This document shows, one piece after another, positions 1-64,000 of a stretch of 64,000 nucleotides of DNA; the stretch's first letter is position 1; each line of letters starts with the position of its first letter. Both the position numbers and the translations under genes were made by a program. A model generated the notes under the pieces. That model made no database searches. It was not told the DNA's origin and worked only from the letters and a program-made list of their open reading frames with translations. Source of the DNA: Heterodontus francisci (taxonomy: Eukaryota); the NCBI RefSeq assembly GCF_036365525.1, contig NC_090399.1, positions 31,094,430-31,158,429 of the forward strand, given 5' to 3'.

Positions 1-2075
1 GTGGTTTGTGGAGCAGCGCCTGGAGTGGCTATAAAGGCCAATACTAGAGTGACAGACTCTTCCACAGGTGCTGCAGAAAAAATTGGTTGTCGGGGCTGTT
101 GGCTGTCCCCTTGCGCTTCTGTCTATTTTCCTGCCATCCGCTAAGTTTCTTTGACTCGCCACACTTTAGCCCCACCTTTATGGCTGCCCGCCAGCACTGG
201 CGATCGATGGCAAATGACTCCCACGACTTGTGATCAATGTCACAGGACTTCATGTCGTGTATGCAGACGTCTTTAAAGTGGAGACATGGATGGCCGGTGG
301 GTCTGATACCAGTGGCGAGCTCGCTGTACAATGTGTCCTTGGGGATCCTGCCATCTTCCATGCGGCTCACATGGCCAAGCAATCTCAAGCGCTGCTGACT
401 CAGTAGTGTGTATAAGCTGGGGATGTTGGCTGCCTCGAGGACTTCTGTGTTGGAGCATAAGTTGTCCAGGCCTCGCTGCCGTAGTGCAAGGTATTGAGGG
501 CACAGGCTTGATACACTCGGACTTTTGTGTTCAGTGTCAGTGCGCCATTGTCCCACACTCTCTTGGCCAGTCTGGACATAGCAGTGGAAGGCTTTCCCAT
601 GCGCTTGTTGATTTCTGCATCGAGAGACAGGTTACTGGTGATAGTTGAGCCTAGGTAGGCGAACTCTTGAATCACTTCCAGAGTGTGGTCGCCAATATTG
701 ATGGATGGAGCATTTCTGAGGTCCTGTCCCATGATGTTCGTTTTCTTGAGGCAGATGGTTAGTCCAAATTTGTCGCAGGCAACCTGTCGATGAGACTCTG
801 CAGACACTCTTCAGTGTGAAATGTTAATGCAGCATCATCAGTGTTAGCAGGAATGAATCTAGAAGAATCACTCGACACTCAGGTCTGCTCCAATGTCAAA
901 CAGTTTATTACGCCAGCGGGAAGCAGGTCACAGATCTGTCCAGATGCCTGTCCACCAAACAAAGAAAAATCATCCATACTTATACATTTTTCAAACAGTT
1001 ACTCAGGCCATCCCAGCTGGACATGATCCAATCATAACGGTTATTGATTACATACATCACACATATTACCAATTAGATTGCTCATTAGGCATCATGTGGC
1101 TACGTGATCAGCTCATGCAAGCCCCATGATCATCTTGTGATGTTTCCCAGACCCCCTTATCAACTATCATTGAGTCTTCACAATGAATCCTTCTACCTTA
1201 TCAAGCTTGCATTCCTGATTGCTTCGTGCAGTCCGCAGTTACACAAAGCAGCTGTCTTATACACTGAAATGAGGGGCCTTCCTTGGTCAGGCTAATTGTC
1301 TGTGCTAAGCAGTACCATGCTCAAGGCTGCAAGCTAACTAACTTGTCCCACAATGCTTTGGGTAAATACTCCATTTTGTAACGATATGTGGCTATACTTT
1401 CATCTTATATATATATATATATATGTGTGTGTATATTTATTTAGCTGCATCGGCAACCATTTTTCCTTCTACAAACAGAAAAGAGGAGTTCCCTGATGAG
1501 GACTTTCCGTACTTTGGTCTTTGCTCTTAGGTGTGCAAGGTTGAGCAACCTGCCACCTGATCTTGCGTGAAGGAAAATTCCTTCTTCTGAAGACTTGAAC
1601 GCGTGTGAGAGCAGCAGGGAGAAGAAAATCCCGAACAGTGTGGGTGCAAGAATGCAGCCCTGTTTCACGCCACTCAGGATAGAAACGAGGTCTGATGAGG
1701 TGCCGCTATGCTGAATTGTGCCTTTCATATTGTCATGGAATGAGGTGATGATATTTAGTAGCTTTGGTTGACAGCTTTTCTTTTCTAGTAGTCTGAAGAG
1801 ACCACGTCTGCTGACGAGGTCAAGGGCTTTGGTGAGATCAATGAAAGCAACGTAGAGGGGCATCTGTTGTTTGCGGCATTTCTCCTGGAGCTGATGAAGT
1901 GAGAACAGCATGTCAATGGTCGATCTCTCTGCTCGAAAGCCACACTGTGCTTCAGGGTAGAGACGCTCAGCCAGCTTCTGGAGCCTGTTTAAAGCGACTC
2001 GAGTGAAGACTTTCCCCACTATGCTGAGCAGGGAGATTCCACAGTAGTTGTTGCAGTCACCGTGGTCACCTTTGT
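1..2075 (-). mobile_element. RTE-clade (BovB-like) LINE, RT and C-terminal region, frameshifted; interrupted at 842-1473
   Basis: ORFs 1441-2019, 400-807 and 44-556 give RTE RT motifs: YPEAQCGFRAERSTIDM, FIDLTKA.D, GVKQGCILAP.LF, IRELLF/(A)DDAAL, EFAYLGS, LGHVSRMEDGRIPK..LYSEL. Confidence 0.9.
842..1473 (-). mobile_element. Probable solo LTR inserted in the RTE element
   Basis: 632 bp insert with TG...CA ends, flanked by ATCAG (837-841) and AACAG (1474-1478), i.e. a 5-bp TSD with 1 mismatch. Minus-strand AATAAA near 904-909. Contains a (TA)n(TG)n tract near 1408-1435. Confidence 0.65.
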
Positions 2076-2079
2076 TTTT

Positions 2080-5000
2080 TCTCTCTGCCTCCTTTTTAAA
2101 ATAGTGGGCTTAAATTAGCTACCCTGCAAACCGTTGGAACTGTTCCAGAATCTATAGAATTTTGAAAAATGACCAGCAATGCATCTAATGTTTCAAGGGC
2201 CACTTTCTTAAGTACTCTAGGATGAAGATTATCAGGCCCTGGGGATTTATCAGCCTTCAATTCCATCAATTTCCCTAACATAATTTCCCTACAAATACCG
2301 ATTTCAAACAGTTCCTCCTTCTCACTCGGCCCTATGTTCCCCAACATTTCTGGGATAATTTGTTTCCTCCTTTGGGAAGACAGAAGCAAAGTATATGTTT
2401 AATTGACTTCTATTTTTTTTTGTTCCACATTATAAATCCCCCCTTTCTGACTGTATGGGACCCACATTTGGCTTCACTAATCTTTTTCTATTCACATATC
2501 TATAGAAGCTTTTACAGTCAGTTTTTATGTTCTCTGCAAGCTGACTCTCATAATCTATTTTTCGCATCTTAATCCCTTTGTCCTCCTTTGCTAAATTCTA
2601 AACTGCTCCCAATCTCAGGTTTGCTGCTTGTTCTGACCTTTCTATATTTCTCCTCCTTGCTTCTAATACCTTCCTAATTTCTTTTGTAAGCCACGGTTGA
2701 GCAACTGTTCCTGTTTTATTTTTGCACCAGATAGGAATGAACAATTGTTGTAATTCATCCATGCGCTATTTAAATGCTAGCCATTGGCTATTCACTGTCA
2801 ACCCTTTAAGTAACGTTCCCCAATTTATCATAGCCGACTAGAACCTCATACCTTCATAGTTTTCTTTATTTAGATTCAGGACCCTAGTCTCGAAAGCAAT
2901 TCTCTCACACTCCATCTTAATGAAGAATTCTATCATGTTTTGGTCGCTCTTCCCCAAGGGACCCCACACAACAAGATTGTTAACGAATCCTTTCTCATTA
3001 TACAATACCCAGTCTAGGATGGCCTGTTCTCTAGTTCGTTCCTCAACGTATTTGTCCAAAAAAACATCACATACGCATTCCAGGGATTCCTCCTGTACAA
3101 TATTTTTGCAAATTTGGTTAGCCCAATCTATATGTCGATTAAAGTTACCCATAATTACAGTTGCACCCTTATTGCATGCATCTCTAATTTCTTGTTTAAT
3201 CCTATCTTCTACATCACCACTGCTGTTTGGGGGTCTATATACAACCGTCACCAACATTTTCTGCTGCTTGGTGTTTCTTTGCTCCACCCATACAGATTCC
3301 ACATCAGGATTCTCTGAGCTAATATCCTTCCTCACTATTGTATTGATTTCCTCTTTTACTAACAACGCTACTCCACCTCATTTCGTTTTTTGCCTGTCCT
3401 TCCTAAATATTGAACACCCCTGGTTGTTCAATTCCCATTCTTGGTCACCCTGCAGTCATGTCTCCATAATTACAACTATATCATGTACATCTATTTGCAT
3501 GGTTAATTCTCTTACCTTATTGCGAATACTCTGCACATTGAGACACAATGCCTTTAGGTTTGTCTTTTTAACATTCTTAATCATCCTAGCATTATTTCGT
3601 ACTATGGCCCTATTTGTTTCTTGCCCTTGATTTCTATGCCTTTCACTATTGCCTCTTTGTTTCCTGCCTTTCGTTTCTATCCATGTTTCCTCATCCTCAG
3701 TCTTTCCTCTCAAGTTCCCATCCCCCTGCCATTCTATTTTAAATCCTCCCCAACAGCACTAGTAAACGCCCCTGCGAGGACTTTGGCTCTGGTCCGGCCT
3801 GGGTGAACCCTGTCCTGCTTGTACAGGTCCCACATTCACCAGAACAATGTCCCAGGAATCTAAATCCCTCCTTCCTGCACCATTTTTCCAGCCAAACATT
3901 CATCTAGTCTATTCTCCTGTTCCTATACTCACTAACACGTGGCACAGGAAGTAATCCTGAGATTACTAAATTTTGAGGTCCTATTTTTTAATTTAGCTCC
4001 TAACTCCTTAAATTCATCTTGCAGGACCTCATCCCTTTTTCCACCTATGTCGTTGGTGCCAATGTGTACCACGACCACTGTCTGTTCACCCTCCCCCTTC
4101 AGAATTTCCTGCAGCCTCTCCGAGACGTCCTTGACCCTAGCACCAGGGAGGCAAAATACCATCCTAGAGTCTCGTTTGCGGCCACAGAAACGCCTGCTTG
4201 TTCCCCTTATGGTTGAATTCCCCATCACTATAGCCCTGCCACTCTTCTTTCTCCCATGCTGTGCAGCCGAGCCATCCGTGGTGCCACGAACTTGTCTGTT
4301 GCTGCTTTCCCCTGGGAGCCCATCCCCCTAACAGTATCCAACGCGGTATATCTGTTGGAGAGGAGGATGACCACAGGGGACTCCTGCACTACCTGCCTGT
4401 GTGTACTACTCTGCCTGGTGGTCACCCATCCCTTTTCTGCTTGTGCAGCCATCACCGGCGGTGTGAGCACCTGGCTAAACGTGCTATCCATGATGTCTTC
4501 AGCATCACGGATTCTCCACAGTGAATCCACCTGCAGCTCCAGCTCCGTAATGCGGATAGCTGGTAGCTGAAGATGGACACACTTCTTGCACACATGGTCG
4601 TCAGGGGCACTGGAAGCTTATCTGATTTCCCACACAGTGCAGGAGCAGCATATCACTGGTGCACTCTCCTGCCATTACTTATCTTTAGATTAATAAGTTA
4701 CTCCCTTTCAAAAATACTAATTACACTCTGGGCCTTGTTCTACTCCACTACAATCTAAAGTCCTTAATAAATTACACTAATTTAAAATAAAACATACTTT
4801 AGCGATACTAACCCGATGACTTGAGATTTTTTCACAAGAAAAAAAAACTTTCCCCTTCCCCTTTTAAGCAATTTAAATACACTAACAACTGTTACTTACC
4901 CAACCAATCACCTTACAGATTTCCCGTGATGTTACTGTAGTTTTGTTTCCATCTTTCGAATCTCAGCACAGAGAGAGAGTGAGCGATAGAGCCAGTCACA

Positions 5001-5120
5001 GCTCTGGCCACCAGGTAACTGAGGGCTCGAGCCCCATGCTCTCTCTTTCAGGTCCCGCTCTGGATCAGCCTCCTCCCAGGTCCGACAGCCACCATTCTGT
5101 TCACCAGTTAAGTCCTGCAA
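2080..5120 (-). mobile_element. CR1 LINE 5' half: ORF1 (Cys motif/coiled coil plus SGNH esterase), AP endonuclease and start of RT; degenerate
   Basis: CKKCVHLQL..RITELELQV and LSNRYTAL (4228-4593); GNSTIRG...CLPGARVKDV...VHIGTNDI (3932-4228); LNVQSIRNK, VYRPPNS, MGNFN (2838-3713); KSPGPDNLHPRVLK (2096-2389). Confidence 0.9.
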
Positions 5121-5129
5121 ATTCACAAT

Positions 5130-7690
5130 TTGTGTGGCATCTTATCGTATGCATTTTGGACATCCAAGCATGCTGATTCTACTGGTTTCTCTTTCTCTAC
5201 CTTACTAGTTACATCCTGAAAAAAAACTCTGATATAATCACGTTGATTTTGTCTGATCATACTATGATTTTCTTAGTGTATTGCTGAGACTTCCTCAATA
5301 ATTGATTCCAACATTTTCCTATGACTGATGCCAGGCTAACTGGTCTGTATATTCTGGTTTGGAAAATCATAACCAGCACATCTGATAATTCTGCAGCTCT
5401 CTATTTTAGAACCCGAGCATGTATGCTATCAGGTCCTGGAGATTTGTTGGATTTTACTGCCTCAAGTTTCTTTTGTACTTTTTCTCTGCTGATATCAATT
5501 AACTTAATTTTCTCACACTTATTAGTTCCAAGGCTACCCTCTATTTCTGGTATGTAACGTGAGTCTTCTAGTATGAAGACAGACGCAATATCTTCTTCAA
5601 TGACTGTGCCATTTCCTCATTTTCCATGATAATTTCTCCTGTCTCTGTCTCTAGGGAACCAAAGTTTACTTTAGCTACTTTCCTCCTTTTTATATACTCG
5701 TAAAAGCTTTTACAATCTGTTTTAGATTCCTAGCTAGCTTACTCTCATATTCCTTTTAATCAACTTTTTGGAGCCTTTTGCTGGTGTCTAAAATACTCCC
5801 AATCCTCATGCTTACGACTATTTGCAATATTATAAGCCTCTTTTAATCTAATACTACCCTTAACTTCTTCTGTAATCCACAGATGGATATTTCTTGCTGA
5901 TTTTTTTGTTTTTCAATGGAATGTACTTCTGTTGAACATTTTTGAATTCTTTCTTTAAATGTTTCCTACTGTTTATTTACCACCCTTTAGCCTGTTTACC
6001 CAACGACCTCAGCAAGCTCTCCCTTCAAACCTAGTTAATTGGCTTTGCTTAAGTTTAAGATTAATGTTTGGGAATGGAGTCTGTCACTTTCAAACTTAAT
6101 ATGGAATTCAATTGTATCATGATCGCTTTTTCCAAGGGAATCTTTTACTATGAGATTACGAATTAACCCAACACAACCTCATAGCACAATACTAGATGTA
6201 AAATAACTTTATCCCAAGTTGTTTCCTCTGTATATTGTTCCAAGAAACTGTCATGAAAGACTTTAGAAACTTATCTTCCAAACCACCTTTGCCAATTTGA
6301 TTGGTCCAGTCTATGTGAAGATTAAAGTCCACCACAATTATTACATTGATATTGTTACAAATTGACAATAACTTATTGCTTAATGCTCTGTCCAACGGTA
6401 TAACTACTGTTAGGGGAGCCTATAAACTATACCCACCAAAATTGTCTGACTCTTGCTATTCGTAATGTCCAACGATGCTGATTTTACTTCATGGTCTTCT
6501 GAGCCAATTGCATTTCTCGCTACTGTCTTTGTGTCACTCTTTGCTATCAAGACTATGTCTCCTCATTTTCCATTCTGTCTGCCTTTTCGAAATGTTGTTG
6601 TTCTCTGGAATATTTATTTCCTAACTTTGACTACCTTGTAACCATGTTTTTGTAATGACGATCATATCTGAACATTTATCTCTATTTGTGCCACTAGTTC
6701 ATCTATTGTACTGCGGATGTTTCACACATTCAGGTCAGGAACCTGTAATTTTATTTTATTGATATTATCCTTTGCAGGAAACTTGTTTACGAATGCCCTA
6801 TTGCCAGTAAGCTCTCTGCCCCTTCATGTCTCTCTCTCTACTTCTCTTTACCCACATTGCTATACCGTTCTATTGCTCCGACTTTTCTCGTGGGATTTCT
6901 AAATGTGCCATCACCTGAAGCACCCACCCCCAAACCCTGACAGTTTAAATCCCTATTCACGGCCCTAGTTACGCAATTTGCCAGGACACTGATCCCAGTC
7001 CGGTTTAAGTGGAGTCCATCCCAATGGAACAGCTCACTTTTTTCTGGGTACTGGTGTCAGTGCCTCATGAATCAAGACCACTTCTTCTCAAACCGCTCCC
7101 TGAGCCATGCATTTAATTCTCTAATCTGCACGCCCCTATGCCAATGGTGCATGGCTCAGGTAATAGTCCAGAAATTATTCCCTTTAATGTTCTTTGTTTT
7201 AATGTGGACCCGAACACCTCATACTCTCTCAGCAGAACTTAATTCCTAGTTCTACCTACCTCATGGACCTCAACAACTGGATCCTCCCCTTCCCACTCCA
7301 TGTTTATCTCCAGTAACGAGGGGATGTCCTTAACCCTGGCAAGCAATGCAACCTTTGGAGCTCCTTGCTGTGGCTACAGAAAACAGTATCAATCCTCCTG
7401 ACTATACTATGCTCTATCACTATCACATTTCCTTTTTGCACCCCCCACTTGTCCCTGACCACTGACCAACTCTACAGTTACACTTAACATAAGGGGTGTT
7501 TCAGAACAAAATTTCAGACAGCTCTCCTGAACCCTGATGCCCGCAATATCTGCAATTCACACTCCAGCTTAGCAGCTCTGAGCCCAAGTTACCACTTACC
7601 ACAGAAACGGTTGTTCTGGACTGCAATTCATTCCACAGATTCCCAAATGTTGCAGTCTCGACACACCACCAGCCCTGCCATGTCTGTCTA
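5130..7690 (-). mobile_element. Older, heavily decayed CR1 LINE
   Basis: Residual endonuclease/RT motifs (VDFNLHIDW.NQIGK at 6192-6395; SPGPD-like near 5430; RPVSLAS-like near 5320-5345) broken by many stops and indels. Boundaries approximate. Confidence 0.75.
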
Positions 7691-8629
7691 ATCTGATTCA
7701 TTTATTTGATTAGATAATAAGTTGCTAATTTAGTCAAGTAATAGCAAGTTACAGTTTCCAAGCTTTCAGACAAACGGTAAACGCTCACCAAATACTGGAG
7801 GTGAAAAAAAAAGGAATGAAAAGCAGAACCTCCTTACTCCTCTGCCCCGAATTCTCATTTGCATCAAATTCCCGACTTAGCACTCCGTCTACAAAGCACT
7901 CTTATCCCAGATCACTCTGTTTCCAGATCATGCTGTGCCTTGGCAAACTCTGTCTACTTTTATAGAGAGCTTTTGGCTCACATTCAGGTTACAACTGCTA
8001 AGTCAGCTTCCCACTACAGTAAATAACACTTATACAAGCAATCACTTACAGTTGATTGACAGTTAACTGCCATTGCCAAACATTTACAGTTAACCAGGTA
8101 TCTTAGCTTTGCAGTTTTAAAGTTTGACGTCGGAGTCTGTCTGTTAATCTAAATTACAGCTTGAGGCATACTTACCAGCTTACTTATACTGCTTGAAGAG
8201 ATACTGCCCACTGAGAAGTAAGCAAGCACCAAGATAGTAGCTGGTCTCTGAATGCAGCTCGGAAACAGAGTGGGAGCTTGAGAATTTGGTGAGTGAGAAA
8301 TTCGGTGCAGTGAGGGAGAAGGTGCTGCTCAGACATTTTGCAAAAAAGGTGTGTGTCGAGAGGGGGAGCTGGAGAACTGCCATGAGTCATGAGAGCTGAA
8401 CCATGGAAGCATTAAATAGGTGAGCAGTTGGTGAGTTTTAAGTACTTTCCTCTCTAAATCGGGGCAGAAGTTTAAACTGGTACTTGGAAGATCTACGTAT
8501 TGCATTACATTTATAGCTTGCCTAGTTAAAGCACTTGCTACAACTACATATAATTGTTGTGTGATATTTCTAAACTCAATTAAAAAGCAGGATCTCAGAG
8601 GTAGTAATCTCCAGATTACTCCCAGTGAC

Positions 8630-11600
8630 ACGTGCTAGAGAGCATAGAAATAGGAGGTTAGAGCTGGTGAATGCGTGGCTGGAGAGATGGTGCAGGAGGG
8701 AAGGCTTTAGATTCCCAGGGAATTGTGCATTACTGGGGGAGGTGGGACTTGTAAAAACCGGATGGTTTGCAACTCACTAGGGCCGGGAGGAATATCCTTG
8801 CTGGAAGGTTTGCTGATACTGTTGGGCAGAGTTTAAACTAGTTTGGCAGGGGGGATGGGAACCTGAAGGTAGACGCAGATGGAGAAAAATCCGAAATGGA
8901 AACAGGGGGCAGAAATTAGTGAGTGAGCCTGGAAGGCAGAGTAAACAAAGGACAGAAAATAAAGAAAGAATTTGGCAATGCTCAAGGATATATTCTACAC
9001 TGCAAGGAGTATAGCAAATAACGAGGACAAGCTGAGGGCGTGGATAGAAACGTGGCAGTACAATATCATAGCTGTTACAGAAACATGACTTAAAGAGGGA
9101 CAGGAATGGCAGCTCAGCGTTCCTGGTTCCAGGATTTTCAGACGAGGTAGAGAGGGGGATATAAAGGGAGGGTTGATAATTTTGGTTAGAGAAGCAATTA
9201 CAGCTGTAAGGAGGGATGATATGTTAGAAGAATCATCAATTGAGGCCATACGGATTGACCTTAGGAACAAAAAGGGGCAGACACAGTACTGAGAGTGTAC
9301 TGTATACCGCTGAACAGCAGAGGAAGATAGAAGAGCAAATAATAGGGCAAATCTCCGTGAGATGCAAAAACAACAGGGCAGTAATAGTAGGATTTCAACT
9401 ACCCCAGTATTAACATGGATAGTTTTAGAGCGAAAGGCATAGAGGGAACATAATTCTTGAAGTGCATTCAGGGCAACATTTTGGCCAGTATGTAGCAAGC
9501 CCAACAAGAGAGGGCACAGTTCTGGATTTAGTTTTAGGAAATGAAGCTGGGCAGGTGGAAGGAGTGGCAGTAGGAGAGCATTTTGGTGGTAGTCAGTTTT
9601 AACATAATTATGGAAAAGGACAAGGATAGAACAGGAGTTAAAGTTTTAAATTGGGTAAGGCCAGTTTTACTAAGCTGAGAAGTGATTTAGCAAAAGTGGA
9701 CTGGAAAAAGGTACTTGAAGGTAAAGCAGTGTAGCATTAAAGCAGCATTCAAAGGGGAGTTTCAAAGGGATTCAGAGTAAACAAGTTCCCACAAAGAAAA
9801 ATGGTGGGATGGTCAAATCTTGAGCCCCCTGGAAGTCAAGGAGCTTACAGGATATGATATAGTAGAAAAGAAAAGCTTATGTCAGACATCGAGAATCCAA
9901 TGCTACAGAAAACAGAGAGGAGCATAGAAAGTGGCGGGGTGAAATCAAAAAGGAAATTAGGAAAACAAAGAGAGGACATGAAAGAATATTGACAAGTAAA
10001 ATCAAGGAGAACCCAAAGATGTTTTATCAATACATTAAGAGTGAGAGCACAACTAAGGAAAGAGTAGGGCCCAAAGAAGACCAAAAAGGTAACCTATATG
10101 TGGGGGCAGAAGATGTGGGTATGGTTCTGAATGAATACTTTGTATCTGCCTTCACAACAGAGGGGGGTGTTGCAGGCAATGTAGTTAAGGAAGAGTGTGA
10201 AGCATTGGATGTGATAAAACAAAGCTTGAGAGGAAGTATTAAATGGATTAGCATCCTTGAAAGTGGATAAATCACCTGGGCCGGATGAAATGTACCCCAG
10301 GCTGTTAAAAGAAGCCAGCGAGGTAAGAGTGGAAGGTCTGACCATCATTTTACAATCCTCACTGGATAATGGTGTGGTGCTGGAGGATTGGATGTCTGCT
10401 AATGTTGTACCTTTGTATAAAATGGATCGAGGGATAGACCAAATAATTACAGGCCAGTCAGTCTAACCTCCGCATTGGGCAAATTATTGGAGTCAATTCT
10501 GAGAGACAGGATAAACTGTCACTTCGAAAGATTAATTAAGGATAATCAACATGGATTTGTGAAGGAAGTTCTTGTCTGGCTAACTTGATTAATTTTTTAT
10601 GTGGAAGTAAGTAGGAGGATTGATGAGGGTAGTGCAGTTGATGTGGTCTACATGACTTTTAGTAAGGCTTTTGACAAGGTACCACATGGCAGACTGGTTC
10701 ACAAAATAAAAGTCTATGGGATCTATGGGAATGTAGCAAGTTGGAAACAAAATTAGTACAGTGGCAGGAGAAAAAAAGGATAATTGTTGATGGATGTTTT
10801 TGCGGCTGGAAGGCTTTTTCCAGTGGTGTCCTCCAGGGCTAACTGCTGGGTCCCGTGCGCCATCACTCAAAAAGCTCTACACCATCCAGGACAATGTAGT
10901 TTACTTGATTGACACCCCATCTACAAACATTCACTCCCTGCATCACCGACACACCTTAACAGCAATGTGTACCATATACAAGATGCACTGTAGCAACTCA
11001 CCAAGGCTCCTTCGACAGCATCTTCCAAACACGCGACCTCTACCACTTGAAAGGACGAGGGCAACAGATGCATGGGAACACCACCACCTGCAAGTTCCTC
11101 TACAAACCGCACAACATCCTGACATCGCTATTCCTTCACTGTCTCTGGGCCAAAATCCTGGAACTCGTTTCCTAACAACACTGTGGGTGTACCTACACTG
11201 CAAGGACGGCAGCTCATCACCAGCTTTTGAAGGACAATTAGGGATGGACAATAAATGCTGGCCTAGCTAGCGACGCCCACATCTCACAAATGAATAAAAC
11301 AATAAAGATTTGAACTTAAATGTAGGGGGAATGATCAAAACGTTTGCAGATTACCCAAAAATTGGTCACGTGGTTGATAGCGAGGCGGATAGTCGTTGGC
11401 TCCAGGAAGATATCAATGGATTGATCAGTTAGGCAGGAAAGTGGTAAATGGAAGTTAACCCAAAGAAGTGTGAGGTGATGCATTTGGGGAGGTCAAACAA
11501 GGTAAAGGAATATGCAATAAATGGAAGGATGCTGAGAAGTGTAGAAGAAGTGAGGGATCTTGGAGTGTATGTCCACAGATCCCTGAAGGTAGCAGGACAG

Positions 11601-12255
11601 TTCGATAAAGTGGTTAAGAAGGCATATGGAATCCCTTCCTTTATTAGCCGAGGCATAGAATATAAGAGTAGGGAGGTTATGCCGGAATTATATAAAACAT
11701 TAGTTGGGCCACAACTTGAGTACTGTGTCCAGTTCTGATCACCTCATTACAGAAAGGATGTAATTGCATTGGAGATGGTACAGAGGAGATTTATCAGGGT
11801 GTTGCCAGGACTGGAAAATTGCAACTATTAGTAAAGATTGGATAGGCTGGGGTTGTTCTCCTTGGATCAGAGGAGGCTGAGGGGAGATTTGATTGAGATG
11901 CAAAGAATTATCAGGGACCTGGATATAGTCGATGTGAAGGGCATCTTTACCTTAGCAGAGAGGTCAGTGACAATGGAGCATAGATTTACAGTGACTGGTA
12001 GAAGGATTAGAGAAGAGATGAGGAAACCGTTTTTCATTCAGAGGGTGGTGGGGTCTGGAACTCACAGCCTGAAAGGGTGGTCGAGGAAGAAAACGTCATC
12101 TCATTTAAAAGGTGCCTGGATGTGCACCCGAAGTGCCATAAGCTGCAGCACTACGGATCAAATGCTGGAAAGTGGGTTTAGGCTTGCTGGCTTTTTTTCA
12201 GCCGGCGCTGAAACGATGGGTCAAGTGGCCTCTTTCTGTGCTGTAAACTTACTAT
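8630..12255 (+). mobile_element. Long decayed CR1 LINE (end of ORF1, endonuclease, RT, 3' UTR)
   Basis: KIKENPKMFYQYIKS, KVDKSPGPDEMYPRLLKE, KCEVMHLG, PQLEYCVQF, LGLFSLDQRRLRGDLIE in successive frames. Confidence 0.9.
10845..11300 (+). mobile_element. 3' fragment of a second CR1/L2-group LINE family nested in the CR1
   Basis: NIHSLHHR..AMCTIYKMHCSNSPRLLRQHL, plus the tail gggatggacaataaatgctggcctagc shared with copies at 38.2, 51.1 and 56.1 kb. Confidence 0.8.
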
Positions 12256-12274
12256 GATTCTGCTTTCTATTCTA

Positions 12275-12745
12275 GAGCCACTAGAAAGGGTGCAGAGAAG
12301 ATTTACGAGGATGATACCAGAAATGCGTGAGCACACACATCAGGAAAGAGATGAGCAGGCTGGTTCTCTTTTCTATTGAAAAAGGAAGGCTGAGAGGTGA
12401 CGTAATAGGGGTCTTCAAAATTCTGGACATGGAGAAAATGTTTCCATTTTTGGGGAAGAGCATCACGAGAAGCCATCAGTATCAGATCGTCACCAAGTAA
12501 GCTATCAGGAAATTCAGAAGAAACCTCTTTACCCATAGAGTGGTAAGAATGTGGAACTCGTTACCACAGAGAAGTGAAGAATACAAAAGCATTTGAGGAG
12601 AAGCTAGACAAGCAGATAAGGGAGAAAGGAACGGATGGTTATGGTGATTGATTTAGATAAGGAAAAACGGGAGGAGGATCGAGTACAGCATAAAATGCCG
12701 GTATGGACTGGTCTGTTTTTGTGCCTTAAATAATCCTATGTAAGT
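12275..12745 (+). mobile_element. CR1 3' fragment
   Basis: LERVQRRFTRMIP-like and LRGDVI-like coding remnants followed by a CR1-type tail. Confidence 0.7.
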
Positions 12746-15682
12746 TATATACAACAGGAACCATTATCCTTTTCATTACAGTGAATGGAAGGTAAAATTG
12801 GTTGGGCTATGTAATGGGTCGCCAATCCAATATTACCCGATTTGCCACATTGCTAAAAGATGTTAGCTCAGATGTTGCGGCCGGTGGCAAAGGAACGGCG
12901 CTGGCTTGCCACAAAATCCATTGACCAGGAACTTTTGAGCGGAGACGTGCTGTCGTCGGCTTCAGAGCCACTGCTGCGCCCTCCACAGAGGATCTGTGGC
13001 ATGTGTGAGCAGGGCAAGAAACAACAAGGTTCTTCAACCAATCAACTTTGAAAATCCTCACTGAGACACGCAAACTAAATGGGCAAGTATAACGCAGAAG
13101 GTAGAAATTATGTACAGAAAGCGATATAAAGATTTTGGTGAAAATGCAATGAAGCGAGAGATAAAAGAAACAGGCTGAAAAGGTATTTTTCAATCTCCAC
13201 AATAAGGATGAGCGCTATTAGCCCTACTCTTATTCCCAATGCAAAACCTGGGCCATTATTCAGCATAACTACTTGCACTTATATAGCGGCTTTAATATAG
13301 AAGTAATCCTCCAAGCACTTCATAAAGACTGAAGGAAATTGAGCCAAATTGAGGTCTTAAGAGGGTTGCGCAAAACGTAAGCCAAAGGCATGGGCTTGAA
13401 GGATTGCCTGATAGGAATGCAAATGGAATTGCAGTGGCTTAAGGGAGGGAATTGCAGAGCCGAAATGGGGCTGAAAGGCTGGTGGAGAAATGTGCCGCCG
13501 GATATAGAAGAGACCGGCATCTGTTGAATAGAGAATTCTGGGTTGTGTGATGAATGCAATTATAATCTCTTCGGATGGCTACTCGTTAGGTGTAATTTTA
13601 ACTTTGCCGAAGCTCTAAAATTGGCGAAATCATATTGGCTGCCCATTGGGCACACGCTCGAGTTTCCTGTCATTGAATTCAATAGAAAGGAAAATTGGAC
13701 CTGGTGTATAATTTCATCTGACATGTGTCAGCCCATTTCACCGGACTATCATTCTCTTCCTGAGGTCTGATGCTGGCCTCCTACTGTTGTGTCACCTATA
13801 ATGCTGACCCGTAGTGAATACCACTGTCTTTGTCTCAGTCTGAAAAACTGATTTTCCTTCCATTAAAATCAGTTGAAGAATAATGTGAAGGTTATGCAAA
13901 GGCGTGGACTTCTCTTGTTCCAGATTTTCGTTAGGGTGATGCTTTTATCGAGAGCTGTTATTATAGAAAAATGTCTCAAAGCTCTTCACAAATTCTCGAA
14001 CAAACTCTGACCCAGCAAAGACGAGTAAATGAAAACAAGTGCTGTTGGCCCCTTAAGAGATGAATTCCAAAGGATTGCTAAGTTGTTGCCCACCAATGTC
14101 CCAAGGAGCGGATGTGAATGAACAATTGGAACAGATATTATTTGTCTCTTCCAATCAGTACTTTCGATGTTGCCTGTCGATCCCTGAATAATTCTAATAC
14201 TGCACTTAGGAGCACCTAACGGCAACGTCACTTACATAGCACATACAGCTGAAACCTTTACAGAGAACGTGAAATTCATGCACAAATGGTGCAGTTGTTT
14301 CCCTAGTCATTAATCCTTGTGCATATGAAAATTGCATTGTGAGGAACATGCAGATGAAGAAACTCTTGCATCCATGGAAAAATGCGTCACCTATTTTTGG
14401 ACAGTGCAGTTCAAGGTGGAATTACGCCGCTGATAATCTGTAGTGTTGCTGCAACGATTATGTCTGTTCAATAATCTGAAGATGAATGCGTATAAATCTA
14501 GTCTGCTTCTCTGCACTGAGCTCCAGACTTTTTTTTATAAGTTGGATGACTTTTTAATCTTCAGGAAGTTAAGGGATACCATGTTTGCGAAATGGGATAC
14601 TTTCCCATTCCAGGTAACTAGGTTCAGCATTCGCCACTTGCCGGCAGCTGTGGCACAATCAGCCCTTCCTTCTGACATGCTGTATCTTGCCTTAATAACA
14701 ATCTCTGAAGCCACACTCAGTACTGTGTCACTGTGATGGTCTTATTTCTCATACCATTCAAGCTTCTTGCCTTTCTGAGTAAGCTATATCATATAATACC
14801 AATTAATTTAAAAGAAGGGATTATTTTCTTACGCTAATCATACCGTGAACAGAGAGTTCAATGCCACCAGTCTGTGCTGGACTATGTTGGGGTATTTAGG
14901 GGGTCCTCCAATATATTGACTGATTGCTTATTACGATAAGTGCTTAAATTAATCTCAAGACTATCCACACACACACAAACACAGGCATATATAGACTAAC
15001 TTTTTATTTCAAATTCATTTAATTAACTGATTTGAAATTCGCTGGCCGCCATGGTAGGCTTTGAAATCATGTCTCCTGTTCATTGATCCAGGCCTCTGGA
15101 TTCTTAATAATGCAACGCAACCATATGGTTCTGTTACCGTTTGTTCCCAGCTTGACAAGTTGTGTCCTCTGTTTGTAAAGCTCCATTATCTCACTGTTAA
15201 AGCTGTAGTTATTAAGAAAATTTACGTGAACTGATTAATAGTATTAATACATTTTAGGGGATGTCGGCCAAATCGCAAATACATCAACAATCCTCAAGTG
15301 GTTAAAAAGCGCTTTACAGTGGGTAATCCAGTCCTCATCGAGAGCATTTGCCTTAGCTATCATCATCGAGTTTCAACCCTTTACCCCCATCCCAAGTATG
15401 AATCCTCAAGCTGATATCTAACATCAGAATTCTGTTGAACTGCCTTGGAAAAAGGATAAAGTGAAGGCTGCGAGATGTAATGCGTTTTCCCTTTTTGACG
15501 GCCTGGAACAGGATGTCTTAGTGTAAGCAATGGTGTAAAGAATCTTTGGGGGCAATTTAAACTCTGGGCAGTAGCATGCAATGGGTGAAATCAAATTCAC
15601 CACTCAACATATGTCGACCAAACAAAGTATGGTCGGGCACTCTGCAAAATGGGCCGTCCATTCCATATTGACAATTTTACAC

Positions 15683-16704
15683 TGTTAGAAATTAAGACTA
15701 TGCATAGAATATATACAGATGATATTTAGCTTGGAATTAGTTAGAGGATTGGGTTGGTATTGTAAGTTGCGTTTTACTGGCAATCGTTTAAGTTTCGTTC
15801 CACTAGAATCAATTGGAATGAACATTTTCATATACGGCAATTGCCCAAGGTGCAAGGGAAACTGGTTATACAGGAAAGGGGAGCGGCCAGATGATGCCTT
15901 TGTGACAGTGGAAAAGTAACGAGGTAGATGTCTAAACAAATAACCATATCATAAAGTTGTGTTAAGATTGTCTTTTAACTTTGTTTAACAAAGCTGTTTG
16001 CTAAAATTCCTAAGTTAACCAGTATATAAGAATAGAATAAGAGCTGTCTTTATAAAAACATCGAATCATCCTGTGGCACAATAGTTTGATAAGGGAGTAG
16101 AACAGTTAGACTGGACTGCTGGTCTGTGTGCAGCTCCGAGCAAAAACAGCTGATAACGGACAGAAACGACCAATCAAATGTTGACTGAGTAAGCTTGAAG
16201 ACTGTTATGTCTCAAGGGACTGATGAATTTGATCACGGGGAAGCAATTCTTCACGTGCTGTAAGGGCATAATACAGACGGGCTTCTCTCCATGAATCAAA
16301 CAAAGAGCTCGACATACCATTGGACATCTATTATTAAAGGGGAACCTCGAAAGGACAATTATGCCTTGTCAATAATGAACCTCAGGTCCACCCAAAAAGC
16401 GGTATAAAAGAAAGATTTGGAGGAGCTCCAGAGCAGGCGGTGAGCTGGAGAAATCCCAAGAGTGGGTCCATGCTTACTTTGGACTAACACTCTTAGGCAG
16501 CTCATGAAGTCGTGAAGACGTGAAGCACCAGAGAAAGGAAAAGAGCTGTTGGCTCATGGACTTGCACAGCACTCGCTACTTGTCACAGTCGTATGTGTTT
16601 GATGTATAACAGGTGTGTTATATTCCATCTTATGCTCAAAATAAACACAACATATTCACCATATTGCAGTCAATCCTGTGTTTCAAAGAGTTTAAGACGA
16701 CAAC
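15683..16704 (+). mobile_element. Candidate solo LTR
   Basis: TGTT...AACA ends, TATAAAA near 16403, AATAAA near 16639 about 60 nt before the end. No matching TSD found, so the left boundary is uncertain. Confidence 0.35.
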
Positions 16705-17830
16705 ACTATCCCCCAAAGATAAATTTACCCCCATTGGTTTCTACAGAGGGAGAGTTTTGAGAGAACGATGGCCCTATTGGTTGGCAGTTTAATACAATAA
16801 TATATCCAATAATCATAGTTACAGAGGCTACCGAGGAGTGTGTTATTTAATGGGGTCGCTGGGTGTGTCTCAATATTTATATATGTACCTATCTCAGCGA
16901 TACAATTTGCTTTAACATTTCTAATCAACGTCCCACAATTACTTTCAATGTACAATCTTGTGTTAATCTATATTACCTTCGTCTCAAATGAAAACATATA
17001 GTTTTGAGCAGCTAAATACAGTTGCATTTTTGTAATAATATAGTTAAATACTGCAGTCCTTTGCCTATATACCAAAGGTAAGTTCCAGGTGTGGAGTTAA
17101 ACAGTTTGTTTGTTTATTTAGTGTTCAAATGAGCATATTGTCGCTATGAACACTGTGATTACCGAAGATGTTTGGCCATGGAAGGAATCACGTCACAGCC
17201 AATTGAGATCAACCTTTGCTCCTCCCTCTCTTACTTTTGTTCCTTCTTCTCATTCATGGCGTTAATAGTTCCCCATTTATATTGTTTCTACCAGTGCTAA
17301 TCCATAGACACCTGCTTCGATAATCCTTTATCCACTTTCGGTATCAGTCCATATCAATATGTAACAAGATATTCCTACCTCTATGTAACTCAAGACTTTC
17401 TTTCTGAGGTCCGTGGTACCAAGTCTAACACACTTAATTCAGGCATAGAATATACCGTTATGGTTAGTTACAAATATTCTCTAAATGTAAATAATATGTG
17501 ACCTAATTTATAAACATGCCTCTTTTGACCACTGCCCAGGAACTACATTGTCGGGTATATTGGCAGCCTTTATGGCTAAGACTGTAGTACTTCATATAAA
17601 ATGAAACTTGCTTATAAATTAAAATTCAGGATGGATTCCCTTACTCTTGATGTTGAAGTCTAACACTACTGCGATTGAATTACTCAGTATGACATTTTGC
17701 CTTCTGAATTACTTGTTTTAGAGTGGAGGCTGGATGGTCAACAAAGCTGAAGCTGGTTTGGCTATTGAAGGAACATATTACATGCTAGTTATACGAATAT
17801 CTTTGGAACATTTTCGATAAAACATTGATA

Positions 17831-18857
17831 TCATCAGCATGGAGCTCGGTGACCAGTGGTGTTCCACAAGGATCTGTTCTGGGACCTCTGCTCTTTGTGA
17901 TTTTTCTAAATGGCTTGGATGAGGAAGTGGAAGGCTGGGTTAGCAAGTTTGCCGATGGCACGAAGGTTGCTGGAGTGGTGGATAGTGTGGCAGGCTGTTG
18001 TAGGTTGCAACGGGACATTGACTGGATGCAGAGCTGGGCTGAGAAGTGGCAGATGGAGTTCAACCTGGAAAAGTGTGAAGTGATTCATTTTGGAAGGTCG
18101 AAATTGAATGCGGAATACAGGCTTAAAGACAGGATTCTTGGTAGTGTGGAGGAACAGAGGGATCTTGGGGTCCATGTCCATAGATCGCTCAAAGTTGCCA
18201 CCCAAGTTGATAGGGTTGTTAAGAAGGCGTATGGTGTGTTGGCTTTCATTAACAGGGGGATTGAGCTTAAGAGCAGCGAGGTTATGCTGCAGCTCTATAA
18301 GGCCCTGGTTCGACCACACTTGGAATATTGTGTTCAGTTCTGGTCGCCTCATTATAGAAAGGATGTGGAAGCTTTAGAGAGGGTGCAGAGGAGATTTACC
18401 AGGATGCTGCCTGGACTGGAAGGCATGTCCTACGAAGAAAGATTGAGGGAGCTAGGGCTTTTCTCATTGGAGCGAAGAAGGATGAGAGGTGACTTGATAG
18501 AGGGGTACAAGATGATGAGAGGCATAGATAGAGTAGATAGTCAGAGACTTTTTCCCAGGATGGAAAGGGCTATCACCAGGGGGCATAATTTTAGGGTGAT
18601 TGGAGGAAGGTTTCGGGGAGATGTCAGAGGTAGGTTCTTTACACAGAGAGTGGTGGGTGCGTGGAATGCACTGCCAGCGGTGGTAGTAGAAGCAGATACA
18701 TTAGGGGCATTTAAGCGACTCTTGGATAGGTACATGGATGATAGTAGAATGAAGGATAGGTAGTTACTTAGATCTTAGAGTAGGTTAAAGGTTCTGCACA
18801 ACATTGTGGGCCGAAGGGCCTGTACTGTGCTGTACTGTTCTATGTTCTATGTTCTAT
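17831..18857 (+). mobile_element. Relatively young 5'-truncated CR1 (HER1-like) LINE
   Basis: Uninterrupted 312-aa frame with GVPQGSVLGPLLF, KFADGT (FADD-derived), RPHLEYCVQFWSP and WNALP. Ends in (TGTTCTA)n repeats. Confidence 0.95.
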
Positions 18858-19517
18858 ATTGTGCCTGAACACATTGGAAAAGATGCGTATTAAATAACAG
18901 ATGAAAAGTACAAATTAACTTCAGAACTGATGCATATGAAAGGTAAACAACTATTTGCAACTGTCCGTTAAACTTAACAGTTCTGTTCGTCTGCATCAGA
19001 TTAGACTACTTACACTAGATTCTGCCAGTTTTCTTACAAGAGACAGTTGAATTGTGCATTTTTTGACATAATATTGAAAGTATTTCACACGATTCTTCTA
19101 ATTGTGAAGTTCTTTATTGCATACCCGGCTTAAGCGGAGTTCAAATAATTTACTCTGCTGTCCAAACGTTGCAACACATTATTTGGCCAATGCTACAAAA
19201 GTGGGAGAGGGGTATTCCTTCTGGGCACTGTGTAACGCCATCATAAAGGTGCAACAACATTTCCTTATGTTACATTTTCTAGGGAATTTGTAGAAATTGC
19301 TCGGAAAGAAACATTGAATTCTTTCTCAGATGTTTCGAATGACTATCACACAACAACCAAAGCGATTGTAAATAGTTTCAAATCGCTGGATACAAGAGAA
19401 TTTGTATCACTTGATTACAACAGCACTGAAAACCTTACAGAGGGGTAATAAATCCATTGGTTTCTGTGAGAAAATTGCAGTTAAATAGAAAAAAAGTTAT
19501 TTTAGAAAAATATGGGT

Positions 19518-19529
19518 GGATAGATAAAT

Positions 19530-19577
<48 letters not shown>

Positions 19578-19578
19578 G
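19518..19578 (+). repeat. (GATA)n microsatellite at the start of duplicated unit 1
   Basis: Direct reading of about 15 GATA-type units. Confidence 0.95.
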
Positions 19579-19696
19579 AGTTGAGTTACATGTCTCCACA
19601 ATATGCAATAATGTAGAATGTTGGAGGTTAACATCCTAAATGGCTTCAAAATCAATGCTGTAATTCCAAAAAAAAGCCACACGCACAACATTGTCT

Positions 19697-19777
19697 TTAG
19701 CGGCGGATGAACGTTTTTTTTCGCTTTCCTTCATTGAAGTTCAGTGTACAATATTGTACATTGTCCGCTTCATTTGT
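19697..19777 (-). pseudogene. Terminal cytoplasmic exon with ITIM (copy 1) of NKp30-like receptor
   Basis: Acceptor tttatttctcttcaaacag, then phase-0 TNEADNVQYCTLNFNEGKRKKTFIRR*. VQYCTL (19759-19742) fits the ITIM consensus (I/V/L/S)xYxx(L/V). Confidence 0.7.
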
Positions 19778-19890
19778 CTGTTTGAAGAGAAATAAAATAT
19801 TAATTTAATTAACAGTATATATTACTTACAAAGAAATAAAGTCGTGTTATTTTTGTCCTCGTCGAACTACATATAAATATATATTCATAT

Positions 19891-19982
19891 GTTTGAGATA
19901 TTATGGTATAAAGCCGCATTTTCTGTCCAACTTGTTTTGCTGCAATTCTCCTCAAGCTTTCCTGTCAACATTAGAATAAAAA
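19891..19982 (-). pseudogene. Cytoplasmic exon 1 (copy 1) with YxN-type tyrosine motif; donor mutated
   Basis: 92 nt, phase 1 to 0, open: (V)FILMLTGKLEENCSKTSWTENAALYHNISN. The donor position reads atatga where copy 2 has gtatga. 113-nt intron to the ITIM exon. Confidence 0.55.
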
Positions 19983-20244
19983 CTTTACAATGACAATACT
20001 GTAATTAACGAGTTATAACAATTCAGATGCCTTTTCTGGCCACTCTACTAAGTGAACCTGATTGATATTCTGCAAATGTGAAATATATTCATCAACTGAA
20101 GATGGGCAAAATCATGGGCAATTTATTAACCATGTTTCAGTTTCTTAGCATGATGAAAATATATAGTGAGACAATAATACTTCTGTAGAATTTATGTAAA
20201 GAATTCTGGATGGATTTATCTGTGTGATTGCTATTAGTAATAAT

Positions 20245-20836
20245 TGCTGGAAATAGAGACATTTTGTCAAAGCTTTTCCGCTTGCACGCATCAGGACAAA
20301 TGGCAAGTATACCAATGTCAGGGAAAGCACAGATATGCAAAACTGAACTCAACTGCATGAATTGCCGAGTTCATAAGTTAAATGTGATTCTGCGATTCGA
20401 CATCATATGCCCAATAACCCTCAGTGTGCTAAGAATTATGCTGACAACCAACTGGGCCCTATTCTTTGCAGACAGAAAGAAGATGTGCACACATTGCGCC
20501 TGTTTCAGCTGAACAAAATAAGTGACAGTCATTCGCTGGTCCATGACTCAGGGCAATACCTTGACCAATCAGAGTCAAGCTGTCTGGTTTAAATTCCAAA
20601 CATAGCTTGGCAATTAACTATTTGTCACCATAAACGGCTGCATTCCCCATGGCAACGCCTCTACCAATCAGAGTCCACTTGCCAACTAATCAGCATTCTC
20701 TTCTCACACGGTATATATGTGTTGCTTTCCCTTACATTGGTATTGCTTTGATTTTTCCTTCTGAGTGCAAGAACGAACAGCTTCGACAAAATGCCTCTAT
20801 TTTCAGCAATACTCAAGTTCTACACTGCCAAACGAT
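20245..20836 (+). mobile_element. Penelope-like element, second family; internally deleted, with about 85-bp inverted termini
   Basis: 13-bp TSD tattagtaataat (20232-20244 / 20837-20849). Peptide remnant NNPQCAKNYADNQ..GPILCRQKE resembles a GIY-YIG C-terminus. Inverted arms each carry a degenerate hammerhead motif. Confidence 0.75.
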
Positions 20837-20887
20837 TATTAGTAATAATATAATGCCAGATAGCTAGACAGAAAAATAGATAAATAG

Positions 20888-21999
20888 AAGAAAATACTGC
20901 AGGTTCTGGAAATATGAAATAAAAAAAAAATAAAATGCTGGAAATACTCAACAGGTCTGGTAGCATCCGTGGAGAGAAAGGCAGAGTTAACATTTCAGGT
21001 CAGTGACCCTTCATCAGAATTGACAGAGGTTAGAAACGTAATAGGTTTTAAGCAAATAAAGTGGAGGTGGGGGAAGAGATAACATAAGGCAAGGTGTTGA
21101 TGGTACAGGGTTACAGAGAATAACTGAGCAGAAGGTCATGGAGCAAAGGCAAACGGTGTGTTAACAGTGTGTTGAAAGACAAAGCGATAGTGCAGAGAGG
21201 GTGTTGATGGACAGAAAAATGAACAGTCCTGGCCCAAAGCAGATACATGAAAAAAACAGTGGGCAGACAAATGGTAAGAAAAATGAACGATTAAGCAAAA
21301 TAAAATAAAATGTTGAAATAGCAAGCAATTGGATGCTCGGGGTAACGCAGATTGGGTGACAGCTTTGCGGAACACCTCCTCACAGTCCAAAAACATAACC
21401 TCGAGCTTCCGGTTGCTTGCCATTTCAACACACACCCCTGCTCTCATGCCCACATATCTCTCCTGGGCTTGCTGCAGTGTTCCAGTGAACATCAACGCAA
21501 GCTCGAGGAACAACATGTCATTTACCGATTAGGCATGCAACAGCCTGCTGGACTGAACACTGAGTTCAATAATTTCAGAGCATGACGGTCCCCATTTTAT
21601 TTTCAGTTATTTTTTCTTTTTTTATTTTGTTTCATCATTCATTTTTCTTACCACGTGCCTGTCCACTGTTTTTTTTCATGTTTGTGCTTTGGGCCAGGGC
21701 TGTTCATTTTTCAGTCCATTAACACCCTCTCTGCACTAACGCATTGTCTTTCAACACAATATTAACACACCCCGTTTGCCTTTGCTCCATGACCTTCTGC
21801 TCAGTTATTCTTTGTGACGCTGTCCTTTGTGACCTTGCCATTTGTTATCTCTTGCCCTACCCTGCCTGATTTGCTTAAACCCTATTACGTTTCTAACCTT
21901 TGCCAGTTCTGATGAAGGGTCACTGACCTGAAACATTAACTCTGCTTCTCTCTCCAAAGATGCTGCCAGACCTGCTGAGTATTTCCAGCATTGTTAGCG
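20888..21999. mobile_element. Palindromic Penelope-like (Neptune-type) insertion made of two inverted 3' ends
   Basis: 12-bp TSD atagataaatag (20876-20887 / 22000-22011). The plus arm encodes the endonuclease C-terminus GDSFAEHL...LPVACHFN...RKLEEQH.IYRLG..QPAGLN.EF. The left arm is its reverse complement with an internal deletion. Confidence 0.9.
21905..21941 (+). ncRNA. Minimal type I hammerhead ribozyme motif in Penelope terminal repeat
   Basis: AGTT-CTGATGA-AGGGTCACTGACCT-GAAA-CATT-AACT: intact CUGAUGA and GAAA boxes, a stem II hairpin, and AGTT/AACT stem I. Activity is untested. Confidence 0.6.
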
Positions 22000-22087
22000 A
22001 TAGATAAATAGTTTGAGTTGCATGCCTCCATAATGTGCAATAATGTATAATGGCGCTAACATGCTAACTACCTTGAAGATCAAACTT

Positions 22088-22189
22088 TTAACAAATCGCA
22101 CGAAACCTTGTCTTTATCCACAGATGATTGCTTTTCTCTCTTTCATTGAAGCTCAGTGCAAAACACTGCACATTATCGACTTCATTTGC
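22088..22189 (-). pseudogene. Terminal cytoplasmic exon (copy 2); ITIM tyrosine lost
   Basis: Same acceptor tttatttctcttcaaacag. Reads ANEVDNVQCFALSFNERE...; TAT>TGT (Y>C) at the ITIM position. Confidence 0.65.
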
Positions 22190-22295
22190 CTGTTTGAAGA
22201 GAAATAAAGTACCTTACTAAAATATATTAATTAGAGGAAAACAAAAGTTCGGTTGTTTTATTTTCATTGAACAACACATAAATATTCATTCATAC

Positions 22296-22390
22296 ATTAG
22301 AAATGTTTATTGTGTGTAGACACATTTCCTGTGCAGTTTCCTTTGTCAATCTTTCCCCTCAAGCTTTTCAGTCAACATTTAGCACTGAAA
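22296..22390 (-). pseudogene. Cytoplasmic exon 1 (copy 2) with two in-frame stops
   Basis: 95 nt, phase 1 to 0, acceptor ttttaaag, donor gtatga. Homologous to 19891-19982. 106-nt intron to the next exon. Confidence 0.55.
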
Positions 22391-23723
22391 CTTTAAAATG
22401 ACACCCTCGAGTTAAACAGTTGCAGAAAACCATGTTGCGGCAAATTTAGCTACCAAGTGAATTTGATTTCTATCATGTATATAAAAATATATTCATTAAC
22501 TGACTGTGGGCAAAGTCACAGGGAACTTATTAACCTTGTTTCAGTTTCTTAGAGTTATTATGAAACGACAACAATATGGTTAGCATTTCATGTGAATATT
22601 TGTGGATTGATTTATTATCACAATCATTGTTATTAATCATATATTACATTTAAGCATTTTCAGATGTTACAAGTGCATTACTTGATGCAGTATTGAATGA
22701 TAGGACATAAAAAAGGTTCTGGGCTGGTTCATCTAGCTGAGCACTGCTGGGCTAGCCGAACGGGTGCTACAAATAACTTTAGTACCGCTTGGCTAAATTG
22801 GCAAAAAATAAGCAGTAGTAGCTTTCATTGCTACTGAATGCCGGTTGGAAATTGCAGCAGCAAAGGGCTTCACTCTGATGTTTATTTATAGCTCAAGCAA
22901 CTGACGACGCTGTCTACCGAGGCTCACAGCTGAAGATTTAACACTGGTACGCACTTCAGAAGAACAACTGGCAACTCTGGAACCATAACTCAACATCAAA
23001 GCATAGATGAAGAAAAATATTCAACAATATCAATTGTTCGGAATTTTGATCGGAACCTCGATTGTAACCAAATTAAGCTGCAATGCTTAACACCAGGATG
23101 AAATTGATACAAATAGTTTGAACTTGAAAAAAATTGTAACGGCAAATTATTAAAGAATTGTTACAAGTGTGGAAAAAGGTTAATCATACTGAATTTTAAT
23201 CTGCTAGAGTAAGAATGCTATTTATTTTCTCTATACTGTAGCAGTACTATCCTTCTAACTTTTTTGTTAAGAAAAGGGAAAAAGACAATTTTTAATGTCA
23301 TGACCATTCAACGTTTAAACTGAGACTGACGCTAAGACATTGGTTACATTTAATATAAACCATCTTCATAATGAAGAATCTAAATTCTATATTGGCTCGT
23401 AAGTTTCAAGAAGCTGTAATTGATAACATGATGCAAGGACAATAGTTAGTCCTGTAACAGAAAAAAAAAATCTGGGTAAATATAATCTTCTCAGTTTGGG
23501 TTTGTGTCGTATGAGGGAATTAACTGCTTGTTAAAATGCGAAAGAAAAATAGTTAACCATTTCCTTTGATAAAATGGAAATTATATGTAACAAGAGCGAA
23601 ATTATGGAGTAATTTTCGTTGTTCCAACGAAAAAAATATCTTGTTAGTAAGAAAACCAGTTTATTAGTTGAAGCTGCTGAGAAAGTCAATTAGACTCCCA
23701 TGGCATGGAGTTATGCTTTTGTG

Positions 23724-23760
23724 TGAGTCATAGTGGTCGGTGTGAGGGAATTATATAAAA
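23724..23760 (+). promoter_or_regulatory. Candidate Pol II promoter: AP-1 site plus TATA box
   Basis: TGAGTCA at 23724-23730 and TATATAAAA at 23752-23760, 55 nt upstream of the ATG of a leader-like exon. Confidence 0.4.
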
Positions 23761-23814
23761 AGTGATAGTTTGTAATGAGCATTGCGATTTGAAAGGTTTT
23801 GAGCAGCCGAAAGA

Positions 23815-23905
23815 ATGAAGCTCAGAACTGGATTGTATTTAAATCATCAGGTGCTGTTGCAAATATTATCTTCTCTGTGGATATTTTAGTACTTTTGCAT
23901 GGACG
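23815..23905 (+). pseudogene. Signal-peptide-like first exon with an internal stop
   Basis: MKLRTGLYLNHQVLLQILSSLWIF*YFCMD-G then gtatgc. Phase-1 donor as expected for Ig-superfamily leaders. TAG at 23887-23889. Confidence 0.45.
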
Positions 23906-24284
23906 GTATGCTTAAGTCTACACGTTTCAATTCAAAGCCTCAAGAACTCTTTTGAATTTTAGGAATATATAAAAAAAATCTAATCATGAATATCATCAAC
24001 AATCATCAAACAGGTATCACTGTGTTTAAGATAAGCACACGCGTGCTCATTTTGAGGTTCCATGTACCTGATTGCCAACTCGGCACGAAGATCCTTCATC
24101 ACGTTTCTCTATATAATGTAACAGAGAGAAAATGTAGAATGTTAGAAAGATCAGTGCCCAGAAATCGCCTATCAGCACTCCCACGCTTGCCCCCCCATTA
24201 TGATCCTAACTCATATAGTTTAAAATGCAAATGTAGTACCACAAAATATAAAGCACATCCATAATATAGATATTATTGTATTCA

Positions 24285-24711
24285 TATAGAAAGGGATAAG
24301 GAAAATGCTGGAATGTATTATGCGGGAAGTTATAACAGATCATTTAGAAAATCTCAATGCAATAAGGAAGAGTTAGCATGGTTTTTGAAAGGGAAATCAT
24401 ATTTGAATAATTTATTAGCGTTCTTTGAGGAAGTAACAAGCAACGTGGATAAAGGGGAACATGTGGATGTGGTGAACTTCGTTTTCCAGTCAGCCTCTGA
24501 CAAGGTACCACATCAAAGGTTACTAAATAATGTAAGAGCCCATGATATAGGGGGCAAGATATTAGAATGGATGGAGGATTGGTTTGCTAACAGGAAACAG
24601 ACAGTAGTCAGAAATGGGTCCTTTTCAGGTTGGCAAGCTGCAACTAGTGGAGTGCCACAGGGATCAGTGCTGGGGCCTCAAATAGTTACAATATACATCA
24701 ATGATTTGGAT
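24285..24711 (+). mobile_element. CR1 RT fragment
   Basis: KSYLNNLLAFFEEVT..VDKGEHVDVV, SGVPQGSVLGP, IYINDLD, followed by an abrupt switch to unrelated sequence. Confidence 0.85.
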
Positions 24712-25560
24712 TGTACCAACCGTGGTTGGAGCAACACACTGTCAGTTCAGTCCCTCATTCCACAGGTCGCAGTATCATATTAAGCTTTCACACCGAATTG
24801 GAAAAGCAGCCAAATTAAACAGTCTAGTAACCCCAGAATGAAATAGACCAAACCAAGTATCTTTAGAAAACAACAAATTAACTATTTATTAAAAAGCTAA
24901 ATCTTAAACATGATTAAGATAAACCTATGTCTAAAGACCTTGTAACTTCTTTTAATCTAACTCCCCCATTCACAGATTCACTCAAAAACTAATAGTTAAC
25001 TGGTTTTAAAAGTGGAGATTTTAAAAATTATCTGTCTCTTAAGAATAAATAAGGTAAGAAAGTCTTTGTGTGTTACATTCTCGGTTGATGAGGTCTTCTA
25101 ATGTGAAAATAGTCAAAGGTCACTTGAAGTTTTCACATGGATTTGATGCAAATAGTCCTTCAGTAAATAGGCATTCAACTCTTCGGCTGCATCAAGCATT
25201 CAACAGTTCTTTCAACGACGAGCACAGCAATAAAAGGTTTCTTGAAAAAGAAAGCTTGTCTTCTTTACTCAGGGTATTAACTTGGCTTGTAGCTCCTTGT
25301 ACACACTTCTACTGAGAGGAAATAGGCAGCTTTCTTCTCTTCAGTACACTTCACTAGAAAGTCTCTCCAAACTGTTTCAGACGGTTTTCTGTCAGTTCCA
25401 CACAGCCAAGTGGAAATATTACTATGTGACCTCTCAGTCTTCTGTTGTTGCCCTCGGTAACAAAAATGCAGCTGCTGCACACTGTGTCTCAGAAATTCAA
25501 GAAGTTCTCTCCCTTAAAAGTGTCCTGTTTTTAACAGAATCTTAACGGCACGCACACAGT
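24712..25560 (-). mobile_element. LTR-like insertion truncating the CR1 fragment
   Basis: Begins TGT exactly where CR1 homology stops. Minus-strand AATAAA near 24885-24890. Non-coding. Right end not resolved. Confidence 0.4.
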
Positions 25561-25647
25561 TTTTAATCCGTGGAGAAAAAATACAGTTGATATGATCACC
25601 ACAAAGAAGGGTTTGAGATTGCATATGAAAACGATAACGATAACTAC

Positions 25648-25788
25648 CTTTAACTTTGTTTCAGCAGAAAATAACAGTGGTAATCGCTGAGAACAGCGCT
25701 AGTACAAATAAAGTTGTGATGAAAAACAGGGCTGTATGTACATCCAGGGAACGACCCGGCTGTTGCGTTTGATTTCTCGTCCTCACTG
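25648..25788 (-). pseudogene. Stalk plus transmembrane exon of NKp30-like receptor, no basic residue in the TM core; premature stop
   Basis: Acceptor ttgttttcttgtag; 141 nt, phase 1 to 1: (A)VRTRNQTQQPGRSLDVHTALFFITTLFVLALFSAITTVIFC*NKVK-G; donor gtagtt. TGA at 25663-25661. Confidence 0.75.
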
Positions 25789-26187
25789 CTACAAGAAAAC
25801 AAATGCTATTTTCTCTTTCTTTCTTAGCGCTCGCCTCCTCCTCCACCACAACTACGTGGACAAAGTAATAGTTTAATACTTGAAGAGTTAGTTGCAAAAA
25901 TGCTGCATCTGAAGGAAGATAATTTGACACTAACCTAGCTGCCTGGAAACTCGCTTGATCCGGTGAACACTAGTTTTATAACTCGCCCCATTTTACTCGC
26001 TATTAACTTCAATGGAGAATAACATTGACACAGTGTAAACCGGAGCTCCACCCTATCCCGGGCATTTCCATCCCAGCAACTTATTTTACATTACACCCGA
26101 TATTCGTAATTTTAATTTTACTTCAACACTGATGTGTGTTTCCTTTAATCTACTTTTAAAATAAAAACATAAAATCAACACGCTCAC

Positions 26188-26503
26188 CTGTCACAGCAAG
26201 TGTTGTTCCTTGCCCATAATATTCACCAGAGGCTATAAAATCCACTTTGCAATAATAGGTCGCCGAATCGCTCACTCTCACTTTTGTTAATTGAATCAAA
26301 GCATCAATCTGGCCCAATTACCCGGCCTCTGTATTCTGGCGTACTGTTGGAAAGTTCAGTTCCACCTTTACTGTTCCTGTACCACTTGCAATCACCTATT
26401 CCCCTAAGTCATTCGTACACACAGTACAGAACCGCCACCTTCACCTCGCTTATATTAATGTATGCCACGCTTTGAACAACTGTAACATTCTCAGCACTCA
26501 CTG
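26188..26503 (-). pseudogene. NCR3-like: NKp30/NCR3-like germline-joined VJ Ig exon (pseudo); not represented in the ORF track
   Basis: Acceptor cttttacag, donor gtgagc. (A)VSAENVTVVQSVAYINISEVKVAVLYCVYE*LRGIGDCKWYRNSKGGTELSNSTPEYRGRVIGPD / DALIQLTKVRVSDSATYYCKVDFIASGEYYGQGTTLAVT. Stop at 26411-26409; frameshifting deletion near 26306. Confidence 0.9.
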
Positions 26504-28099
26504 CTGTAAAAGAGCAATGCTTCACACTGAAGCCAGAAACTTACGCTGTCTTTAAATGTGTTTGTAATTCCGCTGCTAAAGTTATGCAGTAGTCTGCTAA
26601 CAGGGCAATGCTAATGTGTGCTTGTCTCAGGTGCGGTCTTGTATTACGGACATTCATTGACTAAAATAAAGCGATTAACTCTTTCTCTAGAATAGCGGGC
26701 CAGGAAATATCATACACAACTTCAGTTCGGTTTCAAATATGAGAATAACATTTGTGACTATTTTGATGAAGGTTCGGGAGGACATTCATGAAAATGAGCT
26801 GATTTATATTTATAAACATTAAACTTTGTGATCATCAAATTGTAATAAACGTTAAATAGTGTTTTTGGAAGATAAATGGTACGCGTGTTAATCCTTCCAT
26901 AGTAATACTGAGAACACAATGTTACATATTGCATTATAAATAGTTTACATTTGAAATTATTGTCAGAACTATCAGTTTGAAAGCGCACAGAGGAAGTACA
27001 GGTAATGTAAAAATATCTTCAAACGGATATAAAATGCACCGCTGTTGTACATAACATTCTCATGAGCACAATGTCAAGTGCATGCCATTAACAGAAACAA
27101 ATCAATGTTTTGATTCAGGTAAGGCCATCTGTTTGAAAATTAGTGAGGGCAATTTTAACATTTGGTAATAGTGGCAAACGGACATTGGCTGATCTGCCGC
27201 CCATTACATGTCTCTCGCGACTTCCAGAAAGAAACATCAGATGAGGCAAATAATGGGAGTGGAGTTCGCATATGCCTATTTTACACTTTTACTAGTTAAT
27301 ACTGCCTCTCTGTTGGTAAGTATCAGTTTTGATGAGTTTATCGCTCTGAGGGGGAAATTTTCACTTCGACCGATGGTGTAAAACAGGCTGGAATGAATTA
27401 TACACAGCACCCTCTTAGAGGACCCGGGCTCACTTTTGTTACTCTTTTCATTTAAAAAAAAATAATTGTAGAAACTCTTACTAAATGTTTTTATATTTCT
27501 AGCTAGCTTTCTTACATGCTCTAATTTCTCCCTCTGTTTTTAGTCATTCTTTGCTGGTTTTTCAAATCTGTCCAACCTTCTGACCTACCAATAATCTTCG
27601 CAGAACTGTACACTTTTTCTTTCAATATGATATGTGATTATTTGTTTCGACTGTTGATTTTTTAGGATTTGCTCAGTTTTTATGTCTCAGTCTCATAACG
27701 AATCAACAATAGTAACTTATATTGCAAGACCAGAATAGGTAAAAATAGATTCAGTAAAATACTTGCGAAAGAAGCAAGATAATCAGATATCAATTTACGT
27801 AGCCCAAGGATCTGTATTCATCCATATGCAAAGATGTTACATAGCGTCTCAAAATAATTCAAAGCTAACCTTAAATACAGACATTTCTACCCAAAAACTA
27901 GCAGCATCAAAGCAACTCAGAACTAACATGCCTTTGTAAATGTCCCATAACTGCTAGATTAATGTTCTACTGTTTATATTAAATTGATATTTGCTGGATG
28001 GCTTCAGGCGTTTGGGAAATTTTCTGTGGCCTTTGTATGTAGTCACATGGTAAATATGTAGAGAAAGATTTCCTGTACTGGACCTCTCCAGATAATTCC

Positions 28100-30380
28100 C
28101 GATCATGTTTGGAATGAATCTATTTTGGTATTTGATAAAACTGCTAACTGTCGACAAGCTGACAAAAGCCGTCTGGTCCTTCGAGATGAGTAAAACTCCC
28201 GAAAGCAACGGCTTACTGGTTGAGTTGTATTCGACTCTGTGGGATTGGATCGTCTCAAACCTGCTGGAAATGTACGAAAGTATGCTTCTGGACGACAGCA
28301 TGTCAGATCCATGAGCAAAGGCACCATTAGCCCCATCTACAAGCGGAAGGGGGAGAGGGAGAAAATCATAAATTGGCAGCCCACCTGACTGCTTCATGTG
28401 GACAACAAAATTCTGTCCAAAATCATTGCCAGTCGGGTCACGTCTGCTCTGGTGTTGGTGATTCACCCTAATCAGACCTGTACTGCACCCAGCAGTAAGA
28501 CCTCTGATAGCCTCACGCGACTAAGAGATACGATCATCAATGTATGGGACGGGGGTGGTGGTGGGGGGGGGGGGGTGGTGTGGGGGGTGCGGGGGGTGGA
28601 CACCTGCCTCATCAGCCTGGACCAGAACACGGCTTTTGATAGGATATCACACACCTACATGATGGACATTCTCTCAAAAATGGGGTTTGGGGAGGGAATC
28701 TGCATTTGAATTCAGCTGCTCTACACAACCCTCAGTTGTGCAACCTCAATCAATTGGTGGGAATCAGAAAGTTTTCTGATCAAATATGGAGTCAGCCATG
28801 ACTGTCCTCTCTCCCTTGTCTTGGTTGCTTGCTGCATCGAACCTTTTGCTGAGTCCATTAGGAAGGATGCGGGCTAAAGGAGGTGACAATCGCAGGCAGT
28901 GTAGGCACTCAGGTCAAAACCTCTCTGGACATGGACGACATCACTGTTTTCTGCTCAGAGCCGCTGTTGAGCATCTTTGACCATTTTGAGTTGGCCTTAG
29001 AACCAAAATAAACTGCAGAAAGAATGTGGCCATGTTTTCTGGGAACTGGCCCACCAATCGTTTGTCCCCTTTACTGTCAGATCAGACTGCCTGAAGGTGC
29101 AAGTGATATGGTTTGGAGGGGCCAGGTCATTTGCCAAAAACTATAAGGAACGACCAGCCATGGTAAACAGAAACAGATCATCTGGAAGCAGTGCTCCTTT
29201 TCCATTGGGTAAGAAACTGGTCATTTGATGCTGCTGTACGTGGCGCTGGTCTGGCCCATACCCCACTCTTGCGCCATGCCAGTCACCTAAGCCATCCTCC
29301 GCTTTAGTTGAAGATCGAAAATGTATTGTGTCCACAGGGAAGCAATGTTCAAAGCTCTAGATAAAGGAGGAAAACACTTACCCAACATCACCCTCATGCC
29401 GATGGCTACCATTTTGTGCAGCTGCATCAAACTGTATGTAAATCCCTAATATGCAAATCCCAAATGTGCTGAGGTTCTATCTGACTCCGGTGTTATGAAG
29501 AATGGATCTAGCTATGTTGCGCTGTAAAGTTCCATTCAGTTGCATCGGGCCCTACCACCTGTTGCTTGTGGAAAAGTGTGTGCAGAAAAATACCATTGAC
29601 CACAAATCCATCAGGCAATGGTCTGAATGTAACGTCCTCAAGGCTCTGTGGGAAAAGGAGATGGTGGATCTGTCAGATTGTTTTCCCGAGCAATCTGTCA
29701 AAGTCATCTGGCAGAATGCCACATCGCCAGAGTTTCAAACAAGCACCAAGACATAGCTTAGCTGGTGGTGAGAATGCCGTCCCTGTCAGATCTTCCCTGC
29801 ATGCTTGCAGTCTCCCTGCCTCCACACACAGCCCGCGAAGTGGCTGTGGTGGGGACGAGACCATTGTCTACTTCCTTCTGGAATGTGGCTTCAAAAAACA
29901 GGTATGGAAAGAAATGCAATTTTTTTTGTCGGGGTTCATCCTGAGCAGTTCCGTAATGAATGACTGGGTGCTCTACGGGCTGTTCCCAGGGATGCACACT
30001 GAAATAAACATCAACTGCTACTGGAGGACCATCAACTTGGTGAAAGACACTCTTTGGTCTGTCTGAAACATGCTGGTCTTCCAGTGCAAAGAGTTGTCCA
30101 CGGCAGAGTATTTCAGACTGGCAAATTCCAAGGTCCAATATTAAGTACTGGGGGATGCAATAAAGCTTGGGGCAGCCGCCGCAAAGGCTCAATGGGGAAA
30201 GGTGTAAGATGTTCCCACAATCGTATACCAAAGAGCTGGAAACCTTGTAAAACCCCTTGTGCTGGCAGAAGCAGAGAATGTTTTTGGTATATAATCCAAA
30301 TGCACATTGAAAACATAACTGTAACGGTAAGAGTAGTGAGACACCTCATCTTCTGTATTGAAAGAAACTGATCTTTATTG
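28100..30380 (+). mobile_element. Tx1/L1-clade LINE, RT and C-terminal zinc-knuckle region, decayed
   Basis: KTPESNGL.VELYS.LWDWI, VDNKILSKIIASRV, ISLDQNTAFDRISH.YM..IL.KMGFGEGI, PRSGCGGDETI...LLEC. Confidence 0.85.
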
Positions 30381-31800
30381 CACTTTATGAAATGTCCAAT
30401 TTGAATTATTTAATGAGGTTTTTTTTAACAATTTTTTTTGGGTGGGGGGGGGGAATAAAATAAAACGACGATGTTGCTTACGATGGTTCTGCAATTATAC
30501 CATAGGGAATATTTCCCATTTATATTTTAATAAACGCACAAATTAGGTGTTTGCACAATATCATTTTTTCGCTGACAATAATGATTGCTGATACATTGCA
30601 TTTTCACATGATGTCGCTAAGGCATTATAGAGTACGTTTCCGGCTGGCCATCCAGGCGTAAAACTGACTTGCACATCAATTACCTGCAACAGACGCAATT
30701 TGTATTTCCTTTGAAGTGTTACTTTTCATTTAGTGCTGAACTGAAAAATTAACTTGTCCATCTTCACCACGGATGTTGACGAGTCGACTCAATGTTTCGA
30801 GCATTTTTGCTTTTCTGTGAGCTTTCTGGCACCTGCCGAGGATTAAAAACAATGGGTATGCATAGTTCTCCAGTTATACGCCCCTGCTGAAATTCAGTTC
30901 CGTTGACTTCTATACAACTCAGTATTGGGTGAGTGGGATAACGGGTGGTAAAAGTGATTCCACCTGAAGTGCAACTTCAGTCATGTCCAATTTCATCTCT
31001 AATATATTTAATCTGCAGTCTATGCCAATCAGAATTGTCCTTTTTGTATTGCGATGTCCAAACACGTCTAAACACTGTAAAGCAAATCACATTGCTGTAG
31101 ATTTACCCTTGGCTTTCAGATCGGCTGCTCTTTATAGAAACCAGCATGATTTACATGTGCATTAAAATAAATGGAATGAAATTGGTCTTGGACTGCAGCA
31201 CAAAACGGGCGAATGGAAAATCGCAGGCAGTTTTACGTCCTGCCCATTTTCCATTGCTGTAACTTCAAGAGGAAAGAAAAGCATGTGCCCAAAACCAATT
31301 GTACCCCAAATGGGATGCAAATCAGACACCTTCTTTAACAAGCAATGGATTCACTCCACCAGGCAATGAACATGAACATTATCCTCTAGTAAGCCCTAAA
31401 ACTTGGCATGTGAGTATATTCAAACAGTTAATTTTTTTAAACTTCACTGTTTAAATTTTAACGATAGATAAACAACAGCACAGATAACAGCCCCAGTAAA
31501 AGAGTGGCCAGCGAACTAGGAGATTACTTTCATTGTGATAGAATTTCAGCTTTCCGCTAGGCATAAAGCTGGCATTGCAAATAGTCGCGATGAATGGATT
31601 TCAGGTTGGAAGCTTATAGCAGCAATACAATATTCAGTAAGGCACGATTACCCTTTATTCCCTGCAATTGTTGCTCTGTTGCTCACACTTATTCGAAATC
31701 TGACCGGTGTAAAATCTTGAAAAGGTCACATGTTCCATACAGTCACTCAAAGTTACAACTTCCAATCAGATACCAGATACTTTTTTTTTCTGATTTCCAC

Positions 31801-32103
31801 AAATTAACGCCAAGAAGTTCGTAGTTATTCAAAAGGTGCCCATGATTCTGGCAGAGGAAGGACAGGCAGTCTTCCTCCACTGTACCTACACAGCCAAGGC
31901 CTCCAAGGTGACAGGGTCTTACAGTTGGTACATGGACAGCAGGAAAGGCATAGAAGTTTCCAATGAACAAAGGACGGATCTACAGACACAAAAAGGATTT
32001 CTTTCATATTGGTGATGCGTCCAAACTACTAAAGGATGTGAAAGTGAACGATTGAGGCAACTAGGCGAGGAATATGGAGCAGGAACAAATCTCACCATGA
32101 GAG
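31801..32103 (+). pseudogene. NCR3-like: NKp30-like VJ exon V1 (pseudo; two deletions, YYC lost)
   Basis: INAKKFVVIQKVPMILAEEGQAVFLHCTYTAKASKVTGSYSWYMDSRKGIEVSNE / KGRIYRHKKDFFHIGDASKLLKDVKVND / RQLGEEYGAGTNLTMR-G; donor gtcagg. Acceptor position reads CAC. Confidence 0.9.
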
Positions 32104-32482
32104 GTCAGGCATTCTCTTGTCGGCTTGATGGGCTGGATGGCCTCCTCTTGCTCCAATGTTCCTATGCTATGTGGTTTGCTGTCAAAGTTTGCTTTTTAAT
32201 GCTCCTGCGAATTGTCTCAGGACGTTTTGCTACTGTTGAAGGCGCTAGGTAAATATAAATTGTTGTCATTGTCCAGTGATGGAAACAAGTTAATCAGCTT
32301 TTGCCTTAGTGCATAATTACATCGAATGTCCAGCACAGAATAGGCCATTCGGCCCAACCGTTCCATTCTAGTATTTATACTCTACACATGCCTGTTCCCA
32401 TTCCTCTTCATCAACATGCACGACTGTGTCTCAAAGTTCCAACTTCCAATCAGATAGCAGATACTTTTTTTCTGATTTCCAT

Positions 32483-32824
32483 GAATTAACACCGAGAATT
32501 TCACTGTTGTTCAAAAGGTGCCCAGGATTCTGGCAGAGGAAGGACGGACAGTCTTCCTCCCCTGTACTTACAGAGCCGAAATCTCCAACGTGACAGGGTG
32601 TTATAGCTGGTGCAAGGACAGCAGGAATGGCACAGAAGTTTCTAATGGGACAGCAGAGTATACAGGACAGATCTACAGACACAAAGAGGATTTCTTTCAT
32701 ACTGGATATGCGTCCATACTAATAAAGGACGTGAGAGTGAACGAGTCCGGGGCGTATTACTGCAGAGTGCGAATGATGCAACTGGGCGAGGAATATGGAG
32801 CAGGAACAAAGCTTACTGTGACAG
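32483..32824 (+). CDS. NCR3-like: NKp30/NCR3-like germline-joined VJ exon V2; open frame but non-canonical acceptor
   Basis: INTENFTVVQKVPRILAEEGRTVFLPCTYRAEISNVTGCYSWCKDSRNGTEVSNGTAEYTGQIYRHKEDFFHTGYASILIKDVRVNESGAYYCRVRMMQLGEEYGAGTKLTVT. Shares EG...FLPC, G.EV.NGT.E..G, I.DVR, Y.CRV...LG...G.GT.L.V with human NKp30 as recalled from memory. Acceptor position reads CAT; weak donor gtccgt. Confidence 0.85.
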
Positions 32825-33033
32825 GTCCGTCATTCTGCTATCTGAAATATCAGTTGAGCAATGGGAATGGGGGTGGGGTTGGGGGGAGAATCAATTGCAC
32901 AATGTGGTGGCCCTATCTCCAACTGGCGCATCTGTCAGAATGGCTGCCCTGTAGTGGACTCCCAAGACGGAATCAGCCTGAGCTGCAGAGAGGAGACTAT
33001 TTAATAATTTTAAATAACCAGTTCCTGACTGGA

Positions 33034-33372
33034 GGTCGCACAGTGGCATAGTGGTTAGCACCGCAACCTCACAGCTCCAGAGACCCAGGTTCAGTTCTGG
33101 GTGCTGCCTGTGCGGAGTTTGCAAGTTCTCCCTGTGACCGCATGGGTTTCCACAAGGTGCTCCGGTTTCCTCCCACATCCAAAGACTGCAGGTTGATAGG
33201 TAAATTGGCCATGGTAAATTGCCCTTAGTGTAGGTAGGTGGTCGGAGAATTGTGGGGATGTGGTCGGGAATATGGGATTAATGTAGGATTAGTATAAATG
33301 GGTGGTTGTTGGTCGGCACAGACTCGGTGGGCCGAAGGGCCCGTTTCAGTGCTGGATCTCTCTATGACTCTA
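33034..33372 (+). mobile_element. HE1-type V-SINE (tRNA head, V central domain, CR1-like tail)
   Basis: A-box-like tggcatagtgg, B-box-like ggttcagttc, V-domain ggagtttgcaagttctccctgtg...ggtgctccggtttcctcccaca, and tail gggccgaagggcc. Confidence 0.85.
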
Positions 33373-33641
33373 AAGTCACAAAGCATTTACCGCCTGTTAT
33401 ACCACACATGTGACATTCAGTGCTACTGAACTCAGTGAACTGAATATGGGTCCATGTATACAATGCACGACCAATGTAAAACCTTTTTTGCTTCATTTGT
33501 GCTGAAGAAAATAAGAACATAAGACACAGGAGCAGAAGTAGGCCATTCGTCCCATCGACCCTGCTTTGCCATTTAATAAGATCATGGCTGAACTGATTGT
33601 GGCCTTAACTCCACTTTTCTGTCAGGCCCCCATAAACTTTG

Positions 33642-34999
33642 TATAAAAGCAAAATACTGCGGATGCTGGAAATCTGAAATAAAAACAAGAAATGCTGGAA
33701 CCACTCAGCAGGTCTGGCAGCATCTGTGGAAAGAAAAGCAGAGATAACATTTCGGGTCAGTGACCCTTCATCGGAACTGACAAATATTAGAAAAGTCACA
33801 GGTTATGAGCAGGTGAGGTGGGGGTGGGGCAAGAAGTAACAAAGGAGGTCTAGATTGGACCAGGCCGCATAGCTGACCAAAAGGTCACGGGGCAAAGGCA
33901 AACAATATGTTAATAGTGTGTTGAAAGACAAAGCATTAGTACAAATTAGGTGTTAATACACTGAATATTGAACAGCAGCAAGTGCAAACCTGAAAAAAAA
34001 CAGTGAGTAAGCAAACTGAACAAACTAAGATGAAATGAAATAAATGCAAAAAAATAAGATTGTAAAAAATGTAAAAAAAGAATGTAAAAAGAAAGAAAAG
34101 AAAAATCACTAAAAATGAAAGTAAAATGGGGGGCTGTCATGCTCTGAAGTTATTGAACTCAATGTTCAGTCCGGCAGGCTGCAGTGTGCCTAATCGGTAG
34201 ATGAGATGCTGTTCCTCGAGCTTGCGTTGATGTTCACTGCAACACTGCAGCAATCCCAGGACAGAGATGTGAACATGAGAGCAGTGGGGAGTGTTGAAAT
34301 GGCAAGCAACCGGAAGCTCAGGGTCCTGCTTGCGAACCGAGCGGAGATGTTCCGCAAAGCGGTCACCCAGTCTGCGCTTGGCATTTCAACACTCCCCCCT
34401 GCTCTCATGCTCACATCCTCGGCCTGGGATTGCTGCAGTGTTCCAGTGAACATCAACGCAAGCTCGAGGAACAGCATCTCATTTACCGATTAGGCACACT
34501 ACAGCCTGCCGGACTGAACATTGAGTTCAATAATTTCAGAGCATGACAGCCCCCCATTTTACTTTCATTTTTAGTGATTTTTTTCCCCTTTCTTTTTACA
34601 TTCTTTTTTACATTTTTTACAATCTTTTTTTTGCATTTATTTCATTTCATCTTAGTTTGTTCAGTTGGCTTACTCACTGTTTTTTTCAGGTTTGCACTTG
34701 CTGCTGTTCAATATTCAGTGTATTAACACCTAATTTGTACTAATGCTTTGTCTTTCAACACACCATTAACATATTGTTTGCCTTTGCTCCGTGACCTTTT
34801 GGTCAGCTATGCAGCCTTGTCCAATCTAGACCTCCTTTGTTATCTCTTGCCCCACCCCCACCTCACTTGCTTATAACCTGTGACTTTTCTAATATTTGTC
34901 AGTTCCGATGAAGGGTCACTGACCCGAAATGTTAACTCTGCTTCTCTTTCCACAGATGCTGCCAGACCTGCTGAGTGGTTCCAGCATTTCTTGTTTTTA
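33642..34999. mobile_element. Palindromic Penelope-like (Neptune-type) insertion inside an old CR1 tail
   Basis: Arms of about 620 bp (33680-34301 vs 34382-34999) with an 80-bp spacer. Mirror ORFs 34190-34477(-) and 34206-34493(+). 14-bp TSD ccccataaactttg (33628-33641) / ccccataacctttg (35000-35013). Confidence 0.92.
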
Positions 35000-35333
35000 C
35001 CCCATAACCTTTGACTCGTTTGTAGATCAAAAATCTGTCTAACTCTGCGTTGAATATATTCAATGACCCAGCCTCCACTGCGGAAGAATTCTAAACACGT
35101 AATGTCCCTTTGAGAGAAGAAAGTCCTCCTCATCTCCATCTTAAATGGGAGAACCTTTATTTTGACAATAGCGGAGGAACCTCGGCATTAAAAACAGCAC
35201 ATGTTGGAAAGCAAACCTGTTGGTTGGTTACATATATCAAAAGATGTGCCGACAGAAACAAGTCCACTCTGAAAGCCGTCTGTTCCTGCACGGCTGTCAT
35301 AAAGTAGCAATTTTAAATTTATTTGGTTTCTCT

Positions 35334-35666
35334 GAATTAACGCCGAGTTCAGAGTTCTTCTGAAGTTGCTGAGTATTTAGGTTTTGGAAGGGAAGTCAGT
35401 GGTCATCCCCTGTCCCCACACAACCAACTCGTCTATTGGGAAGAAGAGTTATAGCTGGTACAAGAATGCCAGAAATGGAACAGAAGTTTCTAATGGAGAA
35501 GCAGAGTACAAAGGACAGATCTTTTGGCCCAAAGAAGAGGATTTTTTTAACGCTTCCATTCTAATAATGGTGGTTAGTGTGAACGATTCCGGGATATATT
35601 ACTGCAGCGTGAAAATGAGACGGCTCGACAAGGAATGTGGAGCAGGAACATATCTCACTGTGAGAG
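35334..35666 (+). pseudogene. NCR3-like: NKp30-like VJ exon V3 (one in-frame stop near the start)
   Basis: INAEFRVLLKLLSI*VLEGKSVVIPCPHTTNSSIGKKSYSWYKNARNGTEVSNGEAEYKGQIFWPKEEDFFNASILIMVVSVNDSGIYYCSVKMRRLDKECGAGTYLTVR-G; donor gtcagt. TAG at 35378-35380. Acceptor position reads TCT. Confidence 0.9.
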
Positions 35667-35944
35667 GTCAGTCATTCTCCTGTCTACAGTATCGTGCCCC
35701 ATAATATGGCTTTCCTTCCGACTGGCACCTCTGCCCAGAACGGCTGCCCTGTGGCAAATTCCAATTGTGGAATTGTGTCTCCGCTGCTGAGAGGAGACAA
35801 CTGAATCATTGGAAATAACTAATCACTGACCAGGAGTGAATTTTATTTGTCGAGAATGCAAACAATGGCCTTTGACAGCCGTTATAACAACATACCTGAA
35901 ATTCAGCTCCACTGAGTCAATGGAAGTTGATATTCTCTATGACT

Positions 35945-36168
35945 TTGTCCTATCTACACCTTCTCCTTTGTTATCACTTGCCCTACCCCCACTTTACTTG
36001 CTTAAAACCTTTCACATTTCTAATATTTGCCAATTCTGAAGAAGGGTCGCTGACCTGAAACGTTAACTCTGCCTTTCTCTCCACAGATGCTGCCAGACCT
36101 GCTGAGTATTTCCAGCATTTCTTGTTTTTATTTCAGATTTCCAGCATCCGCAGTATTTTGCTTTTATA
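35945..36168 (+). mobile_element. Solo Penelope terminal repeat with hammerhead motif
   Basis: Same repeat as the arms above. CTGAAGA at 36036-36042, GAAA at 36057-36060, then CGTTAACT. Confidence 0.85.
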
Positions 36169-36169
36169 T

Positions 36170-37970
36170 CAATATTGGGTGGGCCGTATAATGGGCAGCT
36201 GATGCCACATGACCTGTGTTACATCGCTACTGAAGATCAATGGAACCGTCACGGTGGGTGGGGATGAGGCTAAATTACATAACCCCCGAAAATGGGCTCG
36301 TGATGTGCAATTGCCCCACGCCCACTCAATGTGATGCAGGAAGTATGCCAACTTCCCATTCCCTGCTCATTACCATGCTTGTAGCTAGTGCGTACCATGT
36401 TATTGAAAAGACTGCAAACCTCAGCAGCGGGACCCAACTTGTGAGAATCTAGCAGGATTGAAAGCTTGCCTATACCTTTTGAAGGGGAGGGGCATTGAGG
36501 CTGGGGCAGTAGGTAGAAGTCATTGCACTATGACATGGAAAATACTGAATAATGCCGCAGCATGGGAAAAAGTATACTCCAACGGTTCCCGGATGCCGTG
36601 TTGAAGGCCTTGGTGGAGGAGATGCCTAGGAGGAGAGAAATGATGTATCCACAGCAGGCCAAGTATCCTGCACACAGCCTCTCAGATGGCAATGTGCCCA
36701 TTAGCTATGGCGATGAATACTATGGGTCCAGCCCTAAGGACATGGATGTAATTCTGAAAATAATACAATGACCTCATATGGGTGGTCGGGGTGACTGAAT
36801 TAATCTTCAAAGGCTATATCCTACCAACTGCACCATTCCGCTCAAACACTACTCAAAGCACCAAAATCACCTACCAACAATTTTTATCAGTCAGCACCCT
36901 AACTTAACATTTATAGCTGCACCTCACGCTCACAGAATTAACACTGCTGCATGCCTAACACCCACATCTCACAACTTGCACACACTGCCAGCAATTGAAC
37001 TATGACAGCTACATCACCGAAACAGATTGCACTACATTCACCAGAGGCAGCAGGAGCTAACTGGCGCAGGGCAGGCCTGCCGACATGACCGTACCACATT
37101 GAGGAGATAGTGGTTGCCATCATTCGAGTTGTCATTGTTGACATCGAAACCAGCCGTGGGGTTAAAGTCATAGGCAATGATAATATCATCAGACCTAACC
37201 CTCCCCCTCACATCCCATTTCCCCATCACCCCACAACCTCTTCTGATTTATAAGCTTCAGCTGATGTAAGCATGCAACTCTTGCTTTCCAACAACCTTAC
37301 TATTGTACCTTTCTCCATTCAGATACCTGAGAGCTGTCACCTTGCCAGACAGTGATGAAGAGCAACGCAATACCATCACTCAATTTCACACTCGCAGTCC
37401 TCAATTCAGACACTGACGCTGCATAGAATTAAAAGGATCGGATAATGTTGGTGTCTGCAATTGGTGCGATACCGCACATGAGTACGCTGCAGCCAGAACA
37501 GGGAACACATGTTTTGCAGGTGCCAACTCGCTGGAGGGTGAGGTCACACATGAGTTCTGCTGCAGAGGAAACAGGTGAGTTCTTTTATGGAGCAGGGTAC
37601 AGAAGAATGTTGATGGGTAAGCACAATTAAATTCTTGTTACTTTGGCAGGCCTGCCAGAAAGCCTGCATGCAATGCTAAGAGCATGGAGGAGCCTGGAAC
37701 AAACTTTGCACAGAGCTTGGAGCCAATCCTTTCCAGAATGAAATAGTGGCCAACTCTATTATCACACCAGTGCAACCAACCATGATGCATCCTCTGATAG
37801 TCAATGGCTCAGTGTCAAGCAGAAGCCACCAGGATACTGCAGTGGAAATTCATATTTCTGTCAAACAAGCTCAGACTAGTTCCATCGTGGCAGTGGACAT
37901 AAACGTTCAATGGGGCTTGTAGGGTGGCACAGCATTCCAACAAACTGTTCTCTAACAGATTACTAGGATT
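36170..37970 (+). mobile_element. Decayed PIF/Harbinger-type element (Myb/SANT-like ORF remnant)
   Basis: RFPDAVLKALVEEM.RRRE.MYP, then in a shifted frame LA.AMN.....RTW....K.YNDL, matching the Harbinger Myb/SANT pattern. Boundaries approximate. Confidence 0.6.
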
Positions 37971-38224
37971 GCTCAAACTCGGGAAGGATTGAGGGCAACG
38001 TGGTGGCGGAGGGACCGATGGCTCCCTGGAGCATGAACCTTGTAACACCCGAAATGGTGTGCTGTGAGACCGAAGGTTGCACCCGGTGGTAAGGGGAGAG
38101 GAGAAAATTGGACTCTACCGGAATGCAAAATAGGCAGGTTGTGTCTTTCGATAGCCGATGTGCATTGCCATAAATCAGAAGTTAATTTTGAAAGCCGGTC
38201 CTTCACAACCATTCCTGCACAGTT

Positions 38225-39410
38225 TTTATTTCTTCACGGAATGTGGGCGCCGCTGGCTATGCCAGCATTTATTGCCCATTCATAATTGCCCTTGAGAAGG
38301 TGCTGGTGAGCTGTCTTCTTCAACCACTGAGGTATGTACACCTACTGTGCTGTTAGAAAGGGAGATCCAGGATTTTGACCCAGTGGCAGTGAAGGAGCGG
38401 TAATATAGTTCCAGGTCAGGATGGTGTATGACTTGGAGGAAACCCGCAGGTGGTGTTGTCCCCATGCACCTGCTGCTGCTGTCCTTTCAGGTGGCAGATG
38501 TTTGGAAGGTGCTGTTGAAGAAGCCTTGGTGCAGTGCTGCAGTGCATCTTGCAGATGGTACACACTGCTGCCTCTGTGCATTGACGGTGGAGGGAGTGAA
38601 TGTTTGTGGATGGATGGCGATCGAGCAGGCTGAATTGTCCTGGATGGTATCTAATTCCTGGAGCATTTTTGGTGCTGCAGCCATCGAGACAAGTGGAGGC
38701 TATTCCATCACGCATCTAACTTGTGCCTTGTAGATGGTGGACAGGCATTGGGGAGACAGGAGGTGAGTTACATACTGCCGAATTCTCAATCTCTGACCTG
38801 CTCTTCTAGGCAGAACATTTTGGTGACTGGTCCAGTTCAGTTTCTGGAATATGGTGACCTCAGGATATTGATAGTGGGGAATTCAGCGATGATAATGCCA
38901 TTGAACTTCAGGGGGAGATGGTTAGCTTCTCTCTTGTTTGAGATAATAGCTGTCTGGCATTTGTGTGGTGCGAATGTTACTTGCCACTTATTATCCCAAG
39001 CCTTGATGTTATCCAGGTCTGTTGTATATAGACATGGACAGCTTCAGTATCTGATGAGTCATTAATGGTGCTGAACATTGTGCGATCATCAGCGAACATC
39101 CCCACTTCTGACTTTATGATGTAGGGAATGTCATTGATAAAACACCTGAAGATGGTTGGGCCTAGGACACGACCCTAAGGAACACCTGCAGTGATGCCCC
39201 GGGAATGAGATGATTTACCCTCAACAACCACAACTATATTCCTTTCTGAAACATATGACTTAAACCATTAGAGAGTTTTCTCCCTGATTCCTATTGACTC
39301 CAGTTTTGCTAATGCTCCTTGATGCCATACTTGGTCAAATGCTGCCTTGATGTCAAGGGCAGTCACCACACCTCACCTCTGGAGTTCAGCTCTTTTGTCC
39401 ATGTTTGAAC
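38225..39410 (-). mobile_element. CR1/L2-group LINE (second family), 3' part
   Basis: NIHSLHRQCT.AAVCTICKMHCS..PRLLQQHL. RT remnants up to ALDIKAAF near 39340-39365. Shared tail. Confidence 0.85.
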
Positions 39411-41655
39411 CATGCACGCAATATTCTAAGTGTGGCCTAACTAAAGTTCTGCAAAGCTGCAACATGACTTGCCAATATTTATACTCTATGCCCCGACCGA
39501 TGAAGGCAAGCATGCCGTATGCCTTCTTGACTGCCTTATCCACCTGCCTTGCCACTTTCAGTGACCTGTGGACCTGTACACCCAGATCTCTCTGCCTGTC
39601 AATACTCCTAAGGGTTCTGCCATTTACTGTATACCTCCCACCTGCATTAGACCTTCCAAAATGCATTACCTCACATTTGTCCGAATTAAACTCCATCTGC
39701 CATTTCTCTGCCCAAGCCTCCAACCGATCTATATCCTGCTGTATCCTCTGACAATCCTCAACATTTTCCGCAACTCCACCAACCATTGTGTCATCCACAA
39801 ACGTCCTAATCAGACCAGCTACATTTTCCTCCAAATAATTTATATATACTACAAACAGCAAAGGTCCCAGCACTGATCCCTGCGGAACACCACTCGTCAC
39901 ATCCCTCCATTCAGAAAAGCACCCTTCCACTGTTACCCTCTGTCTTCTGTGACCGAGCGAGTTCTGTATCCATCTTGCCAGCTCACCTCTGATCCCGTGT
40001 GACTTCACCTTTTGCACCAGTCTGCTATGCGGGACCTTGTCAAAGGCTTTACTAAAGTCCATATAGACAACATCCACCGCCCTTCCCTCATCGATCATCT
40101 TCGTCATTTCCTTAAAAAACTCAATCAAATTAGTAAGACACGACCTCCCCTTCACAAAACCATGCTTGCTCTCGCTAATAAGTTCGTTTGTTTCCAAATG
40201 GGAGTAAATCCTGTTCCGAAGAATCCTCTCTAATAGTTTCCCTACCACTGATGTAAGGCTCACCGGCCTATAATTTCCTGGATTATCCTTGCCACCCTTC
40301 TTAAACAAAGGAACAACATTGGCGATTCTCCAGTCCTCTGGGGCCTCACCTGTAGCCAATGAGGATGCAAAGATGTCTGTCAAGGCCCCAGCAATTTCTT
40401 CCCTTGCCTCCCTCAGTATTCTGGGGTAGATCCCATCAGGCCCTGGGGACATATCTACCTTAATGCTTCGCAAGACACCCAACACCTCCTCCTTTTTTAT
40501 AATGATATGACTGAGAATATCTGCACTCCCTTCCCTAGACTCATCATCCACCAAGTCCTTCTCCTTGGTGAATACTGATGCAAAGTACTCATTTAGCACC
40601 TCACCCATTTCCTCTGGCTCCACTCTCCCATCTCTGTCCTTGAGTGGGCCTACCCTTTCCCTGGTTACCCTCTTGCTCTTTGTAGTATATATAAATGATT
40701 TGGAAGAAAATGTAGCTGGTCTGATTAGTAAGTTTGTGGATGACACAAACGTTGGTGGAGTTGCGGACAGTGATGAGGATTGTCAGAGGATACAGCAGGA
40801 TATGGATCTGTTGGAGACTTGGGCAGTGAAATGGCAGATGGAGTTTAATTCGGACAATTGTGAGGTAATTCATTTTGGAAGGTCTAATGCAGGTGGGAAG
40901 TATAAAGTAAATGGCAGAACCCTTAGGAGTATTGACAGGCGGAGAGATCTGGGCGTACAGGTTCACAGGTCACTGAAAGTGGCAAGGCAGGTGGATAAGG
41001 TAGTCAAGAAGGCATACGGCATGCTTGCCTTCATCGGTCGGGGCACAGACCATAAAAATAGGCAAGTTATGTTGCAGCTGTAAAGAACTTTAGTTAGGCC
41101 ACACTTAGAATATTGCGTGCAATTCTGGTCGCCACACTATCAGAAGGAGGTGGAGGCTTTGGAGAGGGTACAGAAGAGGTTTACCAGGATGTTGCCTGGT
41201 CTGGAGGGCATTAGCTATGAGGAGAGGTTGGATAAACTCGGATTGTTCTCACTGGAACGACGGAGATGGAGGGGCGACATGATAGAGGTTTACAAAGTTA
41301 TGAGTGGCATGGACAGAGTGGATAGTCAGAAGCTTTTTCCCAGCCTGGAAGAGTAAGTTACTGGGGGACATAGGTTTAAGGTGAGAGGGGCAAAGTTTAG
41401 AGGGGATGTGCGAGGCAAGTTCTTTACACAGAGGGTGGTGAGTGCCTGGAACTTGTTGCCGGGGGAGGTGATGGACGCAGGTACCATAGAGACGTTATGA
41501 GGCATCTTGACAAATACATGAATAGGATGAGAATAGAGGGATTTGGACCCCGGAAGTGCAGAAGATTTTAGTTTAGGCAGGCATCAAGATCGGCGCAGGC
41601 TTGGAGAACCGAATGGCCTGTTCCTGTGCTGTACTGTTCTTTGTCCTTTGTTCTT
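39411..41655. mobile_element. CR1 LINE with inverted 5' segment (minus about 40672-39411; plus about 40673-41655)
   Basis: The minus ORF has RT from KRVTRERVGPL to RPHLEYCV. The plus part restarts at LLFVVYINDLEE and runs to the (TGTTCTT)n-like tail. Confidence 0.9.
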
Positions 41656-43719
41656 TTTGAATGGTCAGCAAGGAGCTTGTCAATGCAATGTGCTTGGTTG
41701 TGGTTTTGGATGGCTTAGCACACAGCAACAAACATGCACACACTTGAATGCAAATAAATCTTGCTCTTGCTCTCGCCTATTCGGACTTGGGTGACTAGGA
41801 TTGAGACAGAGTTTGCACTTCTCATTGGGTAAACAAAACCTGCTGGAATGGAGTGCTCTAGTTTGGATTGTAGATGATTCATTTTGATGATTGACATCTA
41901 CATGTCAGACATTCGTCTGACCAAAAGACAGTACGAAAAACAAATTACGCCTCCCTCAGCTCTGTCTACCTCTTACAATCTATAGTCTCGTAGAGCCCAA
42001 GTTGTGGATCATCTAACGTGACATATTGATTTATTTTTATAGTCGCAGCTGTTATTTGAACTTTGAAAATTTCCATTATTACGTTTTTTGGCCCTTAGTT
42101 TGCGTCAATTTTTTAAAAAGTAAAGTCTATCATTGTAACAGGATGGTATATTTAGTGATCTTAGTCAACAAAATGCTAGGTAAAACCTATATGTTCGCGG
42201 CTTCCTGAATACTTCGCACGGACAGGAAAAAGAAGGCAGTACTGAGGGAATATTGCTAGCCGATTTGTGATGTATTGAAAGGATTGCTTTTATTTCCACG
42301 GGGAAACTGCTAGGGTTTAATTAAATCCATATTCTCCTGCTCCAGTAACCCCAGGTGGACTGTTTACTTCCACCAACTAGTTCCAGGTATTGTGGGTGAG
42401 GAAATCAGAACTATCTTTACACTAACATAGTATGAAACATCCGCATGCGTTATACGCTCAAATATCTCAAATATAAGCTATAGTATATTAAGGGCAGTTC
42501 GTTGTTTAACCATGCCTGCTATGTCATAGATACATGTGAGGAGGCTGGGGGGGCAGCATTTTTCGATTGTTTAGCGCCAGTTACGAGGCTTTCACCTCGA
42601 TTTCCCACTCATTAGTCAGAAAATAGGAGGCAGTACACCAATCTGTTCCTGCAAAGCTGCTTCTCCCTGCGTGCGAAGCTCGCCCACACAATCACACTCC
42701 ATGTCTGCACCGCATTGCCGCGTGATTACTTCTTCATTATGAGGACGCTACCGGTTGCTCATTCTCCTCCACACTATTTGAGCTCGATATGGAAAAATGT
42801 CGACAGTATGTAAAGGTCACCAATAGCGAGGCATGAGAATACCTTCAACCACCTGACCGGTAACTGAAATCAAATTTAACGCCCGTTTTAGTTACCCGGC
42901 TCTGCTTTCACATCCTTTTTAAAGTTTGGAATTATATCAGGATCCTCCCGATTTTAGGGAACAGTTCTCAACTCCATTAAAGTTGTTGGCAAAGAGCTCG
43001 CCTAGCAGCTGTCCCCGTTTCTTAAAGGAACACTGGGAGGATTTCATCTCGGCGGGAAACTGATCTATTTTAAGTCTTATTACTCTGTCTATGCTATCCG
43101 CATTTATGCTAATAATAACAATTTCACTGTAAGCAATAATTGCTGTTAGTTGAGCGTTGTTTTCAAGTGTGAAGATTGATGCAAAGTATTTGGGTAATAC
43201 CTCTTCCACACCCCTCGAAGCCCCCCTGATCTGTCATAAAAGTTATTTTAATTGTCCAGTGCCGTCTTTATGGTCGTGAGACTACTTAAGTAACTTTAAA
43301 AAGTTTTAATATTATTACTACAATTGCCAATCAACCTCTTTTTAATTAGAATTCTAGCTGATCTGATAGCACCCTCAGGTTGCCATAATTGTGCATGGTT
43401 CTTCCTTGGATCTAAAAAATAAGTCCGTTTCTCAATTTCCGAACTTAGATTGAATGATTTAAAATTCGTCTCCAATCATATTTAGCCAGCAGAGGGAGTT
43501 CCGAAGAAGGGTCACTTACCCGAAACATTAACTCTGCTTCTCTTTCCACAGATGCCGCTAGCCCTGCTGAGTGATTCCAGCATTTCGAGTTTTTCTATAT
43601 GATCTCTTAGTTTCAGTGATATCAAGTCCCTTGCTTTATTCAGTGATTTGGAAAAGAAACCTATGTACCTTTTTTGTGCTGATGTTACTTTTTAATGTGA
43701 GTATGTTGTTCTTCTACAG

Positions 43720-43743
43720 GCACACTGGCCGTTCTCTGCCCAG
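43720..43743 (+). other. Candidate 24-nt micro-exon
   Basis: ttgttcttctacag acceptor and CAG/gtatgt donor. Phase-1 reading (G)TLAVLCP. Confidence 0.35.
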
Positions 43744-44496
43744 GTATGTGCAACTGACTGATGTAATATTCTTAAGTACCTGCACGTTCATCAACTCTAG
43801 AGAATGGAGGCTGCTTGCATTTTTATACATAATTTGTTCTTAGCGTTTTAACAGATATGTCTCTGTTTAATTCCATCGTACCACCTCATGTCAAATTGTT
43901 GCAACGTTTCTTCTGCAAATTAGGCTTTAAAATAACGTGTGTGGACATGGCGTGTTCTGCAGTTTCTCCAAATGTAACTAGCTCCTTAATGAGCCATTAT
44001 GAAGGAGAATGAACCTTGCGCTGTTATTGAAGAAACGTGATGAATTTCAGATGAAAATGCTGAATAAAATGGAGACATTTATCCTGAACAGATTACTCAA
44101 AATGTTTAACTTCTCAGTCACCAACTCGAACTAACTTCTGAAGAGATGTGCAGATTTAAACAAATTGTTTCTTTAGGACTTGCTCACAACCAGCACACAA
44201 TTCCAAGGTTATGTGCATCAATCTCTCGTATAGGCGGTAGTTGAACCGAGCGAGTGGCGTAATGGTATCTTCCTAACTTTGAGTTTAAGGTGCCGGATTC
44301 AAATCCAACTTCAGCCAGTGACGCTGAGTGGCGATCTGAATTCTGGGATGACAGTGTATGTTTGCAGATTAATCAATTTTCCAAATCCACTGAAATATTT
44401 TTACTATTTTTATTTGCATGTGAACAGCAGTGCTTTTAACAATCTACTAAACATTTAATTACTTATGTATTGAGTTGTACTGGGTTTTGCTTTCAG

Positions 44497-44531
44497 AGGT
44501 CAGTACTTCCAGCGTCGCTGGAAAGGTCTAA
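44497..44531 (+). other. Candidate short terminal coding exon
   Basis: ttttgctttcag acceptor; phase-1 (E)VSTSSVAGKV*, phase-compatible with the 24-nt exon. Confidence 0.25.
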
Positions 44532-44995
44532 ACTGTTAACGCCGCCGACATAAATTTTCACCAAACGTTGTCAAGCAACAAATCCTCCGTCCGAAGGTTC
44601 TCCTCTAGGGCATTAATGATTGGATGGAATTTCCTCAAACCCAGCACACAACTTTCAGAAAATCATGTCTCAAATAAGCTTGATAATTAAAACATTTTGT
44701 TTTTTTAACATAAAACCAGCTACATATCAGATAAAAACCTTCACATATGTAACTATCTTTTAGTTAACTCACAATTGTTTTTTTTTTATATAGTGTGGTG
44801 CTGGCCCATGAACCAGGAATGTCCCAGTTTGGGTTCCAGTCCCTGTTGAGTTAAATGTTCAAGAGTAGCCATTGAAATGGGAAGTGGATCATAATTATAC
44901 AATGCAGCAATTTAATTTTTATTTGCTATTCATATTGATCTTTGATTACTTCTTGTTTATGAATATGTGTGAGTCGGGTGGCTTCTCCATCTTAC

Positions 44996-45079
44996 CTTGA
45001 GCAGGGCTTTGAGTGTTCAACGGTGGAGGCGTAACCGGGAAGTTAGTGAGACTTCTCTGCCATGAGGACATGTTATGAC
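44996..45079 (-). other. Candidate Pro/Ser/Thr-rich stalk exon
   Basis: 84 nt, phase 1 to 1, open: (G)HNMSSWQRSLTNFPVTPPPLNTQSPAQ-G. Strong AAG/gtaaga donor, weak acceptor ttaattag. Confidence 0.3.
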
Positions 45080-45993
45080 CTAATTAAGTTATCATGCCCA
45101 ACTTCTGCATTCTGAAAGGCATTTGTTCTAATGAAATGGCAATCGTCACGCATTTCCACCTTCACTGTTACCCTTTTGGCTTAAGCCTGAACTTTAAATT
45201 AATGTGTTGGATTAAGCAATAGCTTTCGGTGAACCCGCCCGTTGGGAAACTGCCAAGTTTGACATCCCGTCCGATTTTGCTGTCCACTGAAGGCATTGGA
45301 GAGCAATATTGGGCGAAGTGTAATATTGGTGCTCCACCCAGTCTCGTGGACTTTTCGCGCCGCGAGTTAGGTTGAAATTACCCAGTTAAAAGTGGTTTGG
45401 CAGTTTCAAGAAATTGGACGATCTGGGGCGATGCATTCCATTCTGATTTTTAAAAAAATCATGGGCCTTACTGGCTGATGCATTGAATTACCATATTCTC
45501 TTCTCCGCTTTGGGAGGTAGGGTAAAAACCCAGCACATTCCTATAAAAGACTAAACTTGTAAAAATAAACGCCACAACATTTATATGTAACAAATCACAC
45601 ACTGATTTTCACAGCTCACGTAGAGTGGATGTGCAAACGGCTGTTAAAATAAGATTTTTAAAAATAAATTATTATCTGATGCCTCGGGATTTCCCATAGT
45701 CTCCACTTTACAGTCGCTTCATTGACTGTGAAGCACTTTGTGACGTCCTGAGGTCGTGATGGCAGCTGTACAAAGGCAAGCTGTTTGTTTTACAAAAGGA
45801 CATTAAAAAAGAAATAAAATGTAACTGCGCCACATGGGGTGACATCACACCAGATTGGCTGCTGCGTTCAAACCCGAAAACTGGCTCCAAGACAGATCTT
45901 CGCTGACACATTCGCTCAGCAGCCCAGTGCACTGGTCTGAATCTATTCCGATTACCTGCGTAAATTATGAAAATCAACAGTGTAATATATTCA

Positions 45994-48390
45994 TATAATA
46001 AAAGCAAAATACTGCGGATGCTGGAAATCTGAAATAAAAACAAGAAATGCTGGAATCACTCAGCAGGTCTGGAAGCATCTGTGGAAAGAGAAGCAGAGTT
46101 AACGTTTCGGGTCAGTGACCCTTCATTGGAACTGACATATATTAGAAAAGTGACAGATTATAAGCAAGTGAGGTGGGGGTGGGGCAAGAGATAACAAAGG
46201 AGAAGGTGTAGATTGGACCATGCCACATAGCTGACCAAAAGGTCACGGAGCAAAGGCAAACAATATGTTAATGGTGTGTTGAAAGACAAAGCATTAGCAC
46301 AGATTAGGTGTAAATACACTGAATATTGAACAGCAGCAAGTGCGAACCTGAAATAAAACAGTGGGTAAGCAAACTGAACAAACTAAGATGAAATGAAATA
46401 AATGCAAAAAAAAGATTGTAAAAAATGTAAAAAAGAATGTAAAAACAAGGAAGAAAAAATAACTAAAAATGAAAGTAAAATGGGGGTGCTGTCATGCTCT
46501 GAAATTATTGAACTCAATGTTCAGTCCGGCGGGCTGTAGTGTGCCTAATTGGTAGATGAGATGCTGTTCCTCGAGCTTGCGTTGATGTTCACTGGAACAC
46601 TGCAGCAATCCCAGGACAAAGATGAAAGGAGTGTTTGGGGCCTGGGATAGTGAGGAGAGAGGAGGTAAATGGGCAGGTATTACACCTCCTGCGATTGCAG
46701 GGGAAGGTGCCCTGGGACAGGGACGAGGTGGTGGGGGTAATGGAGGAGTGGACCAGGGTGTCACAGAGGGAATGATCCCTTTGGAATGCTGACAGAGGAA
46801 GGGAGGGGAAGATGCGACTGGTAGTGGCATCACGCTGGTGGTGGCGAAAATGGCGGAGGATGATCCTTTGGATATGGAGGCTGGTGGGATGAAAAGTGAG
46901 GACAAGGGGAACCCTGTCACGGTTCTGGGAGGGAGGGGAAGGGGTACGGGTAGAGGTGCGGGGAACGGGTCAGACACGGTTGAGGGCCCTGTCAACCACA
47001 GTGGGGGGAAATCCTCGGTTGAGGAAAAAGGAGGTCATATCAGAAGCACCGTCATGGAAGGTAGCATCATCAGATCAGATGCATCAGAGACGGAGAAACT
47101 GGGAGAATGGAATGAAGTCCTTACAGGAGGTAGGGTGTGAAGAAGTGTAGTCGAGGTAGCTGTGGGAGTCGGTGGGCTTATAATGGATGTTTGTAGAAAA
47201 CCTATCGCCAGAGATGGAGACAGTGAAGTCGAGGAAGGGAAGGGAAGTGTCAGAGATGGACCATGTAAAGGTGAGAGAAGGGTGGAAATTGGAAGCAAAG
47301 TTGATATAGTTTTCTAGTTCAGGGCAGGAGCAGGAAACGGCACCGATACAGTCATCAATGTATCGGAAAAAGAGTTGGGGGAGGGTGTCTGAATAGGACT
47401 GGAACAAAGAATGCTCGACATATCCCACAAAAAGACAGGCATAACTAGGACCCATGCGGGTACCCATAGCGACATCTTTTACTTGAAGGAAGTGCGTGGA
47501 GTTGAAGGAGAAGTTGTTCAATGTGAGAACAAGTTCAGCCAGGCGGAGGAGGGTGATGGTGGATGGGGACTGGTTGGGCCTCTGTTCCAGGAAGAAGCGG
47601 AGCGCCCTCAAACTATCCTGGTGGGGGAATGGAGGTGTAGAGTGATTGGACGTCCATAGTGAAGAGGAGGCGGTTGGGACTAGGAAACTGGAAATTGTCA
47701 AAATGCCGTAGGGCATCAGAAGAGTCATGGATGTAGGTGGGAAGAGACTGGACCAGCGGAGAAAAGATAGAGTCTAGGTAGGAAGAAATAAGTTCAGTAG
47801 GGCAGGAGCAGGCTGACACAATGGGTCTGCCGGGACAGTCCCGTTTGTGGATTTTGGGAAGGAGGTAGAAGCGGGCTGTCCAGGGTTGCGGGACTATGAG
47901 GTTGGAAGCTGTAGAGGGAAGATCTCCAGAGGAGATGAGGTCAGTGACATTCCTTTGGATGGTGGCTTGATGTTTAGTGGTGGGGTCATGGTCCAGAGGG
48001 AGGTAGGAAGAGGTGTCTGTGAGTTGGCGTTGAGCTTCTGCAAGGTAGAGGTCGGTACGCCATACAACAACAGTACCACCCTTGTCTGCAGGTTTGATGA
48101 CCATGTCGGGGTTAGACCTGAGAGAACGGAGTGCCTCAAGTTCAGAGGGTGACAGGTTAGAGTGAGTGAGGGGGGCAGAGAAATTGAGACGACCAATGTC
48201 TCGGCGACAGTTTTCAATGAAGAGATCAAGAGCGGGTAAGAGGCCAGGGTGAGGGGTCCAGGTAGAGGGAGAATGCTGGAGGCGGGTGAATGGGTCTGCT
48301 GGTCGTGGGAGAAGGGTCACTGACCCGAAACGTTAACTCTGCTACTCTTTCCACAGATGCTGCCAGACCTGCTGAGTGATTCCAGCATTT
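45994..48390 (-). mobile_element. Penelope-like element (Neptune-type): RT, Cys linker, partly deleted GIY-YIG endonuclease, inverted partial terminal repeat at the 5' end
   Basis: IKPADKGG.VVVW, FYLLPKIHK...GRPIVS, MDVQSLYTSIP, AMGTRMGPSYACLF, FRYIDD, PCNRRRCNTCP. Perfect 15-bp TSD agtgtaatatattca (45979-45993 / 48391-48405). Inverted repeat at about 48310-48390. Confidence 0.95.
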
Positions 48391-51109
48391 AGTGTAATAT
48401 ATTCAACTCGTTTAAACAGTACAGCTTGAACACTGCTAAATGTGATCCTGCTTAATGTCATCCTATAACTTTCAAGGTTAACTCAAAGTATCAATAGCGT
48501 ATTTGAATTAGAAACTTCGCCAACAAGTCGTTAATTGCTTCTACATTTTAATTATGGTGTCAGAACCTGGTCTGCAGTGTACCTGGATACGCCATGCAAC
48601 TATGTGTGGATCACCCTGGTGTTTGCATTATTCGAACGCTTAATCAGACATCTGGGTGACCACAAAATGTCCCTTGCTAAATAGTTTACTATTTTAGCTC
48701 ATGTCAAATTTGGAGGCGGTGGTGACAGTGATTATGGACAATTGCTATAATGTATATTTATAAAATTAATTTCATTTTGCAGAAACCATATAAATGCCAC
48801 ATGGTAATCAGGCAGCTTTGAATGAAACGGTTTATTTATTCCATCTCATCTCCTCTATCCTGAATAACATTTCTGCAGACTTCCCGTAATAGTATCCAGC
48901 TGTTCCCTCACCGAACCTTCCAGAAATCTTCCTGGTCATATGTTCCAGCTGCTGATTACTGTCTGTGCAGAAATACCTATTGCTAATCAAACACTGATCT
49001 TTAACCTGAACTGGTTCATATTCGTAAACTTAAATGCCAACTTAATGCACATAAATGAAGGGTACAATCATTGCTCTCTTACCTGATTCATTGACATGGT
49101 TTGAGGCTTAGGGTTAAGTCACGCTGTGAATTGAATGAGAAAGAAGTGTGTGCAAAGAGCATAACGTTTCTACCCCACAAAGAAAGAATCTGAGAATATA
49201 GATTTCAAATTCTAATTTATTTAACCTTGCATCGATATATTGTTGCCGTTTGAAAAAAAAAAACGCACCGGTATTTTGATTCTAGTGATTGGCAGTAGAT
49301 TATTCATGAAAGTTTGTCTGCAGGGTTGCGGTGAAAGAGAAGGGGAGTGGGACATATTGGATAGCTCTTTCAAAGAGCCAGCACAGAGCAAAGGGACGAA
49401 TGGCCTCCTTCTGTGCTGGATCATTCTATGATAGTAGCAAGATCGTGAGAGCAGGACAATTTCAGCTCCTTCTCCAAAGGATGCGTCATTCTCATTTGGG
49501 TATATACCCCATTTATTTTATATGTGCTGTGTCAAAATCCTGAAAATACCTATCCAGTACCATTGTGGTAGCTCTATCGCCATAGGGACTGCAGATGCAC
49601 AAGAAAAAGATTTATTATTACCTTCTCGGAACAACTAAGAATGGATCAAATATGTGGTCCTGTTAACATTACCAAACAAATTTAAAAATCATACAGTGAC
49701 ATTACATAGAATTTGTTGGATTTTGCAGTGACAATGTTGGCAAAACCATTAATGCTCACCGTCATTACTCCACTGAAGCTGACAACAACTTTGGAGATCG
49801 CACACGTGCAGAATAACAGAAATGCAGAAGTTGCTGCCAGTAATTCTACACTTCTACAGAGGATGTGCTGTTGAGGCTCTCCCAGGCTGCATTTAAGGGG
49901 ATATCACTGAAATGACCAGAGATTCCACTCTTTGTCTTTTACTCACCCCTGTAAAGGCCTTTGAACAGGTACACCTTGTTGAATTAAATGTAATTGGGTT
50001 TTTATCAGGGTTGTAACTTCATAGTTTACTGCTAAAATCCTTCACTGACCCTGAAAACCTAATTTTGTATTTGTGCAATGTTAAATTGCTCCATAAGGAT
50101 AAAATTAAAATAATATTTTCAAAATTTATTTATCTTTATTTTAGCTTTTGTCGTACACCAATCATTAATCATTCATTTTTTCTATCTGAATTATCAACTT
50201 AAAGATGACGGTTTTAGAGCTTTTAACTTCCTGGTTTGCTGTCTGCGAGAATACTTCAATGCAATTGGATGCTTACCTTGCGTGTTGCTATCCCCGCAGT
50301 TGCACGTCTGGAGTTCCTTTGGATTTAGCGCCACATACAAACTGACAAAGGGAAATTTGGTGCCTCCGAGATTGCAAGATATGGACAGCTTGATTCGAAG
50401 GCAGCAAAATATGAACCAATGAATTATATGATATTGTCACGCAGCACAAGCTGACTCACGTGTCTTTAGACAAACCTCTCATGAGCTCTCCAAAGCCAGC
50501 ATTGCCTTTTGAGCTTCCAGCTATTTTATGATAACGCTGAGTGAGAATGGCAACAAGGACTCAATTTGTACCAAATTACAGATCGTTTGGTCCTCATGCG
50601 ATGATGGGGTAGAAACTCGCCTGTGGGGCGTGTGCAGGGAAGCACAAAATATTGGACGTATTGGATCGACCTGTGGTTTCCTCCATGGACTTCAATAAAA
50701 CCTAATATTAAGCAGGATGTATAATTGTTGGGAAACCGCTTATTCTGTCCAAATTGAAATTGTACACGGATAAAAGGCCTCAGTACTTAGAGACATTAGG
50801 GCGGGCAAAGACATATTCAATAAGTAACACGTTAGGGTTAGGGTTAGTTGTCTTAAATTCAGGAGGTTACAGGACAAAGCTAATAATAAAGCAGCCTGTT
50901 CCCCCCAAAGAATGTTCTTCTTGTGTATATTCACCTGTTGCGTTAAGCTCCTCATATTCAAAATCTTGCCTACAAAAATAAAGGGGACATTTTACATGGC
51001 TTAAGAATAAAATATACTTCAAGAAAATAGTTCAAATTTGATTGCTTGCTAACTTCCAGCAAGTTGGATATAAACAAATCTTTAGAACATCAATGTAAGT
51101 TTGCTGTTA

Positions 51110-51950
51110 TTTTTGGGGTTATGTGGGCGTTGCTGGCGAGGCCAGCATTTATTGCCCATCTCTAATTGCCCTTGAGAAAGGTGTGGTGATCTGCCTTCTT
51201 GAACTGCTGCAGTCCTTGGGGTGTAGGTACACCCACAGTGCTGTTAAGGAAGGGAGTTCCGGGATTTTGCCCAGCAACAGTGAAGAGAGAGCAATATAGT
51301 TCCAAGTCAGACTTAAGTGGATATGTGGATAGTCTGGGAAAAAGACATTGAAGTGGATGATCAGCCATGATCATATTGAATGGCAGAACAGGCTAGATGG
51401 GCTGAAGGTCCTACTCCTGCTCCTATGTTCCTATGTCCCTATGTTCCTAAGTTATTATGGTGTGTGGCTTGGAGGGGAATTTGCAGGTGGTGGTGTTCCT
51501 ATGCATCGCTGCCCCTGTGCTTCCAGGTGGTAGAGGTCACGGGTTTTGAAGGTGTTGTCAATGGTGCCTTGGTGAGTTGCTGCAGTGCATCTTGTATATG
51601 GTAAACACTGCTGCCACTGTCCATCGGTGGCGAAGGGAGTGAATATTGAAGGTGTTGATGGGGTACAAATCAAAAGTGATGCTTTGTCCTGGAAGGTGTT
51701 AAGCTTCTTGAGTATTGTTGGAGTTGCACCTATCTAGGCAAGTGGGCACTATTCCGCCGTACTCCTGATTTGTGCCTTGCAGATGGTGGACAGGCAATGG
51801 GGAGCCAGGAGCTGAGTTACCAGCCTTTGAATTCCCAGACCTGGACCTGTTCTTGTAGACACAGCATTTATGTGGCTGGTTGAGTTCAGTTTCTGGTCAA
51901 TGGTGGCACCCAGAATGTTGATTGTGGGAGTTTCAGCGATGTTAATCCCA
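51110..51950 (-). mobile_element. CR1/L2-group LINE fragment with a nested CR1 tail (about 51310-51450)
   Basis: TINILGATIDQKLN.TSHIN, LQQFKKADHH.FLKGN, and the shared family tail. Confidence 0.8.
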
Positions 51951-54479
51951 CGTGGGATCCAGGAATCTAACCTACATCTTCTAAAGTAGCACACTGATAG
52001 TGTGTTTCTTCACAATTAATGAAGAGTCTAACTCATTGTCAACTTCCTGTAATTCCACAAAGTCTTTCATTTTCACAGTTGACGAAAGTCAGAAGATTAT
52101 CATACTTGAGTAATAAGTTGTTGGGAAACTGAATCCAGCCTGGCACCTCGTGGTCACAACCTGTCACAGAAATCTACAACAATAACTGCTGTCACACAGG
52201 CTTGGGCTAAAATCGTGATTGCAGGAAACAAGGCTTTTGGACAGGAAGTCCATGTGTAGTCCAGTACTTTTTAATGATATATAACAGAGCGAAGTGGCTT
52301 AATTCCTTAACTGTGTTATTTAGTATCCTCTGGAACTGGAGAAATAAAGATTTCTTTCTGACCTATTCATCGCTATGGTGTCAAAACAAAAATTAAAAGA
52401 AGCCTAACCTAAAATTGGTTTCAACAAAATCTAATTTAGAGAAATTCTTGACTCACTCTAAATCACCACGTTCTGAAATCGCGTTCAGAGAAGGTCGTTG
52501 TTGAAAATAATTTATCTGTATCTCCGTGTATTGGATGCAGTCTCTTGTAGTTTTCTGTTTAAATAGAAAGATTAGATTAGACCGGATTGGTCAGACATGA
52601 TGTGCCCTACACAGGCCCCCATGTTGACATGCTTTTATTTGTTGATGTTTGTGCAAGTGATCAGTCATTCTATCTCTTTAAATTGGCATTAAGAAGGAAA
52701 GTTACCCGAAATGTGGTAGATTTGGAGAAAAAAAATTACCAGGTGATATAATCAAACTGCAAAGTATGGATGAGCTCAAACAATTACTAGATATATATTT
52801 TGTAGAAACAGAGTAGGGATGGAGTGATATGATGAAAACCTTTGATATCAGATAAAGATTTGGACTTCTTGGCCCTCTTACCCTCTTCCACTTCTTAACA
52901 AGATCACATAGTCTTAAAAGTAAATATTTTCAGATATTTAATTTTTACATTATATCAACATAGGTAGTTGCGAAATATATTACTGTATGAAATCCATCCA
53001 TTTGATACAGTTAACAGATTATGTTCTGTTGTGTTGTGCCGTTGCTACTACAGAAAAGCTTTATAGGATTTATGGACAAAGTGCATCTGATCAGTTTCCT
53101 AAAACCTATGATTTTGAAAGTGTAATTTGATCAGGTGGAACATGTGTCAAATCACGTGTGTTAATGGTGAGAGTTCTGCCTCGAAAGGCATTGTTCGTGA
53201 TAAACTGTACACTTAATATTGCTGCCTACCTGATTCTGTGAGTTGATTGGAGAAGTTTCGGCATCTACAAGTACAAAATATAATGTATAATTAAATGCCA
53301 ATGGAGTTTAATACAAAAAGGCAAAGCCCAAGTTTCAGATTGATAGATTAATGTTTGATTGGAAATAGGTGGATAGGTAAATAGAGAGAGACCATCGAAT
53401 TATCTGAGGTACAGCTCAGCCATAATCTAATTGAATGGCAGAGCAGGCTCCAGGGGTTGAATGACCTATTCCTATTTCTATGTTTCTATAACGTCTGATC
53501 ATGCCTCTCAGGGTGTCCAGGGCTCTTCTCAGAGTGTTACTCACTGGGAGTCTAATCACGATTGTTACAAAGGTAATGAAATAGCACGAGTCCAGAAACA
53601 GCAATAAGATAACTGACCAATTCATAATGTTTATATTTGTCTGTGTGTTTGTATGTGTGGGTGTGTTTCATTAATGAGCTTTAGGTAGAATGCTGAAATC
53701 ATGCTTTGCTGTTTTGTTTTCAAGCATCCACTACGTCCATATGACCAAATAGGCAGGGCTTGGTCTAACCTCCTGCAAAAGATAGAACATCTGTCAATGC
53801 AGAACTCTCTCATTGCTACACGAAGCCACAATTATCTACTGAACCTTTGAAGCAGAACTTAATACTGCAATATTGTGGTTCAAAAGCAAGAGCACTTCCA
53901 ATTGAATCAAACTGACACAAAGCAGGCTAATCACCAACAGGCACAAACACATTTGTATAAAGTTTCTCTGCCATTCATTACAAGCTGGCAATAGCTGTAA
54001 TACATCATGGAAGCAAATAAATTAAAATAGCAAGCAAAATAGTTGGATACAAATAGATTAAGCATTCCTATATAATAATTTCAAACCTATAACAAACGAA
54101 TTGTTATAACTGGAGACAACATTCATCTGATTTACCACATAAAGGCAGATAGTTACTGTAATGGTTGCTCCATTTTGTGTTCATTAAAATGAAGGATACT
54201 TCCATTTTTGTTACGTTCAGTGTTAGGTAAAGCATGGGTACAACGTAGATCTCAAGAAAGTACCTCCGGTGAAACATTTCCATTTCCCACAACAGCCATT
54301 TTCTCTGGCGTGACGGGTGTGGGTTGGGTGGTGGGGGGTAATTGTCGATTTAGTAGCAGAGATTGAATTGAGATTAAGAGATTTGATTGAGGCTCCTCAA
54401 ACTCATTTCATTTATCACAATTAGACCCAACACTGGGGGAGGATTTAGTTTATATGTCTGGACTGAACTCCATTTTTTA

Positions 54480-54825
54480 CATTTGTTTCTGGGATATGGG
54501 CGGCGCTGAATTGGCCAGCATTTATTGCACATCCCTAATTGCCCGTGAAACGAGATGCTTGCTGCACCATTTTAGAGGGCATTACAGAGTCAAGTACATT
54601 GCTGTGGGTCTGGAGTCACATGTAGGCCAGACTTGGTAAGGACAGCAGATTTCCTTCCCTAAAGGGCATTAGTGAACCAGATGGGTTTTGCGACAATCTA
54701 CAATAGTTTCATGGTCACCATTAGACTAGCTTTTTAAAATTCCTGCTTTATTAATTGAATGCAAATTAGCCTGGGCACTGGATTACTAGTCCAGTGGCAT
54801 TACTGCTTTGCCACGGCCTCCCCTA
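54480..54825 (-). mobile_element. tRNA-headed SINE whose tail matches the CR1/L2-group family
   Basis: Tail ggccagcatttattgcacatccctaattgccc matches the LINE tails at 38.2, 51.1 and 56.1 kb. tRNA-like head near 54770-54825. Confidence 0.6.
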
Positions 54826-54900
54826 AATCAAGATAGTTCATGTAATGTTCTGCAACACAAACTCCTTTCTATGCTCATTCAGGATAGCGCCGGTTTACTG

Positions 54901-55312
54901 TCAGCTGCGGCTCAGTGAGTGCTATTCTGTCATCATTGAGACATAAATCTGTGGGTTCATGCCCCACTCCAGATACTTGCACATGAAATAAAGGTGATAC
55001 TGGAGTGCAGTTTTGAGGAACTGTTGTATTATTGGAGGTGCTATTTGTCGGGTGAATGTTTAAACCAGGGTAGGGGTAAAATTTCCCATGACACTATTTT
55101 GAAGAACAGGGGAGTTCTCTCTGGGGCACTGGCCAATATGCTCCCCTCAAACAAAATTACTGAACCTCATCATAACCACACTGCTGTTTATGGGACCGTG
55201 CTATGCACAAAGTAGTATTTCTTATAGTGCATCAATGGCTACACGTTAAAAGTACTTTGTCGGCTGTAAAGCACATTTAGGCCTCTTGGGATTGTGAAAT
55301 GCAAGTTTCTTA
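54901..55312 (+). mobile_element. Deu-SINE (SacSINE1/AmnSINE1-like)
   Basis: Deu-domain-like blocks catgacactattttgaagaacaggggagttctc...ctggccaatat..ccctcaa, tgctgtttatgggacc.tgctatgcacaaa, and tail aaagtacttt..ggctgtaaagc. Confidence 0.75.
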
Positions 55313-56074
55313 TGACACTGGAGCAGAATCTTATCATATCACACGTACTTGAGGATATCTAATTCCAGAAGGTCTTACAGTCGCTGATAAAATATTTAAG
55401 GGGAAGAAGAGGAAGACTGAGGAGGCCCGTGTCAGCCTGTGGAAGTGTAATCTTTGCGATAATTCTAATGAACACAATACTTTGTTCGGCATGCCGAAAC
55501 ATATAAATTTATTCATTTTGAGTTACTTGCCCATCACGTTAAAAAACGAATGATTGAATTCCTTTACGCTGTTTGGGAAAAAAAAAAGAAAGAATGTCAT
55601 GAATTATAAACAGAGAAGGGAAAATGAGCACACTCAGTTCTACATTTAATTTTGTACAGCTAGCTTAGTATTAGATTGGACTGTCCAAGTCGAAGACTGT
55701 AAATGCACCAGGCAATGTGAACCTGTTCCCAGAGACTTAAGCGTCAATGCTTCCAACGTCAGAAGGACCATAGAAAACTCGCAGGGAAGAACGACAGGCA
55801 ATAATAAAGGAAACGTAGGCACTCCATGCAACAAGAGTAGCGGCCAATCTCAAAATGTCTAGCCTTGCCTACCAACCCTACCTTAAATGGCCAACACTGC
55901 CAAAAGACTTTAATCTTCAACAACATAATGCAACCTTCCCATTGTCTGCAATAACAGCAACAGGCACATTGGGAGAAATCTTACACTAGTGGGAGGTGCA
56001 CCAGTTCAGAGGGAATGCCAGTGTTGCATCCTGCCCAATCGTACTCTCCATGGAATTATTTTTTATTATTATTA

Positions 56075-57420
56075 TTCATTCATGGAATGTAGGCGTCACT
56101 GGCTTTGCCAGCAATTATTGCCCATCCCTAATTGCCCTTGAGAAGGTGGTGGTAAGCCGCCTTCTTGAACCGCTGCAGTCCATGTGAGGTAGGTACACCC
56201 ACAGTGCTGTGAGGGAGGGAGTTCCAGGATTTTGACCCAGCGACAGTGAAGGAAGAGCGATATAGTTCCAAGTCAGGATGGTGTGTGACTTGGACGGGAA
56301 CTTGCAGGTGGTGATGTTCCCATGCATCTGTTGCTCTTGTCCTTCGAGGTTGTTGAGGTCGCGGATTTGGTAGGTGCTGTCTAAGGAGCCTTGGTGCCTT
56401 GCTGCAGTGCATCTTGTAGATGGTACACACTGCTGCCACTGTGCATTGGTGGTGGAGGGAGTGAATGTTTGTGGATGGTGTGCCAATCAAGCGGGCTGCT
56501 TTGTTCTGGTTGGTGTGGAGTTTCTGGACTGTTGTGGAGCTGCACCCATCCAGGCAAGTGGAAAGTATTCCATCACACTTCTGACTTGTGCCTTGTAGAT
56601 GGTGGAAAAGCTTTGGGGAGTTAGGAGGTGAGTTACTAGCCGCAGGATTCCTAACCTCTGAGCTACTTTTGTGGCCATGGTATCTATATGGCTACTCCAG
56701 TTCAGTTTCTGGTCAATGGTAACCCCTAGGATATTGATAGTGGGGGATTCAGCGAAGGTAATGCCACTGAATGTCAAGGGGAGATGGTTAGATTCTCTCT
56801 TGTTGGAGATGGACATTGCCTGGCACTTGTGTAGCGCAAATGTTACTTGCCACTTATCAGCCCAAGCCTGGATTAGAACATTACAGTGCAGTACAGGCCC
56901 TTCGGCCCTCGATGTTGCGCCAACCTGTGAAACCATCTGACCTGCACTATTCCATATTGTCCAGGTCTTACTGCATTTCTACACGGTCTGCTTCAGTATC
57001 TGAGGAGTCGTGAATGGTGCTGAACATTGTGCAATCATCAGCAAACATCCCCACTTGTGATCTTAGGATTGAAGGAAGGTCATTGATGAAGCAGCTGAAG
57101 ATGGTTGGGCCTAGGACACTACCCTGAGGAGCTCCTGCAGTGATGTCCTGGAGCTCAGATTATTGACTTCCAACAACCACAGCCATCTTCCTTTGCACTA
57201 GGTATGACTCCAACCAGCAGAGTGTTTTCTCCCGATTCACATTGACTCCAGTTTTGCTCTGGCTCCTTGATGCCATACTCGGTGAAATGCTGCCTTGATG
57301 TCAAGGGCAGTCACTCTCACCTCACCTCTTGAGTTCAGCTCTTCTGTCCATGTTTTGAACCAAGGCTGCAATGAGGTCAGGAGCTGAGTGGCCCTGGCAG
57401 AACCCAAAATGCGCATCACT
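56075..57420 (-). mobile_element. CR1/L2-group LINE 3' part with a small CR1-tail insertion (about 56872-56955)
   Basis: ALDIKAAFHRVWH, WADKWQVTF..HKCQAM, IYKAQVRSVMEY, HSLHHQCTVAAVCTIYKMH, SWNSLP. Confidence 0.9.
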
Positions 57421-59054
57421 GAAATGAGCAGCAAATGGGCCGTAAAATTAGGTGGTGTGTAAAAGTTGCTTTATCCTGATGGGTAGGTCAATTGTCCCAT
57501 TGGTTTTACACCCTGTTTGATTAAATTCCCTATTGCAGAGTAATGTAGGGCATGAAGTAAACAGGCATTCCACTGATGCTATGTGTTTCCCGCCTTATGC
57601 TAAAATTAGCACCCATTTCATCTATCTGTACCGATGCATAAGAAAAATGATGCCAAATCTTTGCTAATATGAAAATTAGTGTAATATTCAGGACGACGAA
57701 ATCAAACATAAAGTGGAATGCGGAATAAAATGAAACAGATATTGCACATATCGGTTAAAAGGCATAGTAAAATGACCAGGATGAAATTCAACTTCCTTGG
57801 ACGTGTGGAACAGCAGCCTGTTCTACCTGCATTGATTTCAATTGGAAAATAAAGCTGGCAGAGTGTATTAACGGGTGGCTGTACATTTAGCACCCATTTT
57901 AAGACCCCATGGGTAAGGTTCATGCTCAAGTGTCTTAAGCAGGACACAGAGATGCACAGTTATGACTGTTGGGATCGTGCTGCACCATCTAAGTAACCCA
58001 CATGCGAACCAGCTCCTATGAACATCCCTGGTCTCCTTGATCTACAATAGTGAACAATCTTTCATATGAAAGTTTCAACAAGCTCAACACCAACAGTGCA
58101 CAACTCGTGTTGAACCCACTGGGATATAAATTTGCCTTGGTGCATCGTATTAAATGGATGGTATCACCTCGCCTGCCTTTGTAAAGCCCACTTGATATTA
58201 AAGGCTATTGAAGGCTATCACATGCCTGTAATATTGTTTTGCCCACTTTGTAACAGAGTCTTTAGCCAATTTAAAATAAACCAGTTAATGCTTCGCAGCG
58301 TTCAGATGAAAGAGTTAAATATTGGTCTGTCAATAGCGGAAATCATCATTTCTAGCTTATATCTTTTAAGATAAAACAAAAACGTTGAAGTGGCTCAATA
58401 TATTTTGGATGATTCAGTGGGCATGTAATGCAAAATCCTGGCCAATGCAACATTATTTTATCTTCCTCCCCCATGATGCAATGTTGCACTCGTACATCAG
58501 GGTACAGCAGCGGCCATAGGTGCAGTAGATACAAAAAAAAAAGAAGAAATAAGAACAGGAGCAGACCATATAGCCCATCGAGGCCGCTGCACAATTCAAA
58601 ATGATCATAGGATTCAACTCCACTTTCCAGGCCCCTCAACGCCCCCTTGATTCCCTGAGAGACCAAAAATCTATCTTACCCAGTTTCAAATGTATTCAAC
58701 GATGGAGCAGCCACAACCCTCGGGAGTAGAGAATTCCAAATATTCACAACACTTTGAGTGAAGTAATTTCTCCTCATTTCAGTTCTAAATGATTTGTCCT
58801 GTATCCTGAGACTATGCCTCATGTTTTAAATTCCCCGACCAGCAGAAGCAATCGCTCACTGTCTACCCTATCCAGTTCCTTTAAAATCTGATATGTCTCT
58901 TTGTTTATAGAATCAATTCTTTTAATTTACCCAACAGTTTTTCATGTAAAACTAGTTAATCTTCATTTTCAGCACAAAGGATAGCTTTTGAATAATAAGT
59001 TGTATAAAATAAGTTTCACCACCATTTTGCCACACTTGAGAGCAATTATATCAT

Positions 59055-59240
59055 CTCATCCACGCTCATGCAATCCCCTCCCTCCCATGCCATCCCCAAC
59101 CCATGCCATTCCATCCTCTCCATGCCATCCCTCTCATGCCACCCCATCCCATTCCTTCCATCCCTCCCATACCATCCCTATCCCGCTATTTCCATCCCCA
59201 TCCCCTCCATTAATCTCATCCTATCCCTTACAGACACAAT
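59055..59240 (+). repeat. Pyrimidine-rich degenerate (CCAT/CCCAT) low-complexity tract
   Basis: Direct reading. It accounts for the Pro/His/Ser-rich ORFs at 58988-59349. Confidence 0.8.
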
Positions 59241-61289
59241 CTCTCCAGTCTGGATAACATTACTGATGTGCTCCCCTTACTTTGCATTGTTTTTGTTCTC
59301 CATCAACCACCCAACCCTCACCCCGCTGCTGCCATTGACAACCACGTGAGCATCTGTGCTCCAGTCCTCCTCGTGCTCCATGTGCCTCCATGTGAACCAT
59401 GCAAATCCCGTCAAATAAACCTACCAACAGACGTGCCTCTTAAACTGACCAATAAAAATCGTCCAGACAGCGCAAGTGCTGAGTATCATTATTACAGATA
59501 TGGCTCTGATTAGGGTCAGCCTCTGCCTTGGGACCACGTTTACGTACGTTGTACCTCTCAGAACATCGAGTAATGCAAAAGTGCGTGAGAAGGCTGATAA
59601 ACACCTGTTAGGTCCAGGTTTGAATCCAGAGCGTAAAGCTAAGTGATGTGGTATAACCACGAGGGCTTACTCTCAAATTGCTGTCGTAGATTGGCATCAT
59701 TTTGCCAAGCTGCGTTTTATCATGTCCATTATACCCATTAGACCCCCAACAAAGGTTAATGTCACAAGATAATGAACTGTGCCGCTCTTTACCAAGTCTA
59801 AAGGTCAGCTGCTAGTGCAACATAGAAGCACATATTTGTCTTTGTCATTGACCTCAATGTCACCCGAAACAACAGAATACATCAATTCTGCTGACTGCAC
59901 ATGGTACTGCACAGGCACTGGTGAGAGACTAATAGCTGCAAGCTAACTGTAATTATAGTGGTTGGTTGATTGGAACGTACCTTCCCATAGGAATGTAGAT
60001 CGATTGTTCTTCTTGGTTGACATCCTTTGGAACACAAGTTAAGCTCTGTCAGTGATTACTTGCATAAAAGTTTTGTATAGTTACACAAAACGGAACATAA
60101 TTCCTTACCATGCACAGAGGATCAGATTCAAGAAGATTCACATCTTGATTCTGTCATAAAATAAAATATTTATCCACTGAAATATATATTTATTTAGACC
60201 AAGAAATCCTAATTTATTACAGGAAGGATTCCTCTAATTGCTACCACTAGAAAAATCGTAACTGTCCAATCTTAGGCAGTTGTACCAAACTACTGGAAGC
60301 TTTCACCCAGTTGTTAAGAAATAACAGCACAGAAAATAAATTTGTATTGATAAAGGTTTCAACCGCAGCTACGCCAGAATAATTTTACTAAAATTAGACA
60401 TCAAAGGATATCTTCTCGCTATCTTTAACATGTCACTAGCACAGAGCGAATAAAGGAAATGTTCCCACCATGATGACCATATCACTAACACATAACAGAA
60501 AAAAAAAACCCTTGGCGCCAAAGTTGACCATATCACCGAAGAATTGGGACCAAAGGAATCTTCCCATTATGTTTACCTCACATTGAGACCAGAAACCGTC
60601 TTACTGTTTTTCTGTTGTTCTCAACATATAACAATAAGGAGAAATCTTGCTTCTTTATAGTCACACCCATGCAGATATACACTGTCACATTCAAATACAA
60701 TTTCTGCATGTAACTGGTAATACCAGACGTATCCAGGATACAAGCTTTGGAGTGTTGGACTTAATCAATATGCATCAGTGAATTAAAAGATTTCAAGGTG
60801 TTCCTCACCACAGATTCAACACTCACACAGGAAGGACTGATAATTCCTGTTTGATCTTGGAGGGTGTTGGACATCCTTGGAACTGTACTAAAGCAAGATG
60901 CCTTACCATCCCCATTTATGCCATTTGGGATGTGCTGTACCTTCCATTGGAAAGAAATGGAAATATTATGGTTTATCTGTGAAAAACAAGCATGTTTCCT
61001 GTGCCTATTTGATATCAGTTGAGTAGGTACAAAATATAATGGCTCAGATTTTGCAGATGAAGGAATCAGTGTTTGCTGGTCACCTCGCTGACAGCTGTCC
61101 ACGCGTCCAACACATTGAGGTGCCATCTATAGGGGAAGCTAAGGCATCTGAGAACAAGGCAAGAAACGGTGATGCTCTTCAATCAATAAGATTGAAGAAT
61201 CCCTACTGAAAGACGCAGGGGTAGAAGTTCATCTTGAGTGGTAGCACAGAATGGGTTGTATCAGATTGGCTGCCAGCTATAACAGTGCA

Positions 61290-62440
61290 TGATATTTTGG
61301 TTAGAAAAATTAAAGCACATGGGATCGGAGGTAACATACTGGCATAGGTTAAGGATTGGTTAGCAGGTAGAAAGCAGAGAGTAGGAATAAATGGGCATTC
61401 TCGCATTGGTAGGCTGTGCCTAGTAGGGTAGCACAGGGATCAGTGCTTGGGCTCCAGCTGTTCACAATATATGTCAATGATTTGGATGTGGGGACCAAAT
61501 GTAGTACTTCCAAGTTCGCACATGACACAAAACTAAGTGGGAACGTGTGTTGTGAGGAAGATGCAAAGTGGCTTCAAGGGGATTTGGACAGACTTAGTGA
61601 GTGGGCAAGAACGTGGCAGATGGAATATAATGTGGAAAAATGTGAGGTTGTCCATTTTGGTAGGAGGAACAGATGCGCAGAGCATTTCTTAAATGGGAAG
61701 ATATTAGCAAGTGCAGATGTACAAAGGGACGTGGGCGTCCTTTTCAATAAGTCACTGAAAGCTAACATGTAGGTACAGCAAGCTATTAGGAAGGCTAATG
61801 ATAGCCTTTATCACAAGAGGATTTGAGTACAGGAGTAGTGAAGTCTTGTCTCAATTGTATAGAACCTTGGTTAGACCGCACTTAGAGCACTGTGTGCAGT
61901 TTTGGTCCTCTTACCTTCGGAAGAATATCATTGCCATAGAGGGAGTGCCACCAAGATTCACCAGAATTGTTCCCGGGATGACGGGAGTGTCCTAGGAAGA
62001 GAGATTGGGGCAACTGGTCCTGTATTCTCCAGAGTTTAGAAGAACTTGAGGTGATCTCATTGAAACCTACAAAATGCTTAAAGGGATAGGCAAGGTCGAT
62101 GCAGCTAAGATGGTTCCCCTGGTTGGGTGTTTAGAACCAGGGGGCACAATTTCAAAATAAGGGGGAAGGCGCTTAGAACAGAGATGAGGAGAAACTTCTT
62201 TATTCAGAGGGTTGTGAATCTTTAGAATTCTCTACTCCAGAGGGCAGTGGAAGCTCAGTGTTTGAGTATATTTAAAGCAAATATTGACGGATTTCTAAAT
62301 ACAAATGATGTCAGGGGATATGGGTATAGGGTGGGAAAAAGGCATTGAAGTGGATGATCAGCCATGATCATATTGAATGGCGGGGAAGGCTCTATGGGCT
62401 GAATAGCCTAATACACCTCCTTAGTTCCTTTGTTCCTACG
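61290..62440 (+). mobile_element. CR1 LINE 3' part, decayed
   Basis: QGSVLGLQLFTIYVNDLD, SKFAHDTKL, KCEVVHFG, RPHLEHCVQFW, and a CR1 tail. Confidence 0.9.
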
Positions 62441-63329
62441 AAATGAAACATCATTGACAATGGAACCAAATATCAGGTCCTCTGTATAACCAGTGGACAA
62501 TTTTATATTTAACCACCTGAGATGGATTTCTACCCCAGAGTCTAAATCATGAGGTATAAAGCAAGGAGTATAATTAGTTTAAGATCATGCACAGAAAGCA
62601 AAATAAAGATTGCAAAATACAGGTGGAATTAACAGAGAGGGAGATTTTTAAAAATCCAGGGAGAAAAAGTTATATATAAATTATCTGAAGAGAAAAAATA
62701 AGGCAGGGCTACAGGTAAAAAGCAGCAAAGTGGGATTAGCATGGACTGAATGGCCTCCTTCTGTGATGTAACTATTCTCTGATTCTACGATATATTTTTA
62801 TTTAAATCGCCAGCACTAATTATCTTTCAAGGGAATAAGACTTCACACATGCACACATGTAAAAGAAAATTTTCAGAGTCAGAGAGGTTGTGTCGCTGTA
62901 ATTATCACAAGGTTAAAAAGTTACTTACTTCTGAATGCACTAGGTCTAACTATTTTCCAACATTCTCAGTGGTGAATGAGTGGGAAAGTCCCCAAAATCA
63001 AGCCGTTGTATTGAGATCAGTGCCAAGACCATTGGCAAGGGCTCCAACAGTGCACCCGATGAAGGAGTGGGCTAGCTCTTACAACAACTTACCAACTTCC
63101 GCATTTGACTGCACATGCACAGGCACTGAAATTTGCTGTCAGATTTATCCCATTATAGCAATGAACACTGTTAGCCACATAATTATTCTTATCGCAAAAT
63201 CTGGCCTATTATACATTTTTGTTCTATTATTTACACATGATATTCATTTCTAGCAGCAGGCCAGTTATTTCTACAACCTAATATATAATATATGAGTTGG
63301 GTTTCTGTTGTCCAAACCCTTATCTGGGA

Positions 63330-63635
63330 TTAAAAGTAAAATACTGCGGATGCTGAAAATACACAGCACGTCTGGTTGCATTTGTGGACAGAAAAATCGA
63401 GTTAATGTTTCCGGTTTGTGACCAGTCATCAGAACAGGCAAAGGTTAGAAATGTAACAGGGTTGGAACAAGTGAAAGCGGGGGCGTTGGGGGATAAGATT
63501 AAAAGGGAAGATCTGTGATAGGGCAAAGGGCAGGAGAGATTAACTGACAAAGATGTAATGGAATAAAAGGCAAAGAGAGTAGTAATAGGAAAAGTAAAAG
63601 ACAAAGCATTTGTCTGGAGAGAATGTTGATGGTAT
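63330..63635 (-). mobile_element. Diverged Penelope terminal repeat with hammerhead motif
   Basis: aaaatactgcggatgctg terminus. Minus-strand TGTT-CTGATGA-ctggtcacaaaccg-GAAA-cattaact near 63400-63437. Confidence 0.75.
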
Positions 63636-63644
63636 AAAAATAAA

Positions 63645-64000
63645 AGAACAAAGAACAAAGAGCAGTACAGCACAGGAACAGGCCATTCGGCCCTCCAAGC
63701 CTGCGCCGATCTTGATGCCTGCCGAAACTAAAACCTTCTGCACTTCCGGGGTCCGTATCCCTCTATTCCCATTCTATTTATGTATTTGCCAAGATGTCTC
63801 TTAAACGTCTCTATGGTACCTGCTTCCACCACCTCCCCCGGCAACAAGTTCCAGGCACTCACCACCCTCTGTGTAAAGAACTTGCCATCCCCTCTAAACT
63901 TTGCCCCTCTCACCTTAAACCTATGTCCCCTAGTAACTGACTCTTGCACCCTGGGAAAAAGCTTCTGACTATCCACTCTGTCCATGCCGCTTATAACATT
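63645..64000 (-). mobile_element. Young CR1 3' end, same subfamily as 41.3-41.65 kb; runs off the window
   Basis: MDRVDSQKLFP...FFTQRVVSAWNLLP, with a near-identical 3' UTR. Confidence 0.9.

What the first reader, a model, noticed from the sequence alone, without database searches (positions are those of the whole stretch)
19697..26503. Inhibitory-type (ITIM) NKp30-like receptor gene hidden among the repeats
Seen: four minus-strand exons join with consistent phases: V 26503-26188 (1-1), TM 25788-25648 (1-1), Cyt1 (1-0) and Cyt2 (0-stop). The product is a germline VJ Ig domain ending YYGQGTTLAV, a TM core without Arg/Lys (TALFFITTLFVLALFSAITTVIFC), a YxN-type motif (LYHNI) and a canonical ITIM (VQYCTL). 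Known: mammalian NKp30 is activating, using a TM Arg to recruit CD3zeta/FcRgamma, and has no ITIM. VJ-type paired receptors with ITIM members exist as teleost NITR, hagfish APAR and Xenopus XMIV. Inference: this is a pseudogenised member of an elasmobranch paired activating/inhibitory NKp30-like family, and intact paralogues may exist elsewhere. I cannot tell whether such a family is already published.
Basis: partly seen in the sequence, partly recalled or inferred. Interest (0 to 1): 0.9.

Follow-up and report, generated by a model that had tools for sequence, protein, structure and literature searches.

The report
Dead shark NKp30-family inhibitory receptor gene
This is a decayed, non-functional copy of a horn-shark immune-receptor gene whose intact sister gene, already in the public annotation, carries two inhibitory (ITIM) signalling motifs, so it is a fairly ordinary pseudogene of a known family.

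Summary
They belong to a pseudogene. An intact paralogue lies on the same horn-shark chromosome: XP_067865381.1, named "NCR3-like" by NCBI (P0014).

P0014's exons map onto the window in order:
- V exon, 26503-26188
- TM exon, 25788-25648
- ITIM exon 2, 19777-19697

Lesions:
- two Arg-to-TGA stops, one in V and one just after the TM
- a V exon 23 nt shorter than P0014's, which shifts the frame
- Tyr-to-Cys in ITIM 1, whose exon is also 4 nt short
- indels after ITIM 2
- no leader exon found

It found no credible match among 171 family proteins, so I reject it.

ITIM-tailed relatives are annotated in white shark and catshark, and a bamboo-shark relative has a TM Arg instead. The V type scores about equally against SIRP and NKp30 structures.

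The shark NCR3 family is published (Kinlein 2021), but I could not read that paper. This scan already reported ITIM-bearing NKp30-family genes elsewhere in this genome. RNA evidence is inconclusive.

The parts
26188..26503 (-). VJ-type Ig V exon of the pseudogene. It has an in-frame TGA at 26411-26409, where P0014 has Arg. The frame changes near 26314-26307. The span aligned to P0014 is 313 nt against 336 nt, so 23 nt shorter.
   Evidence: 74% and 71% identity to P0014, E 1.9e-38. (Pfam V-set, E 2.1e-6, for the last 43 codons).
25648..25788 (-). Stalk and transmembrane exon (141 nt, phase 1-1). A second AG 3 nt downstream would give a start at 25785, which fits P0014 better. The TM has no charged residue. 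A TGA at 25663-25661 replaces the Arg that follows the TM in P0014.
   Evidence: (64-65% identity to P0014 residues 123/124-172, E 3.9e-14 and 2.2e-13).
24068..24108 (-). Cytoplasmic micro-exon of 41 nt, phase 1-0, encoding (E)KRDEGSSCRVGNQ. Acceptor is tatatag, donor is gtacat.
   Evidence: It matches P0002 202-220 (74%) and P0014 194-209 (69%). The same position in P0157 and P0158 reads GKRDER and EKHDER.
22107..22189 (-). It reads ANEVDNVQCFALSFNERE... The ITIM tyrosine is replaced by Cys (TGT at 22165-22163). The exon is 83 nt against 87 nt in P0014, so the frame shifts before ...SSVDKDK. A GT donor follows DKDK.
   Evidence: 70-75% identity to P0014 207-226 and P0002 218-237..
19697..19777 (-). 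ITIM exon 2, the terminal exon, including the TAA stop. It reads TNEADNVQYCTLNFNEGKRKKTFIRR then stop. The ITIM VQYCTL is intact (19759-19742, Tyr codon 19753-19751). The sequence after the ITIM matches relatives in two different frames, which points to indels.
   Evidence: 85% to P0014 236-255, 90% to P0022 141-160.. (P0157 187-222, 63%, E 2.8e-8).
19891..19961 (-). It has a CAG acceptor but AT at the donor. I read it as intron sequence that was copied along with the ITIM exon, not as an exon.
   Evidence: no credible match among 171 family proteins.
19567..20220 (-). Duplicated tail unit A: about 410 nt of upstream intron, ITIM exon 2 and about 130 nt downstream.
   Evidence: 68-69% identity to unit B over 557-637 nt.. 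(D1-D3, spacing 2404-2432 nt).
21999..22615 (-). Duplicated tail unit B, holding ITIM exon 1.
20934..21992 (.). Palindromic high-copy repeat element lying between the two tail units. Its inverted arms are 20934-21308 and 21617-21992, 86-93% complementary.
   Evidence: I1-I4. (thousands of contigs at 90-95% likeness over 20.1-22.1 kb).
24301..25300 (.). Dispersed repeat in the intron between the TM exon and the micro-exon.
   Evidence: depth of hundreds to thousands in all three runs, against 0 in the neighbouring bins 22301-23900.

Best explanation
The stretch 26.5-19.7 kb (minus strand) is a dead paralogue of a horn-shark gene. That gene encodes a single-V-domain, type-I membrane receptor of the shark NCR3 (NKp30) family cluster.

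The live version is P0014/P0151 (XP_067865381.1/XP_067865380.1). Its exon order is leader, VJ-type V, stalk plus uncharged TM, short cytoplasmic exon(s), then two tandem copies of one ITIM exon. The two ITIM tyrosines therefore sit 29 residues apart.

Inferred, not shown: such a tail would be phosphorylated by Src-family kinases, would bind the tandem SH2 domains of SHP-1/SHP-2 and would damp activation, as KIR, LAIR-1 and SIRP alpha do. That comparison is from recall.

The copy in this window can no longer make such a protein:
- two CGA-to-TGA-type stops, as judged against Arg in P0014
- a frameshifting deletion in V
- loss of the first ITIM tyrosine, plus a 4-nt loss in that exon
- indels behind the second ITIM
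- no recognisable leader exon

The 'tandem duplication of the signalling module' is not a relic beside the gene. It is the gene's normal two-ITIM-exon design, which predates the split between this copy and P0014.
For: 1. Each exon of P0014 finds its counterpart in the window, in the same order and strand.
   - V: 74% and 71% identity
   - TM: 65%
   - micro-exon: 69%
   - ITIM-1 to unit B: 70% (unit A scores 59%)
   - ITIM-2 to unit A: 85% (unit B scores 50%)
2. P0014 lies on the same 74,466,956-nt contig as P0001 and P0002. NCBI names it NCR3-like.
3. The lesions can be read directly from the sequence.
4. Exon lengths disagree with intact phases. V is 316 nt. ITIM-1 is 83 nt against 87 nt.
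5. Relatives have the same architecture: white shark P0157 (one ITIM) and P0022 (two ITIMs, 29 aa apart), and catshark P0158 (one ITIM).
6. The locus sits inside a cluster of NKp30-like exons.
   - The V exon at 32485-32832 (+) hits human NCR3 structures at E 4.5e-15. The next family scores 4.3e-5.
   - The tail exons of P0001 lie at 60.0-50.9 kb.
7. No leader exon was found in the 5.2 kb upstream. The best score was 25, against 21-32 in 30 shuffles.
Against: - I could not see the public annotation of this very locus. I do not know whether RefSeq calls it a pseudogene or skips it.
- In run X1 alone, low-depth contigs (1.4-14.7) fall in the bins that hold ITIM-2, ITIM-1 and the micro-exon. All three runs have 3.1-11.5 in the bin holding the 3' part of the TM exon. 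Some transcription of this locus, or of a copy at least 90% alike, is therefore not excluded.
- No joint between exons was among the 15 joints shown. Another 49 were not shown.
- The runs are only guessed to be RNA.
- P0014 residues 173-193 have no counterpart in the window. P0157 and P0158 lack that stretch too.
- The lesions were judged against a paralogue that is 65-85% identical, not against an ancestor.
Confidence: 0.85

Rival explanations
1. One reading: a four-exon gene (V, TM, Cyt1 at 19.9 kb with a YxN motif, Cyt2 with an ITIM). The 22-kb unit would be only a spare, decayed duplicate of the signalling module.
For: - Cyt1 has a CAG acceptor and the phases would fit.
Against: - No match to Cyt1 among 171 family proteins. 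Only 4 chance-level rows, at E 4.3-9.1, came from two long multi-domain proteins.
- The donor is AT.
- P0014 and P0022 splice ...DKDK of ITIM exon 1 straight to TNE(A/V)DN of ITIM exon 2.
- The micro-exon at 24.1 kb supplies the phase 1-0 link that P0002, P0014, P0157 and P0158 all have.
Confidence: 0.03
2. The locus is a transcribed pseudogene, or a null allele of a gene that is intact in other horn sharks (presence/absence-type polymorphism, as in KIR or NITR clusters).
For: - Low-depth contigs in run X1 fall in exactly the exon-bearing bins.
- Receptor clusters of this kind evolve by birth and death (general knowledge, recalled).
Against: - At least six independent lesions point to long decay, not a recent null allele.
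- The depth pattern in X1 also fits short unspliced contigs. For example, 5.85 then 1.38 in adjoining bins suggests one contig running into the intron.
- The kind of run is only a guess.
Confidence: 0.1
3. The V/TM type belongs to a SIRP-like lineage rather than to NKp30 proper. The gene would then be a single-domain SIRP-alpha-like inhibitory receptor that merely lies beside NCR3-type genes.
For: - The subfamily profile A2 scores SIRP beta/alpha V domains at 49.9 bits (E 2.6e-12), above NCR3 at 43.6 bits (E 2.2e-10).
- NCBI names the white-shark and bamboo-shark relatives 'signal-regulatory protein beta-1-like'.
- SIRP alpha is itself an ITIM receptor paired with TM-charged SIRP beta (recalled).
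Against: - The difference is only 6 bits. With P0014 alone, NCR3 (38.2) is level with SIRP alpha (37.7).
- NCBI names the horn-shark and catshark proteins NCR3-like.
- There is a single V domain and no C1 domains.
- The ITIM exon (xQY[ACS]xL...EGKR) is shared with other proteins named NCR3-like: P0035, axolotl P0093 and lungfish P0104. It is also shared with P0002, whose V type is clearly NKp30-like.
- The locus lies within the NCR3-like cluster.
- No tree with true SIRPs could be built, because none was among the fetched proteins.
Confidence: 0.25
4. The ITIM units are a dispersed repeat or belong to an unrelated neighbouring gene.
For: The units are embedded in high-copy repeats at 20.1-22.1 kb.
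Against: - Only two copies occur in the 64-kb window.
- Depth is 0 in all three runs over 22301-22700, and 0 in two of three runs over 19701-20100. The true repeats reach thousands.
- The order and strand of the exons match P0014.
- No other gene's exons lie between 26.5 and 19.6 kb.
Confidence: 0.02

Closest known systems
Heterodontus francisci 'natural cytotoxicity triggering receptor 3-like' isoforms X2/X1 (XP_067865381.1/XP_067865380.1; P0014/P0151)
   Same: Same chromosome-scale contig. Same exon order. Identity is 74/71% (V), 65% (TM), 69% (micro-exon) and 70% and 85% (the two ITIM exons). The TM is uncharged.
   Different: The public protein is open and has two intact ITIMs (VQYSAL, VQYCTL) 29 aa apart. 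The window copy has two stops, frameshifts and Cys in place of the first ITIM Tyr. P0014 also has 21 extra residues (173-193) that were not found here.
Shark NCR3 family (Kinlein et al. 2021, Immunogenetics 73:333). Nurse-shark cDNAs MT914154-914161, with proteins such as QTT61898.1 and QTT61904.1.
   Same: A multigene family of divergent, non-rearranging VJ-type single-V receptors in elasmobranchs. Two nurse-shark members were among my hits: P0038, and P0058, which has a TM Lys and a 5-aa tail. The accession range is listed as 'NCR3 genes' in PMC12227049 (passage seen).
   Different: I saw the paper only as a reference. It is not held. Whether it describes ITIM tails or this subtype is unverified. 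'Eight subtypes' and MHC linkage are from my recall of its abstract.
Mammalian NKp30 / NCR3
   Same: VJ-type V domain with a GxGT-L-V J-like strand. NCR3 structures are among the best matches (E 1.1e-8 for P0014).
   Different: Mammalian NKp30 has an Arg at the stalk/TM border. This was seen in donkey P0128 and possum P0088. It signals through CD3 zeta/FcR gamma (recalled). The shark type here has an uncharged TM and ITIM exons. Sequence similarity to SIRP V domains is as high or higher.
SIRP alpha / SIRP beta paired receptors
   Same: VJ-type N-terminal V domain, which is the best profile match (49.9 bits). One partner has an ITIM tail and the other a TM-charged short tail. Compare P0014 with bamboo-shark P0021, whose TM reads ...IAIRVIVLALF....
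   Different: SIRPs have V-C1-C1 ectodomains (recalled). These shark proteins have one V, or two V in P0021, and no C domain.
Tandem-ITIM inhibitory receptors (KIR2DL/3DL, LAIR-1)
   Same: Two canonical [SIVL]xYxx[ILV] motifs about 30 residues apart in the intact paralogue (29 aa). This spacing suits tandem-SH2 phosphatases (recalled).
   Different: Unrelated ectodomains. Here the spacing comes from duplicating one 87-nt exon. In this window the first motif is dead.
Xenopus XMIV, teleost NITR, hagfish APAR
   Same: VJ-type receptor families with activating and inhibitory members (recalled, not tested here). Amphibian and lungfish 'NCR3-like' proteins with a homologous xQYAxL...EGK exon were seen (P0093, P0104).

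Membership tests
Horn-shark NCR3-like subtype of P0014 (XP_067865381.1) | V exon homologous over its whole length | tested here: met
   74% identity (65 aa) and 71% (42 aa), E 1.9e-38.
Horn-shark NCR3-like subtype of P0014 (XP_067865381.1) | Homologous stalk/TM exon with an uncharged TM | tested here: met
   65% identity over 49 aa, E 2.2e-13. No D/E/K/R in TALFFITTLFVLALFSAITTVIFC.
Horn-shark NCR3-like subtype of P0014 (XP_067865381.1) | Micro-exon followed by two ITIM exons, in order | tested here: met
   24108-24068, 22189-22107 and 19777-19697. Each ITIM exon matches its positional counterpart best: 70% against 50%, and 85% against 59%.
Horn-shark NCR3-like subtype of P0014 (XP_067865381.1) | Open reading frame with a leader exon, i.e. 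a working gene | tested here: not met
   TGA at 26411-26409 and at 25663-25661. Frameshifts in V and in ITIM-1. No leader exon found.
NKp30 / NCR3 in the strict sense | Non-rearranging VJ-type V domain | tested here: met
   A single exon runs through ...YYCKV...YYGQGTTLAVT without an RSS-type break. Pfam V-set.
NKp30 / NCR3 in the strict sense | V domain closer to NCR3 than to any other V family | tested here: inconclusive
   P0014 alone: NCR3 38.2 bits, SIRP alpha 37.7 bits. Profile A2: SIRP 49.9 bits, NCR3 43.6 bits. The neighbouring V exon at 32485-32832 is clearly NCR3-like: 58.8 bits against 26.7.
NKp30 / NCR3 in the strict sense | Basic residue at the stalk/TM border for CD3 zeta/FcR gamma pairing | tested here: not met
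   No charged residue in the TM core. Mammalian members show LLLRA... (P0128, P0088).
NKp30 / NCR3 in the strict sense | Binding of B7H6; linkage to the MHC | not testable with these tools
   No shark genome map or binding assay is available. MHC linkage of shark NCR3 is recalled from an abstract.
ITIM-type inhibitory receptors | Cytoplasmic [SIVL]xYxx[ILV] downstream of a TM | tested here: met
   VQYCTL at 19759-19742. The first motif has degenerated to VQCFAL.
ITIM-type inhibitory receptors | Protein is made, and its phosphotyrosine recruits SHP-1/SHP-2/SHIP | tested here: not met
   The reading frame is broken upstream of the tail, so no such protein can come from this locus. Recruitment itself is not testable here.

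The most novel reading that the evidence does not exclude
The ITIM exon (xQY[ACS]xL..E(G/R)K..) may be an ancestral, shuffled module of the whole gnathostome NCR3 family.

- It is shared by at least three divergent horn-shark V subtypes (P0002, P0014, P0035). It is also present in lungfish and axolotl 'NCR3-like' proteins.
- In sharks, tandem duplication of this one 87-nt exon produced a two-ITIM tail with KIR-like 29-aa spacing.
- Use or read-through of the donor after ...DKDK would switch between one-ITIM and two-ITIM isoforms.

NKp30 would then have begun as an inhibitory or paired receptor. The purely activating mammalian form would be derived. This pseudogene would be one snapshot of birth-and-death turnover in that cluster.
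Probability: 0.4. Interest if true: 0.4.

Novelty: new member of a known kind. Interest (0 to 1): 0.2.

Why it matters
The locus itself matters little: it is a dead copy.

Its use is as a marker. It shows that the horn-shark NCR3-family cluster evolves by birth and death. It also shows that the two-ITIM-exon design is older than the duplication that gave this copy and the live gene XP_067865381.1.

At family level, NKp30-type VJ receptors of sharks, lungfish and amphibians commonly carry ITIM tails, whereas mammalian NKp30 is activating. That bears on the original role of this very old, non-rearranging V-J receptor. But it is visible in public gene models and probably in print, so this finding adds one pseudogene and a corrected exon model, not a new principle.

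Tried and rejected
1. Rejected.

2. Leader exon.
   - A scan for Met plus hydrophobic run plus a phase-1 GT donor in 26504-31800 gave 17 candidates, none resembling the family leaders.
   - A Smith-Waterman search with four family leaders scored at most 25, against 21-32 in 30 shuffles.
   - None was found.

3. A tblastn hit at 33041-33103 (-) to the N-terminus of P0156 looked like a leader. By my reading it is a repeat-derived stretch in a doubtful gene-model start. Dropped.

4. RNA evidence.
   - The look-up of sequencing runs listed only 3 runs of one sample. Their kind is guessed as RNA and they hold 0.02 of the words.
   - Read laying on 19701-25700 gave mostly repeat-derived contigs and no listed exon-exon joint. 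15 joints were shown and 49 were not.

5. Literature.
   - Six searches found no open paper that describes the tails of shark NKp30-family receptors.
   - Kinlein 2021, Ohta & Flajnik 2015, Flajnik 2012 and Ohta 2019 are not held. The PMC id used for Ohta 2019 came from recall.
   - I make no claim that ITIM tails of shark NCR3 are unpublished. Supplementary files were not consulted.

6. A tree to decide between SIRP and NCR3. Not built. None of the 30 proteins whose names I looked up was a bona fide SIRP, and sequences from memory are barred.

7. The first word-based protein searches found few relatives: 2 of 29 candidates and 4 of 368 candidates. The full HMMER scan with P0002 was what found P0014 (754 proteins at E<=0.001, best 150 listed).

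8. Census of tails.
   - It covers only hits of 400 aa or less, uses a crude hydrophobicity window, and is not filtered by species.
   - I use it only for single examples, not for counts.

Full report
**What is in the sequence**

It reads in two frames:
- VSAENVTVVQSVAYINISEVKVAVLYCVYE, then a TGA at 26411-26409, then LRGIGDCKWYRNSKGGTELSNSTPEYRGRVIGPD.

The last 43 codons pass Pfam V-set (E 2.1e-6, 28.3 bits against a cut-off of 26).

The TM exon lies at 25788-25648. A second AG would allow a start at 25785. It reads (A)VRTRNQTQQPGRSLDVHTALFFITTLFVLALFSAITTVIFC, then a TGA at 25663-25661, then NKVK and the donor.

The terminal exon starts at 19777 after ...tcttcaaacag. It reads TNEADNVQYCTLNFNEGKRKKTFIRR, then TAA. 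It holds a canonical ITIM.

**Which genome and family**

A word-based protein search with the open neighbouring V exon (32485-33048, region 1-116) returned two Heterodontus francisci proteins, P0001 and P0002, out of 29 candidates.
- P0002 already joins an NKp30-like V and a TM to ...GNQANEVDYVQYSALNFNERERK....
- That tail matches the window at 24118-24062, 22192-22092 and 19780-19718.

The full HMMER scan with P0002 found 754 proteins at E<=0.001, of which the best 150 were listed. Local tblastn of those 150 against the window singled out P0014.

P0014 and its isoform P0151 are XP_067865381.1 and XP_067865380.1, 'natural cytotoxicity triggering receptor 3-like'. They come from Heterodontus francisci, on the same 74,466,956-nt contig as P0001, P0002 and P0035.

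**The corrected gene model**

P0014 maps onto the window exon by exon, in the same order and strand:

| P0014 residues | Window | Identity | Part |
|---|---|---|---|
| 15-79 | 26501-26307 | 74% | V exon |
| 85-126 | 26314-26189 | 71% | V exon |
| 124-172 | 25795-25649 | 65% | TM exon |
| 194-209 | 24109-24062 | 69% | micro-exon 24108-24068 |
| 207-226 | 22192-22133 | 70% | ITIM exon 1 |
| 236-255 | 19780-19721 | 85% | ITIM exon 2 |

The micro-exon is 41 nt and phase 1-0, with a tatatag acceptor and a gtacat donor.

The cross-matches are weaker: ITIM-1 to unit A is 59%, and ITIM-2 to unit B is 50%. So the two ITIM units of the window correspond one-to-one to the two ITIM exons of the live gene. 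The exon duplication is therefore older than the gene duplication.

In P0014 and in white-shark P0022, the first ITIM exon ends ...DKDK and is spliced directly to TNE(A/V)DN... of the second. The window has the matching GT donor after GAC AAG at 22107. In both proteins the two ITIM tyrosines are 29 residues apart, which is one exon length.

White-shark P0157 and catshark P0158 ('NCR3-like isoform X2') have the same V, an uncharged TM, the micro-exon and one ITIM exon. After ...DKDK they continue with (V/T)ACG..., where P0014 and P0022 splice. I take this as read-through of that donor.

**Why it is a pseudogene**

Measured against P0014:
1. ERLRG has become E-stop-LRG in the V exon.
2. The aligned V span is 313 nt against 336 nt, so 23 nt shorter. 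The exon's 316 nt cannot keep phase 1-1.
3. SYRNK has become FC-stop-NK straight after the TM.
4. ITIM-1 reads VQCFAL, with TGT at 22165-22163.
5. The ITIM-1 exon is 83 nt against 87 nt. SSVDKDK appears in another frame.
6. Behind ITIM-2, the relatives match in two different frames: P0157 187-222 in the stop-containing frame and RSSAAKD in another.
7. No leader exon could be found in the 5.2 kb upstream.

This many independent lesions is more than sequencing error would explain.

The ORF at 19961-19891 (…AALYHNISN) has a CAG acceptor but AT at the donor. Its copy at about 22.3 kb has CTG at the acceptor and GT at the donor.

Among 171 stored family proteins, only 4 rows overlap either copy. 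They have E 4.3-9.1 and come from two long multi-domain proteins.

I read Cyt1 as intron sequence that was duplicated along with the ITIM exon. The duplicated unit is about 620-650 nt, at 19567-20220 and 21999-22615. The two copies are 68-69% identical and 2404-2432 nt apart.

**Repeats**

Between the two units lies a roughly 1.06-kb palindromic element at 20934-21992. In the laid runs, depth reaches thousands to hundreds of thousands over 20.1-22.1 kb and up to thousands over 24.3-25.3 kb, from contigs mostly 90-95% alike. This marks dispersed repeats.

The tail units themselves are not such repeats:
- Depth is 0 in all three runs over 22301-22700.
- Depth is 0 in two of three runs over 19701-20100.

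**RNA**

Only three runs of one sample were listed. Their kind is a guess, and they hold 0.02 of the words.

In X1 alone, low depths fall in these bins:
- 19701-19900: 5.85
- 19901-20100: 1.38
- 22101-22300: 14.7
- 23901-24100: 9.19
- 24101-24300: 4.24

These are the exon-bearing bins. All three runs show 3.1-11.5 in 25501-25700.

The pattern would fit either short unspliced contigs or pieces of a transcript. No exon-exon joint was among the 15 joints shown; 49 more were not shown. Expression therefore stays open.

**Family placement**

The neighbouring V exon at 32485-32832 (+) is plainly NKp30-like: human NCR3 structures at E 4.5e-15, next family at 4.3e-5. The subtype of the pseudogene is less clear:
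- P0014 alone gives NCR3 38.2 bits and SIRP alpha 37.7 bits.
- A profile of P0014, P0157, P0158 and P0022 (A2) gives SIRP beta/alpha 49.9 bits and NCR3 43.6 bits.
- NCBI's automatic names waver in the same way: NCR3-like in horn shark and catshark, SIRP beta-1-like in white shark and bamboo shark.

In favour of the NCR3 family in the wide sense:
- the position inside the cluster
- the single V domain
- the ITIM exon is shared with P0002, whose V type is clearly NKp30-like, and with three proteins named NCR3-like: P0035 of horn shark, axolotl P0093 and lungfish P0104

**Is the family 'paired'?**

- Bamboo-shark P0021 has two V domains of this type, a homologous stalk/TM exon with an Arg in the TM (...LHIAIRVIVLALF...) and an 18-aa tail.
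- Nurse-shark NCR3 QTT61904.1 (P0058) has a TM Lys and a 5-aa tail.

Activating-type relatives therefore exist. A matched activating partner of this subtype in horn shark was not shown here.

**What is known**

[quoted passage not shown] I saw it only in two reference lists, and it is not held.

PMC12227049 lists MT914154-914161 as nurse-shark NCR3 genes (passage seen). My recall of the 2021 abstract (eight divergent subtypes, MHC linkage) is unverified. Whether the paper discusses ITIMs I cannot say.

Six literature searches found no open text on the tails of shark NKp30 receptors.

This scan has already reported intact ITIM-bearing and TM-Lys or ITAM-bearing NKp30-family genes 15.8-16.1 Mb away in the same genome. 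Those follow-ups filed them under the known family. Another note had flagged the tail duplication of this window.

**Mechanism and verdict**

The live relatives would work as inhibitory receptors. Ligand binding by the VJ domain, phosphorylation of one or two ITIMs and SHP-1/2 recruitment are all inferred from the motifs and from recalled knowledge of KIR, LAIR-1 and SIRP alpha. None of it was shown here.

The copy in the window cannot do this. It is a decayed member of a known, annotated family. Its exon model was partly wrong, and its novelty estimate was far too high.

Noticed in passing
window 31731-35800 (+): Three NKp30-like VJ exons lie in tandem on the opposite strand. The one at 32485-32832 is open and 72% identical to P0001. 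It hits human NCR3 structures at E 4.5e-15. The ones at about 31803-32117 and 35336-35680 carry stops or deletions.
   Followed up: partly
window 50933-60024 (-): Tail exons of the gene for P0001, whose V/TM part lies beyond the window's end. 52557-52456 is 100% identical to residues 275-308, including IQYTEI. 50968-50933 holds the last exon (FEYEELNAT). Weaker duplicate-looking matches lie at 53295-53194 and 60024-59956.
   Followed up: partly
window 45848-45958 (-): An exon-like match (76%, E 1.7e-10) to the C-terminal 37 residues of P0169, a horn-shark 'protein turtle-like isoform X1' with multiple NKp30-like V domains. It is followed by a stop. It could be a stray or a real terminal exon of another cluster gene.
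   Followed up: no
window 33041-33103 (-): Matches the first residues of bamboo-shark gene model P0156 (74%). The stretch reads like translated repeat sequence, which suggests that model's N-terminus is mis-predicted.
   Followed up: partly
window 20934-21992: A palindromic element of about 1.06 kb, with arms of about 375 nt that are 86-93% complementary. It is extremely abundant in the laid runs. Depth peaks at 21901-22100, reaching hundreds of thousands.
   Followed up: partly
window ~19530-19590: A (TATC)n-type microsatellite lies just downstream of the last exon. The same GATAGATA... start is kept at the end of tail unit B (21999-22052, repeat family D3).
   Followed up: no
window 2001-14000 and 46001-48000: Strong, block-wise GC skew: -0.23 to -0.31 over 2-8 kb, +0.16 to +0.31 over 8-14 kb, and +0.41 over 46-48 kb. 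This suggests long strand-biased repeats or an inverted pair. Not examined.
   Followed up: no
window 19701-20100, 22101-22300, 23901-24300 (run X1 only): Low-depth contigs (1.4-14.7) fall just in the bins that hold the pseudogene's cytoplasmic exons. Neighbouring non-repeat bins have 0. This may reflect weak transcription, a close copy or stray DNA.
   Followed up: no

Follow-up and report, generated by a model that had tools for sequence, protein, structure and literature searches.

Three V exons without acceptor AGs in Heterodontus francisci: probable remains of a three-V NCR3/NKp30-like gene

Why would three tandem V-type exons all lack the AG of their splice acceptors, when one of them retains a fully open reading frame? 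The question arises from a 64,000-nucleotide stretch of Heterodontus francisci DNA (the window), positions 31,094,430 to 31,158,429 of contig NC_090399.1 (here C29). A sequence-only reading had proposed an expressed multi-V receptor with shifted acceptors, a leaderless pseudo-V array donating sequence by gene conversion, or plain decay. In our analysis the exons V1 to V3 very probably made up the ectodomain part of a three-V NCR3/NKp30-like gene, likely an activating partner, that is now broken and has lost its leader, transmembrane (TM) segment and acceptors. The decay of this gene was most likely ordinary.

The three V exons and their cluster

The exons lie in a single block:

31746..35693, plus strand: ectodomain block of three V exons and intron pieces with interspersed repeats, in the same order as in a three-V sister gene
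31801..32103, plus strand: V1, A-type NCR3-like VJ exon; acceptor AG changed to AC (31799-31800), donor GTCAGG
32483..32824, plus strand: V2, A-type VJ exon; acceptor AG changed to AT (32481-32482), donor GTCCGT
35334..35666, plus strand: V3, B-type VJ exon; acceptor AG changed to CT (35332-35333), one TAG, donor GTCAGT

Several observations of the sequence-only reading held up: AC, AT and CT stand where the acceptor AG should be, V2 is free of stops (113 open codons), V3 contains a single one, and neither a leader nor a TM exon lies between the copies. In-frame TGA triplets are present at 31791, 32482 and 35333, as it had stated, but the one at 31791 belongs to ordinary intron sequence common to intact copies. 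It had overlooked that V1 carries deletions of 11 and 29 nt, is frameshifted and has lost its YYC motif. The GT donors are kept in all three exons. V2 carries the changes R62Q and D87E at positions otherwise invariant in seven yardstick domains and in 6/6 intact A/B exons.

One exon encodes a V-set domain that ends in a J-like GxGT (Pfam V-set, 1.9e-10). The best solved-structure match was human NCR3 (E 5e-15), the next family reaching 1.6e-4 among 19 matches, and judged by these E-values the domain appears closer to NKp30 than to Ig or TCR V domains. Among proteins of near length, no match was obtained at E 1e-12. The window is part of an MHC-linked cluster of 20 NCR3/NKp30-like VJ exons within 464 kb, a region assembled with 0 N. 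Of 64 matches to MHC class I exons, the majority fall on C29, the window's own contig, the nearest at 32.07 Mb, about 0.9 Mb from the window. The cluster contains four copies of a unit of approximately 60 kb, each made up of a C gene (minus strand), a P gene (plus strand) and a G gene (minus strand).

The single-exon VJ domain, the best match to human NKp30 and the MHC linkage constitute the likeness to NKp30/NCR3, together with an Arg in the TM segment of sister P genes, as in the NKp30 TM described in excerpts of PMC6514059. According to the same excerpts, human NKp30 has one V domain and an Arg in its TM segment, whereas here there are three V domains, the gene is broken, and its neighbors have Arg-less TMs and long tails bearing ITIM-like motifs. 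For nurse shark NCR3, eight accessions are listed in PMC12227049. A literature search lacking the core shark NCR3 work found neither pairing nor multi-V forms of shark NCR3.

Sister genes and the missing leader and TM exons

An intact counterpart of the block lies about 350 kb from the window:

C29:31,475,825-31,478,845, minus strand: three-V sister G gene, with V-V-V, leader and TM

This gene has AG at all three V acceptors, and it is the locus of the annotated protein P0002 (leader, V-V-V, TM). P and G genes have the V block in common, at about 15% divergence, but differ in leader introns, TM and tails. What the window's P gene has lost could be located by comparison with the other units:

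30836..30840, plus strand: deletion junction; units U2 and U4 have 2.7-2.9 kb more at this point, including the plus-strand leader exon
39413..41650, strand not assigned: repeat-derived sequence replacing 8.3 kb (U3) or 10.2 kb (U4), including the Arg-bearing TM exon

The sister P genes of the three other units keep the leader in 2/3 cases and an Arg-bearing TM exon in 3/3. Genome-wide, the P-type leader has two matches and the P-type TM three, none of either in the window's unit; the window has no TM exon, so that the charged Arg is a property of the three sister P genes and not of this copy. We abandoned the idea of an inverted fragment dead from birth once sister units proved to contain leader and TM. 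The gene has the features of an unprocessed pseudogene, i.e., lesions with introns kept: leader and TM are absent, three acceptors are lost, and the reading frame is disrupted in V1 by frameshifts and in V3 by a stop.

The intact ancestor would have spliced leader-V1-V2-V3-TM through phase-1 junctions and signaled via an ITAM adaptor, as NKp30 does. Once function was lost, the exons would have drifted unselected, each of the three acceptors being struck separately and the open frame of V2 surviving by chance.

Acceptor loss, selection and the alternatives

The sequence-only reading had derived the three acceptors from an ancestral CpG (ttccaCGaatt), with the AG lost once before triplication. 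The paralogues contradict both parts. Where the 5′ end is intact, the other A-type exons have ctgattt(c/t)cAG/GA in 6/6 cases, and 3/5 other B-type exons have tttctAG/G; as reconstructed from these, the ancestral acceptor is AG/G, not a CpG. A single loss is refuted because V3 is B-type and V1 and V2 are A-type, and because the sister gene keeps AG. A clade of V1, V2 and V3 was rejected (AU p=0.00018), while one of V1 and V2, tested on the exons alone, was not (p=0.39). The introns 3′ of V1 and V2 are of two types, which correspond to the introns behind V number one and V number two of the sister gene; both of these exons retain AG there. The lesions differ from copy to copy. V1 and V2 have two minority letters in common, but 10 other pairs have at least two, so that the letters neither show nor exclude a short local conversion; by that route a CpG intermediate may have been common to V1 and V2 alone.

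A dN/dS count, proposed in the same reading, revealed no purifying selection on V1-V3, crude as the count is. Relative to the column majority they carry 58 nonsynonymous and 14 synonymous changes (w 1.4-1.6), against 80 and 39 in six intact exons (w 0.7-0.8; one-sided Fisher p=0.03); per exon the count is weak, and two intact exons also have w of at least 1. A_31350 and B_31349, near copies of A_31392 and B_31391, were omitted from the selection and conversion counts. V1 and V2 each show 18:5 nonsynonymous to synonymous changes. Given this equality and the changes at invariant positions, V2 was not clearly constrained for longer, and the substitution counts do not bear out the idea that it outlasted V1. 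The chance of V2 still being open under neutral decay is 5-16%, which is not unusual. Plain decay, the third of the earlier options, is supported.

One pattern is not predicted by plain decay. In the three broken P genes, 6/6 V exons have lost the acceptor, against 0/5 broken exons on the minus strand (Fisher 0.002 raw, 0.008-0.03 once shared events are merged). For the window's gene, three independent neutral hits on AG have p ~0.003-0.005 in a test chosen post hoc. With acceptor loss confined to activating-type genes, domains may have been shed by exon skipping before gene death. In such a variant of ordinary decay, acceptor losses would have removed V exons in frame, V3 and V1 first and V2 last; as long as leader and TM were present, skipping one phase 1-1 exon would yield a shorter working receptor, whereas the gene would not survive a stop or frameshift in an exon that is still spliced in. 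The asymmetry, with GT donors kept, fits this course, as do unit U4, which retains leader and TM though the acceptors of both its V exons are lost, the low damage to V2 relative to the other two exons, and the B domain, which is missing or broken in 6/7 other A/B-type genes of the cluster and skipped in the annotated proteins P0007 and P0008. The 18:5 ratio of V2, its altered invariant positions and the post hoc recognition of a pattern based on 4-5 events speak against it, and we regard stepwise shedding as possible rather than likely. The broader proposal that paired receptors of NKp30 type in the horn shark MHC region, each carrying between one and three V domains, once swapped a whole ectodomain block, the activating ones then shedding V domains singly by acceptor loss, is doubtful. 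If shedding did occur, acceptor mutation would be a repeated route to tune, and then retire, activating NK receptors.

A maintained leaderless pseudo-V array, serving working genes as a conversion donor in the manner of avian pseudo-V segments or SIGLEC16P, is improbable. The copies do lack a leader and run opposite to the G genes, and the confinement of P/G likeness to the V block points to an old exchange. However, the conversion search suggested earlier, run as a germline permutation test, found no significant tract (best global p 0.78 for A exons, 0.17 for B exons). The longest identical runs with any paralogue are 28, 37 and 45 nt, and the A exons are 82-88% identical in a star-like tree, one recent pair excepted. 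The lack of constraint and the loss of the leader through a mapped deletion likewise count against this option. AID-driven somatic conversion (PMC449846) is not known to us for NCR3 genes. Constructs in excerpts of PMC3837002 have pseudo-V segments oriented opposite to the working gene, and the window's copies resemble them in orientation and in being leaderless, but differ in that introns are kept and that constraint and tracts are lacking.

Contigs of sequencing runs also bear on the donor option. Contigs from three runs (X1-X3) of one sample, X1 being RNA by guess, were aligned with the exons at 80% likeness, a procedure by which absence is not demonstrable. X1-X3 output was mostly repeats, and X2 and X3 do not reach the exons. 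In X1, three of the five listed pieces on V2 start exactly at 32483 with difference counts that fit paralogues, suggesting that paralogues splice at the original acceptor position. One X1 piece differs from V2 at 9/177 letters, against 15 for the nearest assembled paralogue; this otherwise unexplained closeness would favor a donor, yet the piece has a non-V2 letter at all six listed V2-private sites that it spans. No contig covering the 14 listed sites carries V2's own letters, which we do not count as evidence because the contigs cannot show absence. A sequencing-run search listed no RNA run as carrying V2.

An expressed multi-V receptor with shifted acceptors is scarcely credible. It draws on the open V2, the intact donors and an AG 14 nt into each exon, but splicing at these GAG/AAG sites would not keep the frame required by the phase-1 donors in V1, V2 and V3, and the first in-frame AG of V2, at +54, costs 18 residues. 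The unit moreover lacks leader and TM, V1 is frameshifted and V3 has its stop; only the multi-V ancestor survives from this option. Lesions that are assembly errors or private to one haplotype are very improbable: the locus is copy-variable and one contig piece has no counterpart among the assembled paralogues, but the region is free of N, the lesions are numerous and varied in kind, the flanks of the window copy are about 17% diverged from sister units, and the deletion junctions are co-linear.

Paired-receptor context

The putative role of the broken three-V gene follows from its relatives. P genes combine an Arg TM with a short candidate tail, and from these two features alone the broken gene was probably activating, with inhibitory-type genes of the opposite strand as its partners. 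In the neighbors the TM lacks Arg, and the long tail contains ITIM-like motifs. Such motifs occur in the tails of P0005-P0008 and not in that of P0002. In the window the neighbor gene G1 is represented by its tail:

45848..60024, minus strand: cytoplasmic-tail exons of G1, whose leader-V-TM part lies outside the window
52456-52557, minus strand: ITIM-like IQYTEI exon, within the G1 tail exons

Within one cluster, similar ectodomains occur with either a charged TM and short tail or an ITIM-like tail. The cluster looks like a set of paired activating and inhibitory multi-V receptors with a common ectodomain block. Excerpts of PMC5701461 describe SIGLEC11/SIGLEC16P as partners alike only in the ectodomain region, the activating one often being non-functional. 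Both traits recur here, but no recent conversion is detectable, the block is about 15% diverged, and the pairing is putative. Mouse Ncr3, a pseudogene according to excerpts of PMC6514059, is likewise a lost activating NKp30-type gene, there a single copy and here one dead gene among several.

In itself the finding reflects the ordinary birth and death of genes in an immune cluster, and its value is that of a marker. Sharks are the oldest lineage with adaptive immunity. The block marks their NKp30-like genes as able to have three V domains. It also marks them as coming in two forms on opposite strands, one with a charged TM and one with an ITIM tail; paired receptors of mammals are known to be arranged in this way. 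The U2 P gene, which is intact, and the G gene with three V domains offer a ready pair for tests of opposite signaling.

The window contains one further VJ exon:

26188..26503, minus strand: C-type VJ exon of a minus-strand neighbor gene, with a deletion and stops, AG and GT intact

This exon had served the sequence-only reading as its reference for the acceptor alignment; it is itself frameshifted with stops, on which that reading was silent.

V1-V3 and their unit

Three plus-strand NCR3/NKp30-like VJ exons of the window (U1) all lack the acceptor AG, as had been claimed from the sequence alone:

31801-32103, plus strand: V1, preceded by AC, GT donor kept
32483-32824, plus strand: V2, preceded by AT, GT donor kept
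35334-35666, plus strand: V3, preceded by CT, GT donor kept

The same reading was right that V2 is fully open (113 codons) and that V3 holds a single stop (TAG); the YYC motif of V1 was removed by deletions of 11 and 29 nt. V2 encodes a V-set domain, and human NCR3/NKp30 is its top match (E 5e-15) among solved structures. The minus-strand exon previously used as the reference does exist, at 26188-26503, but is itself broken. V exons are broken in three of the four C-type genes, namely at 26188-26503 and in sister units.

The window spans G000:C29:31,094,430-31,158,429. With V2 as query, 32 of the 33 genomic matches fell on one contig, C29, where 20 NCR3-like V exons (subfamily A, 9; B, 6; C, 4; D, 1) lie within 464 kb around the window. 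Public Heterodontus francisci proteins map exon by exon onto this cluster, and the nearest MHC class I exons are ~0.9 Mb off on the same contig. A unit of ~60 kb, made up of a C gene (minus strand), a P gene (plus) and a G gene or only its tail (minus), is present four times (U1 to U4), with non-coding distances between units mostly of 0.17-0.20. C29 also carries a second cluster of NCR3-like V exons at 14.9-15.4 Mb (10 matches) and two more open ones at 31.93-31.96 Mb.

The reported absence of leader and TM exons between the V copies holds. Genome-wide searches gave two matches to the P leader and three to the P TM, none of them in U1. At the window junction at ~30,838, two sequences meet that U2 and U4 separate by 2.7-2.9 kb; the missing stretch carries a plus-strand leader exon that is intact and ends in a phase-1 donor. 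On the plus strand, U2, U3 and U4 each have a TM exon that encodes an Arg, and U2 and U3 also have a short candidate tail exon. This P-type TM exon is absent from the window, in which repeat sequence at 39,413-41,650 replaces 8.3-10.2 kb of U3 and U4. Two long inverted repeats of repeat-family copies occur at 33680-34999 (320 nt, 97%) and 39413-41121 (449 nt, 93%), the latter where the TM segment is missing.

Decay, shifted acceptor or conversion donors

Three fates had been proposed for these exons: splicing at a shifted GAG or AAG acceptor, service as pseudo-V donors for gene conversion, and neutral decay. A shifted acceptor is contradicted by the reading frame, since the AG at +14 is out of frame with the phase-1 donor in V1, V2 and V3; the first in-frame AG of V2 is at +54. 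A permutation test on agreement runs revealed no conversion tract, with a best global p of 0.78 in the set of 8 A exons and 0.17 in that of 5 B exons, which argues against donors. The longest identical stretches of V1-V3 with paralogues are 28, 37 and 45 nt, and the tree is star-like inside A and inside B. Decay is supported. Counted against the column majority, nonsynonymous changes outnumber synonymous ones 58 to 14 in V1-V3 (w 1.4-1.6), versus 80 to 39 in six intact exons (w 0.7-0.8; Fisher p=0.03). V2 has altered R62 and D87, which we take to be the pair forming the V-set salt bridge; neither residue varies in five other-shark domains, in the C and D exons, or in any of the six intact A/B exons. 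Simulated neutral decay leaves an exon like V2 open 5-16% of the time.

V1-V3 are the pseudogene of a three-V NKp30-like receptor, likely of the activating type. The annotations of white shark, basking shark and catshark include multi-V relatives, and the architecture is thus not private to Heterodontus francisci. The tandem V domains of P0003 and P0013 (white shark, basking shark) are nearly identical within each gene, pointing to recent homogenisation in that lineage, unlike those of the horn shark cluster, which are ~15% diverged. Work by Kinlein (2021), Flajnik (2012), Ohta (2019) and Ohta and Flajnik (2015) reportedly describes an expanded NKp30 cluster in Xenopus and more than one subtype of NCR3 in sharks, and may also include multi-V or ITIM forms.

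The contigs compared came from sequencing runs that are presumably RNA, all from one sample. Three of the five pieces listed on V2 in run X1 start at 32483, and the difference counts of X1 pieces fit paralogues.

Contig pieces of X1 and the paralogues that they fit
Record 1: G1; differences 46 vs 45, 3 gaps
Record 2: U2 P gene; differences 39 and 39
Record 5: G3; differences 19 and 19
Record 8, on V3: G4; differences 18 and 18

Record 4, a 445-nt contig covering 32649-32825, matches V2 at all but 9 of 177 letters (nearest assembled paralogue, 15 differences). It is not V2, because it has a non-V2 letter at all 6 V2-private sites listed; it may represent an allele absent from the assembly. It seems to continue into an exon like A_31477.

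History of the acceptors

AG/GA stands at the acceptor of all six further A exons whose 5' end is intact, and three of the five other B exons read AG/G (the remaining two share GG), indicating that the ancestral site was a normal acceptor and not the CpG (ttccaCGaatt) once postulated. Nor was the AG lost once before triplication: V1 and V2 are A-type and V3 is B-type, and a tree uniting them is rejected (AU p=0.00018). In the G4 gene (31.475-31.481 Mb), annotated as leader, V-V-V, TM (P0002), the V exons run A-A-B and each keeps its AG. The intron behind V1 has its sole match in G4's post-first-V intron (305 nt, 85%), and the one behind V2 matches G4's post-second-V intron, showing that the tandem order predates the loss of the acceptors. 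A narrowed CpG idea survives, in which AG->AC creates a CpG whose decay would yield the V1 and V2 readings, provided that a short conversion had joined the two. A minority letter 21 nt upstream is common to V1 and V2, but the pair shares only 2 minority letters, and at least 2 are also shared by 10 other pairs. CpG sites in these sequences have about twice the rate of change of other sites.

Two counts sit badly with plain decay. Three independent AG hits have p of about 0.003-0.005. In the three broken P genes every one of the six V exons has lost its acceptor, five through substitution and one through deletion, versus none of five broken minus-strand exons (Fisher p 0.002; 0.008-0.03 once shared events are merged). 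In-frame exon skipping while the gene was still alive would explain this asymmetry; however, V2 bears no sign of longer constraint. We regard paired receptors with acceptor-driven domain shedding as a rather doubtful reading.

P and G genes as possible partners

The TMs of G genes are Arg-less and their tails long. Motifs resembling the ITIM consensus occur in the tails of P0005-P0008 and not in that of P0002. NKp30 signals via a TM Arg of the kind seen in P genes (PMC6514059). The block 31746-35693 is common to P and G genes (intron distance about 0.15-0.17), whereas their leaders are ~70% alike and the leader introns, TMs and tails do not align, from which we infer that activating and inhibitory partners long ago exchanged the ectodomain block. 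Such an exchange between paired partners is described for SIGLEC11/16 (PMC5701461).

The P gene of U2 (G000:C29:31,236,737-31,246,370, L038-L039) looks intact, with a leader, one V with AG, an Arg-bearing TM and a short candidate tail. The difference count of one X1 contig agrees with its V exon; the protein searches made gave no match. Its V is A-type and the 3' flank B-type, which suggests that an internal deletion reduced three V exons to one. The U4 P gene (G000:C29:31,428,990-31,439,760, L058-L059) keeps leader and TM; its A exon lacks the 5' part and its B exon is open with GG for AG, and a skipped leader-to-TM transcript is possible.

G2 and G3 (31,349,674-31,352,049 and 31,391,463-31,393,816) arose by a recent duplication and are still nearly identical, at 99% in exons. 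In both, the B exon has an intact AG and a TAA, and is skipped in the annotated proteins. G3 may be a chimera, since its tail matches the tail exons of C genes. The C-type gene of U2 has a candidate leader, an open V, an Arg-less TM and an ITIM-like tail exon. The D-type V exon (minus strand, G000:C29:31,082,954-31,083,277, L013) is open and followed by GCAAG instead of GT, possibly a GC-AG intron; ~6 kb downstream lies a candidate TM with an Arg (ILWYIRAGIIV), a pattern close to that of NKp30.
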